From an uncultured Eubacteriales bacterium (GTDB taxonomy: Bacteria > Bacillota > Clostridia > Peptostreptococcales > Anaerovoracaceae): DNA of 64,000 nucleotides. This document shows positions 1 to 64,000 of the stretch, in pieces. Position 1 is the stretch's first letter, and the number at the start of each line of letters is the position of its first letter. Under the pieces are notes generated by a model that was not told where the DNA came from, did no database searches, and saw only the letters and a list, made by a program, of their open reading frames with translations. Location of the stretch: the NCBI GenBank assembly GCA_963542695.1, contig CAUTYX010000009.1, positions 3,124-67,123 of the forward strand, read 5' to 3'. The translations under genes and the position numbers were made by a program.

Positions 1-37
1 CAATAATTGGATCGTAGCAGAGAAAGATTTTGAGAAG

Positions 38-463
38 GTGAGGATTATGACTGTAGGAAATAAAATATACAGTTTAAGAAAGAAGGAGGGCATATCACAG
101 GAAGAATTAGCTAATAGAATTGATGTATCTAGACAGGCTATATCGAAATGGGAACAAGATTTGACGATTCCGGATACCGTTAATCTAATTAAGTTGTGCG
201 GTTGTTTTAGTGTACCTTTAGAGTATTTGACTGATGAAAAAAGCACAGCGGAAGCAAAGAATACATGCAAGAAAGAAAATGTGGTGAAAAAGAGAGCAGG
301 ATTAATACTGTGTTTGACAGGAGGGGTATTGGCTTTTATTACTTTCATTGCTGCTTATTTCATGAAAATCGCAGAATATAGAGTTTTGAATAATGAATTT
401 GTCAAGAAAAATTGTGTTTTGGGGAATGAGTTGAGGCTTGATTGGCCTTGTTATGAATCATAA
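38..463 (+). CDS. XRE-family HTH transcriptional regulator with a C-terminal transmembrane helix
   Basis: The N-terminus has an HTH_3 signature (ISQEELANRIDVSRQAISKWEQD). A hydrophobic helix (LILCLTGGVLAFITFIAAYF) follows. The start is GTG 38 or, more likely, ATG 47 after GGTGAGG. Confidence 0.8.
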   Translation: MRIMTVGNKIYSLRKKEGISQEELANRIDVSRQAISKWEQDLTIPDTVNLIKLCGCFSVPLEYLTDEKSTAEAKNTCKKENVVKKRAGLILCLTGGVLAFITFIAAYFMKIAEYRVLNNEFVKKNCVLGNELRLDWPCYES

Positions 464-531
464 CGGCCATGTTTTGAGACATTTCTTTAATTTCTTTTGT
501 GTTTTTGCAAAAATATTAGAAAAAGGAGGTT

Positions 532-984
532 ATGAATATGTTGTCAGAAAAGTTGAAAACATTACGGGCAAATGCTGGATTGACGCAAGAACAAATTGCG
601 GAAAAGCTGGGAGTTACAAAATCTGCAATTGCACGGTGGGAATCTGATAAAGGAATTCCAGACATTTCAAACCTGATATTGATAAGTGATTATTTCAATA
701 TATCATTGGATGAACTGATAAAAGGGGATGATGTTGTAAAGAAAAAAATAATATCGGATAGCTCATCAAAAAAATGGCATCTATTAGTAATTTTGTATTT
801 GATTGCAATTGTCGCATATATCGTTTATTTTGCAGTTTTACATCAAATATTTATGGTGGGGTTCTTGATTGCAACGATCTTTATGCTATTTTATGAAATG
901 CGGATTTTTATAAAAGATAAAATATATTTACAAATTAATAAAAATCATAATAAAGAAGCAATAATCCCAGTTTACAGGAGTTAA
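532..984 (+). CDS. XRE-family HTH transcriptional regulator with two C-terminal transmembrane helices
   Basis: HTH_3 signature LTQEQIAEKLGVTKSAIARWESDKGIPD. The hydrophobic tail is LLVILYLIAIVAYIVYFAVL...MVGFLIATIFMLFY. GGAGG at 525-529 precedes ATG 532/538. Confidence 0.8.
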   Translation: MNMLSEKLKTLRANAGLTQEQIAEKLGVTKSAIARWESDKGIPDISNLILISDYFNISLDELIKGDDVVKKKIISDSSSKKWHLLVILYLIAIVAYIVYFAVLHQIFMVGFLIATIFMLFYEMRIFIKDKIYLQINKNHNKEAIIPVYRS

Positions 985-1046
985 ATTGATATGGGAGGTG
1001 GATGAATTCCATCTCTTTTTTTTTATAGTATAGGTGGGTGCATTAG

Positions 1047-1544
1047 AGTTTTATATCGTATAATTGTATCAATTTCATAGTCGCAATGAACCCTTGCCCT
1101 TGCGGATGGCTTGGCGATACACGAAAGGAATGTACTTGTACATCAAGGCAAATTGAAAGTTATCGTGGGCGGTTGTCAGGGCCAATCATAGATCGGATAG
1201 ATTTGCATATTCGCCTGAATTCGGTGGATATAAAAGAAGCGGCAGAAGGAATGGATTCCAGGACCATGGCGGAGCAAGTACAGTTGGCACGAAACATACA
1301 AAAACAGCGATATAAAAACCAATCTTTTCATCTTAACAGCCATATTCCTGCAGGAGTGGTAAAAGAATATTGCCCCATGGAAGAGGAGGCGGGACAGCTT
1401 CTTCAAAAAGCTTACAGACAGTTGCCGCTGACTATGCGTAGTTATCATAAAATTATAAGAGTCGCCAGAACTATTGCCGATTTAGAAGGAGACGACAAAA
1501 TTGCCGGGTATCATATGGCCGAAGCTATTCACTATAGAGAGTAG
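1047..1544 (+). pseudogene. comM: 3' remnant of comM/yifB (Mg-chelatase-like AAA+ competence protein); only the last ~150 codons remain
   Basis: The translation (FIVA)MNPCPCGWLGD...CTC...YRGRLSGPIIDRIDLHI... matches the C-terminal third of ComM/YifB proteins, which are ~500 aa. The frame is closed by TAG at 1044. No AAA+ Walker motifs or Lon-like N-domain lie upstream. Confidence 0.75.
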
Positions 1545-1572
1545 GAACAAGAGAAACAAGGAGGGAGAAAGT

Positions 1573-2418
1573 TTGGTTATTACACAACAACATAGAGCCT
1601 ATCCGCAGATGCTCTTCGATTTGCCAAAGCCACCGCAGAAACTATTTTGCAGAGGAAATGTGGACTTGCTAAAGACACCGTGTGTCAGTATCGTTGGATC
1701 CAGAAAAACAACAGAATATGGACGGTGGGCGGCAGCAACGATTGCTGCAAAACTGGCGACCAATGGGGTCACTGTTGTTAGCGGTCTTGCTATTGGAATT
1801 GATGGTGCGGCTCATCAAGGAGCATTGGATGCCGGAGGGAATACCATTGCTGTTTTAGGCTGTGGGTTGGATATCGAGTACCCTATGCGAAACAAAATTC
1901 TGCGAAAACACATAGAAGAAAAAGGATTGGTAATTACAGAATACAGCAGTCATACCGTGCCTACAAAGTACACCTTTCCGTTGCGCAATAGAATTATCAG
2001 CAGCTTGTCTGAATGTACTGTGGTAGTAGAGGCCGGTTTGAACTCCGGAGCCCTACATACAGCCGATGTTTCTTTGCAATTAAACAGGGCTGTCTATGCT
2101 GTTCCGGGAAATATCAACAGCACCTATAGTTTTGGCAGCAACTCTTTGATTCGGCAGGGAGCCCAGCCTATTATGCACGTAGATGATATGTTGGATTTCT
2201 TGGGAATTTCCGGAAGGAAAAAGAAATTGCAGCTGCCACCATTAGGCAGCGATGAAAGACGACTCTATAATGCTCTTGCATGTGGCAGTGAAAAAACCGT
2301 AGATCAATTAAGCCAGGAGTTATCTATGGGAGCCGGGAAAATCAATGGCATTATTACGGTATTGGAAATGAAGGGGTTAGTCTATACGGCTCTTGGGAAG
2401 GTGTTTATTTCTATGTAG
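1573..2418 (+). CDS. dprA: DNA-processing protein DprA (Smf)
   Basis: Rossmann-like DprA core: VSIVGSRKTTEYGRWAAATIAAKLATNGVTVVSGLAIGIDGAAHQGALDAGGNTIAVLGCGLD. The likely start is TTG 1573 after GGAGGGAG; the ORF track begins at 1501. Confidence 0.9.
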   Translation: MVITQQHRAYPQMLFDLPKPPQKLFCRGNVDLLKTPCVSIVGSRKTTEYGRWAAATIAAKLATNGVTVVSGLAIGIDGAAHQGALDAGGNTIAVLGCGLDIEYPMRNKILRKHIEEKGLVITEYSSHTVPTKYTFPLRNRIISSLSECTVVVEAGLNSGALHTADVSLQLNRAVYAVPGNINSTYSFGSNSLIRQGAQPIMHVDDMLDFLGISGRKKKLQLPPLGSDERRLYNALACGSEKTVDQLSQELSMGAGKINGIITVLEMKGLVYTALGKVFISM

Positions 2419-2439
2419 TATTGAGGAAGGGAAACAATC

Positions 2440-2823
2440 ATGAAAGAATATTATCAGAATAAAAGTCACGGGTATCGCCTTCCTTATCCCATTTATAAAA
2501 AAATGATAAAAACCATAGAGGCCTATGAGTTTTACAGAGAAATAGAAAAACAGGGGAAGAGTACGGAAAAATCTGTCATGGATCCGGAAAAGGCAGCTGC
2601 CAATGTGGCAAGCGCCGGTATGTACGTTGCTGCCATTGAGCAAGCATTGACCAGTTATGTGCGGGAAGAATACCGCCCGGCTATCTTTAATCATATAGTT
2701 GAGGGACGGGAATACAAAGAATTGGAACAGGAATATGGCATTTCTATTAGCACCATGAAGAGGTGGACACAGCGATTTGTCTATGGGGTTGCTACCGAAT
2801 TGGGCGAGAACTATTTTGAATAA
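2440..2823 (+). CDS. Small hypothetical protein with a C-terminal HTH-like segment (sigma region-4/ArpU-like?)
   Basis: 127-aa ORF with GAGGAAGGG upstream. The C-terminal segment KELEQEYGISISTMKRWTQRF resembles a DNA-binding HTH. Family not recognised with confidence. Confidence 0.55.
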   Translation: MKEYYQNKSHGYRLPYPIYKKMIKTIEAYEFYREIEKQGKSTEKSVMDPEKAAANVASAGMYVAAIEQALTSYVREEYRPAIFNHIVEGREYKELEQEYGISISTMKRWTQRFVYGVATELGENYFE

Positions 2824-2968
2824 TATAGAAGGAAAATAACAAAAAAAGTGCCGGGTTTTGTAAGAAAAAAGGTGAAATCAATGGTCGCAGAGGAATAAAA
2901 GTTGCAAAACATTGAAAATCCATTATAATATTTTCCATACATCTAAAATTATAAAAAAGGAGAAGTGT

Positions 2969-5035
2969 ATGGCCACTGCAAAGAAAACCAGAACCAGAAA
3001 GCGAAAGCTGGTTATTGTGGAGTCACCTTCAAAAGCAAAGACCATCGGAAAATTCCTTGGGAGTGGATACAAGGTCATTGCATCTGTAGGACATGTAAGA
3101 GACTTACCCAAAAGCAAAATGGGTATTGATATTGAACAGGACTTTGAGCCTCAATATATAAATATTCGAGGAAAAGGCGACGTCATCAAAGAGCTAAAAC
3201 GAGAAGCAAAAAAGGCCGATCGTGTATTTCTGGCAACTGACCCGGATAGAGAAGGAGAAGCCATCTCTTGGCATATTGCGTATCTGTTAGGCATGGAACC
3301 CGATGAACCTTGCCGAATCGAATTTAATGAAATCACAAAGAATGCTGTGAAGACAGCCATTAAAAATCCAAGAACCATTAACTTGAATTTAGTAGATGCC
3401 CAGCAGGCTCGCCGGGTGCTTGATAGACTGGTAGGATACAATATCAGTCCTCTTCTTTGGCGTAAAATTCGTCGTGGATTGTCAGCCGGTAGAGTACAAA
3501 GTGCAGCTTTAAAGATGATTTGCGACCGGGAAAATGAGATTACCAACTTTGAACCGGTAGAAAGCTGGGACATTTTGGCTAACTTTACAAAAGGCAAGTC
3601 TTTTGCAGCAAAACTGGTTGCCTGCAAAGGAGAAAAAATAGCATTAAAAAACAAAGAGGAAGCCGATGCCGTTTTAGGGCGGTTGCCAAAGGACAACTTT
3701 GCTGTTTCCAAAGTAGAGGAAAAGGATCGAAAGAGAAAACCGGCAGCTCCGTTTACCACCAGCACTTTGCAGCAGGAAGCTGCCAATAGACTGAACTTCA
3801 ATACAAGAAAGACCATGCAAATCGCACAGCAACTCTATGAAGGGGTAGATGTTTCAGGTAGTGGAACCGTTGGTCTTGTCACCTATATAAGAACGGATTC
3901 TGTGCGTATTTCCGAAGAAGCGAAATCTGCAGCAGAAGGTTTTATAATAGAAAAATATGGGAAAGAATACTGTGGAAATACAGTTTTCTCAAAGAAAAAA
4001 GATAGCCAAGATGCTCACGAAGCAATTCGGCCAAGTGACGTAAGGTTGGCTCTCGATGACATTAAAGATTCTCTGACGGCAGATCAGCAAAAGCTATATG
4101 GGCTAATTTGGAATCGTTTTGTTGCCAGTCAGATGGCATCAGCTGTGTATGCATCTGTTTCTGCTGAAATCCTCAATGGAGACTATTTGTTTAGAGCAAG
4201 CGGATCAAAATTGAAATTTGATGGTTTCCGCAAGGTGTATGCGCCGGATAAAAATGAAGACAAATTGCTTCCGCCATTGGAAAATGGAGAAAAACTTGTG
4301 GCAGATTCCGTTGAAGGAGAACAAAAGTTCACTTCTCCACCACCACGGTTTACAGAAGCCAGTCTTGTAAAATACTTGGAAGAAAAAGAAATCGGTCGTC
4401 CCAGCACCTATGCACCGATTGTATCGACATTGCTTAGTCGTCGGTATATTCAGCGTCAAAAGAGAAACTTACTTCCTACAGATTTGGGGTTTTTGGTGAC
4501 GGGTATTGTAGAACAGTATTTTAAAGAAGTGGCTGATGCAGACTTTACCGCCAACATGGAAGCTCAGCTAGATGATGTGGCCACCGCAGGATCTGATTGG
4601 AAAGTCATTATCCGTAATTTTTACGGTGGGTTTGAAAAAGAACTGGAAGTGGCTGACGAAGAAATTAAAAAGGTGGAATTTGAAGATGAACCTACAGACG
4701 AAGTTTGTGAGGTTTGTGGTCGTCCTATGGTAATTAAACAAGGACGGTTTGGACGCTTTATGGCTTGCAGCGGGTATCCTGATTGCAAGAATACAAAAGC
4801 CATCGTCAAAACCATCGATGTGAAATGCCCGGATTGCGGCAGTGATATTGTAGAAAAACGGAGTCGCAGAGGGAAGATTTTTTATGGATGCAGTGGGTAT
4901 CCGAAATGTAAACGTGCGTATTGGAACAAACCGGTCAATAAAGTCTGTCCAAAATGCGGTAGCTTGTTGGTTGAAAAAAAGACCAAACAAGGGGACCTCT
5001 CTTGCTCCAATGGAGAATGCGATTACAAAGAGTAA
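2969..5035 (+). CDS. topA: DNA topoisomerase I
   Basis: Toprim N-terminus LVIVESPSKAKTIGKFLG. Three C-terminal Zn-ribbon repeats (CEVCGRPM..CSGYPDC, CPDCGSD..CSGYPKC, CPKCGS..). ATG 2969 follows AAGGAG. Confidence 0.95.
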   Translation: MATAKKTRTRKRKLVIVESPSKAKTIGKFLGSGYKVIASVGHVRDLPKSKMGIDIEQDFEPQYINIRGKGDVIKELKREAKKADRVFLATDPDREGEAISWHIAYLLGMEPDEPCRIEFNEITKNAVKTAIKNPRTINLNLVDAQQARRVLDRLVGYNISPLLWRKIRRGLSAGRVQSAALKMICDRENEITNFEPVESWDILANFTKGKSFAAKLVACKGEKIALKNKEEADAVLGRLPKDNFAVSKVEEKDRKRKPAAPFTTSTLQQEAANRLNFNTRKTMQIAQQLYEGVDVSGSGTVGLVTYIRTDSVRISEEAKSAAEGFIIEKYGKEYCGNTVFSKKKDSQDAHEAIRPSDVRLALDDIKDSLTADQQKLYGLIWNRFVASQMASAVYASVSAEILNGDYLFRASGSKLKFDGFRKVYAPDKNEDKLLPPLENGEKLVADSVEGEQKFTSPPPRFTEASLVKYLEEKEIGRPSTYAPIVSTLLSRRYIQRQKRNLLPTDLGFLVTGIVEQYFKEVADADFTANMEAQLDDVATAGSDWKVIIRNFYGGFEKELEVADEEIKKVEFEDEPTDEVCEVCGRPMVIKQGRFGRFMACSGYPDCKNTKAIVKTIDVKCPDCGSDIVEKRSRRGKIFYGCSGYPKCKRAYWNKPVNKVCPKCGSLLVEKKTKQGDLSCSNGECDYKE

Positions 5036-5053
5036 CAAGACGGAGGAAGGAAA

Positions 5054-5593
5054 ATGGTTGAATTTCGGGCGACAACTATAGTCGCAGTTAGAAGAAGCAA
5101 CGACGATGTTTGCATCGCCGGGGATGGTCAGGTAACCATGGGCGAAACGGCGATTATGAAAGCCGGAGCAAAAAAAGTACAGAAAATATTTCATAACCAG
5201 GTACTGGTAGGCTTTGCAGGCTCTGTAGCCGATGCCTTTTCTTTACGGGAAAAGTTTGAAAAAAAATTGGAAGAACACGGCGGCAATTTAAAACGAGCAG
5301 CTGTTGCCTTGGCACAGCTGTGGAGAGGAGACCAGCAAATGCGCAGCCTGGAGGCCTTGATGATTGTTGCTGATAAAAAGGAAACCTTGCTGATTTCCGG
5401 CAACGGCGAAGTCATTGAGCCGGACGACAACTTTATTGCCATTGGTTCAGGCGGCAACTATGCATATTCTGCAGCCAACGCCCTGTACCATCACACAGAG
5501 TTGACGGCAGAAGAGATATGTAAAGAGTCCTTACACATTGCCTCTTCCATTTGTGTGTACACCAACGATAACATTACCGTTGAGAAGCTGTAA
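5054..5593 (+). CDS. hslV: ATP-dependent protease HslVU, peptidase subunit HslV
   Basis: N-terminal TTIVAV (catalytic Thr) and GDGQVT, GSGGNYA motifs. Confidence 0.95.
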
Positions 5594-5604
5594 GGAGGTA
5601 CCAA

Positions 5605-7038
5605 ATGGCCAATAAACTACATAGTATGACTCCAAGAGAGATCGTTGAAAAGTTAGATAAATACATTATCGGTCAGGACAAAGCAAAGAAATCCGTTGCC
5701 GTGGCACTGCGTAACAGATATCGCCGGAGCCAGCTTCCTGATGAAATGATGGAAGAAATTACACCCAACAACATTTTGATGATGGGACCTACCGGTGTGG
5801 GTAAAACGGAAATTGCTCGTCGTCTTGCCAAATTGATGGAAGCTCCCTTTGTAAAGGTGGAGGCTACCAAGTTTACAGAAGTGGGATACGTTGGACGAGA
5901 TGTTGATTCCATGGTTCGTGACTTGATGGAAGCATCTGTTCGTATTACAAAGCAGAGTAAACTGGAAGAAAAGTATAGCGTTGCAGAGGAGCTTGCTGAA
6001 GAAAAAATAGTGGAAGCCATCGTTCCCGGTGATAAAAAGAAGGAGCAGGAGGAGCCTACTAATCCGTTTGATTTTATCTTAAATAGCGGCGGCTATAAAA
6101 GTCAAAAGCAGCAGTACGAGGAAAGCCAGCAGCAGAATACCCTCCCGGAAGAAAGTGGCGATGTAATGTTGACTAGAGAGCAGGTTCGCCAGCAGCTGAG
6201 AGAAGGAAAGTTGGAAGAGCAATATATTGAAATCCAGGTTACCGATTCTCCAAAAGGCAATGAATTGGATATGAGTGAACAGGGTATGAGTATTGCCATT
6301 GGCAACATCTTCGGTGATATGATGCCCAAGAAAACCAAGACAAAGAAAGTCAAGGTAAAAGATGCCAGAAAGATTTTGCGAGAAGAAGAAGCGCAAAATC
6401 TAATAGATATGGACCAGGTAACCGAAGACGCTCTATATAATGCAGAACAAAATGGCATTATCTTCATTGATGAAATTGACAAAATTGCCAGCGGCAGCAG
6501 TTACCGCTCCGGCGCCGATGTTTCAAGGGAAGGCGTACAGCGGGATATTTTGCCTATTGTTGAAGGCAGCGTAGTAAATACAAAATACGGTCCTGTAAAG
6601 ACGGATCATGTGCTCTTTATTGGAGCCGGTGCATTCCATACGGCAAAGCCAACGGATTTGATTCCGGAACTGCAGGGACGTTTTCCGGTTCGTGTGGAAT
6701 TGGAAAATCTGACAGAAGAAACCTTCCTGAAGATTTTGACACTGCCGGAAAATGCGCTTATCAAGCAGCATAAAGCATTGCTTTCAACAGAAGGTGTGGA
6801 TTTGGAATTTACAGATGAAGCTATTGCAGAGCTGGCACATTTGGCATTCATCATCAATGAACAGACAGAAAACATCGGTGCCAGAAGACTCCACACTATA
6901 TTGGAAAAACTTCTGGAGGATATTTCCTATAATGTTCCTGATAGCGAAGAAACGACCATTACCATTGATGTGGACTATGTTAAGGAAAAGTTTAAGGAAA
7001 ATCTGGAATCCGAAGATCTGGGTATGTTTATTCTGTAG
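5605..7038 (+). CDS. hslU: ATP-dependent protease HslVU, ATPase subunit HslU
   Basis: TPREIVEKLDKYIIGQDKAKKSVAVALRNRYRR, Walker A GPTGVGKTEIARRLA, IIFIDEIDKI. Confidence 0.95.
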   Translation: MANKLHSMTPREIVEKLDKYIIGQDKAKKSVAVALRNRYRRSQLPDEMMEEITPNNILMMGPTGVGKTEIARRLAKLMEAPFVKVEATKFTEVGYVGRDVDSMVRDLMEASVRITKQSKLEEKYSVAEELAEEKIVEAIVPGDKKKEQEEPTNPFDFILNSGGYKSQKQQYEESQQQNTLPEESGDVMLTREQVRQQLREGKLEEQYIEIQVTDSPKGNELDMSEQGMSIAIGNIFGDMMPKKTKTKKVKVKDARKILREEEAQNLIDMDQVTEDALYNAEQNGIIFIDEIDKIASGSSYRSGADVSREGVQRDILPIVEGSVVNTKYGPVKTDHVLFIGAGAFHTAKPTDLIPELQGRFPVRVELENLTEETFLKILTLPENALIKQHKALLSTEGVDLEFTDEAIAELAHLAFIINEQTENIGARRLHTILEKLLEDISYNVPDSEETTITIDVDYVKEKFKENLESEDLGMFIL

Positions 7039-7083
7039 AAAATCAAAAAACAGCAAAAAAGCAAGATAGTTAATTAAATCTGT

Positions 7084-7122
7084 AGTACGATTGGAGGAAA
7101 TTCCTTTAATCGTACTATTTTG
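7084..7122 (+). terminator. Rho-independent terminator after hslU
   Basis: Perfect stem AGTACGATT (7084-7092) / AATCGTACT (7108-7116). An inner AGGAA/TTCCT pairing extends it, followed by a T-rich tract. Confidence 0.6.
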
Positions 7123-7253
7123 CTATTTGTAGAAAATATTCCGACAATTGACACTTTTTTCTTGATTATTGGTATATCTCATTATAGAATACTATTGTAA
7201 ATATTTTGACAATGGTGTTTGCAAAGTTGAACCATAAGAATAAGGAGAAATAA

Positions 7254-8033
7254 ATGAGCGAGGCAATATTAGAGAAGGTCAGAAAAATCAATTGGGTACT
7301 GCAGGAAGCTCCCAAGGGGGATTTTTCCTTTAATGATTTATGTAAAATCCTAAGCGATTTAACCAATGCCAATGTATATCTGGCCAACGTAAGAGGGAAA
7401 ATTTTAGGGGTACACTATAAAATCGAAAGTGATAAAAATTTAGTATCCAATCCTGACGGTGGAGCAGAATCCTTTGATACCAAAGAAAATGAAGCGTTTT
7501 TGAGTATTTCGGAAACACGAGCCAACCTGCAAGGAGAGGAAGTGACTGCTATCTTTGCTGATGGAGAATCTACTTCTTCCAAATACCACACGGTAATTCC
7601 CGTTGTTGGCGGCGGTCAGCGTTGGGGAACATTGATTTTAGCCAGATACGAGCCGGAATTCAATGCCGAAGACATTGCTCTTAGTGAAGTGGGAGCTACT
7701 GTTGTCGGTCTTGAAATTCAGCGAGTAAAGAGCATAGAAGAAGAAGAAAACAATCGCCAGAAAGAAATCGTAAGAATGGCCATTAGTACTTTATCCTACT
7801 CGGAAAACGAAGCGGTAAAGCGCATTTTCGAAGAACTGGATGGAGAAGAAGGTATTTTAGTCGCCAGCAAAATTGCAGATCGCTCCAGAATTACAAGATC
7901 TGTAATTGTAAACGCTTTGCGCAAACTGGAATCCGCCGGTGTTATTGAATCCACTTCCCTGGGGATGAAGGGTACGCATATCCGCGTTTTAAATTCCAAG
8001 TTTTATCAGGAACTGGGCAAGCTGGAAAAGTAA
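7254..8033 (+). CDS. codY: GTP/BCAA-sensing pleiotropic repressor CodY
   Basis: LLEKVRKIN-type N-terminus and a C-terminal wHTH ASKIADRSRITRSVIVNALRKLESAGVIES. The position after hslVU is conserved in Firmicutes. Confidence 0.95.
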   Translation: MSEAILEKVRKINWVLQEAPKGDFSFNDLCKILSDLTNANVYLANVRGKILGVHYKIESDKNLVSNPDGGAESFDTKENEAFLSISETRANLQGEEVTAIFADGESTSSKYHTVIPVVGGGQRWGTLILARYEPEFNAEDIALSEVGATVVGLEIQRVKSIEEEENNRQKEIVRMAISTLSYSENEAVKRIFEELDGEEGILVASKIADRSRITRSVIVNALRKLESAGVIESTSLGMKGTHIRVLNSKFYQELGKLEK

Positions 8034-8260
8034 ACTGCAAAAATCGGTTGGATAATCAATAAAAGCAATACTAAAGGAGGGTTGAAAAATGACACCCCTC
8101 TTTATTGTATGAGAATAAATAGCAGGAGAAATTGCCTGTTATATTTTAAGTAATTTTTAACAGACAGAATAGAGACAATAATCTGAACTTTTGATGCACT
8201 GAACTTGTGTAAAGGGTACCAACAAATCGGTACTCAAATGAAAACAGCAAGGAGGGATGT

Positions 8261-10455
8261 ATGAAAAAATGGAGTAAAGTCATAGTTTTTGTTTGATTCT
8301 TACCATGGTTTCGTGGACTCTTGGAGCCTGCGGCAACAGTAGCGGTGATAAAAAGAAAAAGAGCGACACCTATACAGCAACTGAAGTTACTTCAGAGTTG
8401 CCTGTGGGAAAAGATGTTAAGAAGTATTTAAAGAACATTGACATGGATTATGCTTATGATTTGACAGAGACCTTGGCTTATAGCAAAAAACTAATGGACT
8501 GTGATCTTGGTTGGCGTACTTCCGGATCCGATGCGGAACACAGAGCCTCAGAATATCTGGAAAAAGAAATGAAGAAAATCGGTCTTAAGAATGTGGAACG
8601 TGTTGCCACTCCTTGTGATCGCTTTCAATTTAATGGTTCCCAATTTACCATTGCCGATACGAAGATAAATTTAAAACCGGCTTCTTATCAGTGCAACGGT
8701 ACGGGAACGCAAGGCTTGTAGGCGGAAATCGTAGATGTAAACCACGGTACCGAAGCCGATTATGAAGGCAAAGATGTGCGTGGTAAAATCGTATTGGTCG
8801 GTGTGGACCAAAAAGACGAGTCCTGGATTGACGGATATATTAGAGAGGCTCACAAACATGGAGCAGCTGCTCTTGTCAGCTATTCCAGAGCCGGCTACGG
8901 TCAGGCAAACGATGATACCATTAATGTACAGGATATTTGTTGTCCCGATTTGATTCCTACTTGTGCTATTAGTAAAAATCAGGCTAAGGATGTGCAAAAG
9001 GCATTGAAAGACGGCCATAAAAAAGGCAATTTGATGTTGGATGCAGAAATGGGTGATAACCAAGGGACTACCTATAATGTAATGGGTGTTGTGCCGGGGA
9101 AAAACCACAACCAGAGAGTCATTATATCCGGTCATTATGACAAATACTGGTATGGTTTTCAGGATGACTGTGCCGCTGTTGGTTTGGTGTTTTCTGTAGC
9201 AAAAGCCATGATAAAATCCGGTTATAAACCGGAAAATGATATTGTTTTTATAGCTCATGGTGCAGAAGAGTGGGGCGTTACCGACTCTCAGTTTGACTGG
9301 ACGGTAGGCGCCTGGGGGATGATTGAAGCCAAGAAAGACTGGCAGGGATCTACCCTTGCATTAATAAACTGTGAGCTTCCGGGCTTCAAACCTACCGGCA
9401 ACAAAATCGGTATCGGAGCCGTTCCGGAATTTAGAACACTGACAGATAACTTTATTAACAAAGCCGGGTTGGTTGTAACAGAAGGCGATGTAAAAATGGA
9501 TGCCAAAGCTTTTGACTCCAGTACAATGGAAGACGGTGTAAGTTACAGATGGCATGGTGTTCCATATTATATCAATAGTTTTGAAGATGAAGAGTTTATC
9601 TACAAAAATTACCATACAAAGGAAGATAACAAGGACACTTACGACAAAAATGTAATGAAATCCAATATCAACTGGTATGGTGCATTGGCAATGTATATTG
9701 ACAAGAAGCCTGCTCTGGAACTGGATACTACCCAGGTGGCCAAAGATTTGAAGGCTAACTTTAATGAAAAATATGCAAAAGAAGCCGGTGTTGATGTAGA
9801 AAAATACAATAAGGCTATTGCCACACTCAAGGAAAAAGCGAAAAAGCACAATGAAAAGATTAAGAGTGTCAACGACAAATATGAAGAAGCCGTCAGCAAA
9901 AAAGACACTAAAAAGATCGCAAAACTAAAGAAAGAAGGGCAAAAACTCAACGCCGCTTCCTTAAAGACCTTTAAGGCGGTACAAGACAAATTCTTAAAGT
10001 GCAACGATTTCCAGATTTATTACGGTCATTCCGGTATCAATGACAACGTAAAGTATCTAAAAGGAACCATTAAGGGTCTGGAAAATAAAGATCTTTGGAA
10101 TGATGATGAAAAGTCCGGAGCTCTTGATAATGCGTGGAAAATCAACGCAGAACACGACTACGGATACTGTATCTTCAGTCGAGACATTATTGACACGGTG
10201 AACGGAAAGTACAGCCCGAAAGGGCAAATTATCAACCAGGACTACTGGGGATATCAACGTATGATTCCTGTTATTAATGTAGGAAAAACCACCCATCAGC
10301 TAAACAAACTGTCAGGTCAGGATAAACCAAAGGTTGATTGGAAAGGAGCTGCAAAGACATATAAGATGGCATTGCAGGAGTGCATCAAGCAGATTAAGAC
10401 ATATTCCAATCAAGAAATGAAGGATATGAAGATAATTGGAGACATGTTACAGTAG
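8261..10455 (+). pseudogene. PA-domain M28-family peptidase lipoprotein, disrupted by a frameshift and an in-frame TAG
   Basis: ATG 8261 (after AAGGAGGG) gives MKKWSKVIVFV then TGA. Shifting one base in the T-run at ~8286-8293 continues as LILTMVSWTLGAC, a lipobox. The frame then hits TAG at 8719-8721 and continues in the same frame as AEIVDVNHGTEADYEGKDVRGKIVLVG (PA domain) through to 10455. Confidence 0.7.
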
Positions 10456-10528
10456 CATGATTTCTAAAATGGTTTTGCAAACGTATAACATGCAAACATA
10501 CAATAGTGAAGCTGTGCAACATCATCCG

Positions 10529-10565
10529 GAAGGAGCTGCCAATAGGGCGGCTCCTTCTCTTTACA
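10529..10565 (+). terminator. Possible terminator after the peptidase pseudogene
   Basis: Stem GAAGGAGC (10529-10536) / GCTCCTTC (10550-10557) followed by TCTCTTT; the T-tract is weak. Confidence 0.35.
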
Positions 10566-10660
10566 AAGTACTCTAAAGCATTCTCTTAGAAATTTTCGTT
10601 GAAAAAGATACTGCGTAAAGAGACGATGTTGAGAAAGAGAAGCAGCAAGTGTAGTGACAG

Positions 10661-11317
10661 GTGGTTGCAAGAAAGCCTTTTTTATGTCAATATAGAATCA
10701 TGGTACTTTATGAAACAGTTGCAAAAGAAGCTTGTGTGCAGCAGGAGATAAATCGCTCTCGCTTTATTGCGCATATTTGTCCTGTGGAAAATCGTCAAGA
10801 GGCTGAAGCGTATATTGCTGCCATTCGTGAGCAATACAAAGATGCCAGCCACAATGTGCCGGCTATGGTGATTGGGGAAGGACAACAAATTCAGTGGGGC
10901 TCTGATGATGGAGAGCCACAAGGAACCAGCGGCGCACCGATTGTGCAAATGCTGACAAAACGCGGACTAACCAATGTGGTGGTTGTCGTTACTCGCTATT
11001 TTGGAGGCATCAAACTGGGAACCGGCGGACTGATTAGGGCGTATACAGGTTGTGCAGCGGCAGCAGTGGAAGAGGCCGGCATCCACAAGGTGCGCAGTCT
11101 CTATGAAATGGTAGTGGAGCTTTCCTATAGCTTGCTTCCTAAATTACAAAACATAGCAGAAAGCAGCTTTTTTCAAATTGGGAATTTGGAATACACAGAT
11201 TGCATTACATGCTCCCTTTTGTGCGAGGAAGAGAACAAAGAACGTTTAAAGAGTGTTATTTCAGACCTTTCCAGAGGGGGAGAGAAAATACTAAAAGAGA
11301 CTGTAAAAAACGCTTGA
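10661..11317 (+). CDS. YigZ/IMPACT-family protein (UPF0029)
   Basis: INRSRFIAHICPV...ASHNVPAMVIG...DDGEPQGTSGAPIVQML...VVVVTRYFGGIKLGTGGLIRAY is the YigZ signature. The start is uncertain (10661 GTG or ATG 10700). Confidence 0.85.
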   Translation: MVARKPFLCQYRIMVLYETVAKEACVQQEINRSRFIAHICPVENRQEAEAYIAAIREQYKDASHNVPAMVIGEGQQIQWGSDDGEPQGTSGAPIVQMLTKRGLTNVVVVVTRYFGGIKLGTGGLIRAYTGCAAAAVEEAGIHKVRSLYEMVVELSYSLLPKLQNIAESSFFQIGNLEYTDCITCSLLCEEENKERLKSVISDLSRGGEKILKETVKNA

Positions 11318-11342
11318 CAGTTCTGAGTAATTGCTGTATATT
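11314..11342 (+). promoter_or_regulatory. Strong sigma-A-type promoter for the tRNA array
   Basis: TTGACA (11314-11319), 17 nt spacer, TATATT (11337-11342). It overlaps the yigZ stop, ~40 nt upstream of the first tRNA. Confidence 0.6.
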
Positions 11343-11380
11343 TTATAACTGTGCCGAGGAGTTCGGACGAAACACGAAAC

Positions 11381-11456
11381 GGGCGCTTAGCTCAGCTGGG
11401 AGAGCATCTGCCTTACAAGCAGGGGGTCACAGGTTCGAGCCCTGTAGCGCCCACCA
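11381..11456 (+). tRNA. tRNA-Val (anticodon TAC)
   Basis: Cloverleaf folded by hand: acceptor GGGCGCT/AGCGCCC, anticodon loop CTTACAA, GGTTCGAGCC T-arm, encoded CCA. Confidence 0.9.
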
Positions 11457-11473
11457 CATAATACTGGTACTTT

Positions 11474-11550
11474 GGTCCGGTAGTTCAGTTGGTTAGAATG
11501 CCAGCCTGTCACGCTGGAGGTCGTCGGTTCGAACCCGATCCGGATCGCCA
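11474..11550 (+). tRNA. tRNA-Asp (GTC)
   Basis: Acceptor GGTCCGG/CCGGATC, anticodon loop CTGTCAC, T-arm GGTTCGAACC, encoded CCA. Confidence 0.9.
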
Positions 11551-11592
11551 ATTTTTCAATCATCTTGGAGCAGTGATTGATGCAAACATTAT

Positions 11593-11668
11593 GCTGGCAT
11601 AGCTCAGCTGGTAGAGCAGCTGATTTGTAATCAGCAGGTCGGGGGTTCAAGTCCCTCTGCCAGCTCCA
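11593..11668 (+). tRNA. tRNA-Thr (TGT)
   Basis: Acceptor GCTGGCA/TGCCAGC, anticodon loop TTTGTAA, T-arm GGTTCAAGTCC, encoded CCA. Confidence 0.9.
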
Positions 11669-11691
11669 ATCTGTCAACTACGGTAGAATTA

Positions 11692-11776
11692 GGAGGAGTG
11701 CCCGAGTGGCTAAAGGGGGCGGACTGTAAATCCGTTGACTAAGTCTACAGTGGTTCGAATCCACTCTCCTCCACCA
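11692..11776 (+). tRNA. tRNA-Tyr (GTA), long variable arm
   Basis: Acceptor GGAGGAG/CTCCTCC, anticodon loop CTGTAAA, 85 nt with an extra arm, encoded CCA. Confidence 0.9.
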
Positions 11777-11783
11777 ATATTAT

Positions 11784-11858
11784 GCGGAAGTGGCTCAGGG
11801 GTAGAGCATCGCCTTGCCAAGGCGAGGGTCGCGAGTTCGAATCTCGTCTTCCGCTCCA
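11784..11858 (+). tRNA. tRNA-Gly (GCC)
   Basis: Acceptor GCGGAAG/CTTCCGC, anticodon loop TTGCCAA, encoded CCA. Confidence 0.9.
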
Positions 11859-11895
11859 ATCCGGGAGCAATATGTAAGTGTTGCTCCCACTATAT

Positions 11896-11969
<74 letters not shown>

Positions 11970-12012
11970 ATAGCAAAAACATCCCGAAAGGGGAGTTCTA
12001 TAATAAATGTGT

Positions 12013-12089
12013 GGGCTCATAGCTCAGTTGGATAGAGCAACGGCCTTCTAAGCCGTGTGTCCGGGGTTCGAATCCCTGTGGGCTCACCA
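12013..12089 (+). tRNA. tRNA-Arg (TCT)
   Basis: Acceptor GGGCTCA/TGGGCTC (with G-U pairs), anticodon loop CTTCTAA, encoded CCA. Confidence 0.85.
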
Positions 12090-12139
12090 TTTTTTTAGGA
12101 ATTAATTTGGTTAAGTAGACGAACTAGAAGTCATGATTT

Positions 12140-12216
12140 TGGGGTATAGCCAAGTGGTTAAGGCAACGGACTTTGACTCCGTGATTTCGCAGGTTCGAGT
12201 CCCGCTACCCCAGCCA
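12140..12216 (+). tRNA. tRNA-Gln (TTG)
   Basis: Acceptor TGGGGTA/TACCCCA, anticodon loop CTTTGAC, encoded CCA. Confidence 0.85.
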
Positions 12217-12220
12217 TTGT

Positions 12221-12296
12221 GACCCATTAGCTCAGGTGGTAGAGCACTTGACTTTTAATCAAGGTGTCCGGAGTTCGAATCTCCGATGGGTCACCA
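12221..12296 (+). tRNA. tRNA-Lys (TTT)
   Basis: Acceptor GACCCAT/ATGGGTC, anticodon loop CTTTTAA, encoded CCA. Confidence 0.9.
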
Positions 12297-12313
12297 AATT
12301 ATTTGCAGCATCC

Positions 12314-12402
<89 letters not shown>

Positions 12403-12425
12403 AGGATCATTTTGTCGTAGCTTTT

Positions 12426-12519
12426 GGAGAAGTACTCAAGAGGCTGAAGAGGACGGTTTGCTAAACCGTTAGGGTTCGTTATTAGGGCCGCATGGGTTCG
12501 AATCCCATCTTCTCCGCCA
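12426..12519 (+). tRNA. tRNA-Ser (GCT), long variable arm
   Basis: Acceptor GGAGAAG/CTTCTCC, anticodon loop TTGCTAA, 94 nt, encoded CCA. Confidence 0.9.
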
Positions 12520-12537
12520 TATTAATAAATATACCAT

Positions 12538-12613
12538 AGGGGTATAGCTCAGTTGGTAGAGCAGTGGTCTCCAAAACCACGTGCCGAGGGTTCGAGTCCT
12601 TCTGCCCCTGCCA
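12538..12613 (+). tRNA. tRNA-Trp (CCA)
   Basis: Acceptor AGGGGTA/TGCCCCT, anticodon loop CTCCAAA, encoded CCA. Confidence 0.9.
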
Positions 12614-12620
12614 ATGTTAA

Positions 12621-12697
12621 CGGGGTGTAGCGCAGCTTGGTAGCGCAACTGGTTTGGGACCAGTGGGCCGCGGGTTCAAATCCTGCCACCCCGACCA
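12621..12697 (+). tRNA. tRNA-Pro (TGG)
   Basis: Acceptor CGGGGTG/CACCCCG, anticodon loop TTTGGGA, encoded CCA. Confidence 0.9.
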
Positions 12698-12703
12698 AAT
12701 TAT

Positions 12704-12780
12704 GGACCATTAGCTCAGTTGGTTAGAGCATCCGGCTCATAACCGGCAGGTCCGGGGTTCGAGTCCCTGATGGTCCACCA
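12704..12780 (+). tRNA. tRNA with CAT anticodon, probably lysidine-type tRNA-Ile2 rather than elongator Met
   Basis: Anticodon loop CTCATAA. The 5' half GGACCATTAGCTCAGTTGGTTAGAGC closely resembles my recollection of Bacillus tRNA-Ile(CAU). The Met versus Ile2 assignment is not proven. Confidence 0.8.
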
Positions 12781-12794
12781 ATAACACGCCGTAT

Positions 12795-12870
12795 GCCCAG
12801 ATAGCTCAGTTGGTAGAGCAGGGGACTGAAAATCCCCGTGTCCTTGGTTCAATTCCGAGTCTGGGCACCA
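12795..12870 (+). tRNA. tRNA-Phe (GAA)
   Basis: Acceptor GCCCAGA/TCTGGGC, anticodon loop CTGAAAA, encoded CCA. Confidence 0.9.
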
Positions 12871-12877
12871 TAACAAG

Positions 12878-12916
12878 CAATCTCTTGCTGACATTTGTCC
12901 AAGAGGTTGTTTTTTA
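12878..12916 (+). terminator. Terminator of the tRNA array
   Basis: Stem CAATCTCTTG (12878-12887) / CAAGAGGTTG (12900-12909, one G-U) followed by TTTTTT. Confidence 0.55.
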
Positions 12917-13002
12917 TCAGAAAGCGAGAAATTTCATTTGTGTTTACTTAGAACATTATCATTTTTGGTTTAGAATTTGTTTGGCATAATGTGCTTTTTC
13001 AG

Positions 13003-13031
13003 TTGACTTTTGGGGAAGAGACAGGTATAGT
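13003..13031 (+). promoter_or_regulatory. Sigma-A-type promoter of the infC-rpmI-rplT operon
   Basis: TTGACT (13003-13008), 17 nt spacer, TATAGT (13026-13031). Confidence 0.55.
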
Positions 13032-13037
13032 TAGAGA

Positions 13038-13190
13038 GTAATTAAAAGAAGAAGTAATCCGCTTCTCACCTTGGAGATGTAGGTCTCCGGGTTAATAGCC
13101 ATTGAAACAGTGTTATTGTAATGGGAGAGCGGGTTATCGGCCTGCTTATTTTTATGGGCAGGTACAGCAAAACTTGCCATAGCATACACA
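13038..13190 (+). promoter_or_regulatory. Structured 5' leader of infC, candidate L20-responsive leader
   Basis: The ~160-nt untranslated leader shows long-range complementarity (AATCCGCTTCTC at ~13058 with GAGAGCGGGTTA at ~13126). A hairpin CCTGC...GCAGG at 13141-13162 lies before the start. L20 leaders in this position are established in Firmicutes, but I could not run a covariance model. Confidence 0.4.
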
Positions 13191-13197
13191 AGAGGGG

Positions 13198-13731
13198 GTG
13201 CAGAAAATTAGCAAGGATAGAACCCTGATTAACGAAGACATTCGTGACAAGGAATTGCGTGTCATTGACACTGATGGATCACAGCTGGGTATCATTTCCA
13301 GAGAGGAAGCTTTACAAGCTGCCGAAGGTAAAAATCTGGATCTAGTGTGTATTTCTCCAAAGGCCAAGCCACCGGTGGCAAAAATTATGGACTACGGAAA
13401 ATACCGCTACGACAAACAGAAAAAGGAAAAGGATGCCAAAAAGAAGCAAAAGAATATGCAGGTGAAGGAAATTCGTCTGTCTACCTTTATTGAAGATCAC
13501 GACATCGAAGTAAAGGCCAAAACAGCTTCTAAATTCTTAGTCAATGGCGACAAGGTCAAAGTCAGTCTCCGCTTTCGCGGTCGGGAACGTGACTACACAC
13601 AACGCGGATTTGAGGTTATGAACCGGTTTGCAGAGATCGTTTCTGAAGTGGCAGACGTAGAGAAAAAACCGAAATTCGAGGGTCGTAGCTTGACTATGTT
13701 TGTAGCACCTAAATCTGACAAAAAGAAATAG
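13198..13731 (+). CDS. infC: Translation initiation factor IF-3
   Basis: LINEDIRDKELRVIDTDGSQLGIISREEALQAAEGKNLDLVCISPKAKPPVAKIMDYGKYRY. The true start is probably ATT 13207 (9 nt after the AGAGGGGG SD) rather than GTG 13198, which abuts the SD. Confidence 0.95.
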   Translation: MQKISKDRTLINEDIRDKELRVIDTDGSQLGIISREEALQAAEGKNLDLVCISPKAKPPVAKIMDYGKYRYDKQKKEKDAKKKQKNMQVKEIRLSTFIEDHDIEVKAKTASKFLVNGDKVKVSLRFRGRERDYTQRGFEVMNRFAEIVSEVADVEKKPKFEGRSLTMFVAPKSDKKK

Positions 13732-13762
13732 CTTGATTAAAATATTTTAGGAGGAAATATAA

Positions 13763-13963
13763 ATGGCAAAGAACAAAATGAAGTCCCATAGAGGCGCTCA
13801 GAAAAGATTCAAGACGTTGGGATCTGGTAAGCTGAAGAGAAATAAAGCATACAAAAGTCATATCTTGACAAAGAAGAGCCAAAAGAGAAAACGGGGACTG
13901 CGTAAGGCCACAGTATTGACCAGTGCAGATATGAAGAGAATTAAGAGAGCAATGGGACAGTAA
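13763..13963 (+). CDS. rpmI: 50S ribosomal protein L35
   Basis: [17 protein letters not shown]..., 66 aa and basic, sitting between infC and rplT. Confidence 0.95.
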
Positions 13964-13975
13964 GGAGGAAGTACA

Positions 13976-14326
13976 ATGGCAAGAATTAAAAAAGGATTAA
14001 ATGCACATAAAAGACATAAAAAGATTCTGAAGCAGGCAAAAGGATTCTATGGCCTTAAGAGCAAGGTATATCGTTCTGCTAAACCGGCGGTAATGAGATC
14101 CATGCGTAGTGCGTATGTAGGAAGAAAGAACAAAAAGAGAGAATACAGAAGAATGTGGATTGCTCGTATCAATGCAGGAGCAAGAACAAACGGTATCTCC
14201 TACAGCAGACTCATTAGCGGACTGAAAAAGGCCGGAATTGAAATCAACAGAAAGATGTTAGCGGAAATGGCAATCTATGATGCTGCTGCATTTGCAAAAC
14301 TTTGTGAAACAGCAAAGAACGCCTAG
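13976..14326 (+). CDS. rplT: 50S ribosomal protein L20
   Basis: [26 protein letters not shown]...[10 protein letters not shown]. Confidence 0.95.
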
Positions 14327-14410
14327 CACCGATTTTGTGTTATTGACTACCCGAAAAACAACCGAGAGGATACGAGATTTGTAGATACGTCAAAACAAAG
14401 AGGAGACTAT

Positions 14411-15514
14411 ATGAGAAAAGCGAAAATCGCAGTCGTTCTGGCAATTTGTGTAGGGACTGTTATGTTGCTTTCCGGATGTGGAAAGCCCTATAGCAGCTAC
14501 AAGCTGTCAGATTACATCAAAGTTGGAGACTACAAAGGTCTAAAGGTTGAAAAATACAAAGTTGCTGTTTCTGATGAAGAAATCAACAAAGAAATTAACA
14601 CCCGGTTAAAGGCGGCCGCCACTACACAGAGCATCAAATCCGGCAAGGTGAAAAACGGAGATACCGTTGTGATTTCCTACGAAGGAAAAATCAACGGCAA
14701 GAGTTTTTCCGGCGGATCCCAGGATGATTTCAATTTGACTATTGGATCCGGTCAGTTTATTGACGGTTTTGAAGAAGGTCTGGTAGGTGTTGCTGTCGGG
14801 AAAACAAAGAACTTGCATCTTAAATTCCCAAAAGCGTACAGCGATAAGGATGTGGCCGGCAAACCTGTTGTGTTTAAGGTAACTGTTAAATCCATCCAAA
14901 AGAAAGTTACACCAAAACTGGATGCTCAATTTGTGAAGAAGAACAGCAGTGTTACCAGTGTAGCGGCTTACAAAGCACAAATTAAAAAAGACTTGGAAAA
15001 GCAAAAGAAGAAGGATGGGCAAAACCAACAGAAAACCTACCTTTGGGATAAAATTATCGAAACATCCATGGCAAAGAAAACCAAGGATGGAAAGGACAAA
15101 TATCCTGAAAAAGAAGTAGAACGTGTCATGGAAGAAACCAAAGATATGTATGTCAACTACGCAAAGAACTACAACATGGAGTTGAAGGACTTTGTAAAGA
15201 AGCAGATGGGAACTTCCATGAAGGAGTTTAACAAACAGTTAAAGTCCTATGCGAAGACCAAGGTAAAAGAGGAAGAAGTCATTTATTCCATTGCTGAAAA
15301 AGAAAAAATTAACGTTAGCAAAGATGAATACGAATCCTATATTACCAAGACTTTGAAACAGTACGGCTATACGCCGGAATCTTTCAAGGAAACCAATGGC
15401 AAAAGCTTTGAACAGGCTCAAGGCAAAGCCAACATTTGGAAAGCTGTATACTTGGAAAAGGTACAGACCTTGATTCTGGATAAGGCAAAGGTTGTTGACA
15501 AGATTTCAAAGTAG
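14411..15514 (+). CDS. Lipoprotein with trigger-factor-like FKBP PPIase and C-terminal chaperone domains
   Basis: Signal peptide with lipobox (VMLLSGC). FKBP-type core GDTVVISYEGKINGKSFSGGSQDDFNLTIGSGQFIDGFEEGLVG...VFKVTVKSI. The Lys/Glu-rich helical tail is like the Tig C-domain. There is no ribosome-binding N-domain. Confidence 0.8.
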   Translation: MRKAKIAVVLAICVGTVMLLSGCGKPYSSYKLSDYIKVGDYKGLKVEKYKVAVSDEEINKEINTRLKAAATTQSIKSGKVKNGDTVVISYEGKINGKSFSGGSQDDFNLTIGSGQFIDGFEEGLVGVAVGKTKNLHLKFPKAYSDKDVAGKPVVFKVTVKSIQKKVTPKLDAQFVKKNSSVTSVAAYKAQIKKDLEKQKKKDGQNQQKTYLWDKIIETSMAKKTKDGKDKYPEKEVERVMEETKDMYVNYAKNYNMELKDFVKKQMGTSMKEFNKQLKSYAKTKVKEEEVIYSIAEKEKINVSKDEYESYITKTLKQYGYTPESFKETNGKSFEQAQGKANIWKAVYLEKVQTLILDKAKVVDKISK

Positions 15515-15540
15515 CATACGAACAATACAAAGAGCAAAAA

Positions 15541-15573
15541 GTCGTTTCAGTTTAGGCTGTGACGGCTTTTTTT
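15541..15573 (+). terminator. Rho-independent terminator after the PPIase lipoprotein gene
   Basis: Stem GTCGTTTCAG (15541-15550) / CTGTGACGGC (15557-15566), 9 of 10 pairs including G-U, then TTTTTTT. Confidence 0.6.
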
Positions 15574-15671
15574 CAGTTGAAGTCCTAGCCCGTATCTAAG
15601 ATACGGCAAGCAGGTCTCATACAGAAAGTGCAGCAGCTACGCTGCGTGGCACTTTTTCAGTTTGAGGAAAA

Positions 15672-15717
15672 ACACAATATGTAGTAAAATATACTGGATA
15701 GATTGTAAAACTAGTGT
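15672..15717 (+). promoter_or_regulatory. Candidate tandem NrdR boxes upstream of nrdR
   Basis: ACACAATATGTAGTAA (15672-15687) matches 12 of 16 positions of the NrdR-box palindrome acaCwAtATaTwGtgt. A weaker second box ATTGTAAAACTAGTGT (15702-15717) has its centre 30 bp away. Confidence 0.35.
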
Positions 15718-15732
15718 CTTGGAGGTAACAGG

Positions 15733-16191
15733 ATGAGATGCCCCTATTGCGAAAATGATGGAACCAAGGTAATCGATTCCAGACATACAGAAGATGGCCA
15801 TGCTATTCGCCGTCGTCGGGAATGCGAGCGTTGCGGCAAGCGATTTACCACTTACGAAAAAATAGAAGAAATGGTTATGATGGTGGTAAAAAAGGATGGC
15901 AGCAGACAAGCCTTTGACCGTAACAAAATTATGAATGGGATTGTCAAAGCTTGTGAAAAACGACCGGTATCGGTGGCACAAATGGAACATATCGTCGATG
16001 AAATCGAACGCGGCCTCAACAACATGATGGAAAAAGAAATCAAAAGTTCCTTTATTGGGGAATTGATTATGGATCGTCTAAAGAAGCTGGATGAGGTGGC
16101 GTACGTGCGATTTGCTTCTGTTTATAGGCAGTTTACCGATATCCAGACCTTTATGAAGGAAATAGAAAAGCTGGCAGGCAGCGGAAAGTGA
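15733..16191 (+). CDS. nrdR: Transcriptional repressor NrdR
   Basis: Zn-ribbon MRCPYCENDGTKVIDSR...RRRECERCGKRFTTYE plus an ATP-cone. Confidence 0.95.
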   Translation: MRCPYCENDGTKVIDSRHTEDGHAIRRRRECERCGKRFTTYEKIEEMVMMVVKKDGSRQAFDRNKIMNGIVKACEKRPVSVAQMEHIVDEIERGLNNMMEKEIKSSFIGELIMDRLKKLDEVAYVRFASVYRQFTDIQTFMKEIEKLAGSGK

Positions 16192-16195
16192 GTAG

Positions 16196-16849
16196 ATGTT
16201 GATTAGAATTGCTATCGATGGACCCGGTGGTGCCGGAAAGAGTACCATCGCTAAAATGGTCGCAAAACAATTAAACCTGGATTATATCGATACAGGTGCA
16301 ATGTATCGTGCCATTGGATACAAAACTACCATAATGGATGTAGAACCAGTGGAAAGCGAGAAGCTTCTTGCTATGTTGAAGGCCACAAATGTAGCATGCC
16401 GGGGCGAGCAGGTGTTTCTTGATGGAAAAGACGTGAGCCTTGTGATTCGAACCCCGGAGATTGCTAAGGCAGCCAGCAAGATATCGGCTATCGCTGCTGT
16501 GAGACAAAAACTGGTTTCCCTGCAGCGTTCCATGGGACAGAATAAAAATGTAGTAATGGATGGTCGTGATATCGGTACCAATGTACTAAAAGACGCTGAA
16601 GTGAAAATTTTCCTTACAGCTTCTCCACAAGAACGGGCCAGAAGAAGGTATCAGCAGCTACTGGAAAAGGGGCAAAAGGCAGATCTTCAGAAGGTGCTTG
16701 CGGATATCAATCACCGTGACCATGAAGATATGACAAGAGAAATCGATCCTCTTTGCAAGGCGGAGGATGCAATAGAACTGGACACGACAGATATGTCCAT
16801 TGAAGAAGTTGTGAATACAATCGTAAAGGAGGCTGAAAAATGGCTGTAG
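16196..16849 (+). CDS. cmk: Cytidylate kinase
   Basis: IAIDGPGGAGKSTIAKMVAKQLNLDYIDTGAMYRA; DGRDIGT. Confidence 0.95.
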   Translation: MLIRIAIDGPGGAGKSTIAKMVAKQLNLDYIDTGAMYRAIGYKTTIMDVEPVESEKLLAMLKATNVACRGEQVFLDGKDVSLVIRTPEIAKAASKISAIAAVRQKLVSLQRSMGQNKNVVMDGRDIGTNVLKDAEVKIFLTASPQERARRRYQQLLEKGQKADLQKVLADINHRDHEDMTREIDPLCKAEDAIELDTTDMSIEEVVNTIVKEAEKWL

Positions 16850-18084
16850 TCAGACCTTTTAAGGCAATTAGACCGGATCGGAAATTGGCGGAGAAAGTGT
16901 GCTCCTTGCCCTATGATGTTATGAATCGTCAGGAAGCTGCGGCTATGGCAGAAGGAAATCCCTACAGCTTCCTTCATATTTGCCGTGCAGAAATTGATTT
17001 AGACGACCAAATCAGCGATTACGATGACAAGGTATATGAGAAGGCGGCATCCAACATCGACCGGTTTATTTCCCAGGGAATTCTCATGGAAGAAGCCAAA
17101 CCGATGCTGTATATTTATCGCCAGACTATGAACGGAAATACCCAGACAGGAATTGTAGGGTGTGTTTCTGTAGATGATTATCAAAATAATGTCATTAAAA
17201 AGCATGAACTGACGAGAGTAGAGAAGGAACAGGATCGCATTCGCCACTTTGATGTGTGCAACTGCAACACGGAACCTATTTTTCTTACCTATCGTGATCA
17301 TGCCAAAATCAACGCTTTGGTAGACGGTATTGTGTCAAATAACCGGCCGGAATACGACTTTGTGGGAAAAGACGGTGTCAAACATCAGTTGTGGCCGGTG
17401 CAGGATAACAATGTGATTTCCGGTCTGACGGCGCTGTTTGGAACGATTCCTGCTTTGTATATAGCCGATGGACACCATCGTAGTGCCAGCGCTTGCCGGG
17501 TAGGTCTGAAACGGCGTGAAGAAAAGCCGGAGTACACAGGGGAAGAAGAATTTAACTATTTTATGGCTGTCATTTTCTCTGATAGCGAATTGCGGGTTTT
17601 TGACTACAATCGGGTAGTTAAAGATACAGCAGGAAATACTCCCAAGGAGCTTTTTGAAAAAATCACAAATGCCGGTTTTACAGTAGAAAAAATCGGCAAA
17701 GAAGCCTATCGTCCCGAAGCCAAAGGAAACTTTGGAATGTACTTGGAAGGGAATTGGTACAAACTGACAGCAAAAGAAGAGATTATTCCCGATGATATTA
17801 TCGGTGCCTTGGATGTGTCGGTGTTGCAAGAAAATTTGCTGGGACCTATTTTAAATATTAAAGATCCAAGAACCGACGATCGTATTGATTTTGTTGGCGG
17901 TATTAGAGGATTAGAAGAGCTGGAACGCCGGGCCGAGTCAGATATGAAAATTGCATTTTCTGTTCATCCGGTGGAAATCTCCGACTTAATGGATGTTGCT
18001 GATAACGGTAAGGTGATGCCGCCTAAATCTACCTGGTTTGAGCCAAAACTGGGAAGCGGACTGTTTATGCACCGGTTAGGATAA
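16840..18084 (+). CDS. DUF1015-family protein
   Basis: The N-terminus VRPFKAIRP...SLPYDVM...NPYSFLHI and ADGHHR are typical of DUF1015 (COG4198). It overlaps the cmk stop by 10 nt. Confidence 0.85.
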   Translation: MAVVRPFKAIRPDRKLAEKVCSLPYDVMNRQEAAAMAEGNPYSFLHICRAEIDLDDQISDYDDKVYEKAASNIDRFISQGILMEEAKPMLYIYRQTMNGNTQTGIVGCVSVDDYQNNVIKKHELTRVEKEQDRIRHFDVCNCNTEPIFLTYRDHAKINALVDGIVSNNRPEYDFVGKDGVKHQLWPVQDNNVISGLTALFGTIPALYIADGHHRSASACRVGLKRREEKPEYTGEEEFNYFMAVIFSDSELRVFDYNRVVKDTAGNTPKELFEKITNAGFTVEKIGKEAYRPEAKGNFGMYLEGNWYKLTAKEEIIPDDIIGALDVSVLQENLLGPILNIKDPRTDDRIDFVGGIRGLEELERRAESDMKIAFSVHPVEISDLMDVADNGKVMPPKSTWFEPKLGSGLFMHRLG

Positions 18085-18225
18085 TGACTAATAAAAAGGG
18101 AATGTGAAAAAATCATCGTTTTCATTGTATACCATGGTAAATGATGATAAAATATACGTTGACTTTTTAGGAGTCGTGATCATGCACGGACCGGCCTTGA
18201 TGCCGAAAGGCAGATAGGAGGAGCC

Positions 18226-18903
18226 ATGGTCATTAGAGAATTACCGGAATACGAAAGGCCCAGAGAAAAGATGTGCCGAGAAGGCAGCCGGGCGCTGTCC
18301 AACGGTGAATTAATCGCATTGCTGTTGTCCTCGGGGACACGAAACAAAACGGCCGTGCAACTGGCAGAAGAAATTTTGGCGTTGGATCCCGGTGGGATTG
18401 TGTATCTTACCGAGTGTTCCTTAGAGGAATTGCTTTCCATTGACGGAGTAGGGAGAGCCAAAGCTTGCCAACTCCTTGCCGCAGTAGAGTTGGGGAGGCG
18501 TATCGCCACCAGCCCTCGCAGCACTCGTCAACGAGTAGCCAGCACAAAGGATGTAGCCAATATCTTTATGGAGAGAATGCGCTACTACAAGAAGGAGTTC
18601 TTCAATGTGTTGCTGATCAATGCCAAGGGGGATATTATCGGTGAAGAAACCGTTACCATTGGTGATATTTCTTCCAGTATTGTTCACCCGCGAGAATCTT
18701 TCGCATCTGCTATTAAACGAGGGGCTGCCGCAGTGATTTTTGTACACAATCATCCCAGTGGAGATCCGGAACCCAGCAAAGAAGACATTGCTGTTACAAA
18801 GCGCCTTTGCAGAGCCGGGGAAATCTTAGGAATTCGCGTACTGGATCATGTGATTATCGGAGACGATAAGTATCGCAGTTTTAAAGAAAGTGAATTAATA
18901 TAA
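18226..18903 (+). CDS. radC: RadC-family JAB/MPN-domain protein (UPF0758)
   Basis: IRELPEYERPREKM...LSNGELIALLL..G; JAMM motif HNHPSGDPEPSKED. Confidence 0.9.
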   Translation: MVIRELPEYERPREKMCREGSRALSNGELIALLLSSGTRNKTAVQLAEEILALDPGGIVYLTECSLEELLSIDGVGRAKACQLLAAVELGRRIATSPRSTRQRVASTKDVANIFMERMRYYKKEFFNVLLINAKGDIIGEETVTIGDISSSIVHPRESFASAIKRGAAAVIFVHNHPSGDPEPSKEDIAVTKRLCRAGEILGIRVLDHVIIGDDKYRSFKESELI

Positions 18904-18918
18904 ACAGGAGGATATACT

Positions 18919-19956
18919 GTGTTTGGTTTTTCAGCAAAAGAAATGGGAATTGACCTGGGAACTGCCAATACCCTTATTTATATCAAGGACAAAGGCATGG
19001 TTCTTAACGAAGCATCCTGCATTGCCTATGACAAGAGAAATGCAGAGGTCATTGCCACCGGGGCAAAAGCAAAGGCAATGTACGGCAAAGCCCCTAAGGA
19101 TATTGTCGTAGTAAAACCCTTGCAAGACGGTGTTATTTCCGATTTTGATATGGCAGCAGAAATGTTACAGCGCTTTATCAGAACCGCAATGGGAGAAAAA
19201 AAGCCTTCCGGAATGCGCATCGTTATCGGCGTCCCAAGTGGCGTTACAGAAGTTGAAAAACTGGCAGTAGAAGAAGTGATTGGTTTAATGGGGGCCAAGG
19301 AAGTATACATTTTGGACGAACCGACAGCGGCGGCCATTGGAGCCGACCTTGACATTGACAGTTCCGATGCATGCATGATTGTTGACATTGGCGGAGGAAC
19401 ATCTGATGTGGCAATTTTGTCTCTTGGCGGGATTGTTGTAAGCACCTCTTTACGGTATGCCGGTGATAAGATGAATGAGGCGATCATTCAATACGTTCGT
19501 AAGAAAAAAGGTGTTCTTATTGGCGATAAGACAGCCGAGGAACTAAAGATCAAAGTTGGCAGTGCGATGATTGAAACAGGTGCTGACGGCAAAGAAATAA
19601 TCAAAACCATGGATGCCAGAGGTCGCGACCTGATTTCCGGCTTGCCAAAAACATTCCGTGTTAACAGTAAGGATATGGAATCTGCTCTTCATGAATCCAT
19701 GGAGATGATTGTGGATGCTGTTAAGACCACGGTAGAAAAGGCGCCTCCGGAAATTGCTGCAGATATTGCAGAGAGAGGGCTGATTTTAACAGGTGGCGGC
19801 AGTATGATTGAGAATCTGGACAAACTAATTGCCCAGAGAACCGGCATGGCAGTAGCACTGGCTCCAAATCCATACGAAGCAGTTGCTTTGGGAGCAGGTA
19901 GAAGCCTTGAAAATATCGAGCGTCTGCGTGTGTATGCTAGTGATAAGAAGAGATAG
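18919..19956 (+). CDS. mreB: Rod-shape-determining protein MreB
   Basis: MGIDLGTANTLIY, DEPTAAAIGA, VDIGGGTSDVA. GTG start follows AGGAGG. Confidence 0.95.
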   Translation: MFGFSAKEMGIDLGTANTLIYIKDKGMVLNEASCIAYDKRNAEVIATGAKAKAMYGKAPKDIVVVKPLQDGVISDFDMAAEMLQRFIRTAMGEKKPSGMRIVIGVPSGVTEVEKLAVEEVIGLMGAKEVYILDEPTAAAIGADLDIDSSDACMIVDIGGGTSDVAILSLGGIVVSTSLRYAGDKMNEAIIQYVRKKKGVLIGDKTAEELKIKVGSAMIETGADGKEIIKTMDARGRDLISGLPKTFRVNSKDMESALHESMEMIVDAVKTTVEKAPPEIAADIAERGLILTGGGSMIENLDKLIAQRTGMAVALAPNPYEAVALGAGRSLENIERLRVYASDKKR

Positions 19957-19976
19957 GAACGTAGGTTGGCATCTTT

Positions 19977-20804
19977 ATGAAAAAATGGTTGGCGGAACAT
20001 AGACTATTTACAATACTCTCCAGTATCATCCTTGCTTTGTTGCTGATTATCATTATTTCCTTTGTGACAGCCGGTGGCAGTACCGTCATCGGACGTGGCA
20101 TCCAGTCAGGAGTATCCTATATCCAACGTCCCCTGTCAGGATTCACTAACACGGTGAAACAGGAGCTAGGCGGTATCTTTAAGTATCGTCAAATTCAGAA
20201 AGAAAATAAAAAGCTGAAAGAAGAACTGGAAAAACTGGAGAAAGAAAATCGCCAGCTGCAAATTGCGGGAAACGAATTAAAGGAACTTCGTTCTCTGTCA
20301 AAATCTTTTGACTTCCGACCTTTTTCCGGTAATGGAAAAGCTGTTGCGGCACGTGTTATCTCCATTGATAACTCCAATCCATACGTGGTATTTACGGTGG
20401 ATGCCGGTACGGAAAAGAACATAAAAAAAGATGATATTGTAGTAGATGGCAACGGTCTCATTGGTCGTGTTCAGGAAGCGGGAAAAGGATACAGTAAGAT
20501 TGTATCTATTATCTCCAACAAAAACAGTATCAGCTTTTCCGCCCAGCGAAAGTCGTCCACTACAGGTGTTTTAAAAGGCGATGGTCACGGAAAGCTGACC
20601 GGGTATGTGATGAATCAGAACATGTCTATTCTAAAAGGAGACAAGCTGATTACTTCCGGTATTGGCATTTACCCACAAGGGATTTTAATCGGTACAGTCA
20701 AAACCATTGATTACGATGAAGATAGACAGTTAAAAGTCGTAACGGTAGAGCCTACGGTTAACTTTAGTGCACTGCAAAAGGTGGCGATTTATTATGAGTA
20801 TTAA
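19977..20804 (+). CDS. mreC: Rod-shape-determining protein MreC
   Basis: N-terminal TM, a coiled coil (ENKKLKEELEKLEKENRQLQ), a beta-rich C-domain, and the position after mreB. Confidence 0.9.
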   Translation: MKKWLAEHRLFTILSSIILALLLIIIISFVTAGGSTVIGRGIQSGVSYIQRPLSGFTNTVKQELGGIFKYRQIQKENKKLKEELEKLEKENRQLQIAGNELKELRSLSKSFDFRPFSGNGKAVAARVISIDNSNPYVVFTVDAGTEKNIKKDDIVVDGNGLIGRVQEAGKGYSKIVSIISNKNSISFSAQRKSSTTGVLKGDGHGKLTGYVMNQNMSILKGDKLITSGIGIYPQGILIGTVKTIDYDEDRQLKVVTVEPTVNFSALQKVAIYYEY

Positions 20805-21315
20805 GAAGGTCACCATTCTGTATGTGCTGGCATTCTTGTTACAGCTGTCAGTAATCAATTTGTTTTCTATTGGCGGCATTGCTCCCAACTTGATATTTTG
20901 TTTGACTGTTTTTATTTGTTTTCGTTTTAGCCTTGGGTATCGCTGTGTTCCCTTTGCCCTGGTGGCCAGCTTGCTGCTAGACACATGTGCCGGCAACTAC
21001 GTTGGACTTTCGGCTTTGGCTCTGTTTTTAACATGTATTTTTGTTATCTGGGTTAAATATTACATGAACACAGATTTACTAAAAACCTTACTGGCAACCG
21101 GTGCAGTAGCCACCATTGTATATGGGCTCCTCTACTGGATTATGGTTGCCATTATGAAGTTTGAATACAGTTTGGTGTACGTATTGCAACATCAGATTTT
21201 CTATATCGTATATAATCTGATTGTTATGAGCATCCTCTGGTTGTTTTACAGCAATGTATATGCACGGTGGAAGCTACGTGGAGGGGCACCGGATAAGGAA
21301 GAAGACAGTATATGA
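20794..21315 (+). CDS. mreD: Rod-shape-determining protein MreD
   Basis: Polytopic small membrane protein after mreC. The likely start is ATG 20794 (MSIKKVTILY); the ORF track begins at 20767. Confidence 0.8.
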   Translation: MSIKKVTILYVLAFLLQLSVINLFSIGGIAPNLIFCLTVFICFRFSLGYRCVPFALVASLLLDTCAGNYVGLSALALFLTCIFVIWVKYYMNTDLLKTLLATGAVATIVYGLLYWIMVAIMKFEYSLVYVLQHQIFYIVYNLIVMSILWLFYSNVYARWKLRGGAPDKEEDSI

Positions 21316-24122
21316 AAGAGCTTTTCAAAAATGTGTTTTCAACTAGATACAGACAGCTGCTAGGGGTATTTTTTGTTCTGGCAGCGATTTTGGTTATTCG
21401 ACTATTGGTTCTTACGGTATTCCAGTACGATACTTGGTCCAAGTCTGCCAAAAATATTTCTACCAAGACTGTCTATACCACTGCGCCACGTGGCAATATC
21501 TATGACAGAAACGGACAACTTTTAGTAGGAAACAAACAGTCCTTTACTGTGAAAATTTCTGCCGATGATCAAAGTAGCCAGCAGCTAAACAAAACCATCA
21601 TTAATTTAATTCATGTGCTGAACAAAAACCATGACAAAGTAGAAGACGAATTCCCCATTAAGATTAGTGACGGAAAATATTATTATACGTACGATAACCA
21701 AGTATCCAAATGGCTTCGCAAAAACAACTTAAATCCAAATTTAACGGCGGAGGAGGCTTTCAATGCTTTGCGCCAGAAATTAGGCGTGGACAGCTCCTTA
21801 TCAAGATACGATGCCCAGTTGGAAATGCAGCAAACCTACAGTACGTATCCGCCAATTTCAGTGGACACTATGCAGTACACTGCCGATGAAGAAAAAAACA
21901 ACTTTCTAACGCAATATTTTCCAAACCTAAGTGAAAAGGAAAGAGATAAACTGTCTCCCAAAGAAGCCTTTAAAGGCATTCGCAAACACATGGAAATCAA
22001 GAGTTCTGTTTCCGATAATACAGCCAGAAAGATTATGGCTGTCCGGTATAGTTTAGATGCTCTTGGATATAATAAATATTTATCTGCCGTAGTATCTAAA
22101 AATGTATCAGAGGATACCGTTATGCTTATTGAAGAGGGCTCTGATGACCTGAAGGGGGTACAGGTAGTTTCAGAATCTACACGGTACTACCCTAACAACA
22201 ATACCGCTTCTCATGTAATTGGTTATATTGGAGAAATTTCCGATGATAAGAAAGAAGCTTACGGGGAAAAGGGATATGCCAACGATGAGCTTATTGGGCA
22301 ATATGGTATCGAACAAAAATACGAGTCAACTTTAAAAGGGCAAAACGGAAGTAAGACAGTACAGGTAAATGCCAGTGGTGAAACCGAAAAAGTACTAGGA
22401 AAGACCCAGCCAAAGAAAGGAAAAGATGTATATCTAACCTTGGATTTGGATTTGCAAAAATCTGCTGAGGAAGGTTTGTCAAAGACTATCAATGCCATGC
22501 GCTACGGTGGTGGTGTGGGCAGTAAATACGGAGCTTCTCCTATAGCAGAAGCAGCACCAAAGGCCAAGAGTGGTTCTGTTGTTGCCATTGATGTAAAAAC
22601 CGGAGATGTGTTGGCATTGGCCAATTACCCGGACTTTAACCCGAATCTTTTTGCAGAGGGCATCAGCTCCTCCAACTGGGAAAAACTCCAAAGTGATAAC
22701 CCTAGAGACCCGCTCTCAGCGGCACCATTATATAATATGGCAACCATGAGTACGGTGCAGCCCGGTTCTATTTTCAAACCGGTTACGGCAACGGCCGGAT
22801 TGGAATGTGGATTGAATCCCGATGAGTATAGAACCGATGCTGGTGCCATTAAACTAGGTGGTCGTACTTTTGCCTGTGTATCTTGGAACTTGTCTCATGG
22901 TCGGAAAACTCATGGGTCACTAAATATGTATCGTGCCATTGGTGTTTCCTGTAACTACTATTTTTACGATGTGGCAACCAATAAAGACTGGGCCAGCGGC
23001 GGTACTATGGGTTACAAAAAGCAGATTACACACAGGACCATTACCGATTATGCAAAACAGTATGGCTTGGGGAAACCTACCGGCATTGAGCTGGATGAAG
23101 CCGTAGTGCCGGTACCATCGGAAAAGAAAAAAATTAAATCACAAAAGGTGCAGCTGCAGTATGAACTGGAAGCTGCTGCCGAAGAATATTTTAAAAAAGA
23201 CGTAGTGGCAAACAATACGTTGCTGAAGCAAAATATTCACCAAATTGTTTCCTTGCTGGATAAAAAAAATTTAGACTGGGATACATTGCACGACCAGTTG
23301 CTGCCTAAATATGGAATCAAAGAAGGGAAACTACAGAAGGTAGGAGAGACGGTTCTTTATACATACTACCCACAAGCCAAGTGGACCACAGGAGATACCT
23401 TTAACTTGTGTATCGGTCAAGGGGATAACTCCTATACGCCCTTGCAAATGGCCAACTACATTGCCACTTTGGCAGACAAAGGCAAACATAACCAGGTTAG
23501 CATTGTAAAAGGTGTCGAAGGTAAGGGATTAACGAAAAAGAAAAAGCCGTCACAAGTAAAGGTGTCTGATAAAAAATATTTTGGACAGATTATTCAAGGT
23601 ATGCAGTATGTAGCAGATAATCAGGAAAGTACTGTATCCAAGGTGTTTAGAAGCTTGCATGTGAAAATTGCTGCCAAGACAGGTACTGCTCAGCGTGCCG
23701 GCAAAATCAATCCAAAGTCAGAAGTTGTCTATATCCGGGAACATTTGTCAGGCATTGCCCCAAATCTTTCTTGGTCCCAGGTTCGAAAAGAAATGAAGCG
23801 ACTAATGGAAAAATATCCAAACACCTATACCAGTGAAGACATTGCTGTTCGCAGGGCGGTAATCAGCCTTAGCAAAGGGAAGGTAGACACTGAAGATTTG
23901 GATCAATACAAAAGCGATTACGATAACTTTGCATGGGTAGTTGCTATGGCACCGGTGGATGATCCACAGATTGCTGTTTGTGCAATGATCCCACAAGGGT
24001 CTACAGCTGCCAATGCAGCTCCTATTGTAAAGGAAGTTATTGGAAAATATTTTGATACCACCAAAAAGTACAGCCAGTACAATAATAATTCCGGTGTAGA
24101 AAACACCACCAATTCTAACTAA
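21312..24122 (+). CDS. mrdA: Class B penicillin-binding protein (PBP2/MrdA-like), unusually long at 936 aa
   Basis: N-terminal TM. Transpeptidase motifs are SxxK (GSIFKP), SxN (SCNYYF) and KTG (AAKTGTAQ). It overlaps the mreD stop. Confidence 0.9.
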   Translation: MKELFKNVFSTRYRQLLGVFFVLAAILVIRLLVLTVFQYDTWSKSAKNISTKTVYTTAPRGNIYDRNGQLLVGNKQSFTVKISADDQSSQQLNKTIINLIHVLNKNHDKVEDEFPIKISDGKYYYTYDNQVSKWLRKNNLNPNLTAEEAFNALRQKLGVDSSLSRYDAQLEMQQTYSTYPPISVDTMQYTADEEKNNFLTQYFPNLSEKERDKLSPKEAFKGIRKHMEIKSSVSDNTARKIMAVRYSLDALGYNKYLSAVVSKNVSEDTVMLIEEGSDDLKGVQVVSESTRYYPNNNTASHVIGYIGEISDDKKEAYGEKGYANDELIGQYGIEQKYESTLKGQNGSKTVQVNASGETEKVLGKTQPKKGKDVYLTLDLDLQKSAEEGLSKTINAMRYGGGVGSKYGASPIAEAAPKAKSGSVVAIDVKTGDVLALANYPDFNPNLFAEGISSSNWEKLQSDNPRDPLSAAPLYNMATMSTVQPGSIFKPVTATAGLECGLNPDEYRTDAGAIKLGGRTFACVSWNLSHGRKTHGSLNMYRAIGVSCNYYFYDVATNKDWASGGTMGYKKQITHRTITDYAKQYGLGKPTGIELDEAVVPVPSEKKKIKSQKVQLQYELEAAAEEYFKKDVVANNTLLKQNIHQIVSLLDKKNLDWDTLHDQLLPKYGIKEGKLQKVGETVLYTYYPQAKWTTGDTFNLCIGQGDNSYTPLQMANYIATLADKGKHNQVSIVKGVEGKGLTKKKKPSQVKVSDKKYFGQIIQGMQYVADNQESTVSKVFRSLHVKIAAKTGTAQRAGKINPKSEVVYIREHLSGIAPNLSWSQVRKEMKRLMEKYPNTYTSEDIAVRRAVISLSKGKVDTEDLDQYKSDYDNFAWVVAMAPVDDPQIAVCAMIPQGSTAANAAPIVKEVIGKYFDTTKKYSQYNNNSGVENTTNSN

Positions 24123-24151
24123 TGGTGTCGATTGGGAGAGGTAGCGAGAAA

Positions 24152-24877
24152 ATGGGAAAAGTGTACGCAATCACCTCCGGCAAGGGAGGTACCGGCAAGA
24201 CCATGTTTGCCGTCAATATGGCAGCAATGCTGGCTATGCGCGGCTATAGCGTTGTTTTGCTTGATATGGATATGGGTCTTCGTAATATTGATCTATATTT
24301 AGGGCTGGAAAACAGGGTTGTTTACAATTTGATGGATGTTATGTCCGGGGTGTGCCGCATTCGCCAGGCACTGATTAAAGATCGTCGTTTTGGAGAAAAT
24401 CTGCAGGTTATTTCCGCATCTCCCGGCCGAGATACAAGAGATATTACGCCTATGCATATGGAGATACTCTGTGAAAAATTAAAGAGTAAATTCGACTTTG
24501 TAATTATCGATGCCCCGGCAGGATTGGGAGATGGATTAACCTTAGCCGTAGCTGCGGCAGACAGTGCTGTGATTATCACCGAAGCCGAAGCGGCTTCTGT
24601 CAGAGATGCCGACACGGTAGATAGAGAATTACAAAAGATGGGTATTGAAGATAGAATTTGCATCGTCAACAAAGTCCATGGTGACCTTGTAACCATGGGA
24701 GTCATGCCGGGACTGTCTACGGTTTCTCGCGGTATGCGATTAAATATTGAAGGGGTTATTCAGGATGATGACAATATTTATCTGGCCTGCAATCGTGGTG
24801 TGCCCATCGTTATGAAAAAGGGAACATATATCGAAAAGAATTTCCAGAAAATCCTGGATCGGATACTAAACATTTAA
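24152..24877 (+). CDS. minD: Septum site-determining ATPase MinD
   Basis: Deviant Walker A SGKGGTGKT. MinD signature LDMDMGLRNIDLYLGLENRVVYNLMDV. ATG 24152; the ORF track begins at 24122. Confidence 0.85.
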   Translation: MGKVYAITSGKGGTGKTMFAVNMAAMLAMRGYSVVLLDMDMGLRNIDLYLGLENRVVYNLMDVMSGVCRIRQALIKDRRFGENLQVISASPGRDTRDITPMHMEILCEKLKSKFDFVIIDAPAGLGDGLTLAVAAADSAVIITEAEAASVRDADTVDRELQKMGIEDRICIVNKVHGDLVTMGVMPGLSTVSRGMRLNIEGVIQDDDNIYLACNRGVPIVMKKGTYIEKNFQKILDRILNI

Positions 24878-24897
24878 CAAACTCATTTCGGGAAGTC

Positions 24898-24932
24898 AAA
24901 AGAAGCTGCTTTTTCAAGCAACTTCTTTTTTT
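24898..24932. terminator. Bidirectional terminator between minD (+) and gpmI (-)
   Basis: Stem AAAGAAGCTGCT (24898-24909) / AGCAACTTCTTT (24917-24928, one mismatch), flanked by an A-run and a T-run. Confidence 0.6.
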
Positions 24933-24962
24933 ATGATGGATTTATGATGGATGTACTTACCA

Positions 24963-26510
24963 TCAATAAAGACTTTTTCGGCTTATTTTTTTTAAGAGAC
25001 TATGGCCGGTCATCTCTTCCGGAATAGGTAACCCCATAATGGTTAACAAGCTAGGGGCCAAATCGCAGAGTCTGCCGTCGTTCAGCAGGGGAGCAGCGTT
25101 CTTACTAATGTGTACCAGAGGAACCGGGTTTAGTGAGTGAGCCGTAACAATATTGCCTTCTTCGTCAAGCATCACATCGGCATTGCCATGGTCAGCTGTC
25201 AACAGAATTGTACCGTCTTTGGCCAACATAGCCTCTACAATGGAGGGAACACAGCCGTCTAAGGTTTCAATGGCTTTAATGGCCGCTTCCATTACACCGG
25301 TGTGCCCAACCATATCGGCATTGGCAAAGTTCAGGATAATTAAATCAAATTGGTCTTTTTCAATTTCTTTTAGGACGGCTTCGGTTACTTCCGGAGCACT
25401 CATTTCCGGCTGCATGTCATAGGTGGCTACTTTGGGGGAGGGAATTAAAATTCGCTCTTCTCCCGGATTTGGGTCTTCTACGCCGCCGTTAAAGAAAAAT
25501 GTTACGTGAGCATATTTTTCAGTTTCAGCAATGCGCAGCTGTCGGAGCCCCTGTGAAGAAACGTATTGTCCCAGGGTATTGGCATAACTTTCCGGTGGAT
25601 AAGCCAACAACACATTGGGTATTTCTGCATCATACTGGGTCATACATACGTATGTCAGGTTGGAAATGACCTTTTCTCTTTCAAAACCATCAAAAGAAGT
25701 GTCTACGAAGGCACGTGTAATTTCACGGGCTCTGTCCGGTCGGAAATTAAACATGATAATGGCATCGTTGTCATGAACCAGACCGTCCGGATTGACAACT
25801 GTCGGTAACAGGAATTCATCTGCCTGGTCTCTCTCATAAGAAGCGGCAATAGCAGCGGCTGCCGTAGCTTCCCGTTGACCTTTTCCGGAGGTCATGGCAG
25901 CATAGGCTTTTTCCAGACGTTCCCAGCGTTTATCACGATCCATGGCGTAGTACCGTCCGGAAATGGTAGCAATGGAGCCGGTGTTTTTTTCTTTCATATA
26001 GGCTTCCAGTTGATCCGTATAAACTTGGGCACAATTTGGAGGTACGTCACGACCGTCTAAAAAGCAATGAACAAAAACTTTTTCAATGTGGTTTTTTTTC
26101 GCTAAATCGATTAAAGCCAGCAGGTGGTCAATATGTGAATGCACGCCGCCGTCAGAAACCAGACCAAAGAAATGCAACGCCGAGTTGTTGTGCTTTACAT
26201 GGTCAACAGCCTTTTGAAAAGCCGGATTTGCAAAGAAGCTTCCATCTTCTACCGCCTTTGTAATTCTGGTTAAATCCTGGTATACGATACGGCCGGCACC
26301 GATATTCATATGGCCGACTTCTGAGTTTCCCATTTGTCCGTCAGGCAGTCCTACATCGAGACCACAGGCTTTAATGGTTGTATGGGGATAGCTTTGAAAA
26401 ATGCTATCCAGATGAGGTGTTTTAGCTAAAGAAATAGCATTTCCTTTGCCTGCCGGTGCAGAACCGAATCCGTCTAAAATCATTAACATGGTAGGTGAAC
26501 TACATTTCAT
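24963..26510 (-). CDS. gpmI: 2,3-bisphosphoglycerate-independent phosphoglycerate mutase
   Basis: LMILDGFG, GNSEVGHMNIGAGR, ADHGNAD. Confidence 0.95.
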   Translation of the reverse strand: MKCSSPTMLMILDGFGSAPAGKGNAISLAKTPHLDSIFQSYPHTTIKACGLDVGLPDGQMGNSEVGHMNIGAGRIVYQDLTRITKAVEDGSFFANPAFQKAVDHVKHNNSALHFFGLVSDGGVHSHIDHLLALIDLAKKNHIEKVFVHCFLDGRDVPPNCAQVYTDQLEAYMKEKNTGSIATISGRYYAMDRDKRWERLEKAYAAMTSGKGQREATAAAAIAASYERDQADEFLLPTVVNPDGLVHDNDAIIMFNFRPDRAREITRAFVDTSFDGFEREKVISNLTYVCMTQYDAEIPNVLLAYPPESYANTLGQYVSSQGLRQLRIAETEKYAHVTFFFNGGVEDPNPGEERILIPSPKVATYDMQPEMSAPEVTEAVLKEIEKDQFDLIILNFANADMVGHTGVMEAAIKAIETLDGCVPSIVEAMLAKDGTILLTADHGNADVMLDEEGNIVTAHSLNPVPLVHISKNAAPLLNDGRLCDLAPSLLTIMGLPIPEEMTGHSLLKKISRKSLY

Positions 26511-26655
26511 CGGGTATATCCTTTCATTCTTGATATTTGATGTATGTATACTAAAGTTATTATATCACAGACGTGATATAATGAATCACAGAGTCAAACT
26601 TTTGAAAGACAATTCCGCTAGACAAACGACTAAAGGAAACGGTAGGAGATACACT

Positions 26656-29600
26656 ATGCAGTGGACACAGCGCCAGCAACAAGCGATTGAAGATAGAGGA
26701 AACAACCTTTTGGTTGCCGCCGCCGCAGGATCCGGCAAGACAGCCGTCTTAATTGAACGAATCAAACGATTGATTATTAGCGAAAACATTGATGTGGATC
26801 AGCTGCTGGTGGTGACATTTACCAAAGCGGCGGCAGCGGAAATGAAGGAAAAACTAATCAAGGCTATTCAAAAAGAAATTGTTGCAGGGGGAGACAATGC
26901 TATATTTATGCGGCAACAACTTTCCCGCATGTACAAAACCAACATTAGCACTTTCCATTCCTTTGCTTTTCAGGTGATTCGCAAGTATTTCTATTTACTG
27001 GATATTGATCCGCAAGTCCGCATTGCAGATGAAGCCGAAGCTAAACTATTAAAAAATGAAGCTATGGCGGAGGTCTTCGATGATTTGTACGAAAAAGAAG
27101 ATACGGCGTTTTTGAATTTTTTAAAAGCGTATGCCCCGGATAAAAGTGACTATAGTTTGCAAAGCCGGTTAATCCGAGCATACGACAGACTAATGGCCAT
27201 GACAGCTCCCAAAGAATGGCTTGAGACAGCTCTTGGCAATCTGAAAAGCTCTAAGCTAGAGGATATACATGGCTTATCTTCTTTTATCAAATCCGAAAGT
27301 CAAAGGAGTATACAGCAGGCACATATTTCTTATACAAAAATAATGAATTTATTCCATGAATATCAATTAGAAGACTTGGCAAGTAAAGTGGAACCGGAGT
27401 GGGCTGCTGTAAAAAAAATAGAGGAAACTCTTTCCGGGTCTATGGGAGAAACAAAGAAAGCCATTAATCAATACAAGCAAACTTTGGTGCGGCTAACTGC
27501 TAAAGGTGATGAAAAAGAAGTCTACAAGGATATTAAGGACCAAGTTAAATTTCATCGAGAAAAGGCGAAAGAGCTCATTAAGGAGTTAGAAAAAGATTTC
27601 TATGCCTTACCGGAAAAGGTATATATGCAGGATTTGGCGGATACTGCAGCGCAGTTAAAAGAAATGCAACAAATTCTGGAATTGTTTTATGAAAAATATA
27701 AAGAAAAAAAGGCAGAGAAAAACCTGGTTGATTTTAGTGACGAAGAGCAATATTGCTTGCAAATCTTACAGGACGAAACGGCGGCAGCCGAATACCGGGA
27801 GAAATTTCACTATATTTTTATTGATGAATATCAAGATAGTAACTATTTGCAGGAAGAAATTATTCATAGGATATGTCGCAAAGACAATGTGTTTATGGTG
27901 GGCGATATCAAGCAATGTATCTATCGTTTTCGACTGGCAGAGCCGGATATTTTTTGGGATGTCTATCAAAAATATGGAAACAATGAAAAACAGGAAGGCA
28001 GGGAGACCGGGCAAGAAGGAAAACGAATCGACCTTTCCACCAACTTCCGTAGTAAACCTTGGATTATTGATGCCGTCAATGGAATCTTCCGGCCGATTAT
28101 GGAAGGATATGATGATAAGGCAGCACTGGTGGCCGGACAAACGGAAACAAAAGGAACCAGCTATCCGGTGGAGTTGATTACGGTAGATGCGGATCTGATA
28201 CAAGAGGAAGAAACCCAGGAAGAAGCCCCGAAAACAGAATCTGTTTTAGAAGAACTGGAAGATCTGTCCACTGCAGAGTTGGAGGCAGTGGTGGCAAAAA
28301 AGAAAATTCAAAGCCTGCTGGGGAAAACTTTTTATGACAGCAAGGAAGATGTCCTTCGGCCTATTGAAAAAAAAGATATCGTTATTTTAATGCGCTCTGT
28401 AAAATCTACGGCACACATCTTCCAAATGGCGTTGCAAGAGGTAGGTATTGATACGGTTACCGATGCCAACGGTGGATATTTTTCCACGGGAGAAATTGCC
28501 CAATTCCTTGATTTTCTGTATATCATTGACAATAGCCGAAAAGATCTCAGCTTGCTTTCGGTTCTGCGTTCTTGTGCATTTACTTTTACAACAGATGATT
28601 TGATTCAAATACGCTTATTCCATAGAGAGGATGCTTATGGTGATGCCTTGGCAGATTACTGTGAGTCCGGTCCCAATGAAGAGTTAAAGGAAAAATGTTT
28701 AGATTTTATGGAAACCTTAGAAAAATGGAGGAAAGCCAGCAGAGCATTGCCGCTAGATATCTTTATTTGGCGATTAATGCAGGAAACCGGATACTATGCC
28801 TTTATGGGTGCCTTGGCTGATGGTATTCAGCGACAAGTAAATTTGCGGAGTTTGGTGGATAGAGCATCGGCCTTTTGTGAAAACAACGGAGGTAATCTGT
28901 ATGGTTTTTTACAGTATGCAGCCCAGATGTCAGATGCAGAGGATGCCCAGGCCAGTGAAATGGATGACCAAAAAGATGCGGTGCGCATTATGACCATTCA
29001 TAAGAGTAAGGGACTGGAATTTCCCGTGGTGTTGGTGGCAGGTTTGGGTCGTCAATTTCGGTTTGCCAATGACGATAGCCAGTTTTCTATTCATAAAGAT
29101 TTAGGGATCGGCACATCCAAAGTAGATATACAGCAACATTGGCACCGGTCAACGTTGATGCAAAAGGCCATTGCAAGGAAAGCCAAAGCCGAATTTATGG
29201 AGGAAGAAAAGCGGATTTTGTATGTGGCACTGACTAGAGCCAAAGATGTACTCATTATGATGGGAGTCGGTACAGCGATGGAAAATAAGATTTATCGCTG
29301 TGAAACCGGTACGGCTAGCCAAGGTTGTTACTTGGATATTATCTATGCACAGGCAAAAGAAATGGGAATTACCATTACCCATGAAAACAGAAGAACGTTG
29401 GCAGAGGATATGATTCTTCACGAGGAGAAGCAGAAAGAAATTACCCAATCTATTTTTGAAGAGAGTCCCCGGTGGCAACAATGGATTTCTAAAGAAGAGA
29501 ATCGTCAGCTATACGAAGCCTTAGATAAAAAACTAACCTTTACCTACCCCCACGCCGGCCAAATGGAGACCCGGTCTAAATATTCTGTTAGTCGGTTGAA

Positions 29601-30144
29601 TCAAATGGGTGGCGAGCCGCTTCCTTCCCTGGTGGTTCCATCTTTCCTGTCGCAACCGGAAGATTTTACGGCTATGCAGCGAGGTACGTTGATGCATACC
29701 GCCATGGAACAGATTGACTTTGCCATGGCTAAAAAGGAAGGTTTGGCATATATAAAAGAGAGAATAGAGCAGCTGGTACAAGAGCAAATCTTTCTGTCCG
29801 GGGAAGCCTCGCAAATCAATATACAGCAAATACAGAAATTCTTTGCAACAGATATTGGAAAGCGTGCAGCTATGGCAAGAGTTCGCAAAGAAACGCCCTT
29901 TAACATGATGATGCCATACCAAGGACGCGATATATTGGTACAAGGTATCATTGACTGTTGGTTTGAAGATGAAAAAGGTTTGGTGCTGCTGGACTATAAA
30001 ACCAATCGCAATACGGAAAATATCAGAGAAACATATAGAGTTCAAATGGATATCTACAAGAAAGCCTTGGAAGAATCCACAGGCAGAAAGGTGATCGAGG
30101 CGTATTTGTACCTGTTCACCACCGGTGAGTTTGTGGAAATGTAA
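26656..30144 (+). CDS. addA: ATP-dependent helicase/nuclease AddA-type (UvrD/PcrA helicase plus C-terminal RecB-family nuclease)
   Basis: WTQRQQQAIEDRGNNLLVAAAAGSGKTAVLIERI; FIDEYQDSN; TIHKSKGLEFPVV; C-terminal nuclease GIIDCWFEDEKGLVLLDYKT. ATG 26656 follows GGTAGGAG; the ORF track begins at 26446. Confidence 0.9.
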   Translation: MQWTQRQQQAIEDRGNNLLVAAAAGSGKTAVLIERIKRLIISENIDVDQLLVVTFTKAAAAEMKEKLIKAIQKEIVAGGDNAIFMRQQLSRMYKTNISTFHSFAFQVIRKYFYLLDIDPQVRIADEAEAKLLKNEAMAEVFDDLYEKEDTAFLNFLKAYAPDKSDYSLQSRLIRAYDRLMAMTAPKEWLETALGNLKSSKLEDIHGLSSFIKSESQRSIQQAHISYTKIMNLFHEYQLEDLASKVEPEWAAVKKIEETLSGSMGETKKAINQYKQTLVRLTAKGDEKEVYKDIKDQVKFHREKAKELIKELEKDFYALPEKVYMQDLADTAAQLKEMQQILELFYEKYKEKKAEKNLVDFSDEEQYCLQILQDETAAAEYREKFHYIFIDEYQDSNYLQEEIIHRICRKDNVFMVGDIKQCIYRFRLAEPDIFWDVYQKYGNNEKQEGRETGQEGKRIDLSTNFRSKPWIIDAVNGIFRPIMEGYDDKAALVAGQTETKGTSYPVELITVDADLIQEEETQEEAPKTESVLEELEDLSTAELEAVVAKKKIQSLLGKTFYDSKEDVLRPIEKKDIVILMRSVKSTAHIFQMALQEVGIDTVTDANGGYFSTGEIAQFLDFLYIIDNSRKDLSLLSVLRSCAFTFTTDDLIQIRLFHREDAYGDALADYCESGPNEELKEKCLDFMETLEKWRKASRALPLDIFIWRLMQETGYYAFMGALADGIQRQVNLRSLVDRASAFCENNGGNLYGFLQYAAQMSDAEDAQASEMDDQKDAVRIMTIHKSKGLEFPVVLVAGLGRQFRFANDDSQFSIHKDLGIGTSKVDIQQHWHRSTLMQKAIARKAKAEFMEEEKRILYVALTRAKDVLIMMGVGTAMENKIYRCETGTASQGCYLDIIYAQAKEMGITITHENRRTLAEDMILHEEKQKEITQSIFEESPRWQQWISKEENRQLYEALDKKLTFTYPHAGQMETRSKYSVSRLNQMGGEPLPSLVVPSFLSQPEDFTAMQRGTLMHTAMEQIDFAMAKKEGLAYIKERIEQLVQEQIFLSGEASQINIQQIQKFFATDIGKRAAMARVRKETPFNMMMPYQGRDILVQGIIDCWFEDEKGLVLLDYKTNRNTENIRETYRVQMDIYKKALEESTGRKVIEAYLYLFTTGEFVEM

Positions 30145-30252
30145 AGAACTTTTTATGGTTTTTTCTTCATAATTTTTTTGTTTTTTCATGTAAGTTTTTG
30201 TGTTATAATTTCCGAGGCTGTTATAGAATTTGACATAAGAGTAAGAGAGGAA

Positions 30253-32049
30253 ATGAATATGAAAAAGCTACTTTTTGCCATGGGAACCATGGTGCTGGCA
30301 TGTGGGCTTTTCTTTGGAAACATACCGACAGCTAATGCTGCCGGTATTTCTATGTCCAAAGAATTGAAACCCTATGGACACATGGAGGAAAAAGACGGTA
30401 TATCCTATTACAAATACGATAATCCTTCTGTTTTGCAGCTGGATAAAAGACCGGATAGACAATCGGGATTTAAAATTTCTTCCGGCAGTATTCCCCCACA
30501 GTACGATGGGAGATATAGCCGAAATACTTCGGTGAAAAACCAAGGTACCACAGAAATTTGCTGGGCCTATGCGACTATGGCAGCCTTAGAGTCCAACATA
30601 ATTACAAAAGGTCGTGCAGGAAAAAGCTTGGATTTGTGGGAGCATCAATTGGCGTATTTTACCTACCATGGGGCAAACAACAGCGGAAAAAGCTGGTATG
30701 GAGAAGGGGATTCTTTTAAAAGCGGCAATTTGGCCTGGCATGCTTGTGGAGGAAATTATTTACAGGCGGCGGCCACCTTATCAAGAGGCTATGGCGCAAT
30801 AGGGCAACAGAATATTTCCCCCAAAGCAAACTTGTCTTCAGCTATACAAACCAAGCGATCCTATGGCATTACCGATATGGTTATGCTGCCGGATCCACAT
30901 AAAATCAATGGTCAGACCTTAGATACAACAGCAATGAAGCAAATTAAACAGAGTATTCTAAAGAATGGAGCCTGTACAGCACAACTGTATGTAGATAATT
31001 ATACGGCCTATAGAAATTATTACCATACGATAGCTGGGACAGCTAATCATGGAATTACAGTTGTAGGTTGGGATGATACTGTGCCTGCCGGTAAATTCGG
31101 ACCCAATAGTCCATCCGGATCCGGCGCATGGATTGTAAAAAACAGCTGGGGAACCAGGGCGCACCAAAATGGGTACTTTTATGTATCTTATTACTCACCT
31201 TCGATGGCAGGCTTTTGCAGCTTTATTGGAGACAAGGCAGCCAATATCAATAGTGGTTCCTATGAAACTTACCAATACGATGGTGTAGGAGTAGGCGATT
31301 CGATGCTTTCTTCATCGATACCGGTTTCGGTGGCAAATACCTTTACAGCGAGAAAAGATGCGTTGGTGAGTCACGTAGGAACATGGACCGGAGAAGGTTC
31401 CCAGAAAGTAACCATTAAAATCTATGTTGGAAGAACCACTGCCACCAGGCCGTCTTCGGGTACTACTGTGTATTCTGCAACAAAAAATATTTCCGGAGCA
31501 GGGTACCACCGCATTCCTCTCGGGAAAACAGTTGGCATTCCTAAAGGAGAAAAATTTAGTGTCGTTGTGACATCCAAAGGAAGGAGTCGGTACTTTTTCC
31601 CGGTAGAAATAAAAGTTTCTGATACCTTCAGCGGAGCCGGCCGAATCAATCTCGGCAAAATTGCCAAAGGAGAAAGCTATTATTACTTTAACGGAAAATG
31701 GCATGATATTGCCAAATCGCCGATTTTAATGCAGGATTATAAAGCGACGGTTACATCCGGCAATGCTCTTGCAAAAGCATTTACCAAGAGGGCCGGTCAC
31801 AAGTCACAACGACTGACCGGAGCAAGGAGAAAATCCATTCGACGTGGCAGGACTGTCTCTTTGAAAATACGACATCCGAGGGGAAAGGGGAGAGTCATCT
31901 ATCGTTCTTCCAACAGTCGTATCCTAAAGGTTACTTCCAAAGGGAGGGTTAAAGGCCTGCGGAAAGGACGAGCAAAAGTGTATGTAGTGGCGTTGCCTAC
32001 AGCCACTCACAAGTCAGTGAAAAAGACGATTACCATCCGTGTTCGATAA
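30253..32049 (+). CDS. Secreted papain-like (C1-family) cysteine peptidase with a C-terminal Ig-like (Big_2-type) domain
   Basis: Signal peptide MNMKKLLFAMGTMVLACGLFFGNIPTANA. Catalytic Cys context NQGTTEICWAY, His NHGITVVGWDD, Asn/Trp WIVKNSWG. A basic beta-rich tail follows (VSLKIRH...KVTSKGRVKGLRKGRAKVYVVA). Confidence 0.85.
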   Translation: MNMKKLLFAMGTMVLACGLFFGNIPTANAAGISMSKELKPYGHMEEKDGISYYKYDNPSVLQLDKRPDRQSGFKISSGSIPPQYDGRYSRNTSVKNQGTTEICWAYATMAALESNIITKGRAGKSLDLWEHQLAYFTYHGANNSGKSWYGEGDSFKSGNLAWHACGGNYLQAAATLSRGYGAIGQQNISPKANLSSAIQTKRSYGITDMVMLPDPHKINGQTLDTTAMKQIKQSILKNGACTAQLYVDNYTAYRNYYHTIAGTANHGITVVGWDDTVPAGKFGPNSPSGSGAWIVKNSWGTRAHQNGYFYVSYYSPSMAGFCSFIGDKAANINSGSYETYQYDGVGVGDSMLSSSIPVSVANTFTARKDALVSHVGTWTGEGSQKVTIKIYVGRTTATRPSSGTTVYSATKNISGAGYHRIPLGKTVGIPKGEKFSVVVTSKGRSRYFFPVEIKVSDTFSGAGRINLGKIAKGESYYYFNGKWHDIAKSPILMQDYKATVTSGNALAKAFTKRAGHKSQRLTGARRKSIRRGRTVSLKIRHPRGKGRVIYRSSNSRILKVTSKGRVKGLRKGRAKVYVVALPTATHKSVKKTITIRVR

Positions 32050-32071
32050 AAGCAAGATGTAATCTGTAAAA

Positions 32072-32125
32072 ATCCCCCGCCTAATGCAAGGTTAATACCT
32101 TCTTAGGCGAGGGATATTTTGTTTT
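32072..32125. terminator. Bidirectional terminator between the peptidase gene (+) and gdhA (-)
   Basis: Stem ATCCCCCGCCTAA (32072-32084) / TTAGGCGAGGGAT (32103-32115, one mismatch), then ATTTTGTTTTG. Confidence 0.6.
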
Positions 32126-32160
32126 GTAAGGTTTAGAAAATGTATTTCGGTTAGGGTTGT

Positions 32161-33504
32161 CTATACCAAGCCCTGTGCCATCATAGCTTCTGCAATTTTC
32201 AGGAAGCCGGCAATGTTGGCTCCTTTAACCAGATCATATGTGCCATAGTATTCTTCAGAAGCTTCTTTACAAGCCTGGTGGATACCCAGCATGATGTCTT
32301 TCAACTGTGCGTGTACTTGGTCTGCAGAGTAAACAGCCTTGCTGCCGTTCTGTCCCATTTCGATACAGGAACAAGCTACGCCGCCGGCATTAGCTGCCTT
32401 GGACGGGCCAACGATGATGCCGCCATCCTGCATGGTTTTGAGAGCTTCGTTGGTGGAGGACATGTTGGAACCTTCACAAACAAACTTAACGCCTCTCTTA
32501 ACGAATCCTTCTGCATCTTCTACCTGGATTTCGTTCTGTGTAGCACATGGGATGTACAAATCAGCTTCTACTTCCCAAGGTTTCTTTCCTCTGAAGAATT
32601 TGGCTTTCGGGAATTTTTCTGCGTAAGGGGAGCAGATGTTCTTTCCGCTGGCACGCAACTCTCTCAGGTATTCTATCTTTTCACCGGAAACGCCATCGGG
32701 ATCGTAGATGTATCCGTCCGGTCCGGAGATGGTGACAACCTTAGCTCCTAATTCGTTGAGCTTTCTTGCTGTTCCCCAGGTAACATTTCCGAATCCGGAG
32801 ATAGCAACATTCTTGCCTTTCAGTTTTTCGCCGTTGGCTTCCAGCATAGCCTGTGCAAAGTATACGATTCCGTATCCGGTGGCTTCTGTTCTTCCGTTAA
32901 GACCACCGAAAGTCAATCCTTTACCGGTCAGCACGCCTTCAAAACGATTTACGATTCTCTTGTACTGGCCATATAGGTATCCGATTTCCTTAGCACTAAC
33001 GCCCAGGTCGCCGGCAGGAACGTCTGTTTCCGGCCCGATGTGACGGTACAGTTCTGTCATGTAAGCCTGGCAGAAACGCATGATTTCGCCATCACTTTTT
33101 CCATTTGCATCAAAGTCTGCACCACCTTTGCCGCCGCCAATGGGAAGGCCGGTCAAGCTGTTCTTGAAAATCTGTTCGAATCCCAAGAATTTGATGATGC
33201 CCGGATAAACGTTCTTTGCAAAACGAATACCGCCTTTGTAAGGTCCAATAGCGCTGTTAAACTGGTAACGGTATCCTTTGTTAACACGTACCTTACCTTC
33301 GTCGTCAGTCCAAACAACGCGGAATGTAATCCCTCTTTCAGGCTCAGTAAGTCTTTCCAACAGAGCGGCTTTTTCATATTCCGGATGTCTTTCGATAACC
33401 GGTTCTAGAGACCGTAAAACTTCTTCCACTGTCTGATGAAATTCCACTTCACCGGGGTTTTTTTCCTCGCATTCTTTAATGACTCTTTCAATGTAATCTG
33501 ACAT
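32161..33504 (-). CDS. gdhA: NADP-specific glutamate dehydrogenase
   Basis: RVVWTDDEGKVRVNKGYRYQFNSAIGPYKGGIRF; LPIGGGKGG; GFGNV Rossmann. Confidence 0.95.
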   Translation of the reverse strand: MSDYIERVIKECEEKNPGEVEFHQTVEEVLRSLEPVIERHPEYEKAALLERLTEPERGITFRVVWTDDEGKVRVNKGYRYQFNSAIGPYKGGIRFAKNVYPGIIKFLGFEQIFKNSLTGLPIGGGKGGADFDANGKSDGEIMRFCQAYMTELYRHIGPETDVPAGDLGVSAKEIGYLYGQYKRIVNRFEGVLTGKGLTFGGLNGRTEATGYGIVYFAQAMLEANGEKLKGKNVAISGFGNVTWGTARKLNELGAKVVTISGPDGYIYDPDGVSGEKIEYLRELRASGKNICSPYAEKFPKAKFFRGKKPWEVEADLYIPCATQNEIQVEDAEGFVKRGVKFVCEGSNMSSTNEALKTMQDGGIIVGPSKAANAGGVACSCIEMGQNGSKAVYSADQVHAQLKDIMLGIHQACKEASEEYYGTYDLVKGANIAGFLKIAEAMMAQGLV

Positions 33505-33743
33505 TTTTTATGTTCTCCTTTGCCAAAAAAAATGAAATAGTAGTTTATGGTTGTACGCATCAACGAAATTGGTCTCCGCGTCTGTAATGAATATAGCACT
33601 CTTTTTTTCATTTTTCAATCTACTTGCCTATTCCAGTTTACTTAAGCAATTTTGTATACATTCAAAAGAAGAATTAAAATATAAGAAAATTCGAATAGGA
33701 TTGGTTTTTGACAGCCAGGCACGTGGGATTTACCCGGTGGCTA

Positions 33744-33752
33744 TGGTATAAT
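33744..33752 (+). promoter_or_regulatory. Extended -10 promoter element (TGgTATAAT) for the giant-gene operon
   Basis: TGGTATAAT at 33744-33752. The -35 (TGGGAT at 33724-33729) is weak. The box overlaps the first ATG of the ORF track (33751), which favours ATG 33778 as the real start. Confidence 0.4.
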
Positions 33753-33777
33753 GAGTATTATTTCGGAGGTTTGCCAT

Positions 33778-36700
33778 ATGGGAGTAATCAATAGTCTGGA
33801 CTTGCAAGAAGCGTTGGAAGCCAGAATGACCAATAGATATTTTTTAAAACGGATGAAAGTGCAAAAAAACCACATGGAATCTTTTTTGCGCGATATCGAC
33901 ATCGCAGGACATGCTGCTCGTATTGCCAGGCAAGATACCATTACCTGGAAGGGCGTAATAGACGAAATGAAAAGCGGCCTTGATCTGCTTTGCCCCGAAC
34001 CGGCAGTAGGATGGCGTCAATACTGTTATGATTATGTATTGGGATTTCTTTTTCCCGACGCAGAAATTTCACCACTGGATAGTCGCTATGATCCGGGACT
34101 TCTTTTTATCTATGAGTTTATGAGAACCATGCTGATTGTCAACAGAGACGGTCGTCCTGACGACCCTGTCTTTGATTTTGAGCTGCCACGGGAATCCGAG
34201 CTTTCAGAAGAAAATCATCCGGCCTTGGAAGAATATCGCCATTACTGTAGACTCGATAGAGACCACTATATCTACGAGTTTATGTTCCTGGGCGTGGAAC
34301 TAACCGGCTTTAACACCTTAGGCCATGTGGCCGGTGTGCATAACGTTGCTATGTTTGTGGCAAGACAGCTGGCGAAAAAGGGAGTACCGGTAGATCTGGC
34401 CTTGGTATCTACCTCGGCTGCTCTCCACGACATTGGAAAATATGGGTGTAAAAAATCAGAGGCGCGGCGAGTTCCCTACCTTCACTACTACTATACAGAT
34501 TTGTGTCTAAAATACCTTGATATGCCAATGACAGCGCATATTGCCAGTAACCATTCCACCTGGGATTTGGAACTGGAAAATCTTTCGGTGGAAAATTTAC
34601 TGCTGATTTATGCAGATTTTCGTGTAAAAAGCTCTCATGCAGAAGATGGTCGGGAAATTATCCACATCCATACTCTAGATGATTCCTTTGAGGTAATTCT
34701 CAGCAAGCTGGATAACGTGGATGATAAAAAAATGGCACGATACCAACGAGTATATGCCAAGCTCCATGACTTTGAAGATTATATGAAGAGCCTGGGGATT
34801 TCCACTGACTTACATGATTATACGGTACATCCGGTGAAGCATATTGACGATGTGATGCTATCGCCGGCAGAAACTGTTCAACGGCTAAAGTATCTGGCTA
34901 TTGAGCATAACGTGCTGGTAATGAACCACTTTGGAAACGATGCCGATTTGGCCAGTTTGCTGGAAAACGCTCGTAGTGAAAAGGCCTGGAAAAACATTCG
35001 GGCTTATCTTAGTACCTTGCAGGAGTACTTTACGTACATGACCCGTGTACAGAAGGTGATGACCATTGAATTTGCAAGGGAATTGCTGGTGCATAGAGAA
35101 GGGGATATTCGGAGAAAAGCGGCCACCTTAATTGGTCTTGTGTTGGCTTCTTACGATAAGGAATACCGAAAGGAGCTGCCGGAAGGCGTTGCGGAAAAAA
35201 TGTCCCTAGAAGGCAGTATCCGCATGTGGAATGAACATTTGCGAATCGTCATCCACACAGATCCAAAGATGACCGACCAACAAAAACGTTGGATGGGGTA
35301 TACTTTGAAAATTACGCTAAAAGCGTTACTGGATAATGTGGAGGACTTAGAAAAAAGGGAAAAGTATCTGAGCGGATTTTTGGATGTCATGCGCCAGCGG
35401 CTCAGATCAGAAGATTCGGTATTTATTGTGCTGGATACCATGCTGGAGGTTCCTTTTGAACTTTGCTCCAGAGCCGATGTAGAAAACATTGCCAGATTTT
35501 GCCGGAAGATGATGGATATGGATTCGCCGGAAATCAAAGTAGCATCTCTTCGTGTTATTAAGGATTTGACCACACAGATTAGTTATTCTCTCTTGTCTGC
35601 CAAGGCTGTAGAATACATGCAGGAAATCCTTGAGACTGATGTCTATGGCGATGAACGGGCAAGCGTGGTATATCTAAAGGCAATCAGTGCTGCTGCTCTT
35701 AGCTTTTGGGGAGAAATGTCTTCTAAATGCCGAAAGGCTTATGAGGACTTGGGAAAAGCCACCACTTCTATTTTCCGCGAAAATCTAAAGGTGGATACGC
35801 CATGGAATATTAAATCGGTAAACATCGAGTTGATGATGGATGAACTGGAACACGGAAAGATGAAAGAAGCTTTCTATATTGCTACTCACCTAGCTAACTT
35901 GCTGAAGGTTAGTGAGCGTGTTACAGTGCGTCACCAGGCCGGACAGGCGTTGACCCGTATCTTTGATATGCTCAACGATGACCAGCGCAGTGAAATTGCC
36001 ATTGAGCTGACAAAGGGACTGGAAATAGGGGAATATCAATTCTCCAAATATATTCCTGATTATTTAGGGATTATCATTGCCCGGCTGTCTTTGGAAAGCT
36101 TTAACGAAGTTATGTATGAGCTGGGGCATCTGCTGAAGAGCAATAATGATAGAGTTGTAGGGGTTACGCTTGACACCTTGTCGGTACTCCTAAATTACTA
36201 TATGGAATACAACGATTCAGAAGAGGCACAAAAGCGCTATCGGCGCCATAGAACCCGAATTATCGGCATGTTAATGAAGGGCATGGCTAATTATCACGAA
36301 CCGGTAAGCCAGGAAGCCTTTATGATTATTGGAGAAAATATATTCGGCTCTTCCCAGCTTACCTTGGAAGAAAAATTTGATATATTCCGGATTATGAACA
36401 AGAAGATGCTGACATTGATTCCTCCGGATGCTGATATTGAATTACGGTTTTACAACAATGCAGCGGCATTAAACCATATTTACCGGTTTATTTCCGATTA
36501 CCAATTCTATTTGAAAGATCCAAAGCTGCACCACAGGAAGAGAATTGCCTTCTTCCCGGGGACTTTTGATCCGTTTTCCTTAGGCCACAAAGGTATTGTA
36601 AAAACCATTCTCAGTATGGGATTCCAAGTATATTTGGCATTAGATGAATTTTCATGGTCCAAAAACACCCAGCCGAGAGAATTTAGAAAGAAAATTTTAA

Positions 36701-38577
36701 CCATGTCCTGTGCCGATGAACCGGAAGTATTTTTGCTTCCTGATGATGATCCTATTAACATCGCCAACGAAAGGGATTTGTGCAAATTAAAGACCATGAT
36801 GGCCGGCCATGATGTCTACATTGTAGTTGGAAGCGATGTGGTGGCAAACGCCAGCTCCTATAAAAAGCAGCCGGGAGAAAATACCATTCATAGCTTGAAC
36901 CACATTATCTTCCAGCGCATTACAGAAGAACATCATACGGCCACAGAAGATTCCTATGTGGAAAATAAAAAGCGCATCAATGGACACATTGTAGAGTTGA
37001 CGTTGCCGGTACAGCTGGAGGACATTAGCTCCACAAGAATCCGTGACAATATTGATAATAATAGAGATATCAGTTCTCTTATTGACCCGGTGGTACAGAA
37101 CTTTATTTACGACCATTCTCTATACATGCGTTCCCCGCAATACAAATATACTGTTCGCATGGAAGATATGAACTTTTGGGTGTCGCAGACAGACGGCATT
37201 ATGGAAACCATTAGTATTACTGATGTAACCCGGGATGATTTTGTATTAGCCGAAGCTTCTGTTCGCCGTCTTGACCTTGGCCATCTCTACGAAGAATTCC
37301 AAGATCTTCGGATTATGCAGCACATCCGTGGTTATGCTGTCGGTATGATTTTAGTTATTAAATCTATGAAGGTGGATCCTTCTTGGGATGCCGATGATCC
37401 ATACCAGTTGATTTTAACAGAGACGTTGTCAGAGGCGTTGAAGGAAGACTTTACCTATGCGGTGTACCATCCGGATCAAGAAGAGGTTAACAAGGAGTGT
37501 CTGGATGTTTTGCGAAGGCAAGGGTTCAAGGAAATTGTCATTAAGGGGAACCCAACCGGCTGCTACGCTGTAGATATGCGAAATCCGGTGACATTGTTTA
37601 CCGATATGGATACGGTGCTAAAGGAGCCTTTTACTCAAAGCAAGGCGCTGGATCAAGCGCTGTATCAGGCTCACATCAGAATGCAGGAATCATTGACCCG
37701 CATGTTCCCCAGGACTCTGGTGCTGTCCTTTGACTCGGCCATTATGCACCAAAAGCTGATTAAGAAAATTACCAGAGAAAATCAAGTACCGGTTAAACCG
37801 ACGAAGAAACGGAAGCTGGGTCCATATATTTGCGTGCCTTTTGGTCATATTTTGACGGGAAAAGCCGTTCCAAATACCGTAACAAAAGTGCTCCATACCC
37901 AGAAATTCTTTGCACCGAATTTGCAAAGCTTTAAGATCAAAGAGTATCCATTTTATGCTTCTATTGAAGATCAGGTTCGGGTTATTAAATCCTTTGATCG
38001 AAAAGCGATTTTAGTAGATGACATTCTCCACAAAGGGTACCGTTTGCAGAGTCTGTATCCTACGCTGCAAGAGGCGGAAATCCAGATAGATAAGGTTATT
38101 GTAGGACTTTTATCCGGTTCGGGAAAAGATATGATGAAGCTAAATGGCAGTGATGTGGACAGCGCATATTTTGTTCCTAACTTGAAATGCTGGTTTGTTG
38201 AGTCCCATATGTATCCGTTCATTGGAGGAGATGGGGTAGAGCGTCATACCGGAGATCCCGATGATCCGTTTACCTCTATTAACTTGATTATGCCGTACGT
38301 GTCACCTCACTTTTTAGAAGATGTGCCGCGGGAATCTCTCTATGAGTTTTCCAAAGTTTGCCTGGAGAATGCCCGGGATATTCTACGGACGCTAGAAGAG
38401 GAGTACCAGAAGGAATTTGGCAGAAAGCTGACACTGCAGCGCCTCTCGGAGACAATATTATGGCCGGTACTGACAGATGTGGGAACGTGCCTTGATTTTG
38501 ACTACACCATAGCAGCCAGTCGCTATGTAGAAGACGATATTGAACGATTGGAAAGGATGAAGGATTACTTAAAATGA
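33778..38577 (+). CDS. Giant (~1600 aa) multidomain protein: HD phosphohydrolase, HEAT-like repeats, NadD/NMNAT-type nucleotidyltransferase, an unassigned alpha/beta region, a PRTase-like domain
   Basis: One uninterrupted ORF. HD motifs are GHVAGVH (34321) and LHDIGKY (HD at 34426-34431). HEAT-like repeats include GDIRRKAATLIGLVL and VTVRHQAGQALTRIF (~35050-36450). GTFDPFSLGH lies at 36559-36588 and ISSTRIRD at 37024-37047. A PRPP-loop-like AILVDDILHKGYRL lies at 38005-38046. GGAGG at 33764-33768 precedes ATG 33778. Confidence 0.85.
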   Translation: MGVINSLDLQEALEARMTNRYFLKRMKVQKNHMESFLRDIDIAGHAARIARQDTITWKGVIDEMKSGLDLLCPEPAVGWRQYCYDYVLGFLFPDAEISPLDSRYDPGLLFIYEFMRTMLIVNRDGRPDDPVFDFELPRESELSEENHPALEEYRHYCRLDRDHYIYEFMFLGVELTGFNTLGHVAGVHNVAMFVARQLAKKGVPVDLALVSTSAALHDIGKYGCKKSEARRVPYLHYYYTDLCLKYLDMPMTAHIASNHSTWDLELENLSVENLLLIYADFRVKSSHAEDGREIIHIHTLDDSFEVILSKLDNVDDKKMARYQRVYAKLHDFEDYMKSLGISTDLHDYTVHPVKHIDDVMLSPAETVQRLKYLAIEHNVLVMNHFGNDADLASLLENARSEKAWKNIRAYLSTLQEYFTYMTRVQKVMTIEFARELLVHREGDIRRKAATLIGLVLASYDKEYRKELPEGVAEKMSLEGSIRMWNEHLRIVIHTDPKMTDQQKRWMGYTLKITLKALLDNVEDLEKREKYLSGFLDVMRQRLRSEDSVFIVLDTMLEVPFELCSRADVENIARFCRKMMDMDSPEIKVASLRVIKDLTTQISYSLLSAKAVEYMQEILETDVYGDERASVVYLKAISAAALSFWGEMSSKCRKAYEDLGKATTSIFRENLKVDTPWNIKSVNIELMMDELEHGKMKEAFYIATHLANLLKVSERVTVRHQAGQALTRIFDMLNDDQRSEIAIELTKGLEIGEYQFSKYIPDYLGIIIARLSLESFNEVMYELGHLLKSNNDRVVGVTLDTLSVLLNYYMEYNDSEEAQKRYRRHRTRIIGMLMKGMANYHEPVSQEAFMIIGENIFGSSQLTLEEKFDIFRIMNKKMLTLIPPDADIELRFYNNAAALNHIYRFISDYQFYLKDPKLHHRKRIAFFPGTFDPFSLGHKGIVKTILSMGFQVYLALDEFSWSKNTQPREFRKKILTMSCADEPEVFLLPDDDPINIANERDLCKLKTMMAGHDVYIVVGSDVVANASSYKKQPGENTIHSLNHIIFQRITEEHHTATEDSYVENKKRINGHIVELTLPVQLEDISSTRIRDNIDNNRDISSLIDPVVQNFIYDHSLYMRSPQYKYTVRMEDMNFWVSQTDGIMETISITDVTRDDFVLAEASVRRLDLGHLYEEFQDLRIMQHIRGYAVGMILVIKSMKVDPSWDADDPYQLILTETLSEALKEDFTYAVYHPDQEEVNKECLDVLRRQGFKEIVIKGNPTGCYAVDMRNPVTLFTDMDTVLKEPFTQSKALDQALYQAHIRMQESLTRMFPRTLVLSFDSAIMHQKLIKKITRENQVPVKPTKKRKLGPYICVPFGHILTGKAVPNTVTKVLHTQKFFAPNLQSFKIKEYPFYASIEDQVRVIKSFDRKAILVDDILHKGYRLQSLYPTLQEAEIQIDKVIVGLLSGSGKDMMKLNGSDVDSAYFVPNLKCWFVESHMYPFIGGDGVERHTGDPDDPFTSINLIMPYVSPHFLEDVPRESLYEFSKVCLENARDILRTLEEEYQKEFGRKLTLQRLSETILWPVLTDVGTCLDFDYTIAASRYVEDDIERLERMKDYLK

Positions 38578-39557
38578 GAAGATTAAAGGAACTGTTTCGG
38601 GATCAAGCAATCCTCCAAGAAGGTCGTGATTTCTTTATTATCAAAGGTTACCATGAACCGTTAAAACGGCGCCAGAGAGTGCATATTTTAGCCATGGGAG
38701 ACGTAGGGGGCACCCTTGCTCTTGGCATGAAGCTGCTGGGAAGTGATGTCGTGGAGAAAATCGGTATTTGCGATTTAAATGAAGATATGTGCCGGCGTTA
38801 TGAAGCAGAGTTAAATCAGATTAGCCTGCCTGACGATCACGATTGCCTGCCTTTTGTAGAAATCGTTTCGCCAGAAGATCTTTTCAAATGTGATGCCTTT
38901 ATTTTCTGTGCGACCAAGGGTGTACCTCCGGTGGAGGCGACCAAAGGGGATATGCGGATGATGCAGCTAAAAGGGAATCTGGAGTTAATCCGGTCCTTTG
39001 GAAAGCGTGCTGCAGAGGAAAATTTTGGAGGCGATTTCTTCGTAGTATCTGATCCGGTGGATCCTCTTTGCAAACAAGTGTTGCTGCAAGGTGTCCATCG
39101 AACCCGTATCAAGGGGTATGGCCTGGGGGTAATGAGTGCCCGGGCTGCATACTTTGCAAGACAACACGAGGAACTGCAGGATTATTTGTCCTATGGTCGT
39201 GCTTTTGGACCTCATGGGGAGGATCTTGTTATCTGCGATAATATTTATCTATATGATCAGCAGCGGTCTTTGAAACTGACCGAAATGACCGTGAAAGCGA
39301 ATCTTGCTATTCGGGAGATGGGTTTTAAGCCCTATATTGCACCGGCTTTTTCTTCCGGTGTGTTGTCGATTCTCTCGGATATGCGAGGGGATTGGCATTA
39401 TAGCTCTGCCTATTTTGGAAAAGACCAAACCGGTGCTTTTCTCGGTATGCATTGCCGCCGAAGAGAAGATGGCCTTGAAGTAGAAGATTTGCCGTTAGAT
39501 GACCGACTTTTTGACCGGATTGCCCGTGCCCTGGCCAATTTGGAGGAGTTGCTGTAG
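38574..39557 (+). CDS. LDH/MDH-family 2-hydroxyacid dehydrogenase-like protein
   Basis: Rossmann VHILAMGDVGGTLALGMKLLG. FFVVSDPVDPLCK compares with the LDH motif VVSNPVD. GPHGEDLV compares with the catalytic-His region GEHGDS. The start ATG overlaps the giant gene's TGA (ATGA at 38574-38577). Confidence 0.75.
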   Translation: MRRLKELFRDQAILQEGRDFFIIKGYHEPLKRRQRVHILAMGDVGGTLALGMKLLGSDVVEKIGICDLNEDMCRRYEAELNQISLPDDHDCLPFVEIVSPEDLFKCDAFIFCATKGVPPVEATKGDMRMMQLKGNLELIRSFGKRAAEENFGGDFFVVSDPVDPLCKQVLLQGVHRTRIKGYGLGVMSARAAYFARQHEELQDYLSYGRAFGPHGEDLVICDNIYLYDQQRSLKLTEMTVKANLAIREMGFKPYIAPAFSSGVLSILSDMRGDWHYSSAYFGKDQTGAFLGMHCRRREDGLEVEDLPLDDRLFDRIARALANLEELL

Positions 39558-39560
39558 AAA

Positions 39561-40628
39561 ATGGATAAAATCACTCTGATTATTCCTGAATACGACGGCA
39601 ACGATCGTTCCGGACGATTAGAAGGAGTTATTCGCCATGGTTTGTCAGGTCTTGAAATAGAGATTTTGGAGACCGTAGATCAAATGGCTATGCAGGATTT
39701 GCGGGAGCGGCGGATTCTCTTTGCAGTGGCTCTTGGAAATTCCGGTATCAATCTGGAAATGTATCGAATGATTCGCTATATCCGTGCCCACAAAAATCTC
39801 TTTGATGGTTCTGTGGCCGGTATGGTATTAAATGGAAACAGTGAGCTGTTTACCAAATCGGTAGCAAGGGATTTGGTGTTTTCTGCCAATCGTTCCGGCT
39901 GTACGTTCCCCGGAAGACCTTTAGTGGAAGGCACCGGCAGCTTGTTGAATTTTACCGTCATTGCTAAGATTCACGGTCTCGACAACTTAGGAGCCTATAG
40001 ATATTCTGTGCGGGCTTTAGTGGAGCGAGTCCTTAGCTATAAACCACCGGTTATCCGTGACCGCAAACCACGACTTCTTGCCCTCCATGCCGGCAATGCC
40101 ATGACATCCAACACCTTAGGTCTTTGGCATTTGGTTCGGGAAGGGCTGGATTGTGATGTGAAGGAAATTTCATTGCGTGACGGGCAAATTTGGGATTGTC
40201 GTGGCTGTTCTTATGAAACATGTCTGCACTTAGGCGAAAAACAAAATTGTTTTTACGGCGGTGTAATGACACAGGAGGTGTACCCGGCTATTGGAAAGTG
40301 CGATGGTTTGGTAATGGTTTGTCCCAACTACAATGATGCCATCAGTGCCAATTTATCGGCTTTTGTAAACCGATTGACGGCAATTTTTAGAGTCAGACCC
40401 TTTTACGACAAACGTGTTTTTGCGGTAATTGTGTCAGGGTATAGCGGCAGTGATATTGTTGCACAGCAGCTGATCAGTGGGCTGAACATGAACAAATCCT
40501 TTATTTTGCCATCACGGTTTGCCTTAATGGAAACGGCCAATAATCCGGGAACGGTTATGGATATCAAGGGGATTAAAGACAATGCTGCCGAATTTGCAGA
40601 TACCATAATGAAGGAATTCCAATCTTGA
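39561..40628 (+). CDS. Flavodoxin-fold NAD(P)H-dependent FMN reductase / iron-sulfur-flavoprotein-like protein (two-lobed)
   Basis: The C-terminal half LLALHAGNAMTSNTL...CDGLVMVCPNYNDAISANLSAFVNRL...FAVIVSGYSG is FMN_red-like. It has a compact Cys cluster DCRGCSYETCLHLGEKQNC. It starts 4 nt after the upstream stop. Confidence 0.65.
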   Translation: MDKITLIIPEYDGNDRSGRLEGVIRHGLSGLEIEILETVDQMAMQDLRERRILFAVALGNSGINLEMYRMIRYIRAHKNLFDGSVAGMVLNGNSELFTKSVARDLVFSANRSGCTFPGRPLVEGTGSLLNFTVIAKIHGLDNLGAYRYSVRALVERVLSYKPPVIRDRKPRLLALHAGNAMTSNTLGLWHLVREGLDCDVKEISLRDGQIWDCRGCSYETCLHLGEKQNCFYGGVMTQEVYPAIGKCDGLVMVCPNYNDAISANLSAFVNRLTAIFRVRPFYDKRVFAVIVSGYSGSDIVAQQLISGLNMNKSFILPSRFALMETANNPGTVMDIKGIKDNAAEFADTIMKEFQS

Positions 40629-40682
40629 AAATAAAAGAGGATATGGAGTATAATAAATAAGTTACGAGGAGAGGAGGGAATC

Positions 40683-42071
40683 ATGGACGAAAAAATGGAA
40701 TTTCAAGAGCTTGTGGAACGGGCTTTGAAACGAATGGAAAACAAAGAGTACATCGTCGTTCGTGATGAACTTCTTAAATGGAAAGACGCCGATGTAGCTG
40801 AAGTTATTGAAGAAGTAATGGATGAAGTCAGTTTAGACGCTGCCATTATTCTGTTTCGAATGCTTCCCAAAGATGTATCGGCAGATGTCTTTGCTTATTT
40901 ACCTACGGAAGACCAGCTGGCCATTATTCGCGGCATTACCGACCGGGAAATTTCCTATATCATTCAAGAGCTGGACTTTGATGATAAGATTGACGTTTTG
41001 GAGGAATTACCTGCCAACCTGGTAGATAAAATTTTAGAAAAAACGCCTCGTCACGAGCGGAAACAGATTAACACGTTCCTAAACTATCCGGATAACTGTG
41101 CCGGTACGTTGATGACTCCTGACTATATTAGTCTCAAGGCTAATATGACGGTAAAGGATGCCTTGCGCCATATTAAGAGAGTGGGGATGGACTCCGAGAC
41201 GGTCTACACTTGTTATGTCAAGGATGAGAGCCGTCATTTAAAGGGCATTGTGTCATTGCGCAAGCTGGTTATCAGTGATGCCAACACGCCGTTATCGGAG
41301 TTGATGATGCAGGATATTGTTTCCATCAATGTGTTGGAAGACCAAGAAGAAGCCTATGAGACTTTTAAGAAATACGGTTATTTAGCAATTCCGGTTGTAG
41401 ACAGTGAAGATCGTCTAGTGGGAATTATCACCATGGACGATATTTTAGACGTTATTGAAGAAGAAACCACAGAAGACTTTGAGAGAATGGCCGGTATCGT
41501 TGATGACTCCACCACATCCTACTTGGATATTGGTGTGTTAAAACACGTGCGAAACCGTCTTCCTTGGCTTCTTGCCTTGATGCTGATGTATATTATTACC
41601 GGTGCCATTATTTCCGGTTTTGAAGTAACACTAAAAGAAGTTATCAGCCTTTCTGTGTATATGCCGATGCTGATGGGTACCGGCGGTAATTCCGGATCGC
41701 AGTCGGCAACGTTGATTATTCGTAGCATGGCGGTGGGTGATATTGATTTAAAAGATGGTTGGCGTGTTCTTTGGAAAGAGCTGCGTGTCAGTGTCATTTT
41801 AGGAGTAGTCCTCAGTGCCGTAAACTTTGTACGGGTTATGATAGAGCAACATAGCGATCCACGATGCTTTATGATTGCATTGACTGTGTGTTTATCTACG
41901 ATTGCCGTGGTAGTGGCAGCAAAGTGTATCGGCTCCATGCTTCCCATGCTGGCTAAAAAGATTGGCGTAGACCCGGCATTGATGGCATCACCTATGATTT
42001 CATCCTTGACGGATACGGTTTCTGTTACCACCTATTTCTTGCTTGCAACAGCGCTGTTGCAGATTGGATAA
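40683..42071 (+). CDS. mgtE: Magnesium transporter MgtE
   Basis: MgtE N-domain, a CBS pair (TLMTPDYISL..., IPVVDSEDRLVGIITMDDILDV) and a TM domain with GTGGNSGSQS. Confidence 0.95.
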   Translation: MDEKMEFQELVERALKRMENKEYIVVRDELLKWKDADVAEVIEEVMDEVSLDAAIILFRMLPKDVSADVFAYLPTEDQLAIIRGITDREISYIIQELDFDDKIDVLEELPANLVDKILEKTPRHERKQINTFLNYPDNCAGTLMTPDYISLKANMTVKDALRHIKRVGMDSETVYTCYVKDESRHLKGIVSLRKLVISDANTPLSELMMQDIVSINVLEDQEEAYETFKKYGYLAIPVVDSEDRLVGIITMDDILDVIEEETTEDFERMAGIVDDSTTSYLDIGVLKHVRNRLPWLLALMLMYIITGAIISGFEVTLKEVISLSVYMPMLMGTGGNSGSQSATLIIRSMAVGDIDLKDGWRVLWKELRVSVILGVVLSAVNFVRVMIEQHSDPRCFMIALTVCLSTIAVVVAAKCIGSMLPMLAKKIGVDPALMASPMISSLTDTVSVTTYFLLATALLQIG

Positions 42072-42074
42072 GTC

Positions 42075-42926
42075 ATGGAAACCATTACAAAAAGTTATAT
42101 AGACGATATAATGATTATGGTAAAGCGGACGAAAGATACCTACAAGAATAAATGCGGTATAATAGGGGCTGTTGCCGGTTCTGTGGGAATGGCCGGAGCT
42201 GCTGTATTGTGCGGTTTGGCAGCATTACGGGCCGGTTGCGGGTTGATGCAGTACTATGTTCCGGATGGGATTCGTGATGTGTTGCAAATAGCTGTTCCGG
42301 AGGCAACTTGTCGCAGTAGAAAACCGGATGAATCCATCTTGGATTGTGATAGTTTGGCTGTGGGACCGGGGCTGGGGTTCCATAAGGAAGATCGAGAAAT
42401 ACTGGCCTATCTTTTGGAAACGTATACCGGAACCATGGTGTTTGATGCAGACGGCATTAATAATATTACCCGAATGGAATTGCAGCCTCTTGTAAAAGAT
42501 TTTTCCGGAAATTTGATTATGACCCCTCATCGAGGTGAAGCAGCACGGCTACTGGGTATTCCGTTTATTCCGGCAGGAGAGCAGGCAGCTGCAAAGGCTG
42601 CACGGCATTTGGCAGAAACCTATCATGCCACGGTGGTGTTAAAAGGCCATGAGACCATTGTTTGTGATCCGGAGGGAAATCTTGTTTGCAATAGGGAGAC
42701 GGGAAATCCCGGTATGGCAACGGGAGGTAGTGGCGATGTGTTAACAGGTCTTATTGCCTCTTTGGTCGGCCAAGGATTGCCCTATATAGACGCTGCCATT
42801 GCCGGTGTCTATATCCATGGTATGGCCGGGGATTTGGCAGCAGAAAAATTTGGTGAAAACGCTATGGTGGCCGGCGATATAGCCCGGGCGCTGGCCGACG
42901 CAATAAAAAGTATTATTGGAAGATAA
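42075..42926 (+). CDS. nnrD: ADP-dependent NAD(P)H-hydrate dehydratase (YjeF C-terminal type)
   Basis: KCGIIGAVAGSVGMAGAAVLCGLAALRAGCGL; VVLKGHETIV; ATGGSGDVLTGLIASL. Confidence 0.85.
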   Translation: METITKSYIDDIMIMVKRTKDTYKNKCGIIGAVAGSVGMAGAAVLCGLAALRAGCGLMQYYVPDGIRDVLQIAVPEATCRSRKPDESILDCDSLAVGPGLGFHKEDREILAYLLETYTGTMVFDADGINNITRMELQPLVKDFSGNLIMTPHRGEAARLLGIPFIPAGEQAAAKAARHLAETYHATVVLKGHETIVCDPEGNLVCNRETGNPGMATGGSGDVLTGLIASLVGQGLPYIDAAIAGVYIHGMAGDLAAEKFGENAMVAGDIARALADAIKSIIGR

Positions 42927-42944
42927 ATTATGGAGGATGTTTGT

Positions 42945-43763
42945 ATGGACATAAAACAGTTGGAACAGGCTGCCAATAACGGACGGATTACCGCTATCAA
43001 AGCCATCCACCAAGCCGGTTCCGGTCACCCGGGCGGCTCTCTATCGGTAATGGATATCATTACAGTTTTGTATTTTCACGAAATGAAGGTGGATCCAAAG
43101 AATCCCCATGACAAAGACAGAGACCGGTTTGTTCTTTCCAAAGGACATGCAGCACCGGCTTTGTATGCTGTGCTGGCAGAAAGAGGATTTTTCCCCAAGG
43201 AAGACGTAATGACTTTGCGTCAGGTGGGAAGCCATTTTCAGGGACATCCCAATATGAACAAAGTTCCCGGAGTAGATATGTCTACCGGATCCTTGGGGCA
43301 GGGGCTTTCTGTATGTGTAGGTATGGCGCTGGCTGCCAGACTGGACGGAAGAAGCTCACGGATATACACGGTAATGGGAGATGGCGAAATCCAAGAAGGT
43401 ATGGTTTGGGAAGCTGCCATGTCAGCCGCTCATTATAAACTGGATAATATAACTGCTTTCCTTGATTGGAATGGGTTGCAAATCGATGGTAAAAATGAAA
43501 ATGTTATGACTGTGACACCGGTGGACGAAAAGTTTAAAGGCTTTGGCTGGAATGTGCTGAAGATTGATGGTCATGACATGAAAGCCATTGTCGATGCGCT
43601 GGAAGAAGCAAAAAAATGCAAAGGCAAGCCGACCATTATCATTGCCAAAACGATAAAAGGAAAAGGTGTTTCCTTTATGGAAAACCAGGCAGGGTGGCAT
43701 GGCAAAGCCACCAACCAAGAAGAGTTTCAACAGGCAATGAAAGAACTGGGAGGTGACCTATAA
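42945..43763 (+). CDS. Transketolase, N-terminal (TPP-binding) subunit
   Basis: GSGHPGGSLS, LSKGHAAPALYA, GSLGQGLS, GDGEIQEG. Confidence 0.95.
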   Translation: MDIKQLEQAANNGRITAIKAIHQAGSGHPGGSLSVMDIITVLYFHEMKVDPKNPHDKDRDRFVLSKGHAAPALYAVLAERGFFPKEDVMTLRQVGSHFQGHPNMNKVPGVDMSTGSLGQGLSVCVGMALAARLDGRSSRIYTVMGDGEIQEGMVWEAAMSAAHYKLDNITAFLDWNGLQIDGKNENVMTVTPVDEKFKGFGWNVLKIDGHDMKAIVDALEEAKKCKGKPTIIIAKTIKGKGVSFMENQAGWHGKATNQEEFQQAMKELGGDL

Positions 43764-44695
43764 TGGCAGATAAAATTGCGACAAGACAGGCCTATGGCGA
43801 AACATTGGTAAAACTAGGTGCCACCAATGAAAATCTGGTTGTATTGGATGCCGATTTGTCCGGTTCTACCAAAACAGCGATGTTTCAAAAAGAGTACCCG
43901 GATCGTTTCTTTAACATGGGTATTTCCGAACAAGATCTCTATGGTACAGCAGCCGGACTGGCTGCCGGCGGTAAAGTCGTGTGTGCCAGCACATTTGCCA
44001 TGTTTGCCAGTGGAAGAGCCTTTGAAATCATTCGCAATTCCATTGGATATCCCCATTTGAATGTAAAGATTTGTGCGACCCATGCCGGAATCACTGTTGG
44101 GCCTGATGGTGCCAGTCATCAGACCTTTGAAGATTTGGCTCTAATGAGAACCATTCCGGGAATGACGGTTATCAATCCTTCCGATGCTGTCAGCGCAGCA
44201 AAACTGCTGGAACAGGCTGTGGCCATGGATGGTCCTTGTTATTTGCGTTTTGGTCGTGCAGCTGTTCCGGTAACATACAAGGAATCCGACGCTTTGACCA
44301 TTGGAAAAGGAAATTACCTGCGCTCCGGTAAAGATGTGACGTTGATTGCCACCGGCATTATGGTCAACGAAGCTATGGAAGCTGCTAAGATTTTAGCTGA
44401 CCGAGGAATTGATGCAGGAATTGTAGATATTCATACTATCAAGCCATTAGATGAAGACATGATTCTTCAGGTAGCGGCCGAAACAGGAGCCTTGGTTACT
44501 TGCGAAGAACATTCTATTATCGGTGGACTGGGAGAGGCGGTTGCCTCTGTAACAGCTCGCAACAATCCGGTGAAGATGGCAATGGTAGGACAGATGGATA
44601 CCTTTGGTGAATCCGGATCGCCGGCAGAGTTGATGAAAAAGTATGGCATGAATGCGGAGGCCATTGTTGCAGCAGCAGAAAAGTTGGTAAAATAA
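43763..44695 (+). CDS. Transketolase, C-terminal (pyrimidine-binding) subunit
   Basis: TRQAYGETLVKLG, FFNMGISEQDL, THAGITVGPDGASHQ. Its start overlaps the upstream stop. Confidence 0.95.
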   Translation: MADKIATRQAYGETLVKLGATNENLVVLDADLSGSTKTAMFQKEYPDRFFNMGISEQDLYGTAAGLAAGGKVVCASTFAMFASGRAFEIIRNSIGYPHLNVKICATHAGITVGPDGASHQTFEDLALMRTIPGMTVINPSDAVSAAKLLEQAVAMDGPCYLRFGRAAVPVTYKESDALTIGKGNYLRSGKDVTLIATGIMVNEAMEAAKILADRGIDAGIVDIHTIKPLDEDMILQVAAETGALVTCEEHSIIGGLGEAVASVTARNNPVKMAMVGQMDTFGESGSPAELMKKYGMNAEAIVAAAEKLVK

Positions 44696-44744
44696 GTCGA
44701 TAGTTTAATTTCCGCGCTTTTTGCTTTTTCAGCAAAAATGTGAA

Positions 44745-44785
44745 AAAATCCGTACTTTTATCGTTTCGAGAAAAGTACGGATTTT
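44745..44785. terminator. Terminator hairpin after transketolase (palindrome family CCGTACTTTT/AAAAGTACGG)
   Basis: Perfect stem AAAATCCGTACTTTT / AAAAGTACGGATTTT around an 11-nt loop. Confidence 0.65.
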
Positions 44786-44887
44786 ATAATTTCTAATACA
44801 ATTTGTATGTACTGAGTTGTGATTCAGTTTTGAACCAGCTCCAATACCGGCTTGTGCACTGGCTTTCGATTGAGGGTTCCCGTGGTT

Positions 44888-46099
44888 TTATAAGGCGGCC
44901 TGGACTTCCTTTGGCTGGTAGCCTTCGGTTTTCAATCGTTCAATGATTTCCTGCTTGTGTTGAGTGCCATAGGCCTCTAAGGTGATACGTAGTTCTACGG
45001 CATCGGATCGGTTGGTGGTAATAAACTGGTTATGCTGCAAGCGAATAACGTTGCCGTGCATTTCTGCCAGCAGACCGGAAACACGAGATAGTTCTCCCGG
45101 TTTATCCGGTAATAGTACGGAAATGGTAAAGATACGATCTCGCAGAATCAATCCCTGCTGCACAACGGAAGACATGGTGATGACGTCCATGTTGCCGCCG
45201 CTGAGGATACAGGCAATTCGCTTGCCGGTTATATCCAGTTGTTGAAGGGCAGCTACTGTCAGCAAGCCTGAATTTTCCACAATCATCTTGTGATTTTCAA
45301 CCATGTCTAGGAAGGCTGCAATTAGCTGGTTGTCTTCTACGGTGATGATGTCATCCAGATTATCTTTTAAGTAGGGGAACAACTTTTCTCCCGGAGTTTT
45401 TACGGCTGTTCCATCGGCAATGGTATGCACTGCCGGTAAGGTGGTTACATGACCCTGAGATAGGGATTCTTGAGCACAGTTGGCGCCGGCCGGTTCTACT
45501 CCGATCACTTTGATTTTTGGATTTAACAGCTTGGCTAAGACCGATACACCGGTAGCCAAACCGCCACCACCGATGGGAACTAAAATATATTCTACTAGCG
45601 GCAGGTCTTGGAAAATTTCCATGGCAATAGTTCCTTGTCCTGTTGCCACCGTTAAATCATCGAAAGGATGAATAAAGGTATAGTTGTTTTCTTCTGCCAG
45701 CTTCATGGCGTATTCAGAGGCTTCATCATAGACATCACCATAGAGAACTACCTCGGCACCTAAACTCTTGGTGCGGTTTACTTTAATCAGCGGGGTAGTG
45801 GTAGGCATGACAATAACGGCTTTGCATCCGAATTCCTTGGCAGCATAGGCAACGCCTTGGGCGTGGTTACCGGCAGAAGCAGTGATGAGACCATGTTCTC
45901 GTTCTTCTTCAGAAAGGGTGCTGATTTTATAGTAGGCACCACGCAATTTATAGGCACCGGTAAGCTGCATGTTTTCCGGCTTTAAATATACCTGATTTTC
46001 GGTTTGGGATGACAGGTAGTCACTATACACAAGTGGTGTACCTAAGGTGACTTCTTTGACTTTCTTTGCCGCTTCTTCAAATTTATCCAGGGTCAGCAT
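44888..46099 (-). CDS. ilvA: Threonine ammonia-lyase (biosynthetic/catabolic IlvA type with one ACT-like domain)
   Basis: YLKPENMQLTGAYKLRGA (PLP Lys), SAGNHAQGVA, GGGGL. Confidence 0.9.
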   Translation of the reverse strand: MLTLDKFEEAAKKVKEVTLGTPLVYSDYLSSQTENQVYLKPENMQLTGAYKLRGAYYKISTLSEEEREHGLITASAGNHAQGVAYAAKEFGCKAVIVMPTTTPLIKVNRTKSLGAEVVLYGDVYDEASEYAMKLAEENNYTFIHPFDDLTVATGQGTIAMEIFQDLPLVEYILVPIGGGGLATGVSVLAKLLNPKIKVIGVEPAGANCAQESLSQGHVTTLPAVHTIADGTAVKTPGEKLFPYLKDNLDDIITVEDNQLIAAFLDMVENHKMIVENSGLLTVAALQQLDITGKRIACILSGGNMDVITMSSVVQQGLILRDRIFTISVLLPDKPGELSRVSGLLAEMHGNVIRLQHNQFITTNRSDAVELRITLEAYGTQHKQEIIERLKTEGYQPKEVQAAL

Positions 46100-46245
46100 A
46101 TTCTCTTCTCCTTACATATTTTACACAATAACGTATCCCCTTTTTATAATTCCTTAATAATACAAAAAATGGTTTAAAAAATCAATTTCCAAAATAGAAA
46201 AGAGATGGTATAAAATAGAATGAAAGAACCAAAAAGGAGAAAAGC

Positions 46246-46983
46246 ATGATTATTTTTATGACCAGTTTGCTTGCCGGAAACTACAAGCAGTTTATGAAGA
46301 TACCATACCAGGGTGTAAATGAAGATAATGGACTAGTGGAAAACTTAAGGAAAGTTTGGCCGATAGATGCCCGGTGCCTGTTTGTTGTTTCTCAGCCGGA
46401 TAATTACCAGATGGCAGATAACCTTGGAAAAGAGGCTTATGCCAGAGTGAGAACATCAGGCCTTTCTTGTCAATCCCTTGCTATTTGTGATCATCGAGAT
46501 ATGGACTGTGCCGCTTCTCTTGATAATTACGATGTGATAATTTTATCTGGAGGCCATGTACCTACTGCTAACGCATTTCTTCATGAAATCGGACTAAAAG
46601 AAAAATTGGCGGACTTTAAGGGAATTCTAATTGGAATTAGTGCCGGTTCCATGAATCAGGCAAAGGAAGTTTATGCGCAGCCGGAAGAACAGGGAGAACC
46701 TAGTAATCCTGACTATGTAAAATTTTTGCTGGGTCTTGGAACTACAGATATTTCCGTACTGCCGCATTACCAAGTGCTGAAAAACGAAATTGTAGACGGT
46801 ATGCGTCTTTTTGAGGATGTAACCTATAAAGACTCCATGGGACGAAAATTTTATGCTATTGAAGATGGAACTTACATACTTATTAAAGATGGGAAAACTA
46901 CCGTTTATGGGGCTGCGTATTTACTGGAAGATGGAAAACTGTCACAGATTTGTAAAAAAGACCAGCAGCTGGAAATCAAATAA
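46246..46983 (+). CDS. Peptidase S51 (dipeptidase E-like) family protein
   Basis: IILSGGHVPT...LIGISAGSMN (nucleophile Ser context). Confidence 0.75.
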   Translation: MIIFMTSLLAGNYKQFMKIPYQGVNEDNGLVENLRKVWPIDARCLFVVSQPDNYQMADNLGKEAYARVRTSGLSCQSLAICDHRDMDCAASLDNYDVIILSGGHVPTANAFLHEIGLKEKLADFKGILIGISAGSMNQAKEVYAQPEEQGEPSNPDYVKFLLGLGTTDISVLPHYQVLKNEIVDGMRLFEDVTYKDSMGRKFYAIEDGTYILIKDGKTTVYGAAYLLEDGKLSQICKKDQQLEIK

Positions 46984-46990
46984 TTGTGTA

Positions 46991-47035
46991 AAAAAGTTCC
47001 GTACTTTTGTCTTTTATGAAAAGTACGGAACTTTT
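46991..47035. terminator. Bidirectional terminator (same palindrome family as 44745-44785)
   Basis: Perfect stem AAAAAGTTCCGTACTTTT / AAAAGTACGGAACTTTT between convergent genes. Confidence 0.7.
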
Positions 47036-47064
47036 ATATGGTCAATAGGACTTATTTGTTCTCC

Positions 47065-48054
47065 CTATAACTTTTCCAGTAGAGCTTCTACTATATCCAT
47101 ATTGTCGGCAACGACGCAGTAATCCGAGGCGTCAAAGGATGGGGCATGGGCATATTGGTTGACGTTGATGATCATACCGCTATCCTTCATGCCGCATTGA
47201 TGATGGGAAGCTCCTGAAATCCCAAAACCAAGACAAATTTTAGGGCGGATTCCTTTTCCGGAAGTGCCAATCATCTTTCCTTCGTCCGTTACCCAGCCTT
47301 CGTCTAAGACAGGACGGGTGCATCCTGTGGTGCCATTTAATTTAGCGGCTAAGGTTTCCAGCTTGTCCCAGTTTTCCTGGCTGCCGACACCAAAGCCGCC
47401 GCACACAACTACGTCAGCAGCTTCGACAGGGATGCCTTTTTGTTCTTGCTGGTGGATGCCTAAAGGGATAATTTTAGTAGATACCGAATGAATGATTTCC
47501 TGTTCCAGCTCTATAATCCGGCATTCTCTTGCCGGTTGCTCCTTGGCCGTAAAGATCCCCGGTTTTACACTGGCAATCTGTGGTTTAGTGGAAGGAATCA
47601 AAATTTCTCCAATGACTTTCCCACCAAAAGCAGGAACCATGGCAATGAAATTACCCTCATCGTCTACTTTTAAATCCACACAATGGGCAGCACCGGCACT
47701 TTTGCACTGTAGTGATAGGGTTGGCGCCAGTTCTTCGCCGTAAGCAGAAGCCGGAATCAGTACAATGTCCGGCTGAAAGCGATCAATGGCAGCTTTTATA
47801 ACAGCGCTGTAATAGTCAATGTGGAACATGGTTAGCTTGTTTGATTCTAACCAATATACTTTGTCGGCATTGATTTTGGAAAGTTCTGTAACGGCTTCTT
47901 TAATATCAGTTCCGCAGGTAACAAAAGCCATTTCCATGTCTTGAGCCGGAAACAGCTCTCTTGCCTTTGTCATCAGCTCTTTTGCAGAGGATTCTACTAC
48001 ATTATTTTTTAATTCTCCATAAATGAGTATTTTTTTATTTTCCATAAGATACAC
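47065..48054 (-). CDS. etfA: Electron transfer flavoprotein, alpha subunit
   Basis: C-terminal FAD domain VVVCGGFGVGS...RPKICLGFGISGASHH and its position after etfB. Confidence 0.9.
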   Translation of the reverse strand: MYLMENKKILIYGELKNNVVESSAKELMTKARELFPAQDMEMAFVTCGTDIKEAVTELSKINADKVYWLESNKLTMFHIDYYSAVIKAAIDRFQPDIVLIPASAYGEELAPTLSLQCKSAGAAHCVDLKVDDEGNFIAMVPAFGGKVIGEILIPSTKPQIASVKPGIFTAKEQPARECRIIELEQEIIHSVSTKIIPLGIHQQEQKGIPVEAADVVVCGGFGVGSQENWDKLETLAAKLNGTTGCTRPVLDEGWVTDEGKMIGTSGKGIRPKICLGFGISGASHHQCGMKDSGMIINVNQYAHAPSFDASDYCVVADNMDIVEALLEKL

Positions 48055-48063
48055 CTACTTTCT

Positions 48064-48861
48064 CTACAGCTGGTAGCCGGATTTACGAATGGCGTCGATA
48101 ATTTGATCTGCCACTTCCTGCGGCGTACCTTGTATTTTTACAGATTCTCTTCGGTTATCCGGTTCCATTAACTCTCCCGGTTGTGTGGGAGAGCCGGCAA
48201 GTCCAAGGTAGGCAGCATCCGCCTTAATATCTTCGCTGCTCCAAACAATTACTTCTTTGTTTCGACAACTGAGAATGCCTTTTCCGGTAATCATCCGTGG
48301 CTCATTGGCTCCTTTGGAAACGCCAAAGACAGCAGGCAACTCTACTTGGTAATCGATGTATCCGTTGGGGATTTTTTTCTTTACAATAGCCTTGGAGTCG
48401 TCAATGGCAATGTGCTCCACATCGTTAACGTGCGGCAACTGCATCCATTCTCCCAGCTGGGAAATAACCTGAGAGGTGGCACCGTCTTCAGAAACATTGC
48501 CTCCTAGGATAAGGTCTGCAGAAATCTTTGTTTTTTTAATGCCTTCCATTAGAGTGTAGGAAGTGGAGAAGGTATCGGCTCCGCCAAAGGCTTCGTCGCT
48601 GAGGATATAGCCTTTGTCTGCGCCCATTGCAAGGCACTCTTTGATTTGCATGGCACTAAAGGAAGGGCACATGCTGAGGACAATGACGGAACCACCGTGA
48701 ACATCTCGCAGGGACAGAGCCATTTCCATTGCATTTTTATCAGAAGGATTAATGACAGAGGGGATGCCGTCACGAATGAGTCGTTTGGTTTTCTTATCTA
48801 GCTTTAATCGACTGTATTTTTCCGGATCGGGAACCGGTTTTACGCAAATAATGATATTCAA
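48064..48861 (-). CDS. etfB: Electron transfer flavoprotein, beta subunit
   Basis: MNIIICVKPVPD...INPSDKNAMEMAL. Confidence 0.9.
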   Translation of the reverse strand: MNIIICVKPVPDPEKYSRLKLDKKTKRLIRDGIPSVINPSDKNAMEMALSLRDVHGGSVIVLSMCPSFSAMQIKECLAMGADKGYILSDEAFGGADTFSTSYTLMEGIKKTKISADLILGGNVSEDGATSQVISQLGEWMQLPHVNDVEHIAIDDSKAIVKKKIPNGYIDYQVELPAVFGVSKGANEPRMITGKGILSCRNKEVIVWSSEDIKADAAYLGLAGSPTQPGELMEPDNRRESVKIQGTPQEVADQIIDAIRKSGYQL

Positions 48862-48926
48862 AATATACTCCTTTGGTATGTAAATATGTCTGTTTCAATA
48901 TACTTGAGTAGCTTCCCTGGATTATT

Positions 48927-50084
48927 TTAACCGGCGGAAAATTCCTTGGCTGTATCGCCGTAAATCACCATCTTTTGGACTTCATTGGTACCGCCGGCAC
49001 TAATGGAAGCCAGGGCATCACGCATATAGCGACCCACCGGATATTCATCTACAAGACCGTAGCCGCCCATTAACTCGATACAATGCTGGGCACACTGAAC
49101 GGCATTATTAGTACAAAAAAGTTTTGCCATACCGTTATAAGGCGCCGTAGGAACGCCTTTGTCTTTTAGATAGGCGGCTCGATATACCAGCAGTCGGCCG
49201 GCTTCGTAGGCAGTTCTGATTTCAGCAATATGGAATTGAATAGCCTGCAATCGGTTTAGCGTTTTTCCGTAGATGATTCGATCCTCGGAAAATTCTACCG
49301 CTTCTTCCAGGCAACCTTTCATAAGACCAACGCAGATGGCACTAACAGAGGCTCGCCCGATTTCCCCGATTTCCTTTAAGGCAATGCCGGCAGCTGCACC
49401 GGTTCTACCCAGCTTGGCAGAGTCAGGGACACGAACATTGGTGAGCACCATGTCGCCACTAATGGATCCTTTTACACCCATTTTGTTTTCTCCACGTCCG
49501 ATTTTGTAACCCGGAGCGTCTTTTGGAATAATAAAGGCGGAAAGCTCGTTTCTTCCTTTGGCGTTGACACCGGTTTTAGCGGTTACTATGGCATAGTCGG
49601 CAATTTCATTGTTGGTGATAAAGCACTTCCTACCACTAATTACCCATTCATCACCATCTTTTTCAGCGATGGTAGTATGACCCATTAAATCTGTACCACC
49701 GCCCGGTTCTGTTACGGCCAAGGCCCAAATCTTGCTGCCATCACACATACCCGGTAAATACTTTTTCTTCTGTTCTTCGCTGCCTCCGTCGCACATGGCT
49801 CCGACAGCTAACTGATGGGAGAATATAAACATAACCAGTCCGGCAGAATATCTGGCCAATTCCTCCATGGCGATAATTCGTTCTGTGTGGCCTAGACCCA
49901 GTCCGCCATATTCTTCCGGAACAAAGCAACCTAGTACTCCTAACTGACCCAGTTTGGGAAACAACTCCACAGGGCAACGATCTTCTTCATCCCATTTTGA
50001 AGCGTGTGGTGCTACGTATTCTTTTGCGAAATCTCGGAAAGCTTTTTGCAGCATTTGCTGTTCTTCTGTGAATTCAAAATTCAT
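48927..50084 (-). CDS. Acyl-CoA dehydrogenase (butyryl-CoA dehydrogenase-like)
   Basis: MNFEFTEEQQMLQKAFRDFAKEYV; TEPGGGTD; C-terminal GGYG...YEGTNEVQ-like (GGTNEVQKMVI). ATG at 50084 lies 10 nt after AGGAGG; the ORF track extends to 50189. Confidence 0.9.
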   Translation of the reverse strand: MNFEFTEEQQMLQKAFRDFAKEYVAPHASKWDEEDRCPVELFPKLGQLGVLGCFVPEEYGGLGLGHTERIIAMEELARYSAGLVMFIFSHQLAVGAMCDGGSEEQKKKYLPGMCDGSKIWALAVTEPGGGTDLMGHTTIAEKDGDEWVISGRKCFITNNEIADYAIVTAKTGVNAKGRNELSAFIIPKDAPGYKIGRGENKMGVKGSISGDMVLTNVRVPDSAKLGRTGAAAGIALKEIGEIGRASVSAICVGLMKGCLEEAVEFSEDRIIYGKTLNRLQAIQFHIAEIRTAYEAGRLLVYRAAYLKDKGVPTAPYNGMAKLFCTNNAVQCAQHCIELMGGYGLVDEYPVGRYMRDALASISAGGTNEVQKMVIYGDTAKEFSAG

Positions 50085-50152
50085 ACAATGTATTCCTCCT
50101 TGTGTATAGAGTAGGGCGGATTTTACTTCGGATTTTTTTAGATATAAATATG

Positions 50153-50172
50153 TTGTTAAGAGTTTATCACAA
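50153..50172. promoter_or_regulatory. Candidate Rex (redox-sensing repressor) operator upstream of the acd-etfBA operon
   Basis: TTGTTAA-GAGTTT-ATCACAA compares with the Rex consensus TTGTGAA-N6-TTCACAA. It sits 69-88 nt upstream of the acd start codon. Confidence 0.4.
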
Positions 50173-50333
50173 GGAGAAAAACGGAACAATGAATAAGGTT
50201 GTCAATATACGTGGACTAAATTGCTCTTTTTTATGTATTGATTTTAAAACAATATAAGTGTTTTTGCGAAAAAGTAGTACTTTCTTGCTGTTGTATACAT
50301 ATAAATTTTTGAAAAAACCGGAATTGCCCCAGA

Positions 50334-50362
50334 TTGCATTTTTTAATGAAATATGATGTAAT
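50334..50362 (+). promoter_or_regulatory. Possible sigma-A promoter for the flavodiiron gene
   Basis: TTGCAT (50334-50339), 17 nt spacer, TGTAAT (50357-50362). Confidence 0.3.
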
Positions 50363-50425
50363 AACAATGGCAATAAAGTTTGAGAACCGGGCGAACCGTA
50401 AAAAATATAATCAGGGAGACCGAAT

Positions 50426-51580
50426 ATGGAAATTACAAAAACAATTAAGTACATTGGAGTCAATGATCATCAGTTGGATATGTTCGAAAGCCAGTTCGAA
50501 GTGCCCAATGGGATGGCATACAACTCTTATGTTATTTTAGACGACAAAACCGCTGTTATGGATACGGTGGAAACCAAATTTACCCATCAGTGGCTGCAGC
50601 AATTAGAAGAAGCGTTAGATGGAACAGCTCCGGATTATTTAATCGTGCAGCATATGGAGCCGGATCACTCAGCCAATATCGCTGTGTTTATGGAAAAATA
50701 CCCAAAAGCTACCATAGTAGCCAGCAAAAAAGCTTTCGGCATGATGAAGCAATTTTATGGGACAGACTATGCAGATCGCCAGATGATAATTGCCAATGGG
50801 GATACCTTGTCTTTGGGGCAGCACCAGTTAAATTTTATGGCCACACCAATGGTTCATTGGCCGGAAGTTATGATGACTTATGATGCCACGGATAAAGTAT
50901 TCTTTAGTGCTGACGGATTTGGAAAATTTGGGGCGTTGGATGTAGACGAAGATTGGGACTGCGAAGCACGACGCTATTATTTTGGCATTATCGGTAAATA
51001 TGGTCAGCAGGTGCAGAATGCGTTGAAAAAAGTAAAGACTCTAGATATTAAAATCATCTGCCCTCTACATGGACCGATCTTATCAGAAGATTTGGGTCAC
51101 TATATTGAAAAATATGAAATTTGGTCTTCTTATGAAGCAGAAACAAAAGGCGTGTTTATTGCCTACACCTCCGTATATGGTCACACCAAGGAAGCTGTGG
51201 AACAATTGGAAGATATGCTAAAAGAAAAAGGCGTAGAAGTTGTAGCCAGTGCCGACCTTGCCAGAGAGGATATGGCCGAAGCCATTGAAGATGCGTTCCG
51301 TCATGATAGGTTGATTCTTGCAACAACCACCTACAATATGGATATTTTCCCCTTTATGCGGACCTTTATTGACGGCCTAAAGGAAAGAGATTACAAAAAA
51401 CGGATCATTGGACTTATTGAAAACGGAAGCTGGGCTCCGACGGCAGCCAAGGTTATGAGACAGTTGCTGGATGGTTGTAAAGAACTGAACTTTACAGAAA
51501 ATACCGTAACGATTAAATCTGCTTTAAATGATGATAGCAAGGCGCAATTGGCGGCATTAGCCGACGAACTGGCAAAGTAA
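50426..51580 (+). CDS. Flavodiiron protein (FprA-type O2/NO reductase: metallo-beta-lactamase fold plus flavodoxin)
   Basis: Di-iron motif VQHMEPDHS; NSYVILDDKTAVMDTV; C-terminal flavodoxin VFIAYTSVYGHTKE. Confidence 0.9.
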   Translation: MEITKTIKYIGVNDHQLDMFESQFEVPNGMAYNSYVILDDKTAVMDTVETKFTHQWLQQLEEALDGTAPDYLIVQHMEPDHSANIAVFMEKYPKATIVASKKAFGMMKQFYGTDYADRQMIIANGDTLSLGQHQLNFMATPMVHWPEVMMTYDATDKVFFSADGFGKFGALDVDEDWDCEARRYYFGIIGKYGQQVQNALKKVKTLDIKIICPLHGPILSEDLGHYIEKYEIWSSYEAETKGVFIAYTSVYGHTKEAVEQLEDMLKEKGVEVVASADLAREDMAEAIEDAFRHDRLILATTTYNMDIFPFMRTFIDGLKERDYKKRIIGLIENGSWAPTAAKVMRQLLDGCKELNFTENTVTIKSALNDDSKAQLAALADELAK

Positions 51581-51608
51581 ATCATAGATAAGATACTTGT
51601 GGACATTT

Positions 51609-51641
51609 ACCACCGGCTCCTATGTAGGGTCGGTGGTTTTC
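51609..51641 (+). terminator. Terminator after the flavodiiron gene
   Basis: Stem ACCACCG (51609-51615) / CGGTGGT (51631-51637), then TTTT. Confidence 0.5.
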
Positions 51642-51692
51642 TGTCTTCTCATGTTGTTATCAAAATACCCCTATGATAAAATATCATCATGA

Positions 51693-53423
51693 TTGATAAG
51701 AAAGCAGGAGGCAATTTTTTCTATGGCAATAGAGTCAGAAATCGTTAAACAAGAACATGCCGGCAGGCAGAATCAAAAAGTGCATATACCGGAAAACTTG
51801 CATCCTTTGGTGTTGCAGTTATTACAGCAACGAGGGATTACTACAGAGGAGGACCGGCGAGAATTTCTTTCACCAATGCCAAAGAAAACCTATGATCCTT
51901 TCTTGTTAAAAAACATGAAGGAAGGGGTAGAGCGGATTTTCGCAGCGGTAGATGCCGGCGAAAAAATCTGCATCTACGGTGACTACGATACAGACGGAGT
52001 GACTTCTGTCAGCATTATGATGACTGTACTAAAGCAGCTGACAGATAACCTGATGTATTATATTCCTTCTCGTTTTGAAGAAGGTTATGGACTAAACAAA
52101 AACGCCGTGCAGCTGCTCCGCGAAAAAGAAGTCGATTTAATTGTCACAGTGGATTGTGGCAGTGTTTCCGTTGAGGAAGTGGACATGGCAAAAAGTCTAG
52201 GCATGGACGTGGTGGTAACAGATCATCACAGCGTCGAAGACCGTTTTGCAAAATGTATATTAATTAATCCACGGCAAAAAGATTGTCCCTATCCTTTCAA
52301 AGGACTGGCCGGATGTGGCGTTGTCTACAAAGTCGCCCAGGCCATGGAGAGAAGGGGGAGAATTCCCCGTAGCTTGTTGGCACGGCTTCTGGATTTAGTG
52401 GCCATTGGAACCATCGGTGATGTGGTGCCGTTGATTGATGAAAACAGAACCTTGGTGAAATACGGTTTGCGGGAGCTAAATAGTGGAAAACGCCTTAGTT
52501 TGAAGCTCTTTAACGAAATCGTCGCCTTGGAACCGGGCTCCATTGGTTCACAACAGGTCGCTTTTACCATTGTGCCGCGGATTAATGCAGCCGGTCGAAT
52601 GGACAAGGCGGATACCGGCGTTTCCATGCTTCTTTCGGAAGAGAGCAACACCATTCGCCTACATTCTTTGATTCTACAAGGTTACAACGACAAACGAAAA
52701 GAAATCCAGGAAAAAACATATCAGATGTGCATGACATTGCTGGAGGAGCAATGCAAAAACAGCTTGTTCCCGGTTATTTTTGCAGAAGAAGCCCATGAAG
52801 GTATTACCGGTATTGTAGCGGGGAAAATAAGAGAACGGATTAACAAACCGGTGATTATTGTAACGCCAAACAATGGTATGTTAAAGGGAACCGGTCGTTC
52901 TACAGACAACATCGACTTGTATAAGGTGATGAAGACCCAGGAAGAGCTATTTGTTAAATTCGGAGGACACAAGGGGGCTTGCGGATTTACTATGGAAGAA
53001 GCCAATTTGGACAAGCTTCGAAAGGGTTTACACCGGCAAGTGACAGCTATAAATGATACGGCTATGGCCAATTCCATTGCCTTTGATTTAGACATTGAAC
53101 CTACTGCCGTAACAGTAGACTTAATTAAGCAATTGGCTATTTTGGAACCCTTTGGAAGTGGCAATTCAAGTCCGCTGTTTCGGTTGCAAAAGGTAACGGT
53201 AGATAATGTTCGGTATATGGGAAACCACGGACAGCATGTGCGTATTGGAATCTTTAAAGGCAACAGTCCGGTGATTTCGGCGGTGCTCTTTGGCACTGCG
53301 GCAGATTATCAAGAAATTTTGGAAAAAGGTAATACCCTTGATATAATCGGTTCTTTGTCGGTGAATCGTTTTAATGGGAAGGAAAGCCCGCAAATTGAAA
53401 TTCGTCACATGAAAGAATCCTAA
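51693..53423 (+). CDS. recJ: Single-stranded-DNA-specific exonuclease RecJ
   Basis: DHH motifs IYGDYDTDGVTS, TVDCG, VTDHH; DHHA1 GGHKGACG. The start may be ATG 51723. Confidence 0.9.
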   Translation: MIRKQEAIFSMAIESEIVKQEHAGRQNQKVHIPENLHPLVLQLLQQRGITTEEDRREFLSPMPKKTYDPFLLKNMKEGVERIFAAVDAGEKICIYGDYDTDGVTSVSIMMTVLKQLTDNLMYYIPSRFEEGYGLNKNAVQLLREKEVDLIVTVDCGSVSVEEVDMAKSLGMDVVVTDHHSVEDRFAKCILINPRQKDCPYPFKGLAGCGVVYKVAQAMERRGRIPRSLLARLLDLVAIGTIGDVVPLIDENRTLVKYGLRELNSGKRLSLKLFNEIVALEPGSIGSQQVAFTIVPRINAAGRMDKADTGVSMLLSEESNTIRLHSLILQGYNDKRKEIQEKTYQMCMTLLEEQCKNSLFPVIFAEEAHEGITGIVAGKIRERINKPVIIVTPNNGMLKGTGRSTDNIDLYKVMKTQEELFVKFGGHKGACGFTMEEANLDKLRKGLHRQVTAINDTAMANSIAFDLDIEPTAVTVDLIKQLAILEPFGSGNSSPLFRLQKVTVDNVRYMGNHGQHVRIGIFKGNSPVISAVLFGTAADYQEILEKGNTLDIIGSLSVNRFNGKESPQIEIRHMKES

Positions 53424-53511
53424 AAGATAGAGAGTTTAAAGAATAGCCAAACAGAAATTTGAGGAGCTACTTAGAATAGCAGACAGTAAATTAACAGGAA
53501 GGACTTGTTTC

Positions 53512-54615
53512 ATGGTGAAAATTAAAAAGGGAATATTGGCAATCATTGTAGCAGCATCTGTTTTGACAGGGTGCATAGGAGGAGTGTTTATTGGTCATTT
53601 TCAAGGAGCTTCGCCGGATAAGAAATTGCACACTCTACAGCAAACCATTGAAAAACTCTATTATATAGAACCCAGTAGTAAAGCCTTAGAAGAGGAGACC
53701 TATAAAGGGTTGGTACGTGGATTAGGAGATGAGTATTCGGAATATATGACAAAATCGGAGTATGATTCATGGGTTGCCGGCACTACCGGTTCCTATGAAG
53801 GTGTAGGCTTGATTTTTTCTAAAAATAAAAAAACCGGAAAGGTAATTGTCGTACAGGTGGTAAAAAACAGCCCGGCTGAGAATAACGGTATCAAAACCGG
53901 AGACAATATACTGAAAGTAGGCGGAAAAACATATAAAGATGTTGAGAAAATGGCAACGGCTATTCGCGGAAAAGCCGATTCTACGGTAGATATTGTCTTT
54001 GTAAGAGATGGGAAAACCTTTACCAAAAAGCTGACTCGGGCATCCATTACGATGGAAACCGTTTCCACAAAACAGCTGGATAACAACATAGGATATATTT
54101 CTATTAGTGCTTTTGAAAGCGCTACGGCACAAGATTTTAAAGAGGCGCTGCAAGGCTGTGAAAAGAAACACAACAAAGGTGTTATCATCGACCTGCGGGA
54201 TAACGGTGGCGGATTGGTTCAGTCATCTGTGGAGATTGCCGATATGCTCATGGATAAATCTGTTGTAACATATATGGAAGACCGAAAAGGCAAAAAGGAT
54301 TACTATAGAGCTCACGATGGCAGTACGAAACTTCCTTATGTACTGCTGGTAAATGGCCATACAGCCAGTGCTTCTGAAATTTTAACGGCAGCGGTTATGG
54401 ACAATACAAAAAACAAAGTGGTTGGCACCAAAACGTATGGAAAAGGCATTGTCCAAGACATCTATCCTCTGCAGGACGGAAGTGCCTTAAAGCTGACGGT
54501 AAAACAGTATTTTTCACCAAAGGGGAAGGTTATTCATAAAAAAGGAATTGCACCAAATTACATTGTTAAAGGTGGGGATGCCCAGTTAAAGAAAGCCAAA
54601 GAAGTGCTTCGTTGA
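53512..54615 (+). CDS. S41-family C-terminal processing peptidase with a PDZ domain
   Basis: N-terminal TM, PDZ (VKNSPAENNGIKTGDNILKVGG), IIDLRDNGGG, and catalytic Ser context VNGHTASASEIL. Confidence 0.9.
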   Translation: MVKIKKGILAIIVAASVLTGCIGGVFIGHFQGASPDKKLHTLQQTIEKLYYIEPSSKALEEETYKGLVRGLGDEYSEYMTKSEYDSWVAGTTGSYEGVGLIFSKNKKTGKVIVVQVVKNSPAENNGIKTGDNILKVGGKTYKDVEKMATAIRGKADSTVDIVFVRDGKTFTKKLTRASITMETVSTKQLDNNIGYISISAFESATAQDFKEALQGCEKKHNKGVIIDLRDNGGGLVQSSVEIADMLMDKSVVTYMEDRKGKKDYYRAHDGSTKLPYVLLVNGHTASASEILTAAVMDNTKNKVVGTKTYGKGIVQDIYPLQDGSALKLTVKQYFSPKGKVIHKKGIAPNYIVKGGDAQLKKAKEVLR

Positions 54616-54684
54616 CGATAGGTTTTTCAATTGCTATAATTACACTATAATGCGATAAAGTGTAAAATTGACAGGAGGAAGACA

Positions 54685-54996
54685 TTGGCTTATGAATCCC
54701 GCTACCAAAGCGATGAAATTGATGTTCTCTTTGAAGCGATATTGCTGCTGGAAAACCAGGAGGACTGCTATCGTTTTTTTGAGGATCTCTGTACGGTAAA
54801 GGAACTGCAATCCATTGCCCAAAGGCTCCATGTGGCAAAGCTTTTGGACGCCAAAATGAAGTATACAGAGATTGAAGAAAAAACCAAGGCATCCACTGCA
54901 ACCATTAGTCGCATTAACAAATGTTTGATGTATGGTGCCGATGGATACCAGCGCATTTTTCAGCGGTTGGAAGAACAGGAAAAAGAAAATCAATAA
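54685..54996 (+). CDS. YerC/YecD-family TrpR-like protein
   Basis: EDCYRFFEDLCTVKELQSIAQRLHVAKLL...YTEIEEKTKASTATISRINKCL. Confidence 0.85.
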   Translation: MAYESRYQSDEIDVLFEAILLLENQEDCYRFFEDLCTVKELQSIAQRLHVAKLLDAKMKYTEIEEKTKASTATISRINKCLMYGADGYQRIFQRLEEQEKENQ

Positions 54997-55013
54997 ATCT
55001 TTTGGGAAGAGCA

Positions 55014-55601
55014 ATGGACACCATCCTACTTGCACAATATAATAATTTCGGACGAAAATGCCGGCGTGAAGACACTGATCGACTGCTGTTAAAAACCGTA
55101 GATGCGTTTTTAAAGATGAATGCTATGCCCGGGGGAAAGCTGGAAATCGAAAGAACAAAAGCCGGAAAACCGTATGTATCAGGAGAAATCATGGTAGGAG
55201 AAAAGCTTCCCTTTGTGTCGGTGTCTCATACCGGTAATCAGTGGTTTGGAGCGGCTTCATGGTATCCGGTAGGCATCGATGTGGAGCAAGTAAAGTCCCT
55301 TGATTTTGCCAAACTGGCAGGCCGGTTTTATTCGGCTTCTGAAAAAGAATACTGTGATAAAGCGGGGCTATCAGGCTTTTTTCGTATCTGGTGTCGTAAA
55401 GAGGCATTGGTAAAAATCAAAGGCAGCACCCTAGGCAAAGGCCTATCGGGATTTGAAACAGCTCCCCGAGGAGTGTCGATAGAGAAAATAGAAATAGAAG
55501 GGACAACTATTTATTTGCAGGATTATTGTCCCCGGGAAGGACTAGCCGGATGCATCGCCAGTGAAAAAAAGAGCCGGTTGCATCATGTGGAAATAAAGTG
55601 A
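55014..55601 (+). CDS. 4'-phosphopantetheinyl transferase (Sfp type)
   Basis: KAGKPYV..., FVSVSHTG, GIDVEQV, IWCRKEALVKIKG. ATG 55014; the ORF track begins at 54921. Confidence 0.8.
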   Translation: MDTILLAQYNNFGRKCRREDTDRLLLKTVDAFLKMNAMPGGKLEIERTKAGKPYVSGEIMVGEKLPFVSVSHTGNQWFGAASWYPVGIDVEQVKSLDFAKLAGRFYSASEKEYCDKAGLSGFFRIWCRKEALVKIKGSTLGKGLSGFETAPRGVSIEKIEIEGTTIYLQDYCPREGLAGCIASEKKSRLHHVEIK

Positions 55602-55672
55602 GCCGCAGGGGGTACGATGAATACGGTTTCCTGCGGATTTTTTATAAAATATCAATAGAATAGGAGCATGGC

Positions 55673-56140
55673 ATGGATATACAAGGGGCATCCCTTCGGT
55701 ATTTATCCTATCGAGATCGATCTGCCAAGGAGATGGCAGAGTATCTGGAAAAAAAGGGATTTGCGGTAGTAGACATTGAAGAGGAAATCCATCGTCTGAA
55801 AGCCCGTCGCTATATTGATGATGCTCGGTTTGCAAGACAGCATATTCTCTATGCACTGAGCAAAGGTCGTGGAAGCTTGCGCATTGAACGGGATTTAAAA
55901 AACAAAGGCATTTGTCGAGAAGATTTGGAAGACGGCATGTACCAAGCAGAAGAAATACTGGAAATGACCTATGAAGACTGTCAGAGACAGCAGGCTGCGA
56001 AAATTGCCACCACCATGATGGAGGGACTGGAAATAAATGAAAAGCACTTGGCAAGAGTAGCAAGGCGCCTTGCCGGTCGAGGATATAAGACAGGAATTAT
56101 TTACGATACCATACGACAAATACAAGAGGAAGAGATATGA
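55673..56140 (+). CDS. recX: Recombination regulator RecX
   Basis: ASLRYLSYRDRSAKEMAEYLEKKGF...YIDDARFARQHI...GRGSLRIERDLKNKGI repeats. Confidence 0.85.
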   Translation: MDIQGASLRYLSYRDRSAKEMAEYLEKKGFAVVDIEEEIHRLKARRYIDDARFARQHILYALSKGRGSLRIERDLKNKGICREDLEDGMYQAEEILEMTYEDCQRQQAAKIATTMMEGLEINEKHLARVARRLAGRGYKTGIIYDTIRQIQEEEI

Positions 56141-56595
56141 CAAAGCAAGATAAGCAAGAGCGGATACGCAAAGTTGTGGACGAGTTTCACTTCGATATTT
56201 TGGAAGAATACAAAACCATTACAGAGAAAATCCGCCAAGAATCGGGTGTACTGGGAATTTTCAAGAAAAAACAATATGATAAGCACATTAAAAAGCTGAC
56301 ATTGCTAAGGCGCCGGGTTAATGGAATGGATATAGATTCCATTCCGCAAAAAGACCGGCTAACGGAAGAAATTTGCAAGCTGCTAAAAAACTGTTTGAAG
56401 GAATTCGACTCCTTAGCCGGAGCACAAATTACTATGCAGACAAAATTACAGCAGAAGGCAAACGGAGATAAGAGCATTAAAATGTCGGACTGCACTCCGT
56501 GGCTAAAGGTGATTAACGAGACCACCACCAGCATGAATGCGGCCATCAAAAAGTTAGATATTAGATGGGCCGATTATTTGGAGATAAACGGATGA
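56137..56595 (+). CDS. Hypothetical helical protein (152 aa)
   Basis: The ORF is translationally coupled on both sides: ATGA overlap with recX, and overlap with the rmuC start. No family recognised. Confidence 0.55.
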   Translation: MTKQDKQERIRKVVDEFHFDILEEYKTITEKIRQESGVLGIFKKKQYDKHIKKLTLLRRRVNGMDIDSIPQKDRLTEEICKLLKNCLKEFDSLAGAQITMQTKLQQKANGDKSIKMSDCTPWLKVINETTTSMNAAIKKLDIRWADYLEING

Positions 56596-57809
56596 ATGGA
56601 GTAATTGTTATTCTCTGCACTTTGGCGTTGGTGGCGTCTGTCGTTGCCATGATTATGACATTGCGAAAAAGAGCCGATTCCGGTGAAGGAGCAGCTGCCT
56701 TGAAAGCACAAATTCAGGGAGAAATGCGTTACATGACGGATATGGTAACGGAATTACAACATACGGCAGCAGAGGCTCAAGATCGCCGGTTAGCTGATTT
56801 GCAGCGACAGATGGGGAACATGTCCATTAGCAGCGAACAGCGTTTGGAGGCCATTCGAGAGACTATGGACAAACGCATCCAAGGCTTGCAGCAGGAAAAT
56901 AATCGTCATTTGGAAAGAATGCAAGAAACGGTTAATGAAAAACTGCAAGAAACCTTGGAAACACGTATTTCAAAGTCCTTTCAAGTGGTGAGCCAAAGAT
57001 TGGAAGAGGTATACAAAGGGCTAGGCGAAATGAAAAATCTGGCCAGTGGTGTAGATGATCTTTCCAAAGTTCTGTCCAATGTCAAAACCAGGGGAATTTT
57101 GGGAGAAATCCAACTGGGAGCAATTTTGGAACAAATATTGGCACCGGAACAATACGAAGAAAATGTCCAAACATGCCCCGGTCATAGTGAACGTGTGGAA
57201 TTTGCCGTAAAGTTGCCAGGACAAGGCGACTGTTCTCTGTGGCTTCCCATCGATGCCAAATTCCCGGGAGATACATACTATGCCCTCCAAGAAGCCTATG
57301 AAAGTGGCGATAAACTGCAAATAGATGTTTGTGGCAAACAGCTGGAAAACATTATCCGAAAGTCAGCCAAAGACATTCATCAAAAATACGTGGAACCACC
57401 TTATACGACGGACTTTGCCATTATGTTTTTGCCGGTAGAAGGTCTTTATGCAGAAGTGGTTCGCCGTGGCATGGTAGAGCGTTTGCAGAGAGAATACAAA
57501 ATCAATATTGCCGGTCCTACTACTATGGCAGCGCTGTTAAATAGTTTGCAGATGGGGTTTAAAACCTTGCAGGTGCAGCAGCAATCCAGTCATGTGTGGG
57601 AAGTTCTTTCTTCTGTTAAAACGGAATTTTCCAAATTTGAAGAGGTGCTTGCAGCAACGCAAAAACGAATGGATCAAGTAAATCAGGAACTGGATAAATT
57701 GGTAGGAGTCAGAACCAGAAGTATCAATCGTAGCTTGCGGGAAATTGCGACTACGGAGGCTCCGGAGATTTCGACACGGTCAGAAGAAAAGAACGAGGAT
57801 AGACAATGA
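56592..57809 (+). CDS. rmuC: DNA recombination protein RmuC
   Basis: N-terminal TM, a long coiled coil, and RGILGEIQLGAILEQIL...YEENV...VEFAVKLPG...LPIDAKFP. Confidence 0.9.
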   Translation: MNGVIVILCTLALVASVVAMIMTLRKRADSGEGAAALKAQIQGEMRYMTDMVTELQHTAAEAQDRRLADLQRQMGNMSISSEQRLEAIRETMDKRIQGLQQENNRHLERMQETVNEKLQETLETRISKSFQVVSQRLEEVYKGLGEMKNLASGVDDLSKVLSNVKTRGILGEIQLGAILEQILAPEQYEENVQTCPGHSERVEFAVKLPGQGDCSLWLPIDAKFPGDTYYALQEAYESGDKLQIDVCGKQLENIIRKSAKDIHQKYVEPPYTTDFAIMFLPVEGLYAEVVRRGMVERLQREYKINIAGPTTMAALLNSLQMGFKTLQVQQQSSHVWEVLSSVKTEFSKFEEVLAATQKRMDQVNQELDKLVGVRTRSINRSLREIATTEAPEISTRSEEKNEDRQ

Positions 57810-58501
57810 GTATATATGCAGTGGGAGATCTTCATCTTTCTTTAGATAGTCGCATCGAAAAGCCCATGGATGTCTTTGGAAAAGAGTGGGAAAACCATCA
57901 TATACGTTTGGCTGAATACTGGAAAACAACGGTAACCGAAGAAGATACAGTCATCGTTGCCGGTGATATTAGCTGGGGTTTACGGCTGGAGGAAGCCAAA
58001 GCAGATCTGGATTTTGTGGCATCCTTGCCGGGAAAAAAAGTGCTTATTAAAGGCAACCACGATTTGTGGTGGAATAGTATTTCCAAGCTAAATGCCATGT
58101 ATGACTCTATGATTTTTTTACAAAACAGTTGCGTCAAAGCAGAGGGGTGGTATATATGTGGTAGTCGAGGTTGGATTTGTCCGGGAAACGACGAGTTTAG
58201 CCAAGAGGATGAAAAACTATACAAAAGAGAATGCGGTAGAATCAAGCTTAGTTTAGAGGCAGCAGCAAATCGCCAAGCCCAAAATATCATTGTGGCTATG
58301 CATTATCCGCCTACTAATGATAAACTGCAACCATCTGCGTTTACAACGATGTATCAAGAAGCCGGCGTTAAAAAGGTAGTCTATGGTCACCTTCATGGAA
58401 AGAGTAATTTCCGGCGAGGTTTACAAGGTCATTTTTGCGGTGCCGACTATCAGTTGGTTTCTCTTGATTATCTGGAATGCCAACTAAAAAAACTGGTATA
58501 G
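57806..58501 (+). CDS. Calcineurin-like metallophosphoesterase
   Basis: IYAVGDLHL, AGDISWG, GNHDLWW, MHYPP, GHLHG motifs. Confidence 0.85.
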   Translation: MSIYAVGDLHLSLDSRIEKPMDVFGKEWENHHIRLAEYWKTTVTEEDTVIVAGDISWGLRLEEAKADLDFVASLPGKKVLIKGNHDLWWNSISKLNAMYDSMIFLQNSCVKAEGWYICGSRGWICPGNDEFSQEDEKLYKRECGRIKLSLEAAANRQAQNIIVAMHYPPTNDKLQPSAFTTMYQEAGVKKVVYGHLHGKSNFRRGLQGHFCGADYQLVSLDYLECQLKKLV

Positions 58502-58517
58502 GGAAGAGGTGAAGGCA

Positions 58518-59699
58518 ATGAGAAGAGTAATTGTAATGGTATTAGACAGCTTAGGAGTCGGAGCTCTTCCTGACGCCAAGGCTTTTGGAGATGAGGGTGC
58601 CGATACATTTGGACATATTGCTGCCAAGGTGCCGGATTTTTCCATTCCTCATTTACAAGAATTAGGCTTTGGAAACATTCCTGATGCTGCGGGAGGTCGT
58701 TTCGCCGTTGCTGATTTTAAAGGTGCCGTCATGAGATTGTCCGAAAAATCCTGTGGAAAGGACACCACCACAGGACACTGGGAAATTGCCGGATTATTGA
58801 CAGAGACACCCTTTAAGACCTACCCTGACGGATTCCCGAAAGACTTTATTCAGCAGTATGAAGAGGCCATCGGTCGCCAGGTCATGGGAAATTACCCTGC
58901 TTCCGGCACAGAAATTATAGAGGTACTGGGAGAAGAACATGAGAAAACAGGAAAGCCCATTGTCTATACATCAGCGGATAGTGTTTTTCAAATTGCTGCA
59001 AATACGGCGGTAATTCCTTTAGAGGAACTGTATCGCATTTGCCAAATTGCTAGAGACATGTTGGTGGGAGAATGGGCTTGTGCCCGGGTTATTGCACGAC
59101 CGTATATCATAGAGAACGGCAAACGCATCAGAACATCTGACCGGCGAGACTACTCTGTAGCGCCGCCGGGAAAAACCATCTTAGATGCTATTTCCGGTGC
59201 CGGCAAAATGGTAGCAGCCGTTGGAAAGATCGAAGATATTTTTGCCGGCCAAGGTATTACAGAAGCCGTACATACCACCGGAAATATGGATGGGGTGGAT
59301 AAAACCATTGCCTTTATGAAACGCAGTGCGGAGAATGATTCCGGGCTTATTTTCACCAACTTGGTGGATTTTGATTCTAAATTCGGTCATCGCCGGGATC
59401 CTTACGGGTATGGTAATGCCATTATGGAATTTGATAATCGCATTCCGGAAATTTGTGCTGCCATGAAAGAAGATGATGTGCTGATGTTGTGTGCCGATCA
59501 TGGAAATGACCCTGTTCATCACGGTACAGATCACACAAGAGAATATATTCCACTGGTGGTATATGGAAAAGACGTTGTCCCAAAGGTGATAGACCATCGT
59601 CATTCTTTTGCCGACATCGGTGCAACGATATGCCAAATTCTGCAGGTTCCCTTTACGGGTGCCGGAACCGGATTCTGGCAGGAAATCAGGAGACGATAG
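58518..59699 (+). CDS. deoB: Phosphopentomutase
   Basis: VIVMVLDSLGVG, TTGHWEIAG, NLVDFDSKFGHRRD, ADHGNDP. Confidence 0.95.
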   Translation: MRRVIVMVLDSLGVGALPDAKAFGDEGADTFGHIAAKVPDFSIPHLQELGFGNIPDAAGGRFAVADFKGAVMRLSEKSCGKDTTTGHWEIAGLLTETPFKTYPDGFPKDFIQQYEEAIGRQVMGNYPASGTEIIEVLGEEHEKTGKPIVYTSADSVFQIAANTAVIPLEELYRICQIARDMLVGEWACARVIARPYIIENGKRIRTSDRRDYSVAPPGKTILDAISGAGKMVAAVGKIEDIFAGQGITEAVHTTGNMDGVDKTIAFMKRSAENDSGLIFTNLVDFDSKFGHRRDPYGYGNAIMEFDNRIPEICAAMKEDDVLMLCADHGNDPVHHGTDHTREYIPLVVYGKDVVPKVIDHRHSFADIGATICQILQVPFTGAGTGFWQEIRRR

Positions 59700-59701
59700 A
59701 T

Positions 59702-61015
59702 ATGGAAAACGGCTTTCGTATGTATGATATCATTGAAAAAAAACGAGATGGCAGGCAGCTTTCCAAAGAAGAAATTCAATATTTTATTGATGGCTACACT
59801 GCCGGTGAAATTCCCGATTATCAGGCCAGTGCTCTTTTAATGGCTATCTATTTTCAAGGAATGACTACCACCGAAACATACCAGCTGACAGAAGCCATGA
59901 AAAATAGTGGAGACATTATCGATTTGTCCATGGTAAGAGGTGTCAAAGTGGATAAACACAGCACCGGTGGAGTGGGGGACAAAACCTCTTTAATTGCGGC
60001 ACCGCTTGCCTGTGCTTGTGGTGTTTCCGTTGCCAAAATGAGTGGCCGCGGTCTTGGATTTACGGGAGGAACCATTGATAAACTGGAGTCCATTCCCGGT
60101 GTTACCACCCAACTTTCCCCGGAAACTTTTCGGCAACTAATCAATGAAAACGGCATGGCCATTACCGGACAAACGGCACAAGTAGCAAAAGCGGACAAAT
60201 TGCTGTATGCTCTCCGAGATGTAACGGCTACTGTTGACAATATTAGCCTTGTTACGGCCAGTGTAATGAGCAAAAAACTTGCTAGCGGCAGCGATGCCAT
60301 TGTGCTGGATGTAAAATGCGGTGATGGAGCTTTTATGAAAACTTTTGCCGATGCAAAGGAGATGGCGCAGCTCATGGTAGATATGGGGAATAAAGCAGGG
60401 AAAAAAACCATAGCCTTTATTACTTCTATGGAACAGCCTTTAGGGAATACCATTGGAAATGCGTTGGAGGTCAAAGAAGCTATTGAGACACTCCGGGGAA
60501 AAGGGCCGGCCGATCTTACACAGTTATCGGTGGAAATTGCCGGTGCTATGATTTACGTTGCCGATTTAGCGGGAAATTTGGCAGAAGGAAAAGCTATGGC
60601 GAAGGAGGCTTTGGACAAAAAAGAAGGCCTTGCAAAATTCCGGCAGATGATTACAGCACAAGGCGGAACAGGCCTAGTTACAGAGGATTTGTCGCTGCTG
60701 CCGAAAGCTGCCTTTGAAAAGGATGTGCTTTCCATGGAGAGTGGTTTTGTATCGAGAATTCATACACGGCAAATGGGGATGGCATCGGTTCATACAGGTG
60801 CCGGACGAATGACTAAAGAAGAGACGCCGGATCCGGCAGCCGGCATCGTTTTACAAAAAAAGGTGGGGGATTCTGTGTCTGAGGGAGACTGCCTTGCAAA
60901 GGTTTTTGGTAACAGTCAGGAAACCTTGAAAAATGCGGCACTGGAGTGTCAAAAGGCATATGTTATAAAGGCAGAAAAACCGGATAGCATTCCCCTTATT
61001 TTAGACGTACTGTAG
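59702..61015 (+). CDS. pdp: Pyrimidine-nucleoside (thymidine) phosphorylase
   Basis: MYDIIEKKRDGRQLSKEEIQYFIDGY; DKHSTGGVGDKTSL; SGRGLGFTGGTIDKLESIPG. Confidence 0.95.
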   Translation: MENGFRMYDIIEKKRDGRQLSKEEIQYFIDGYTAGEIPDYQASALLMAIYFQGMTTTETYQLTEAMKNSGDIIDLSMVRGVKVDKHSTGGVGDKTSLIAAPLACACGVSVAKMSGRGLGFTGGTIDKLESIPGVTTQLSPETFRQLINENGMAITGQTAQVAKADKLLYALRDVTATVDNISLVTASVMSKKLASGSDAIVLDVKCGDGAFMKTFADAKEMAQLMVDMGNKAGKKTIAFITSMEQPLGNTIGNALEVKEAIETLRGKGPADLTQLSVEIAGAMIYVADLAGNLAEGKAMAKEALDKKEGLAKFRQMITAQGGTGLVTEDLSLLPKAAFEKDVLSMESGFVSRIHTRQMGMASVHTGAGRMTKEETPDPAAGIVLQKKVGDSVSEGDCLAKVFGNSQETLKNAALECQKAYVIKAEKPDSIPLILDVL

Positions 61016-61105
61016 TCAGAACAACGTTGCTTGTTCTTGACATTCAATGAACTATATCGTAAAATTTTCTCTACCTGGTTCATAGTTCTTGTGGGGGGAT
61101 TTTGT

Positions 61106-62701
61106 ATGGAAAGAATAATTAAAGAAAGGGCAGTTGCTGTTATTGTGTGCCTAGCCATGGTGGCCGGGCTTTTTGCAGTACCGTTTGCAACTGAAAATCG
61201 AGGAAATACGGCAAAAGCTGCAGCTTCTTCGGTGTATTGTGTTTACGTCAAGGCAGGGCCGTTGTCCATTCGCAAATCAGCTACGGTTAATTCTAAATAC
61301 CTTGGAAGTGTGCCGGAAAAAACAACACTTAAAGCAACTAGCCGAAAAAAGAACGGAAATACCAACTGGTATCGCATAACGTATAAAAAGAAAACCGGCT
61401 ATCTTTGTGGTACTTTCTTAAAGACGAAATACGAAGATATTAATTACACCTCTTCGGAATATAAAAAAGGGAAGACGACGGAAGTTTTGAAAGTTCGTAG
61501 TGGTGCTACTGCCGACAGCCGGCAGGTAGGCACTTTATCAAAAGGGAAAAACGTTACCATAATCGGATATTACTATGCCGAAAAGCCTACATGGTACAAA
61601 GTTTCCTATAAAGGAAAGACGAGATATATTTGTGCTGATTTTGTTACTATCTTGAATGGTAACAATAACGCAGCACCGAAGAAACCGGCTCCTAAAAAAC
61701 CTGCGCCAAAGAAACCGGAAGCTAAAAAACCGGCACCATCTCCGGGATATTCCAGTAGCTATAAAAGATTTAGAGCCCAGATGATCAGTAAAGGGTTCCC
61801 TAGCAGCTATGTCCCAAAACTTTGGGCACTCCACAAAAAGCATCCAAAATGGAAGTTTGTGGCACAGCGGACACATATTGATTGGACGTATGCTATTAAC
61901 AGATCCTCTAGACCGGGAATTAATCTGGTGGAACCGGGACAATGGAATCTTCGCGATAAGAAAAATAATAGAAGTTACGATGGAAGATGGAAACAGGCCA
62001 ATAAGACTGCCATAAAATACTATATGGATCCACGGAATTTCTTAGATGATAAGGATATTTATCAATTTATGACCCACAAATACCAGTCTGCCGGTCAAAA
62101 TAAAAATACTATTAAGTCTATGACATATGGTTGCTTCATAAATAACCAAAGCCATATCAATTGGATTTATCAGGCTGGCAGAACTTCGCAAGTTAACCCT
62201 AACGTTATTGCTGCGATGATAATTCAGGAACAGGGACGGTCTGGAAATAGTGGTTCTGTAAAGGAAAGTTATAGAGCTAAAAAAACAAAAAAAGATTATA
62301 AAGGAATTTACAATTATTTTAATGTAGGTGCATATCACGATGGTATTCGAAATGCCATTCAAAGAGGTTTATGGTATGCGAAGGGGAAAATATTTGGAAT
62401 TCAACTTTATTCCTATGGACGTCCATGGAATAGTCGCTATAAATCAATTCGAGGAGGGGCATTGTTCTATCGTGCAGAATACCTAAATAACAACCAGTAC
62501 ACCTACTATACTAAGAAATTTAATGTTATGAATGGAGCTTGGAACGTTGGTTCCCATGAGTATATGACTAATTTGGAAGGTGCCGCCAGTGAAGGAAGAT
62601 TATTGAAAGATGCCTATAAAAGAAGCAATAACTACGCTATGAGCTTCTATATTCCGATCTTTACCAATATGCCGGCAAAGGCTTGCAAGTATCCAAGATA
62701 A
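61106..62701 (+). CDS. Secreted cell-wall hydrolase: two SH3b-like domains, a Pro/Lys linker, a GH73-type N-acetylglucosaminidase-like domain
   Basis: Signal/TM VAVIVCLAMVAGLFAVPFA. SH3b-like repeats (WYRITYKKKTGYLCGTFL; WYKVSYKGKTRYICADFV). Linker (APKKP)n. C-terminal NPNVIAAMIIQEQG...YFNVGAY. Confidence 0.75.
   Translation: MERIIKERAVAVIVCLAMVAGLFAVPFATENRGNTAKAAASSVYCVYVKAGPLSIRKSATVNSKYLGSVPEKTTLKATSRKKNGNTNWYRITYKKKTGYLCGTFLKTKYEDINYTSSEYKKGKTTEVLKVRSGATADSRQVGTLSKGKNVTIIGYYYAEKPTWYKVSYKGKTRYICADFVTILNGNNNAAPKKPAPKKPAPKKPEAKKPAPSPGYSSSYKRFRAQMISKGFPSSYVPKLWALHKKHPKWKFVAQRTHIDWTYAINRSSRPGINLVEPGQWNLRDKKNNRSYDGRWKQANKTAIKYYMDPRNFLDDKDIYQFMTHKYQSAGQNKNTIKSMTYGCFINNQSHINWIYQAGRTSQVNPNVIAAMIIQEQGRSGNSGSVKESYRAKKTKKDYKGIYNYFNVGAYHDGIRNAIQRGLWYAKGKIFGIQLYSYGRPWNSRYKSIRGGALFYRAEYLNNNQYTYYTKKFNVMNGAWNVGSHEYMTNLEGAASEGRLLKDAYKRSNNYAMSFYIPIFTNMPAKACKYPR
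61673..61744 (+). repeat. In-frame tandem 15-nt repeats encoding an (A/E)(P/A)KKP linker
   Basis: GCACCGAAGAAACCG / GCTCCTAAAAAACCT / GCGCCAAAGAAACCG / GAAGCTAAAAAACCG, then GCACCATCTCCG. Confidence 0.85.
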
Positions 62702-62730
62702 AGCATTGAAATTTCTCTAAGGGAGATGTG

Positions 62731-62783
62731 AACTGACTCTTAGGTGCCGGAGATTCCTCTGGTATATGGGAGTCAGTTTTTTT
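62731..62783 (+). terminator. Terminator after the cell-wall hydrolase gene
   Basis: Stem AACTGACTC (62731-62739) / GAGTCAGTT (62770-62778), then TTTTT; the interior loop is large. Confidence 0.5.
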
Positions 62784-62990
62784 GATGGAACCAAATTTTT
62801 TATAGCCGGTATCGGATACAATTCTTGTTTGCTATAATCACCATTGCTATGTGAAAAATCATGAATGAACCGGGATTGTTTATCTTCTGAAATGGTATTT
62901 ACATTTGATGGTCGTCCCCTTAGAATGTAACCACATTTTAGATGATAAGGTTACAGACCATGGGGTAATTGACCATGGAGGAGGTGTGAT

Positions 62991-63464
62991 TTGGCAACCA
63001 ACATGATATCCACCCGCCACTTGGTAAAGGGCGAAGATTTAAATCATCACGGAACACTCTATGCCGGAAGAGGTGTAGAATGGATGGTAGAAGCCGGGTT
63101 TATGACAGCATCAGCTGCAACAGAAAGCGAAAACATCGTTTGTATGCGCATCAACAGCTTACTGTTTTCAAAACCGGTTCCAAAGGGGCAAATGGTAATT
63201 TATGATAGTTGTATTTGTTACGCCGGGAAAACCAGTTTGACTGCCTATGTAAAGGTAAGCAACAGCAAGACCGGAGCCTTTATTGTAGATGGTTTTTTCA
63301 CCTATGTTTATACAGACGAAAATGGAAAATCAAAGCCCCATGGTATTGTGATTGTACCGGAAACAGAGGCGGAAAAGGAACTATACGCAGAGGCAAAGCA
63401 AATCCAGAGAGAATCCAAGGAGGAAGCCAAAGCCTACGCCTTGCGACATAAAAAACAGTTGTAA
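62991..63464 (+). CDS. Hotdog-fold acyl-CoA thioesterase
   Basis: HLVKGEDLNHHGTLYAGRGVEWMVEAGF. The TTG start lies 6 nt after GGAGGAGG. Confidence 0.75.
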   Translation: MATNMISTRHLVKGEDLNHHGTLYAGRGVEWMVEAGFMTASAATESENIVCMRINSLLFSKPVPKGQMVIYDSCICYAGKTSLTAYVKVSNSKTGAFIVDGFFTYVYTDENGKSKPHGIVIVPETEAEKELYAEAKQIQRESKEEAKAYALRHKKQL

Positions 63465-63506
63465 GGCCTACAAAAGCGATGCTTTGCTGAAAATACAATC
63501 AAAAAA

Positions 63507-63549
63507 CCAGCACAATTGGTAGAGACTACTCCCTGTGCTGGCTTTTTTT
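63507..63549 (+). terminator. Terminator after the thioesterase gene
   Basis: Stem CCAGCACA (63507-63514) / TGTGCTGG (63534-63541), then CTTTTTTT. Confidence 0.6.
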
Positions 63550-63593
63550 GTGTTTGCATTTTGTATTTGATTATGAATCGCGACCAGTACTTA

Positions 63594-64000
63594 CTATTTT
63601 AGATTTTCCGGATTTAAGCCTTCCAGCTGCGGAATGACAAAGCGACCATCTTTTCGAATCAGTTTATCATCAAAATAGATTTCACCGCCACCGTAGTCTT
63701 CACGTTGAATTAATACTAAATCCCAATGGACGGCTGACGAATTGCCGTTGGGGGCATCATCGTAAGCTTCTCCCGGAGTCAAGTGAAGGCTGCCACAAAT
63801 CTTTTCGTCAAAAAGAGTATCCTTCATAGGGTGGAGGATGTACGGATTGACTCCAAGGGCAAATTCACCAAAGTATCGGGCTCCCGGATCTGTATCCAGC
63901 AGTGCATTTATGCGGGTATTGTCGTTGGCGGTTGCTTTGACGATTTTTCCGTTTTCAATTTCAAATCGAATATTTTCGTAGGTGAATCCTTGCTCTTCGG
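63594..64000 (-). CDS. M29-family aminopeptidase (AmpS/PepS-like), C-terminal part; the gene runs off the window
   Basis: The minus-strand frame is open to the window edge: ...DPGARYFGEFALGVNPYILHPMKDTLFDEKICGSLHLTPGEAY...HWDLV. Confidence 0.8.
   Translation of the reverse strand, partial: EEQGFTYENIRFEIENGKIVKATANDNTRINALLDTDPGARYFGEFALGVNPYILHPMKDTLFDEKICGSLHLTPGEAYDDAPNGNSSAVHWDLVLIQREDYGGGEIYFDDKLIRKDGRFVIPQLEGLNPENLK

Follow-up and report, generated by a model that had tools for sequence, protein, structure and literature searches.

A giant Clostridia protein in which HD hydrolase, helical-repeat, NadD-class adenylyltransferase, and PRTase-like domains are fused and which is encoded with two redox-type partners

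What is the role of a single polypeptide that carries motifs of an HD phosphohydrolase, HEAT-like repeats, a NadD/NMNAT-class adenylyltransferase, and a PRPP-binding loop? This question is raised by one ORF (33751..38577, + strand, as are all features described below) in the window, the 64,000-nucleotide stretch of DNA from an uncultured Eubacteriales bacterium that was analyzed. The ORF contains 1608 codons without an internal stop, in line with a first-pass annotation of about 1600 uninterrupted codons; the same annotation proposed that the product follows the logic of NAD salvage, as a self-contained module for base phosphoribosylation, adenylylation, and phosphohydrolysis. The giant gene is likely to start at ATG 33778 (33778..38577, 1599 aa), which lies 8 nt 3' of GGAGG (33765-33769), a candidate ribosome-binding site. 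This start is favored because it fits the length of a database protein, P0001 (1599 aa), that is 100% identical to the giant protein. The residue numbers used here count from 33751, not from ATG 33778.

A survey of homologs found full-length giant proteins in at least 586 reference species genomes of Clostridia, and more than 190 homologs of 1450-1750 aa were recovered at 27-71% identity. The gut genera and species that contain the family (human and animal gut) include Blautia, Anaerotignum, Lentihominibacter, Hominibacterium, and Clostridium fessum. These proteins are annotated as hypothetical or, in several genomes, automatically as nicotinate-nucleotide adenylyltransferase; our literature searches found no characterized member of the family, and the initial statement that it has no characterized counterpart therefore stands. 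In an alignment of 32 sequences, the invariant positions include six residues of the HD domain (H192, H226, D227, H245, H268, and D289), the N-terminal and C-terminal motifs of the NadD-like domain (G937, F939, D940, P941, and H946; I1092, S1093, S1094, I1097, and R1098), and the loop of the PRTase-like domain (L1421, V1422, D1423, H1427, K1428, G1429, and Y1430), whereas at least 90% of the sequences keep D1424 and R1431. The residues whose conservation the first-pass annotation had singled out are thus invariant (H946, R1098, and D1423) or nearly so (D1424). The analyses below support the conclusion that an HD hydrolase, a scaffold of helical repeats, an adenylyltransferase of the NadD class, and a PRTase-like domain are fused in the giant protein.

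The NadD-derived adenylyltransferase domain spans aa 926-1130 (36526..37140) and contains PGTFDPFSLGH (the codons for GTFDPFSLGH, G937 to H946, are at 36559-36588), GSD (D1029), ISSTRIR (ISSTRIRD, I1092 to D1099, is encoded at 37024-37047), and a NadD-type C-terminal helix that ends in ...LY. This domain, which had been recognized earlier from two hallmark motifs, scored 39.7 bits against Pfam CTP_transf_like (PF01467, cut-off 21), was aligned by hhalign to residues 2-188 of the 189 residues of B. subtilis NadD (98.8%, E 1e-16), and gave NadD/NMNAT structures as all of its best 48 Foldseek matches in the PDB (E 1e-8, TM 0.77). The sequence profiles and the predicted structure strongly support an NMNAT-class (HIGH-class nucleotidyltransferase) assignment, with homology over the full length of NadD. 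Against models built for NadD itself, the domain aligned end to end with TIGR00482 at 44.1 bits, compared with a curated equivalog cut-off of 112.45, and reached 38.8 bits on NF000840 (cut-off 150), whereas canonical NadD from Acetoanaerobium noterae scored 240.5 and 184 bits, respectively.

The residues that would act in adenylyl transfer from ATP are all kept (T938, D940, H946, D1029, and SST-x-x-R1098), and S943-L-G-H946, D1029, and I1092-S-S-T-x-I-R1098 show little or no variation among the 32 sequences. The motifs (S/T/H)xGH, GxD, and ISSTxxR are common to NadD and the giant protein, as is the C-terminal helix '...L(I/V)(D/P)xxVxxYIxxxxLY'; the ATP-side and catalytic roles of (H/T)xGH, GxD (Asp109), and ISSTxxR are documented for E. 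coli NadD (PMC1249556). Unlike NadD, however, the domain is embedded in a 1600-aa protein, falls below the equivalog cut-off, and does not keep the PPH(K/R) and GPSYTxDT loops. In the first of these loops of NadD, His45 stacks on the pyridine ring and Arg46 stabilizes the phosphates (PMC1249556). The PHK segment of NadD corresponds to a 10-residue gap in the profile alignment, with no His there in the giant family, and GPSYTxDT is likewise gapped; R976 is a tentative equivalent of Arg46 that depends on a manual shift of the hhalign alignment. NadD W116 aligns with the invariant Y1037, and the NadD pair W116-Y117 is replaced by Y-K in the giant family. On these alignments, the NadD-like domain has lost the pyridine-recognition elements of NadD, and a ring-containing acceptor is plausible because an aromatic residue is kept at the W116 position.

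These comparisons bear on the proposal that the giant protein is a regulated NadD isozyme, one that still turns NaMN or NMN into NaAD or NAD while its other domains and its partners tune the reaction to redox state or PRPP. We regard this proposal as distinctly unlikely. It would explain the end-to-end alignment with the NadD models and the automatic annotation in several genomes, but the 44 bits obtained against an equivalog cut-off of 112, together with the gaps at the His45/Arg46-type PPH(K/R) loop and the SYT loop (roles: PMC1249556), argue against it. Coexistence with a canonical nadD-yqeK pair was checked in one genome, that of A. noterae, where an obg-yhbY-nadD-yqeK-rsfS cluster at 1.479 Mb encodes canonical NadD (240 bits) and the giant cassette is at 2.03 Mb. 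A real NadD coexists with the giant protein in this genome; at the least, the automatic NadD annotation of giant proteins, which is misleading, should stay out of metabolic reconstructions.

N-terminal to these elements, AlphaFold2 predicted an all-helical region (aa 10-180, 33778..34290, pLDDT ~90) that has no Pfam match, followed by an HD phosphohydrolase domain of the HDIG type (aa ~181-350, 34291..34800). The HD signature noticed at the outset proved to be a complete set of six ligands in the order H, HD, H, H, D (the H226-D227 codons are at 34426-34431), which supports the prediction of a binuclear-type, metal-dependent phosphohydrolase. The Pfam HD model (PF01966, cut-off 22) gave 18.1 bits with the whole protein and 22.4 bits with the isolated segment, and some homologs carry a precomputed PF01966 match. 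The best HD profile was the HD half of NF045665 (DVU_1551 family NTP transferase), which was matched by all 13 members tested (best E 5e-10); the HDIG model and TIGR00295 were each matched by 11 of the 13 HD segments. In contrast, none of the 13 matched the YqeK model TIGR00488 at E <= 10, a model on which the genuine YqeK of A. noterae scored 150.3 bits, and the suggested analogy with YqeK is not supported. The name of the DVU_1551 family, too, refers to an HD region combined with a nucleotidyltransferase, but the giant proteins match the HD part only (profile positions ~217-311 of 359); we found no literature on this family.

The NadD-YqeK pair, an operon in Firmicutes and a fusion in Mollicutes (NF005519), likewise combines a NadD-class transferase with a six-ligand HD hydrolase. 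In the giant protein, however, the order is reversed (HD first), ~550 residues of solenoid lie between the two domains, and the HD domain is outside the YqeK subfamily and dispensable in some lineages. The short variants P0219 and P0230 are without the N-terminal helical region and the HD domain, and the HD domain of P0139 is degenerate, so the core function of the family cannot depend on hydrolysis.

The segment between the HD and NadD-like domains (aa ~370-925, 34858..36525) was modeled by AlphaFold2 as ~30 helices (N-half model, pLDDT 86), and its Foldseek matches (E ~1e-4) were Kap121p, the PP2A A subunit, AP2/AP3, importin-alpha, and designed armadillo proteins. The model supports a right-handed solenoid of paired antiparallel helices of the HEAT/ARM kind, and the HEAT-like repeats read from the sequence were in this way borne out by predicted structure, although HEAT sequence profiles gave no match to the giant protein.

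The C-terminal third of our question concerns two domains that are further from known enzymes. The first (aa 1131-1295, 37141..37635), initially described as an unassigned alpha/beta region of about 170 aa, has a predicted GNAT-like topology (beta-beta-beta-alpha-alpha-beta-alpha-beta-alpha-beta-beta; AlphaFold2, pLDDT 85-95), and NAT10 was found at rank 49 (E 1.3e-4) of the Foldseek matches that begin with the 48 NadD/NMNAT structures. A recognizable acetyl-CoA motif, (Q/R)xxGx(G/A), is absent from the 21-sequence consensus of this domain, Acetyltransf_1 was matched by 1 of the 21 members (E 0.21), and no PDB sequence match was obtained. The second (aa 1296-1608, 37636..38574) is a type-I-PRTase-like domain, with a remodeled PRPP loop, VDD(I/L)LHKGYR, and a hood-like motif, PFIGGDGV. 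The loop had been noticed as a PRPP-loop-like motif, AILVDDILHKGYRL, that runs from A1419 (38005-38046).

The PRTase-like call is the weakest of the domain assignments, and it depends on three independent weak lines that all lead to type I PRTases. In NCBIfam, APRT was matched by 9 of 13 members and archaeal HPT by 6 of 13, with further matches to HGPRT, PyrR, OPRT, and XPRT; on APRT/HPT this protein scored ~17 bits (E 3e-4 in the best member), compared with cut-offs of 146-200. An hhalign comparison with an HPRT family gave P = 0.0012 and a probability of 19.5%, and Foldseek found the uracil PRTase 6wn8 (E 1.7e-4, TM 0.41). Of the profile searches that had been suggested, CTP_transf_like exceeded its cut-off and HD fell on either side of it as given above, but Pribosyltran (PF00156) had no Pfam match in this protein; it reached E 1e-3 in variant P0219. 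Type I PRTases of the APRT/HPRT kind (PF00156) and the giant domain share a beta-strand, a DD pair, a helix and strand, and a hood-like motif, the HPRT counterpart being 'VEDIIDTGxT ... FIVGYGIDY'. The acidic pair after the hydrophobic strand, which binds ribose in these enzymes, is kept as (I/V)LVDD and aligns with VEDI of HPRT. However, HKGYR stands where HPRT has D-T-G-x-T, and the 5-phosphate-binding (S/T)GxT is gone; compared with the HPRT loop, D-D-(I/L)-L-H-K-G-Y-R has His for Asp, Lys for Thr, and Arg for Thr. The position of the PPi loop, which is outside the HPRT alignment, is without the usual basic residue in our reading of the family consensus, and the domain has ~120 extra residues relative to type I PRTases, including an invariant VPNTVTK loop. 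The C-terminal domain may derive from a purine-type (type I) PRTase, an assignment that is below every curated threshold and stays weak, and the catalytic competence of this domain is doubtful.

These results weigh on the module as first conceived, a self-contained dinucleotide factory. In that scheme, a mononucleotide formed by the PRTase-like domain from a base and PRPP would be adenylylated by the NadD-like domain, and the resulting dinucleotide, a cofactor or a signal that may be noncanonical, would be turned over by the HD domain. The three candidate catalytic domains all have conserved core motifs, the DD pair of the PRPP loop and the hood-like motif align with HPRT, and Y1037 makes a ring-containing acceptor plausible. 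We nevertheless consider this scheme unlikely, as the TGxT element is replaced by the invariant HKGYR, the PPi-loop position is without its usual basic residue, the PRTase profiles are all below threshold, and some lineages retain everything else while their HD domain is absent or inactive. In addition, the known pyridine PRTases, namely those of NAD synthesis and salvage (NAPRT, NAMPT, and QPRT), are type II and not type I. The NAD salvage logic is weakened by this difference in class and by the same replacement of the 5-phosphate-binding (S/T)GxT, and NaMN as the acceptor is disfavored by the gapped loops. Because of HKGYR, the lost His loop, an HD domain that is not YqeK, and the coexisting nadD-yqeK, we conclude that the giant protein is not an enzyme of housekeeping NAD synthesis or classical NAD salvage.

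The description of the protein as self-contained is also at odds with its gene neighborhood, in which two partner genes follow the giant gene. The cassette has the order giant gene, LDH-like gene, Cys4 flavodoxin-like gene, and it was checked in the best 80 loci (of the at least 586 species genomes) and in three others. Among the 80 loci, which represent several Clostridia families, the LDH-like gene is directly downstream in 75 and the FMN_red gene is present in 68, with the FMN_red misses at contig ends; both partners are present wherever the flank suffices in the loci examined. The cassette is kept in the HD-less variants and in Acetoanaerobium (36% identity), and no further neighbor gene is conserved in the loci compared. 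Models of defense systems gave no match, and no phage copy was found.

Partner 1 (38574..39557, 327 aa) is an LDH/MDH-like Rossmann protein whose start overlaps the stop of the giant gene (ATGA). Its best PDB match was 4q3n (E 1e-8), Pfam Ldh_1_N was below cut-off, and it scored 34.5 bits against a curated L-LDH/MDH cut-off of 339. It shares the LDH fold and the equivalents of Arg109, Arg171, and His195 with L-lactate and malate dehydrogenases, but at least 95% of 76 sequences have Met in place of Asp168, which would leave an LDH-like protein with a broken Asp-His dyad. Partner 2 (39561..40628, 355 aa) begins after a 3-nt gap and has two domains, an N-domain and an FMN_red flavodoxin-like domain (Pfam FMN_red, 64.9 bits, cut-off 24). 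At least 95% of 70 sequences contain the cluster C-x2-C-x4-C-x8-C, a putative Fe-S site; FMN_red and four conserved Cys are shared with iron-sulfur flavoproteins, from which partner 2 differs by the extra 170-aa N-domain and this Cys spacing. The gene arrangement suggests translational coupling of the giant gene with both partners.

The identity of the partners touches on two of the readings above. Nucleotide- or flavin-binding redox-type partners could supply the base for a dinucleotide factory or consume what it produces, and a NadD isozyme would be in keeping with partners that both come from NAD(P)H-related families. An NAD(P)HX dehydratase gene is also nearby in the window, which would suit an isozyme, but this gene adjoins the giant locus in just 7 of the 80 loci. 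In a further proposal, the target is a macromolecule bound by the solenoid, either an RNA or a protein such as one of the two partners. The NadD-like domain would nucleotidylate this target and the HD domain would restore it, much as GlnE/GlnD act on proteins or as RNAs receive and lose NAD-type caps, and the GNAT-like and PRTase-like domains would be degenerate ligand sensors. Large alpha-solenoids usually bind proteins or RNA, the genes seem to be translationally coupled, neither the GNAT-like nor the PRTase-like domain has canonical catalytic or cofactor motifs, and HDIG-type HD domains resemble nucleotide and nucleic-acid phosphodiesterases. Such a modifier of macromolecules is very unlikely in our view; NadD/PPAT-class enzymes act on small phosphorylated molecules, we know of none that modifies a protein, and the searches showed neither an RNA-binding domain nor an RNA element.

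The explanation that we favor, tentatively and at somewhat less than even confidence, is that the giant protein is the large subunit of a conserved, three-protein, nucleotide-centered system of Clostridia, and that it is a paralog of NadD rather than its replacement. In this system, the NadD-like domain would adenylylate a phosphorylated acceptor other than NaMN (ATP + X-P -> ADP-X + PPi), and the HD domain would hydrolyze that adenylylated product or a related pyrophosphate-linked nucleotide, so that one chain might combine opposed synthesis and breakdown, in the manner of RelA/SpoT or GlnD. A phosphoribosyl or polyphosphate compound would be the ligand of the PRTase-like domain, which might use PRPP to form the acceptor mononucleotide but more likely serves as an allosteric sensor. 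The HEAT-like solenoid may dock both partners, in a complex suggested by gene order, and this docking could tie the nucleotide chemistry to the redox state of NAD(H) or flavin. The analogy with RelA/SpoT and GlnD is functional: these proteins have an HD hydrolase and a nucleotidyl- or pyrophosphoryl-transferase on one chain, with sensor-like C-terminal domains. Their transferases (RelA-type or pol-beta NTase) are not homologous to the NadD/HIGH-class domain, and the giant protein is without TGS or ACT domains.

A more specific version of this system is possible but doubtful, namely, that the cassette is a dedicated machine for an undescribed adenylylated metabolite, with breakdown by the HD domain, gating by the PRTase-derived domain, and coupling to redox by the partners. 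The metabolite would then be a noncanonical, dinucleotide-type cofactor or an alarmone-like signal made by an acceptor-shifted NadD paralog, and the PRTase-derived domain would sense or supply a phosphoribosyl or polyphosphate ligand. The role of a second, remodeled NadD, once known, could reveal a new nucleotide cofactor, a new signal, or a further level at which gut anaerobes regulate NAD and redox state; its fusion with hydrolase, solenoid, and PRTase-like parts and its association with two redox-type partners are suggestive of this. The three-gene cassette, the wide spread of the giant family in Clostridia, and the HD-less variants that keep the cassette are new here.

Signals were also sought at both ends of the cassette. 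An extended -10-like box, TGgTATAAT (33744-33752), was read directly in the sequence; it overlaps the earlier ATG of the ORF and, with the ribosome-binding site, makes up a candidate element at 33744..33769. A consensus scan found no -35 partner for this box, so that a promoter 5' of the giant gene is a candidate only, and an Rfam search found no element there. At the other end, the promoter-like site TTGAAA-18-TATAAT (40625..40654), which matches the consensus at 11 of 12 positions and precedes mgtE, is likely to mark the 3' boundary of the cassette.

The giant gene occupies an uninterrupted ORF of 1608 codons on the + strand of the window (33751..38577). The ATG at 33778 is preceded by GGAGG (33765-33769) at a distance of 8 nt, the earlier ATG of the ORF shares nucleotides with a TGgTATAAT box, and a database protein 100% identical to the giant protein is 1599 aa long, so 33778 is the likely start, as the first-pass annotation had proposed. 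That annotation had also placed the HD codons (34426-34431), both NadD/NMNAT hallmark motifs (36559-36588 and 37024-37047) and a PRPP-binding-loop-like motif (38005-38046), and all four positions were exact. Residues are numbered below from 33751; subtracting 9 gives the mature numbering. No riboswitch or leader was found 5' of the gene. Antisense "shadow" ORFs within it (35151-35573 and 36787-37116, both on the - strand) have equivalents in 34-57 loci and were rejected as genes, being by-products of the conserved sense frame.

When each GTDB species was represented in the scan by one genome, relatives of the giant protein were found in at least 586 genomes. The best 80 of these are all full or near-full-length matches in Clostridia, and include Anaerovoracaceae, Lachnospiraceae (Blautia, Anaerotignum, Tyzzerella, and C. 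fessum), Sedimentibacter, Tissierellia, and Hornefia. Among the matches listed in a word-indexed search, more than 100 are full-length homologs of 1580-1670 aa with 45-71% identity. Two members (L023 and L033) lie on MAG contigs labeled Spirochaetes and Bacteroidaceae, with FMN_red in inverted orientation in L023. Mis-binning of both contigs is probable, because all other matches listed are from Clostridia. No short paralogs were found in the DNA of the loci examined.

In the best 80 loci, the giant gene is followed by an LDH-like gene in 75 and by an FMN_red gene in 68, and the misses fall at contig ends. In the window, the giant stop codon overlaps the LDH-like start codon (ATGA; gene at 38574..39557), and the third gene (39561..40628) begins 3 nt past the end of the second. 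There is no other conserved neighbor among the 80 loci: GDH, MgtE, NAD(P)HX dehydratase, and transketolase genes (22, 12, 7, and 13 loci, respectively) were rejected as such because their occurrence is lineage-specific. The run of mgtE, NAD(P)HX dehydratase, and split transketolase (separate N and C subunits) genes that directly follows the cassette in the window (40683-44695) is seen again only in close Anaerovoracaceae relatives (7-13 of the 80 loci), and a strong promoter-like site, a consensus match, precedes mgtE in the window. In two distant lineages the cassette neighbors genes for CBS-domain Mg2+ transporters, with CNNM/CorC upstream in Acetoanaerobium (L083, 6638-7888) and MgtE downstream (40683-42071 in the window; 12 of the 80 loci); this adjacency is not general and was rejected as a cassette link, leaving it a weak lead only. 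An anti-phage defense role was also rejected, as the three proteins have no PADLOC match and no phage copy was found, and so was mobility, as the lone "plasmid" match, at 2.63 Mb, is in effect a chromosomal replicon.

Each domain of the giant protein is from a known superfamily; a literature search found no account of their combined architecture or of the DVU_1551 family. An all-helical N-terminal region (aa 10-180) precedes an HDIG-type HD phosphohydrolase domain (aa ∼181-350), a HEAT/ARM-like solenoid (aa ∼370-925), a NadD-derived adenylyltransferase domain (aa 926-1130), a domain of tentatively GNAT-like topology (aa 1131-1295), and a divergent type-I-PRTase-like domain (aa 1296-1608). When isolated segments were searched, the N-terminal 170 aa, the middle α/β domain, and the PRTase-like domain had no Pfam match, and PDB sequence searches returned at most PPAT/NadD N-terminal motif matches, whether run with the complete protein, with its full-length profile, or with profiles of the C-terminal part, the middle domain, and HD. 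The HEAT-like repeats predicted earlier are borne out by a model of the N-terminal half (pLDDT 86, pTM 0.85), in which the solenoid has Foldseek matches to karyopherins, PP2A-A, adaptins, and importin-α.

The HD assignment was likewise upheld. Residues H192, H226-D227, H245, H268, and D289 are invariant among homologs, a ligand series (H, HD, H, H, D) that by sequence is a binuclear-type set, and the Pfam HD score is 22.4 bits for the isolated segment and 18.1 bits for the whole protein, against a cut-off of 22. In NCBIfam, the HD half of "DVU_1551 family NTP transferase" is matched by all 13 giant-family HD segments, with a best E of 5e-10, and HDIG and TIGR00295 are each matched by 11 of 13. 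None of the 13 matches the YqeK model, and the earlier likening of this domain to YqeK is not supported. NadD-YqeK is a precedent for the pairing of NadD and HD found in the giant protein. In one family member, P0139 (1607 aa), the HD is degenerate (QNIGIY versus HDIGKY) and the NHSTWDLE block is missing; this natural variant could serve as a control for what HD contributes. Two complete members, P0219 (1266 aa; L082, 8001-11801) and P0230 (1079 aa; L081, 129-3368), lack both the N-terminal region and HD, and keep both partner genes downstream; BcrAD_BadFG/DUF2229 activase-like genes follow the P0219 cassette. Going by these three proteins, the HD domain is an accessory to a core that is conserved without it.

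The NMNAT-class domain claimed from the motifs is well supported: it scores 39.7 bits with CTP_transf_like (cut-off 21), the top 48 Foldseek matches of the C-terminal-half model (pLDDT 80) are all NadD/NMNAT proteins (E 1e-8, TM 0.77), and the family profile aligns to Bacillus subtilis NadD with 98.8% probability (hhalign, E 1e-16; the NadD reference matched a B. subtilis record at 100% identity). TIGR00482 (NadD) aligns over positions 2-194 of 194, at 44 bits versus a cut-off of 112. In Escherichia coli NadD, T11, D13, and H19 are on the ATP side, D109 is catalytic, and the loop with His45 and Arg46 contacts NaMN by stacking on its pyridine ring and stabilizing the phosphates (PMC1249556). 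The ATP-side and catalytic group is kept in the giant family, where T938, D940, H946, D1029, and ISST-x-x-R1098 show little or no variation. Two NadD segments, PPH(K/R) and the GPSYTxDT loop, are gaps in the alignment, and W116-Y117 is replaced by Y1037-K. Based on these retained and missing residues, adenylyl transfer from ATP is plausible, and NaMN would not be the obvious acceptor. A nucleotidyl modifier directed at macromolecules, which would employ the same transfer on a larger acceptor, is unlikely in our estimate; in that reading the solenoid would hold a protein, for example one of the two partners, or an RNA.

A regulated NadD isozyme would fit the full-length NadD alignment; the gapped pyridine-loop segments and the following genome comparison lead us to consider it improbable. 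The Acetoanaerobium noterae 2.63-Mb replicon in PLSDB (NZ_CP154629.1; L083/L084) encodes a giant protein (36% identity) and both partners, and also a canonical obg-yhbY-nadD-yqeK-rsfS cluster whose NadD (240 bits) and YqeK (150 bits) both score above their cut-offs. The record is filed as "plasmid pTPELB2," with 4 features annotated in the PLSDB table, and this cluster indicates that it is effectively a chromosome. In this one genome, the coexistence of the canonical nadD-yqeK pair with the giant cassette marks the cassette as an additional, paralogous system rather than the housekeeping NadD.

The GNAT-like topology of the middle domain comes from the structure model and a NAT10 Foldseek match (rank 49); its consensus lacks an acetyl-CoA motif, and profile and PDB sequence searches gave no support. 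Of the 406 representatives that an exhaustive search with aa 1131-1608 returned (E ≤ 1e-3), nearly all are giants or their fragments, so this module is not a separate family.

The PRTase claim was sustained in part. The domain is type-I-PRTase-like: its weak NCBIfam matches among 13 members are almost all to type I PRTases (APRT in 9, archaeal HPT in 6; others are HGPRT, PyrR, OPRT, and XPRT), Foldseek matches the C-terminal half to a uracil PRTase (E 1.7e-4), and Pfam Pribosyltran is matched at E 1e-3 in the short variant P0219, with no Pfam PRTase match for the giant protein itself. Because a motif search for PRTases in the family loci gave a single candidate, a genuine HPRT reference family was built, with which hhalign aligned the domain (P = 0.0012), pairing "VILVDDLLHKGYR ... 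PFIGGDGV" with "VLIVEDIIDTGLT ... FIVGYGIDY." The acidic pair of the PRPP loop is kept, but the two phosphate-binding Thr residues of HPRT are Lys and Arg in the giant protein, and an HPRT Asp is His; H1427, K1428, G1429, and Y1430 do not vary, and R1431 is present in at least 90% of the alignment. Such a loop appears compatible with anionic-ligand binding and, from its residues, is not a canonical catalytic loop. The first-pass proposal of a single chain that converts a base to a dinucleotide by PRTase, NMNAT, and HD steps has all three domain types in its favor and is unlikely given this loop.

Of the partner proteins, the LDH-like one keeps the equivalents of Arg109, Arg171, and His195 and a GDVG nucleotide-binding motif. 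At the Asp168 position it has Met in ≥95% of the 76 sequences compared, and it scores far under the LDH cut-offs. The FMN_red domain of the 355-aa protein has a conserved (≥95%) C-x2-C-x4-C-x8-C motif that could bind an Fe-S cluster; the isolated N-domain of this protein has no Pfam match, and its database names go no further than "NAD(P)H-dependent oxidoreductase" or "flavodoxin family protein." A three-protein, nucleotide-centered enzyme system is the best-supported reading of the cassette, and we hold it tentatively. In this system, the NadD-derived domain would adenylylate a phosphorylated acceptor other than NaMN, the accessory HD domain would hydrolyze the adenylylated product or a related nucleotide, the PRTase-derived domain would bind a phosphoribosyl ligand (making that ligand being less likely), and the two redox-type partners would dock on the solenoid. 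A genuinely new pathway for a cofactor or signal is a rather doubtful reading of the cassette.

Elsewhere in the window, 30178-32049 encodes a C1 (papain-family) peptidase of 623 aa that has a lectin-like domain and a weak Big_2 match and lacks an NCBIfam assignment. Fifteen tRNA genes are densely arrayed at 11381-12867, with a ribosomal protein L20 leader after them (13040-13159).
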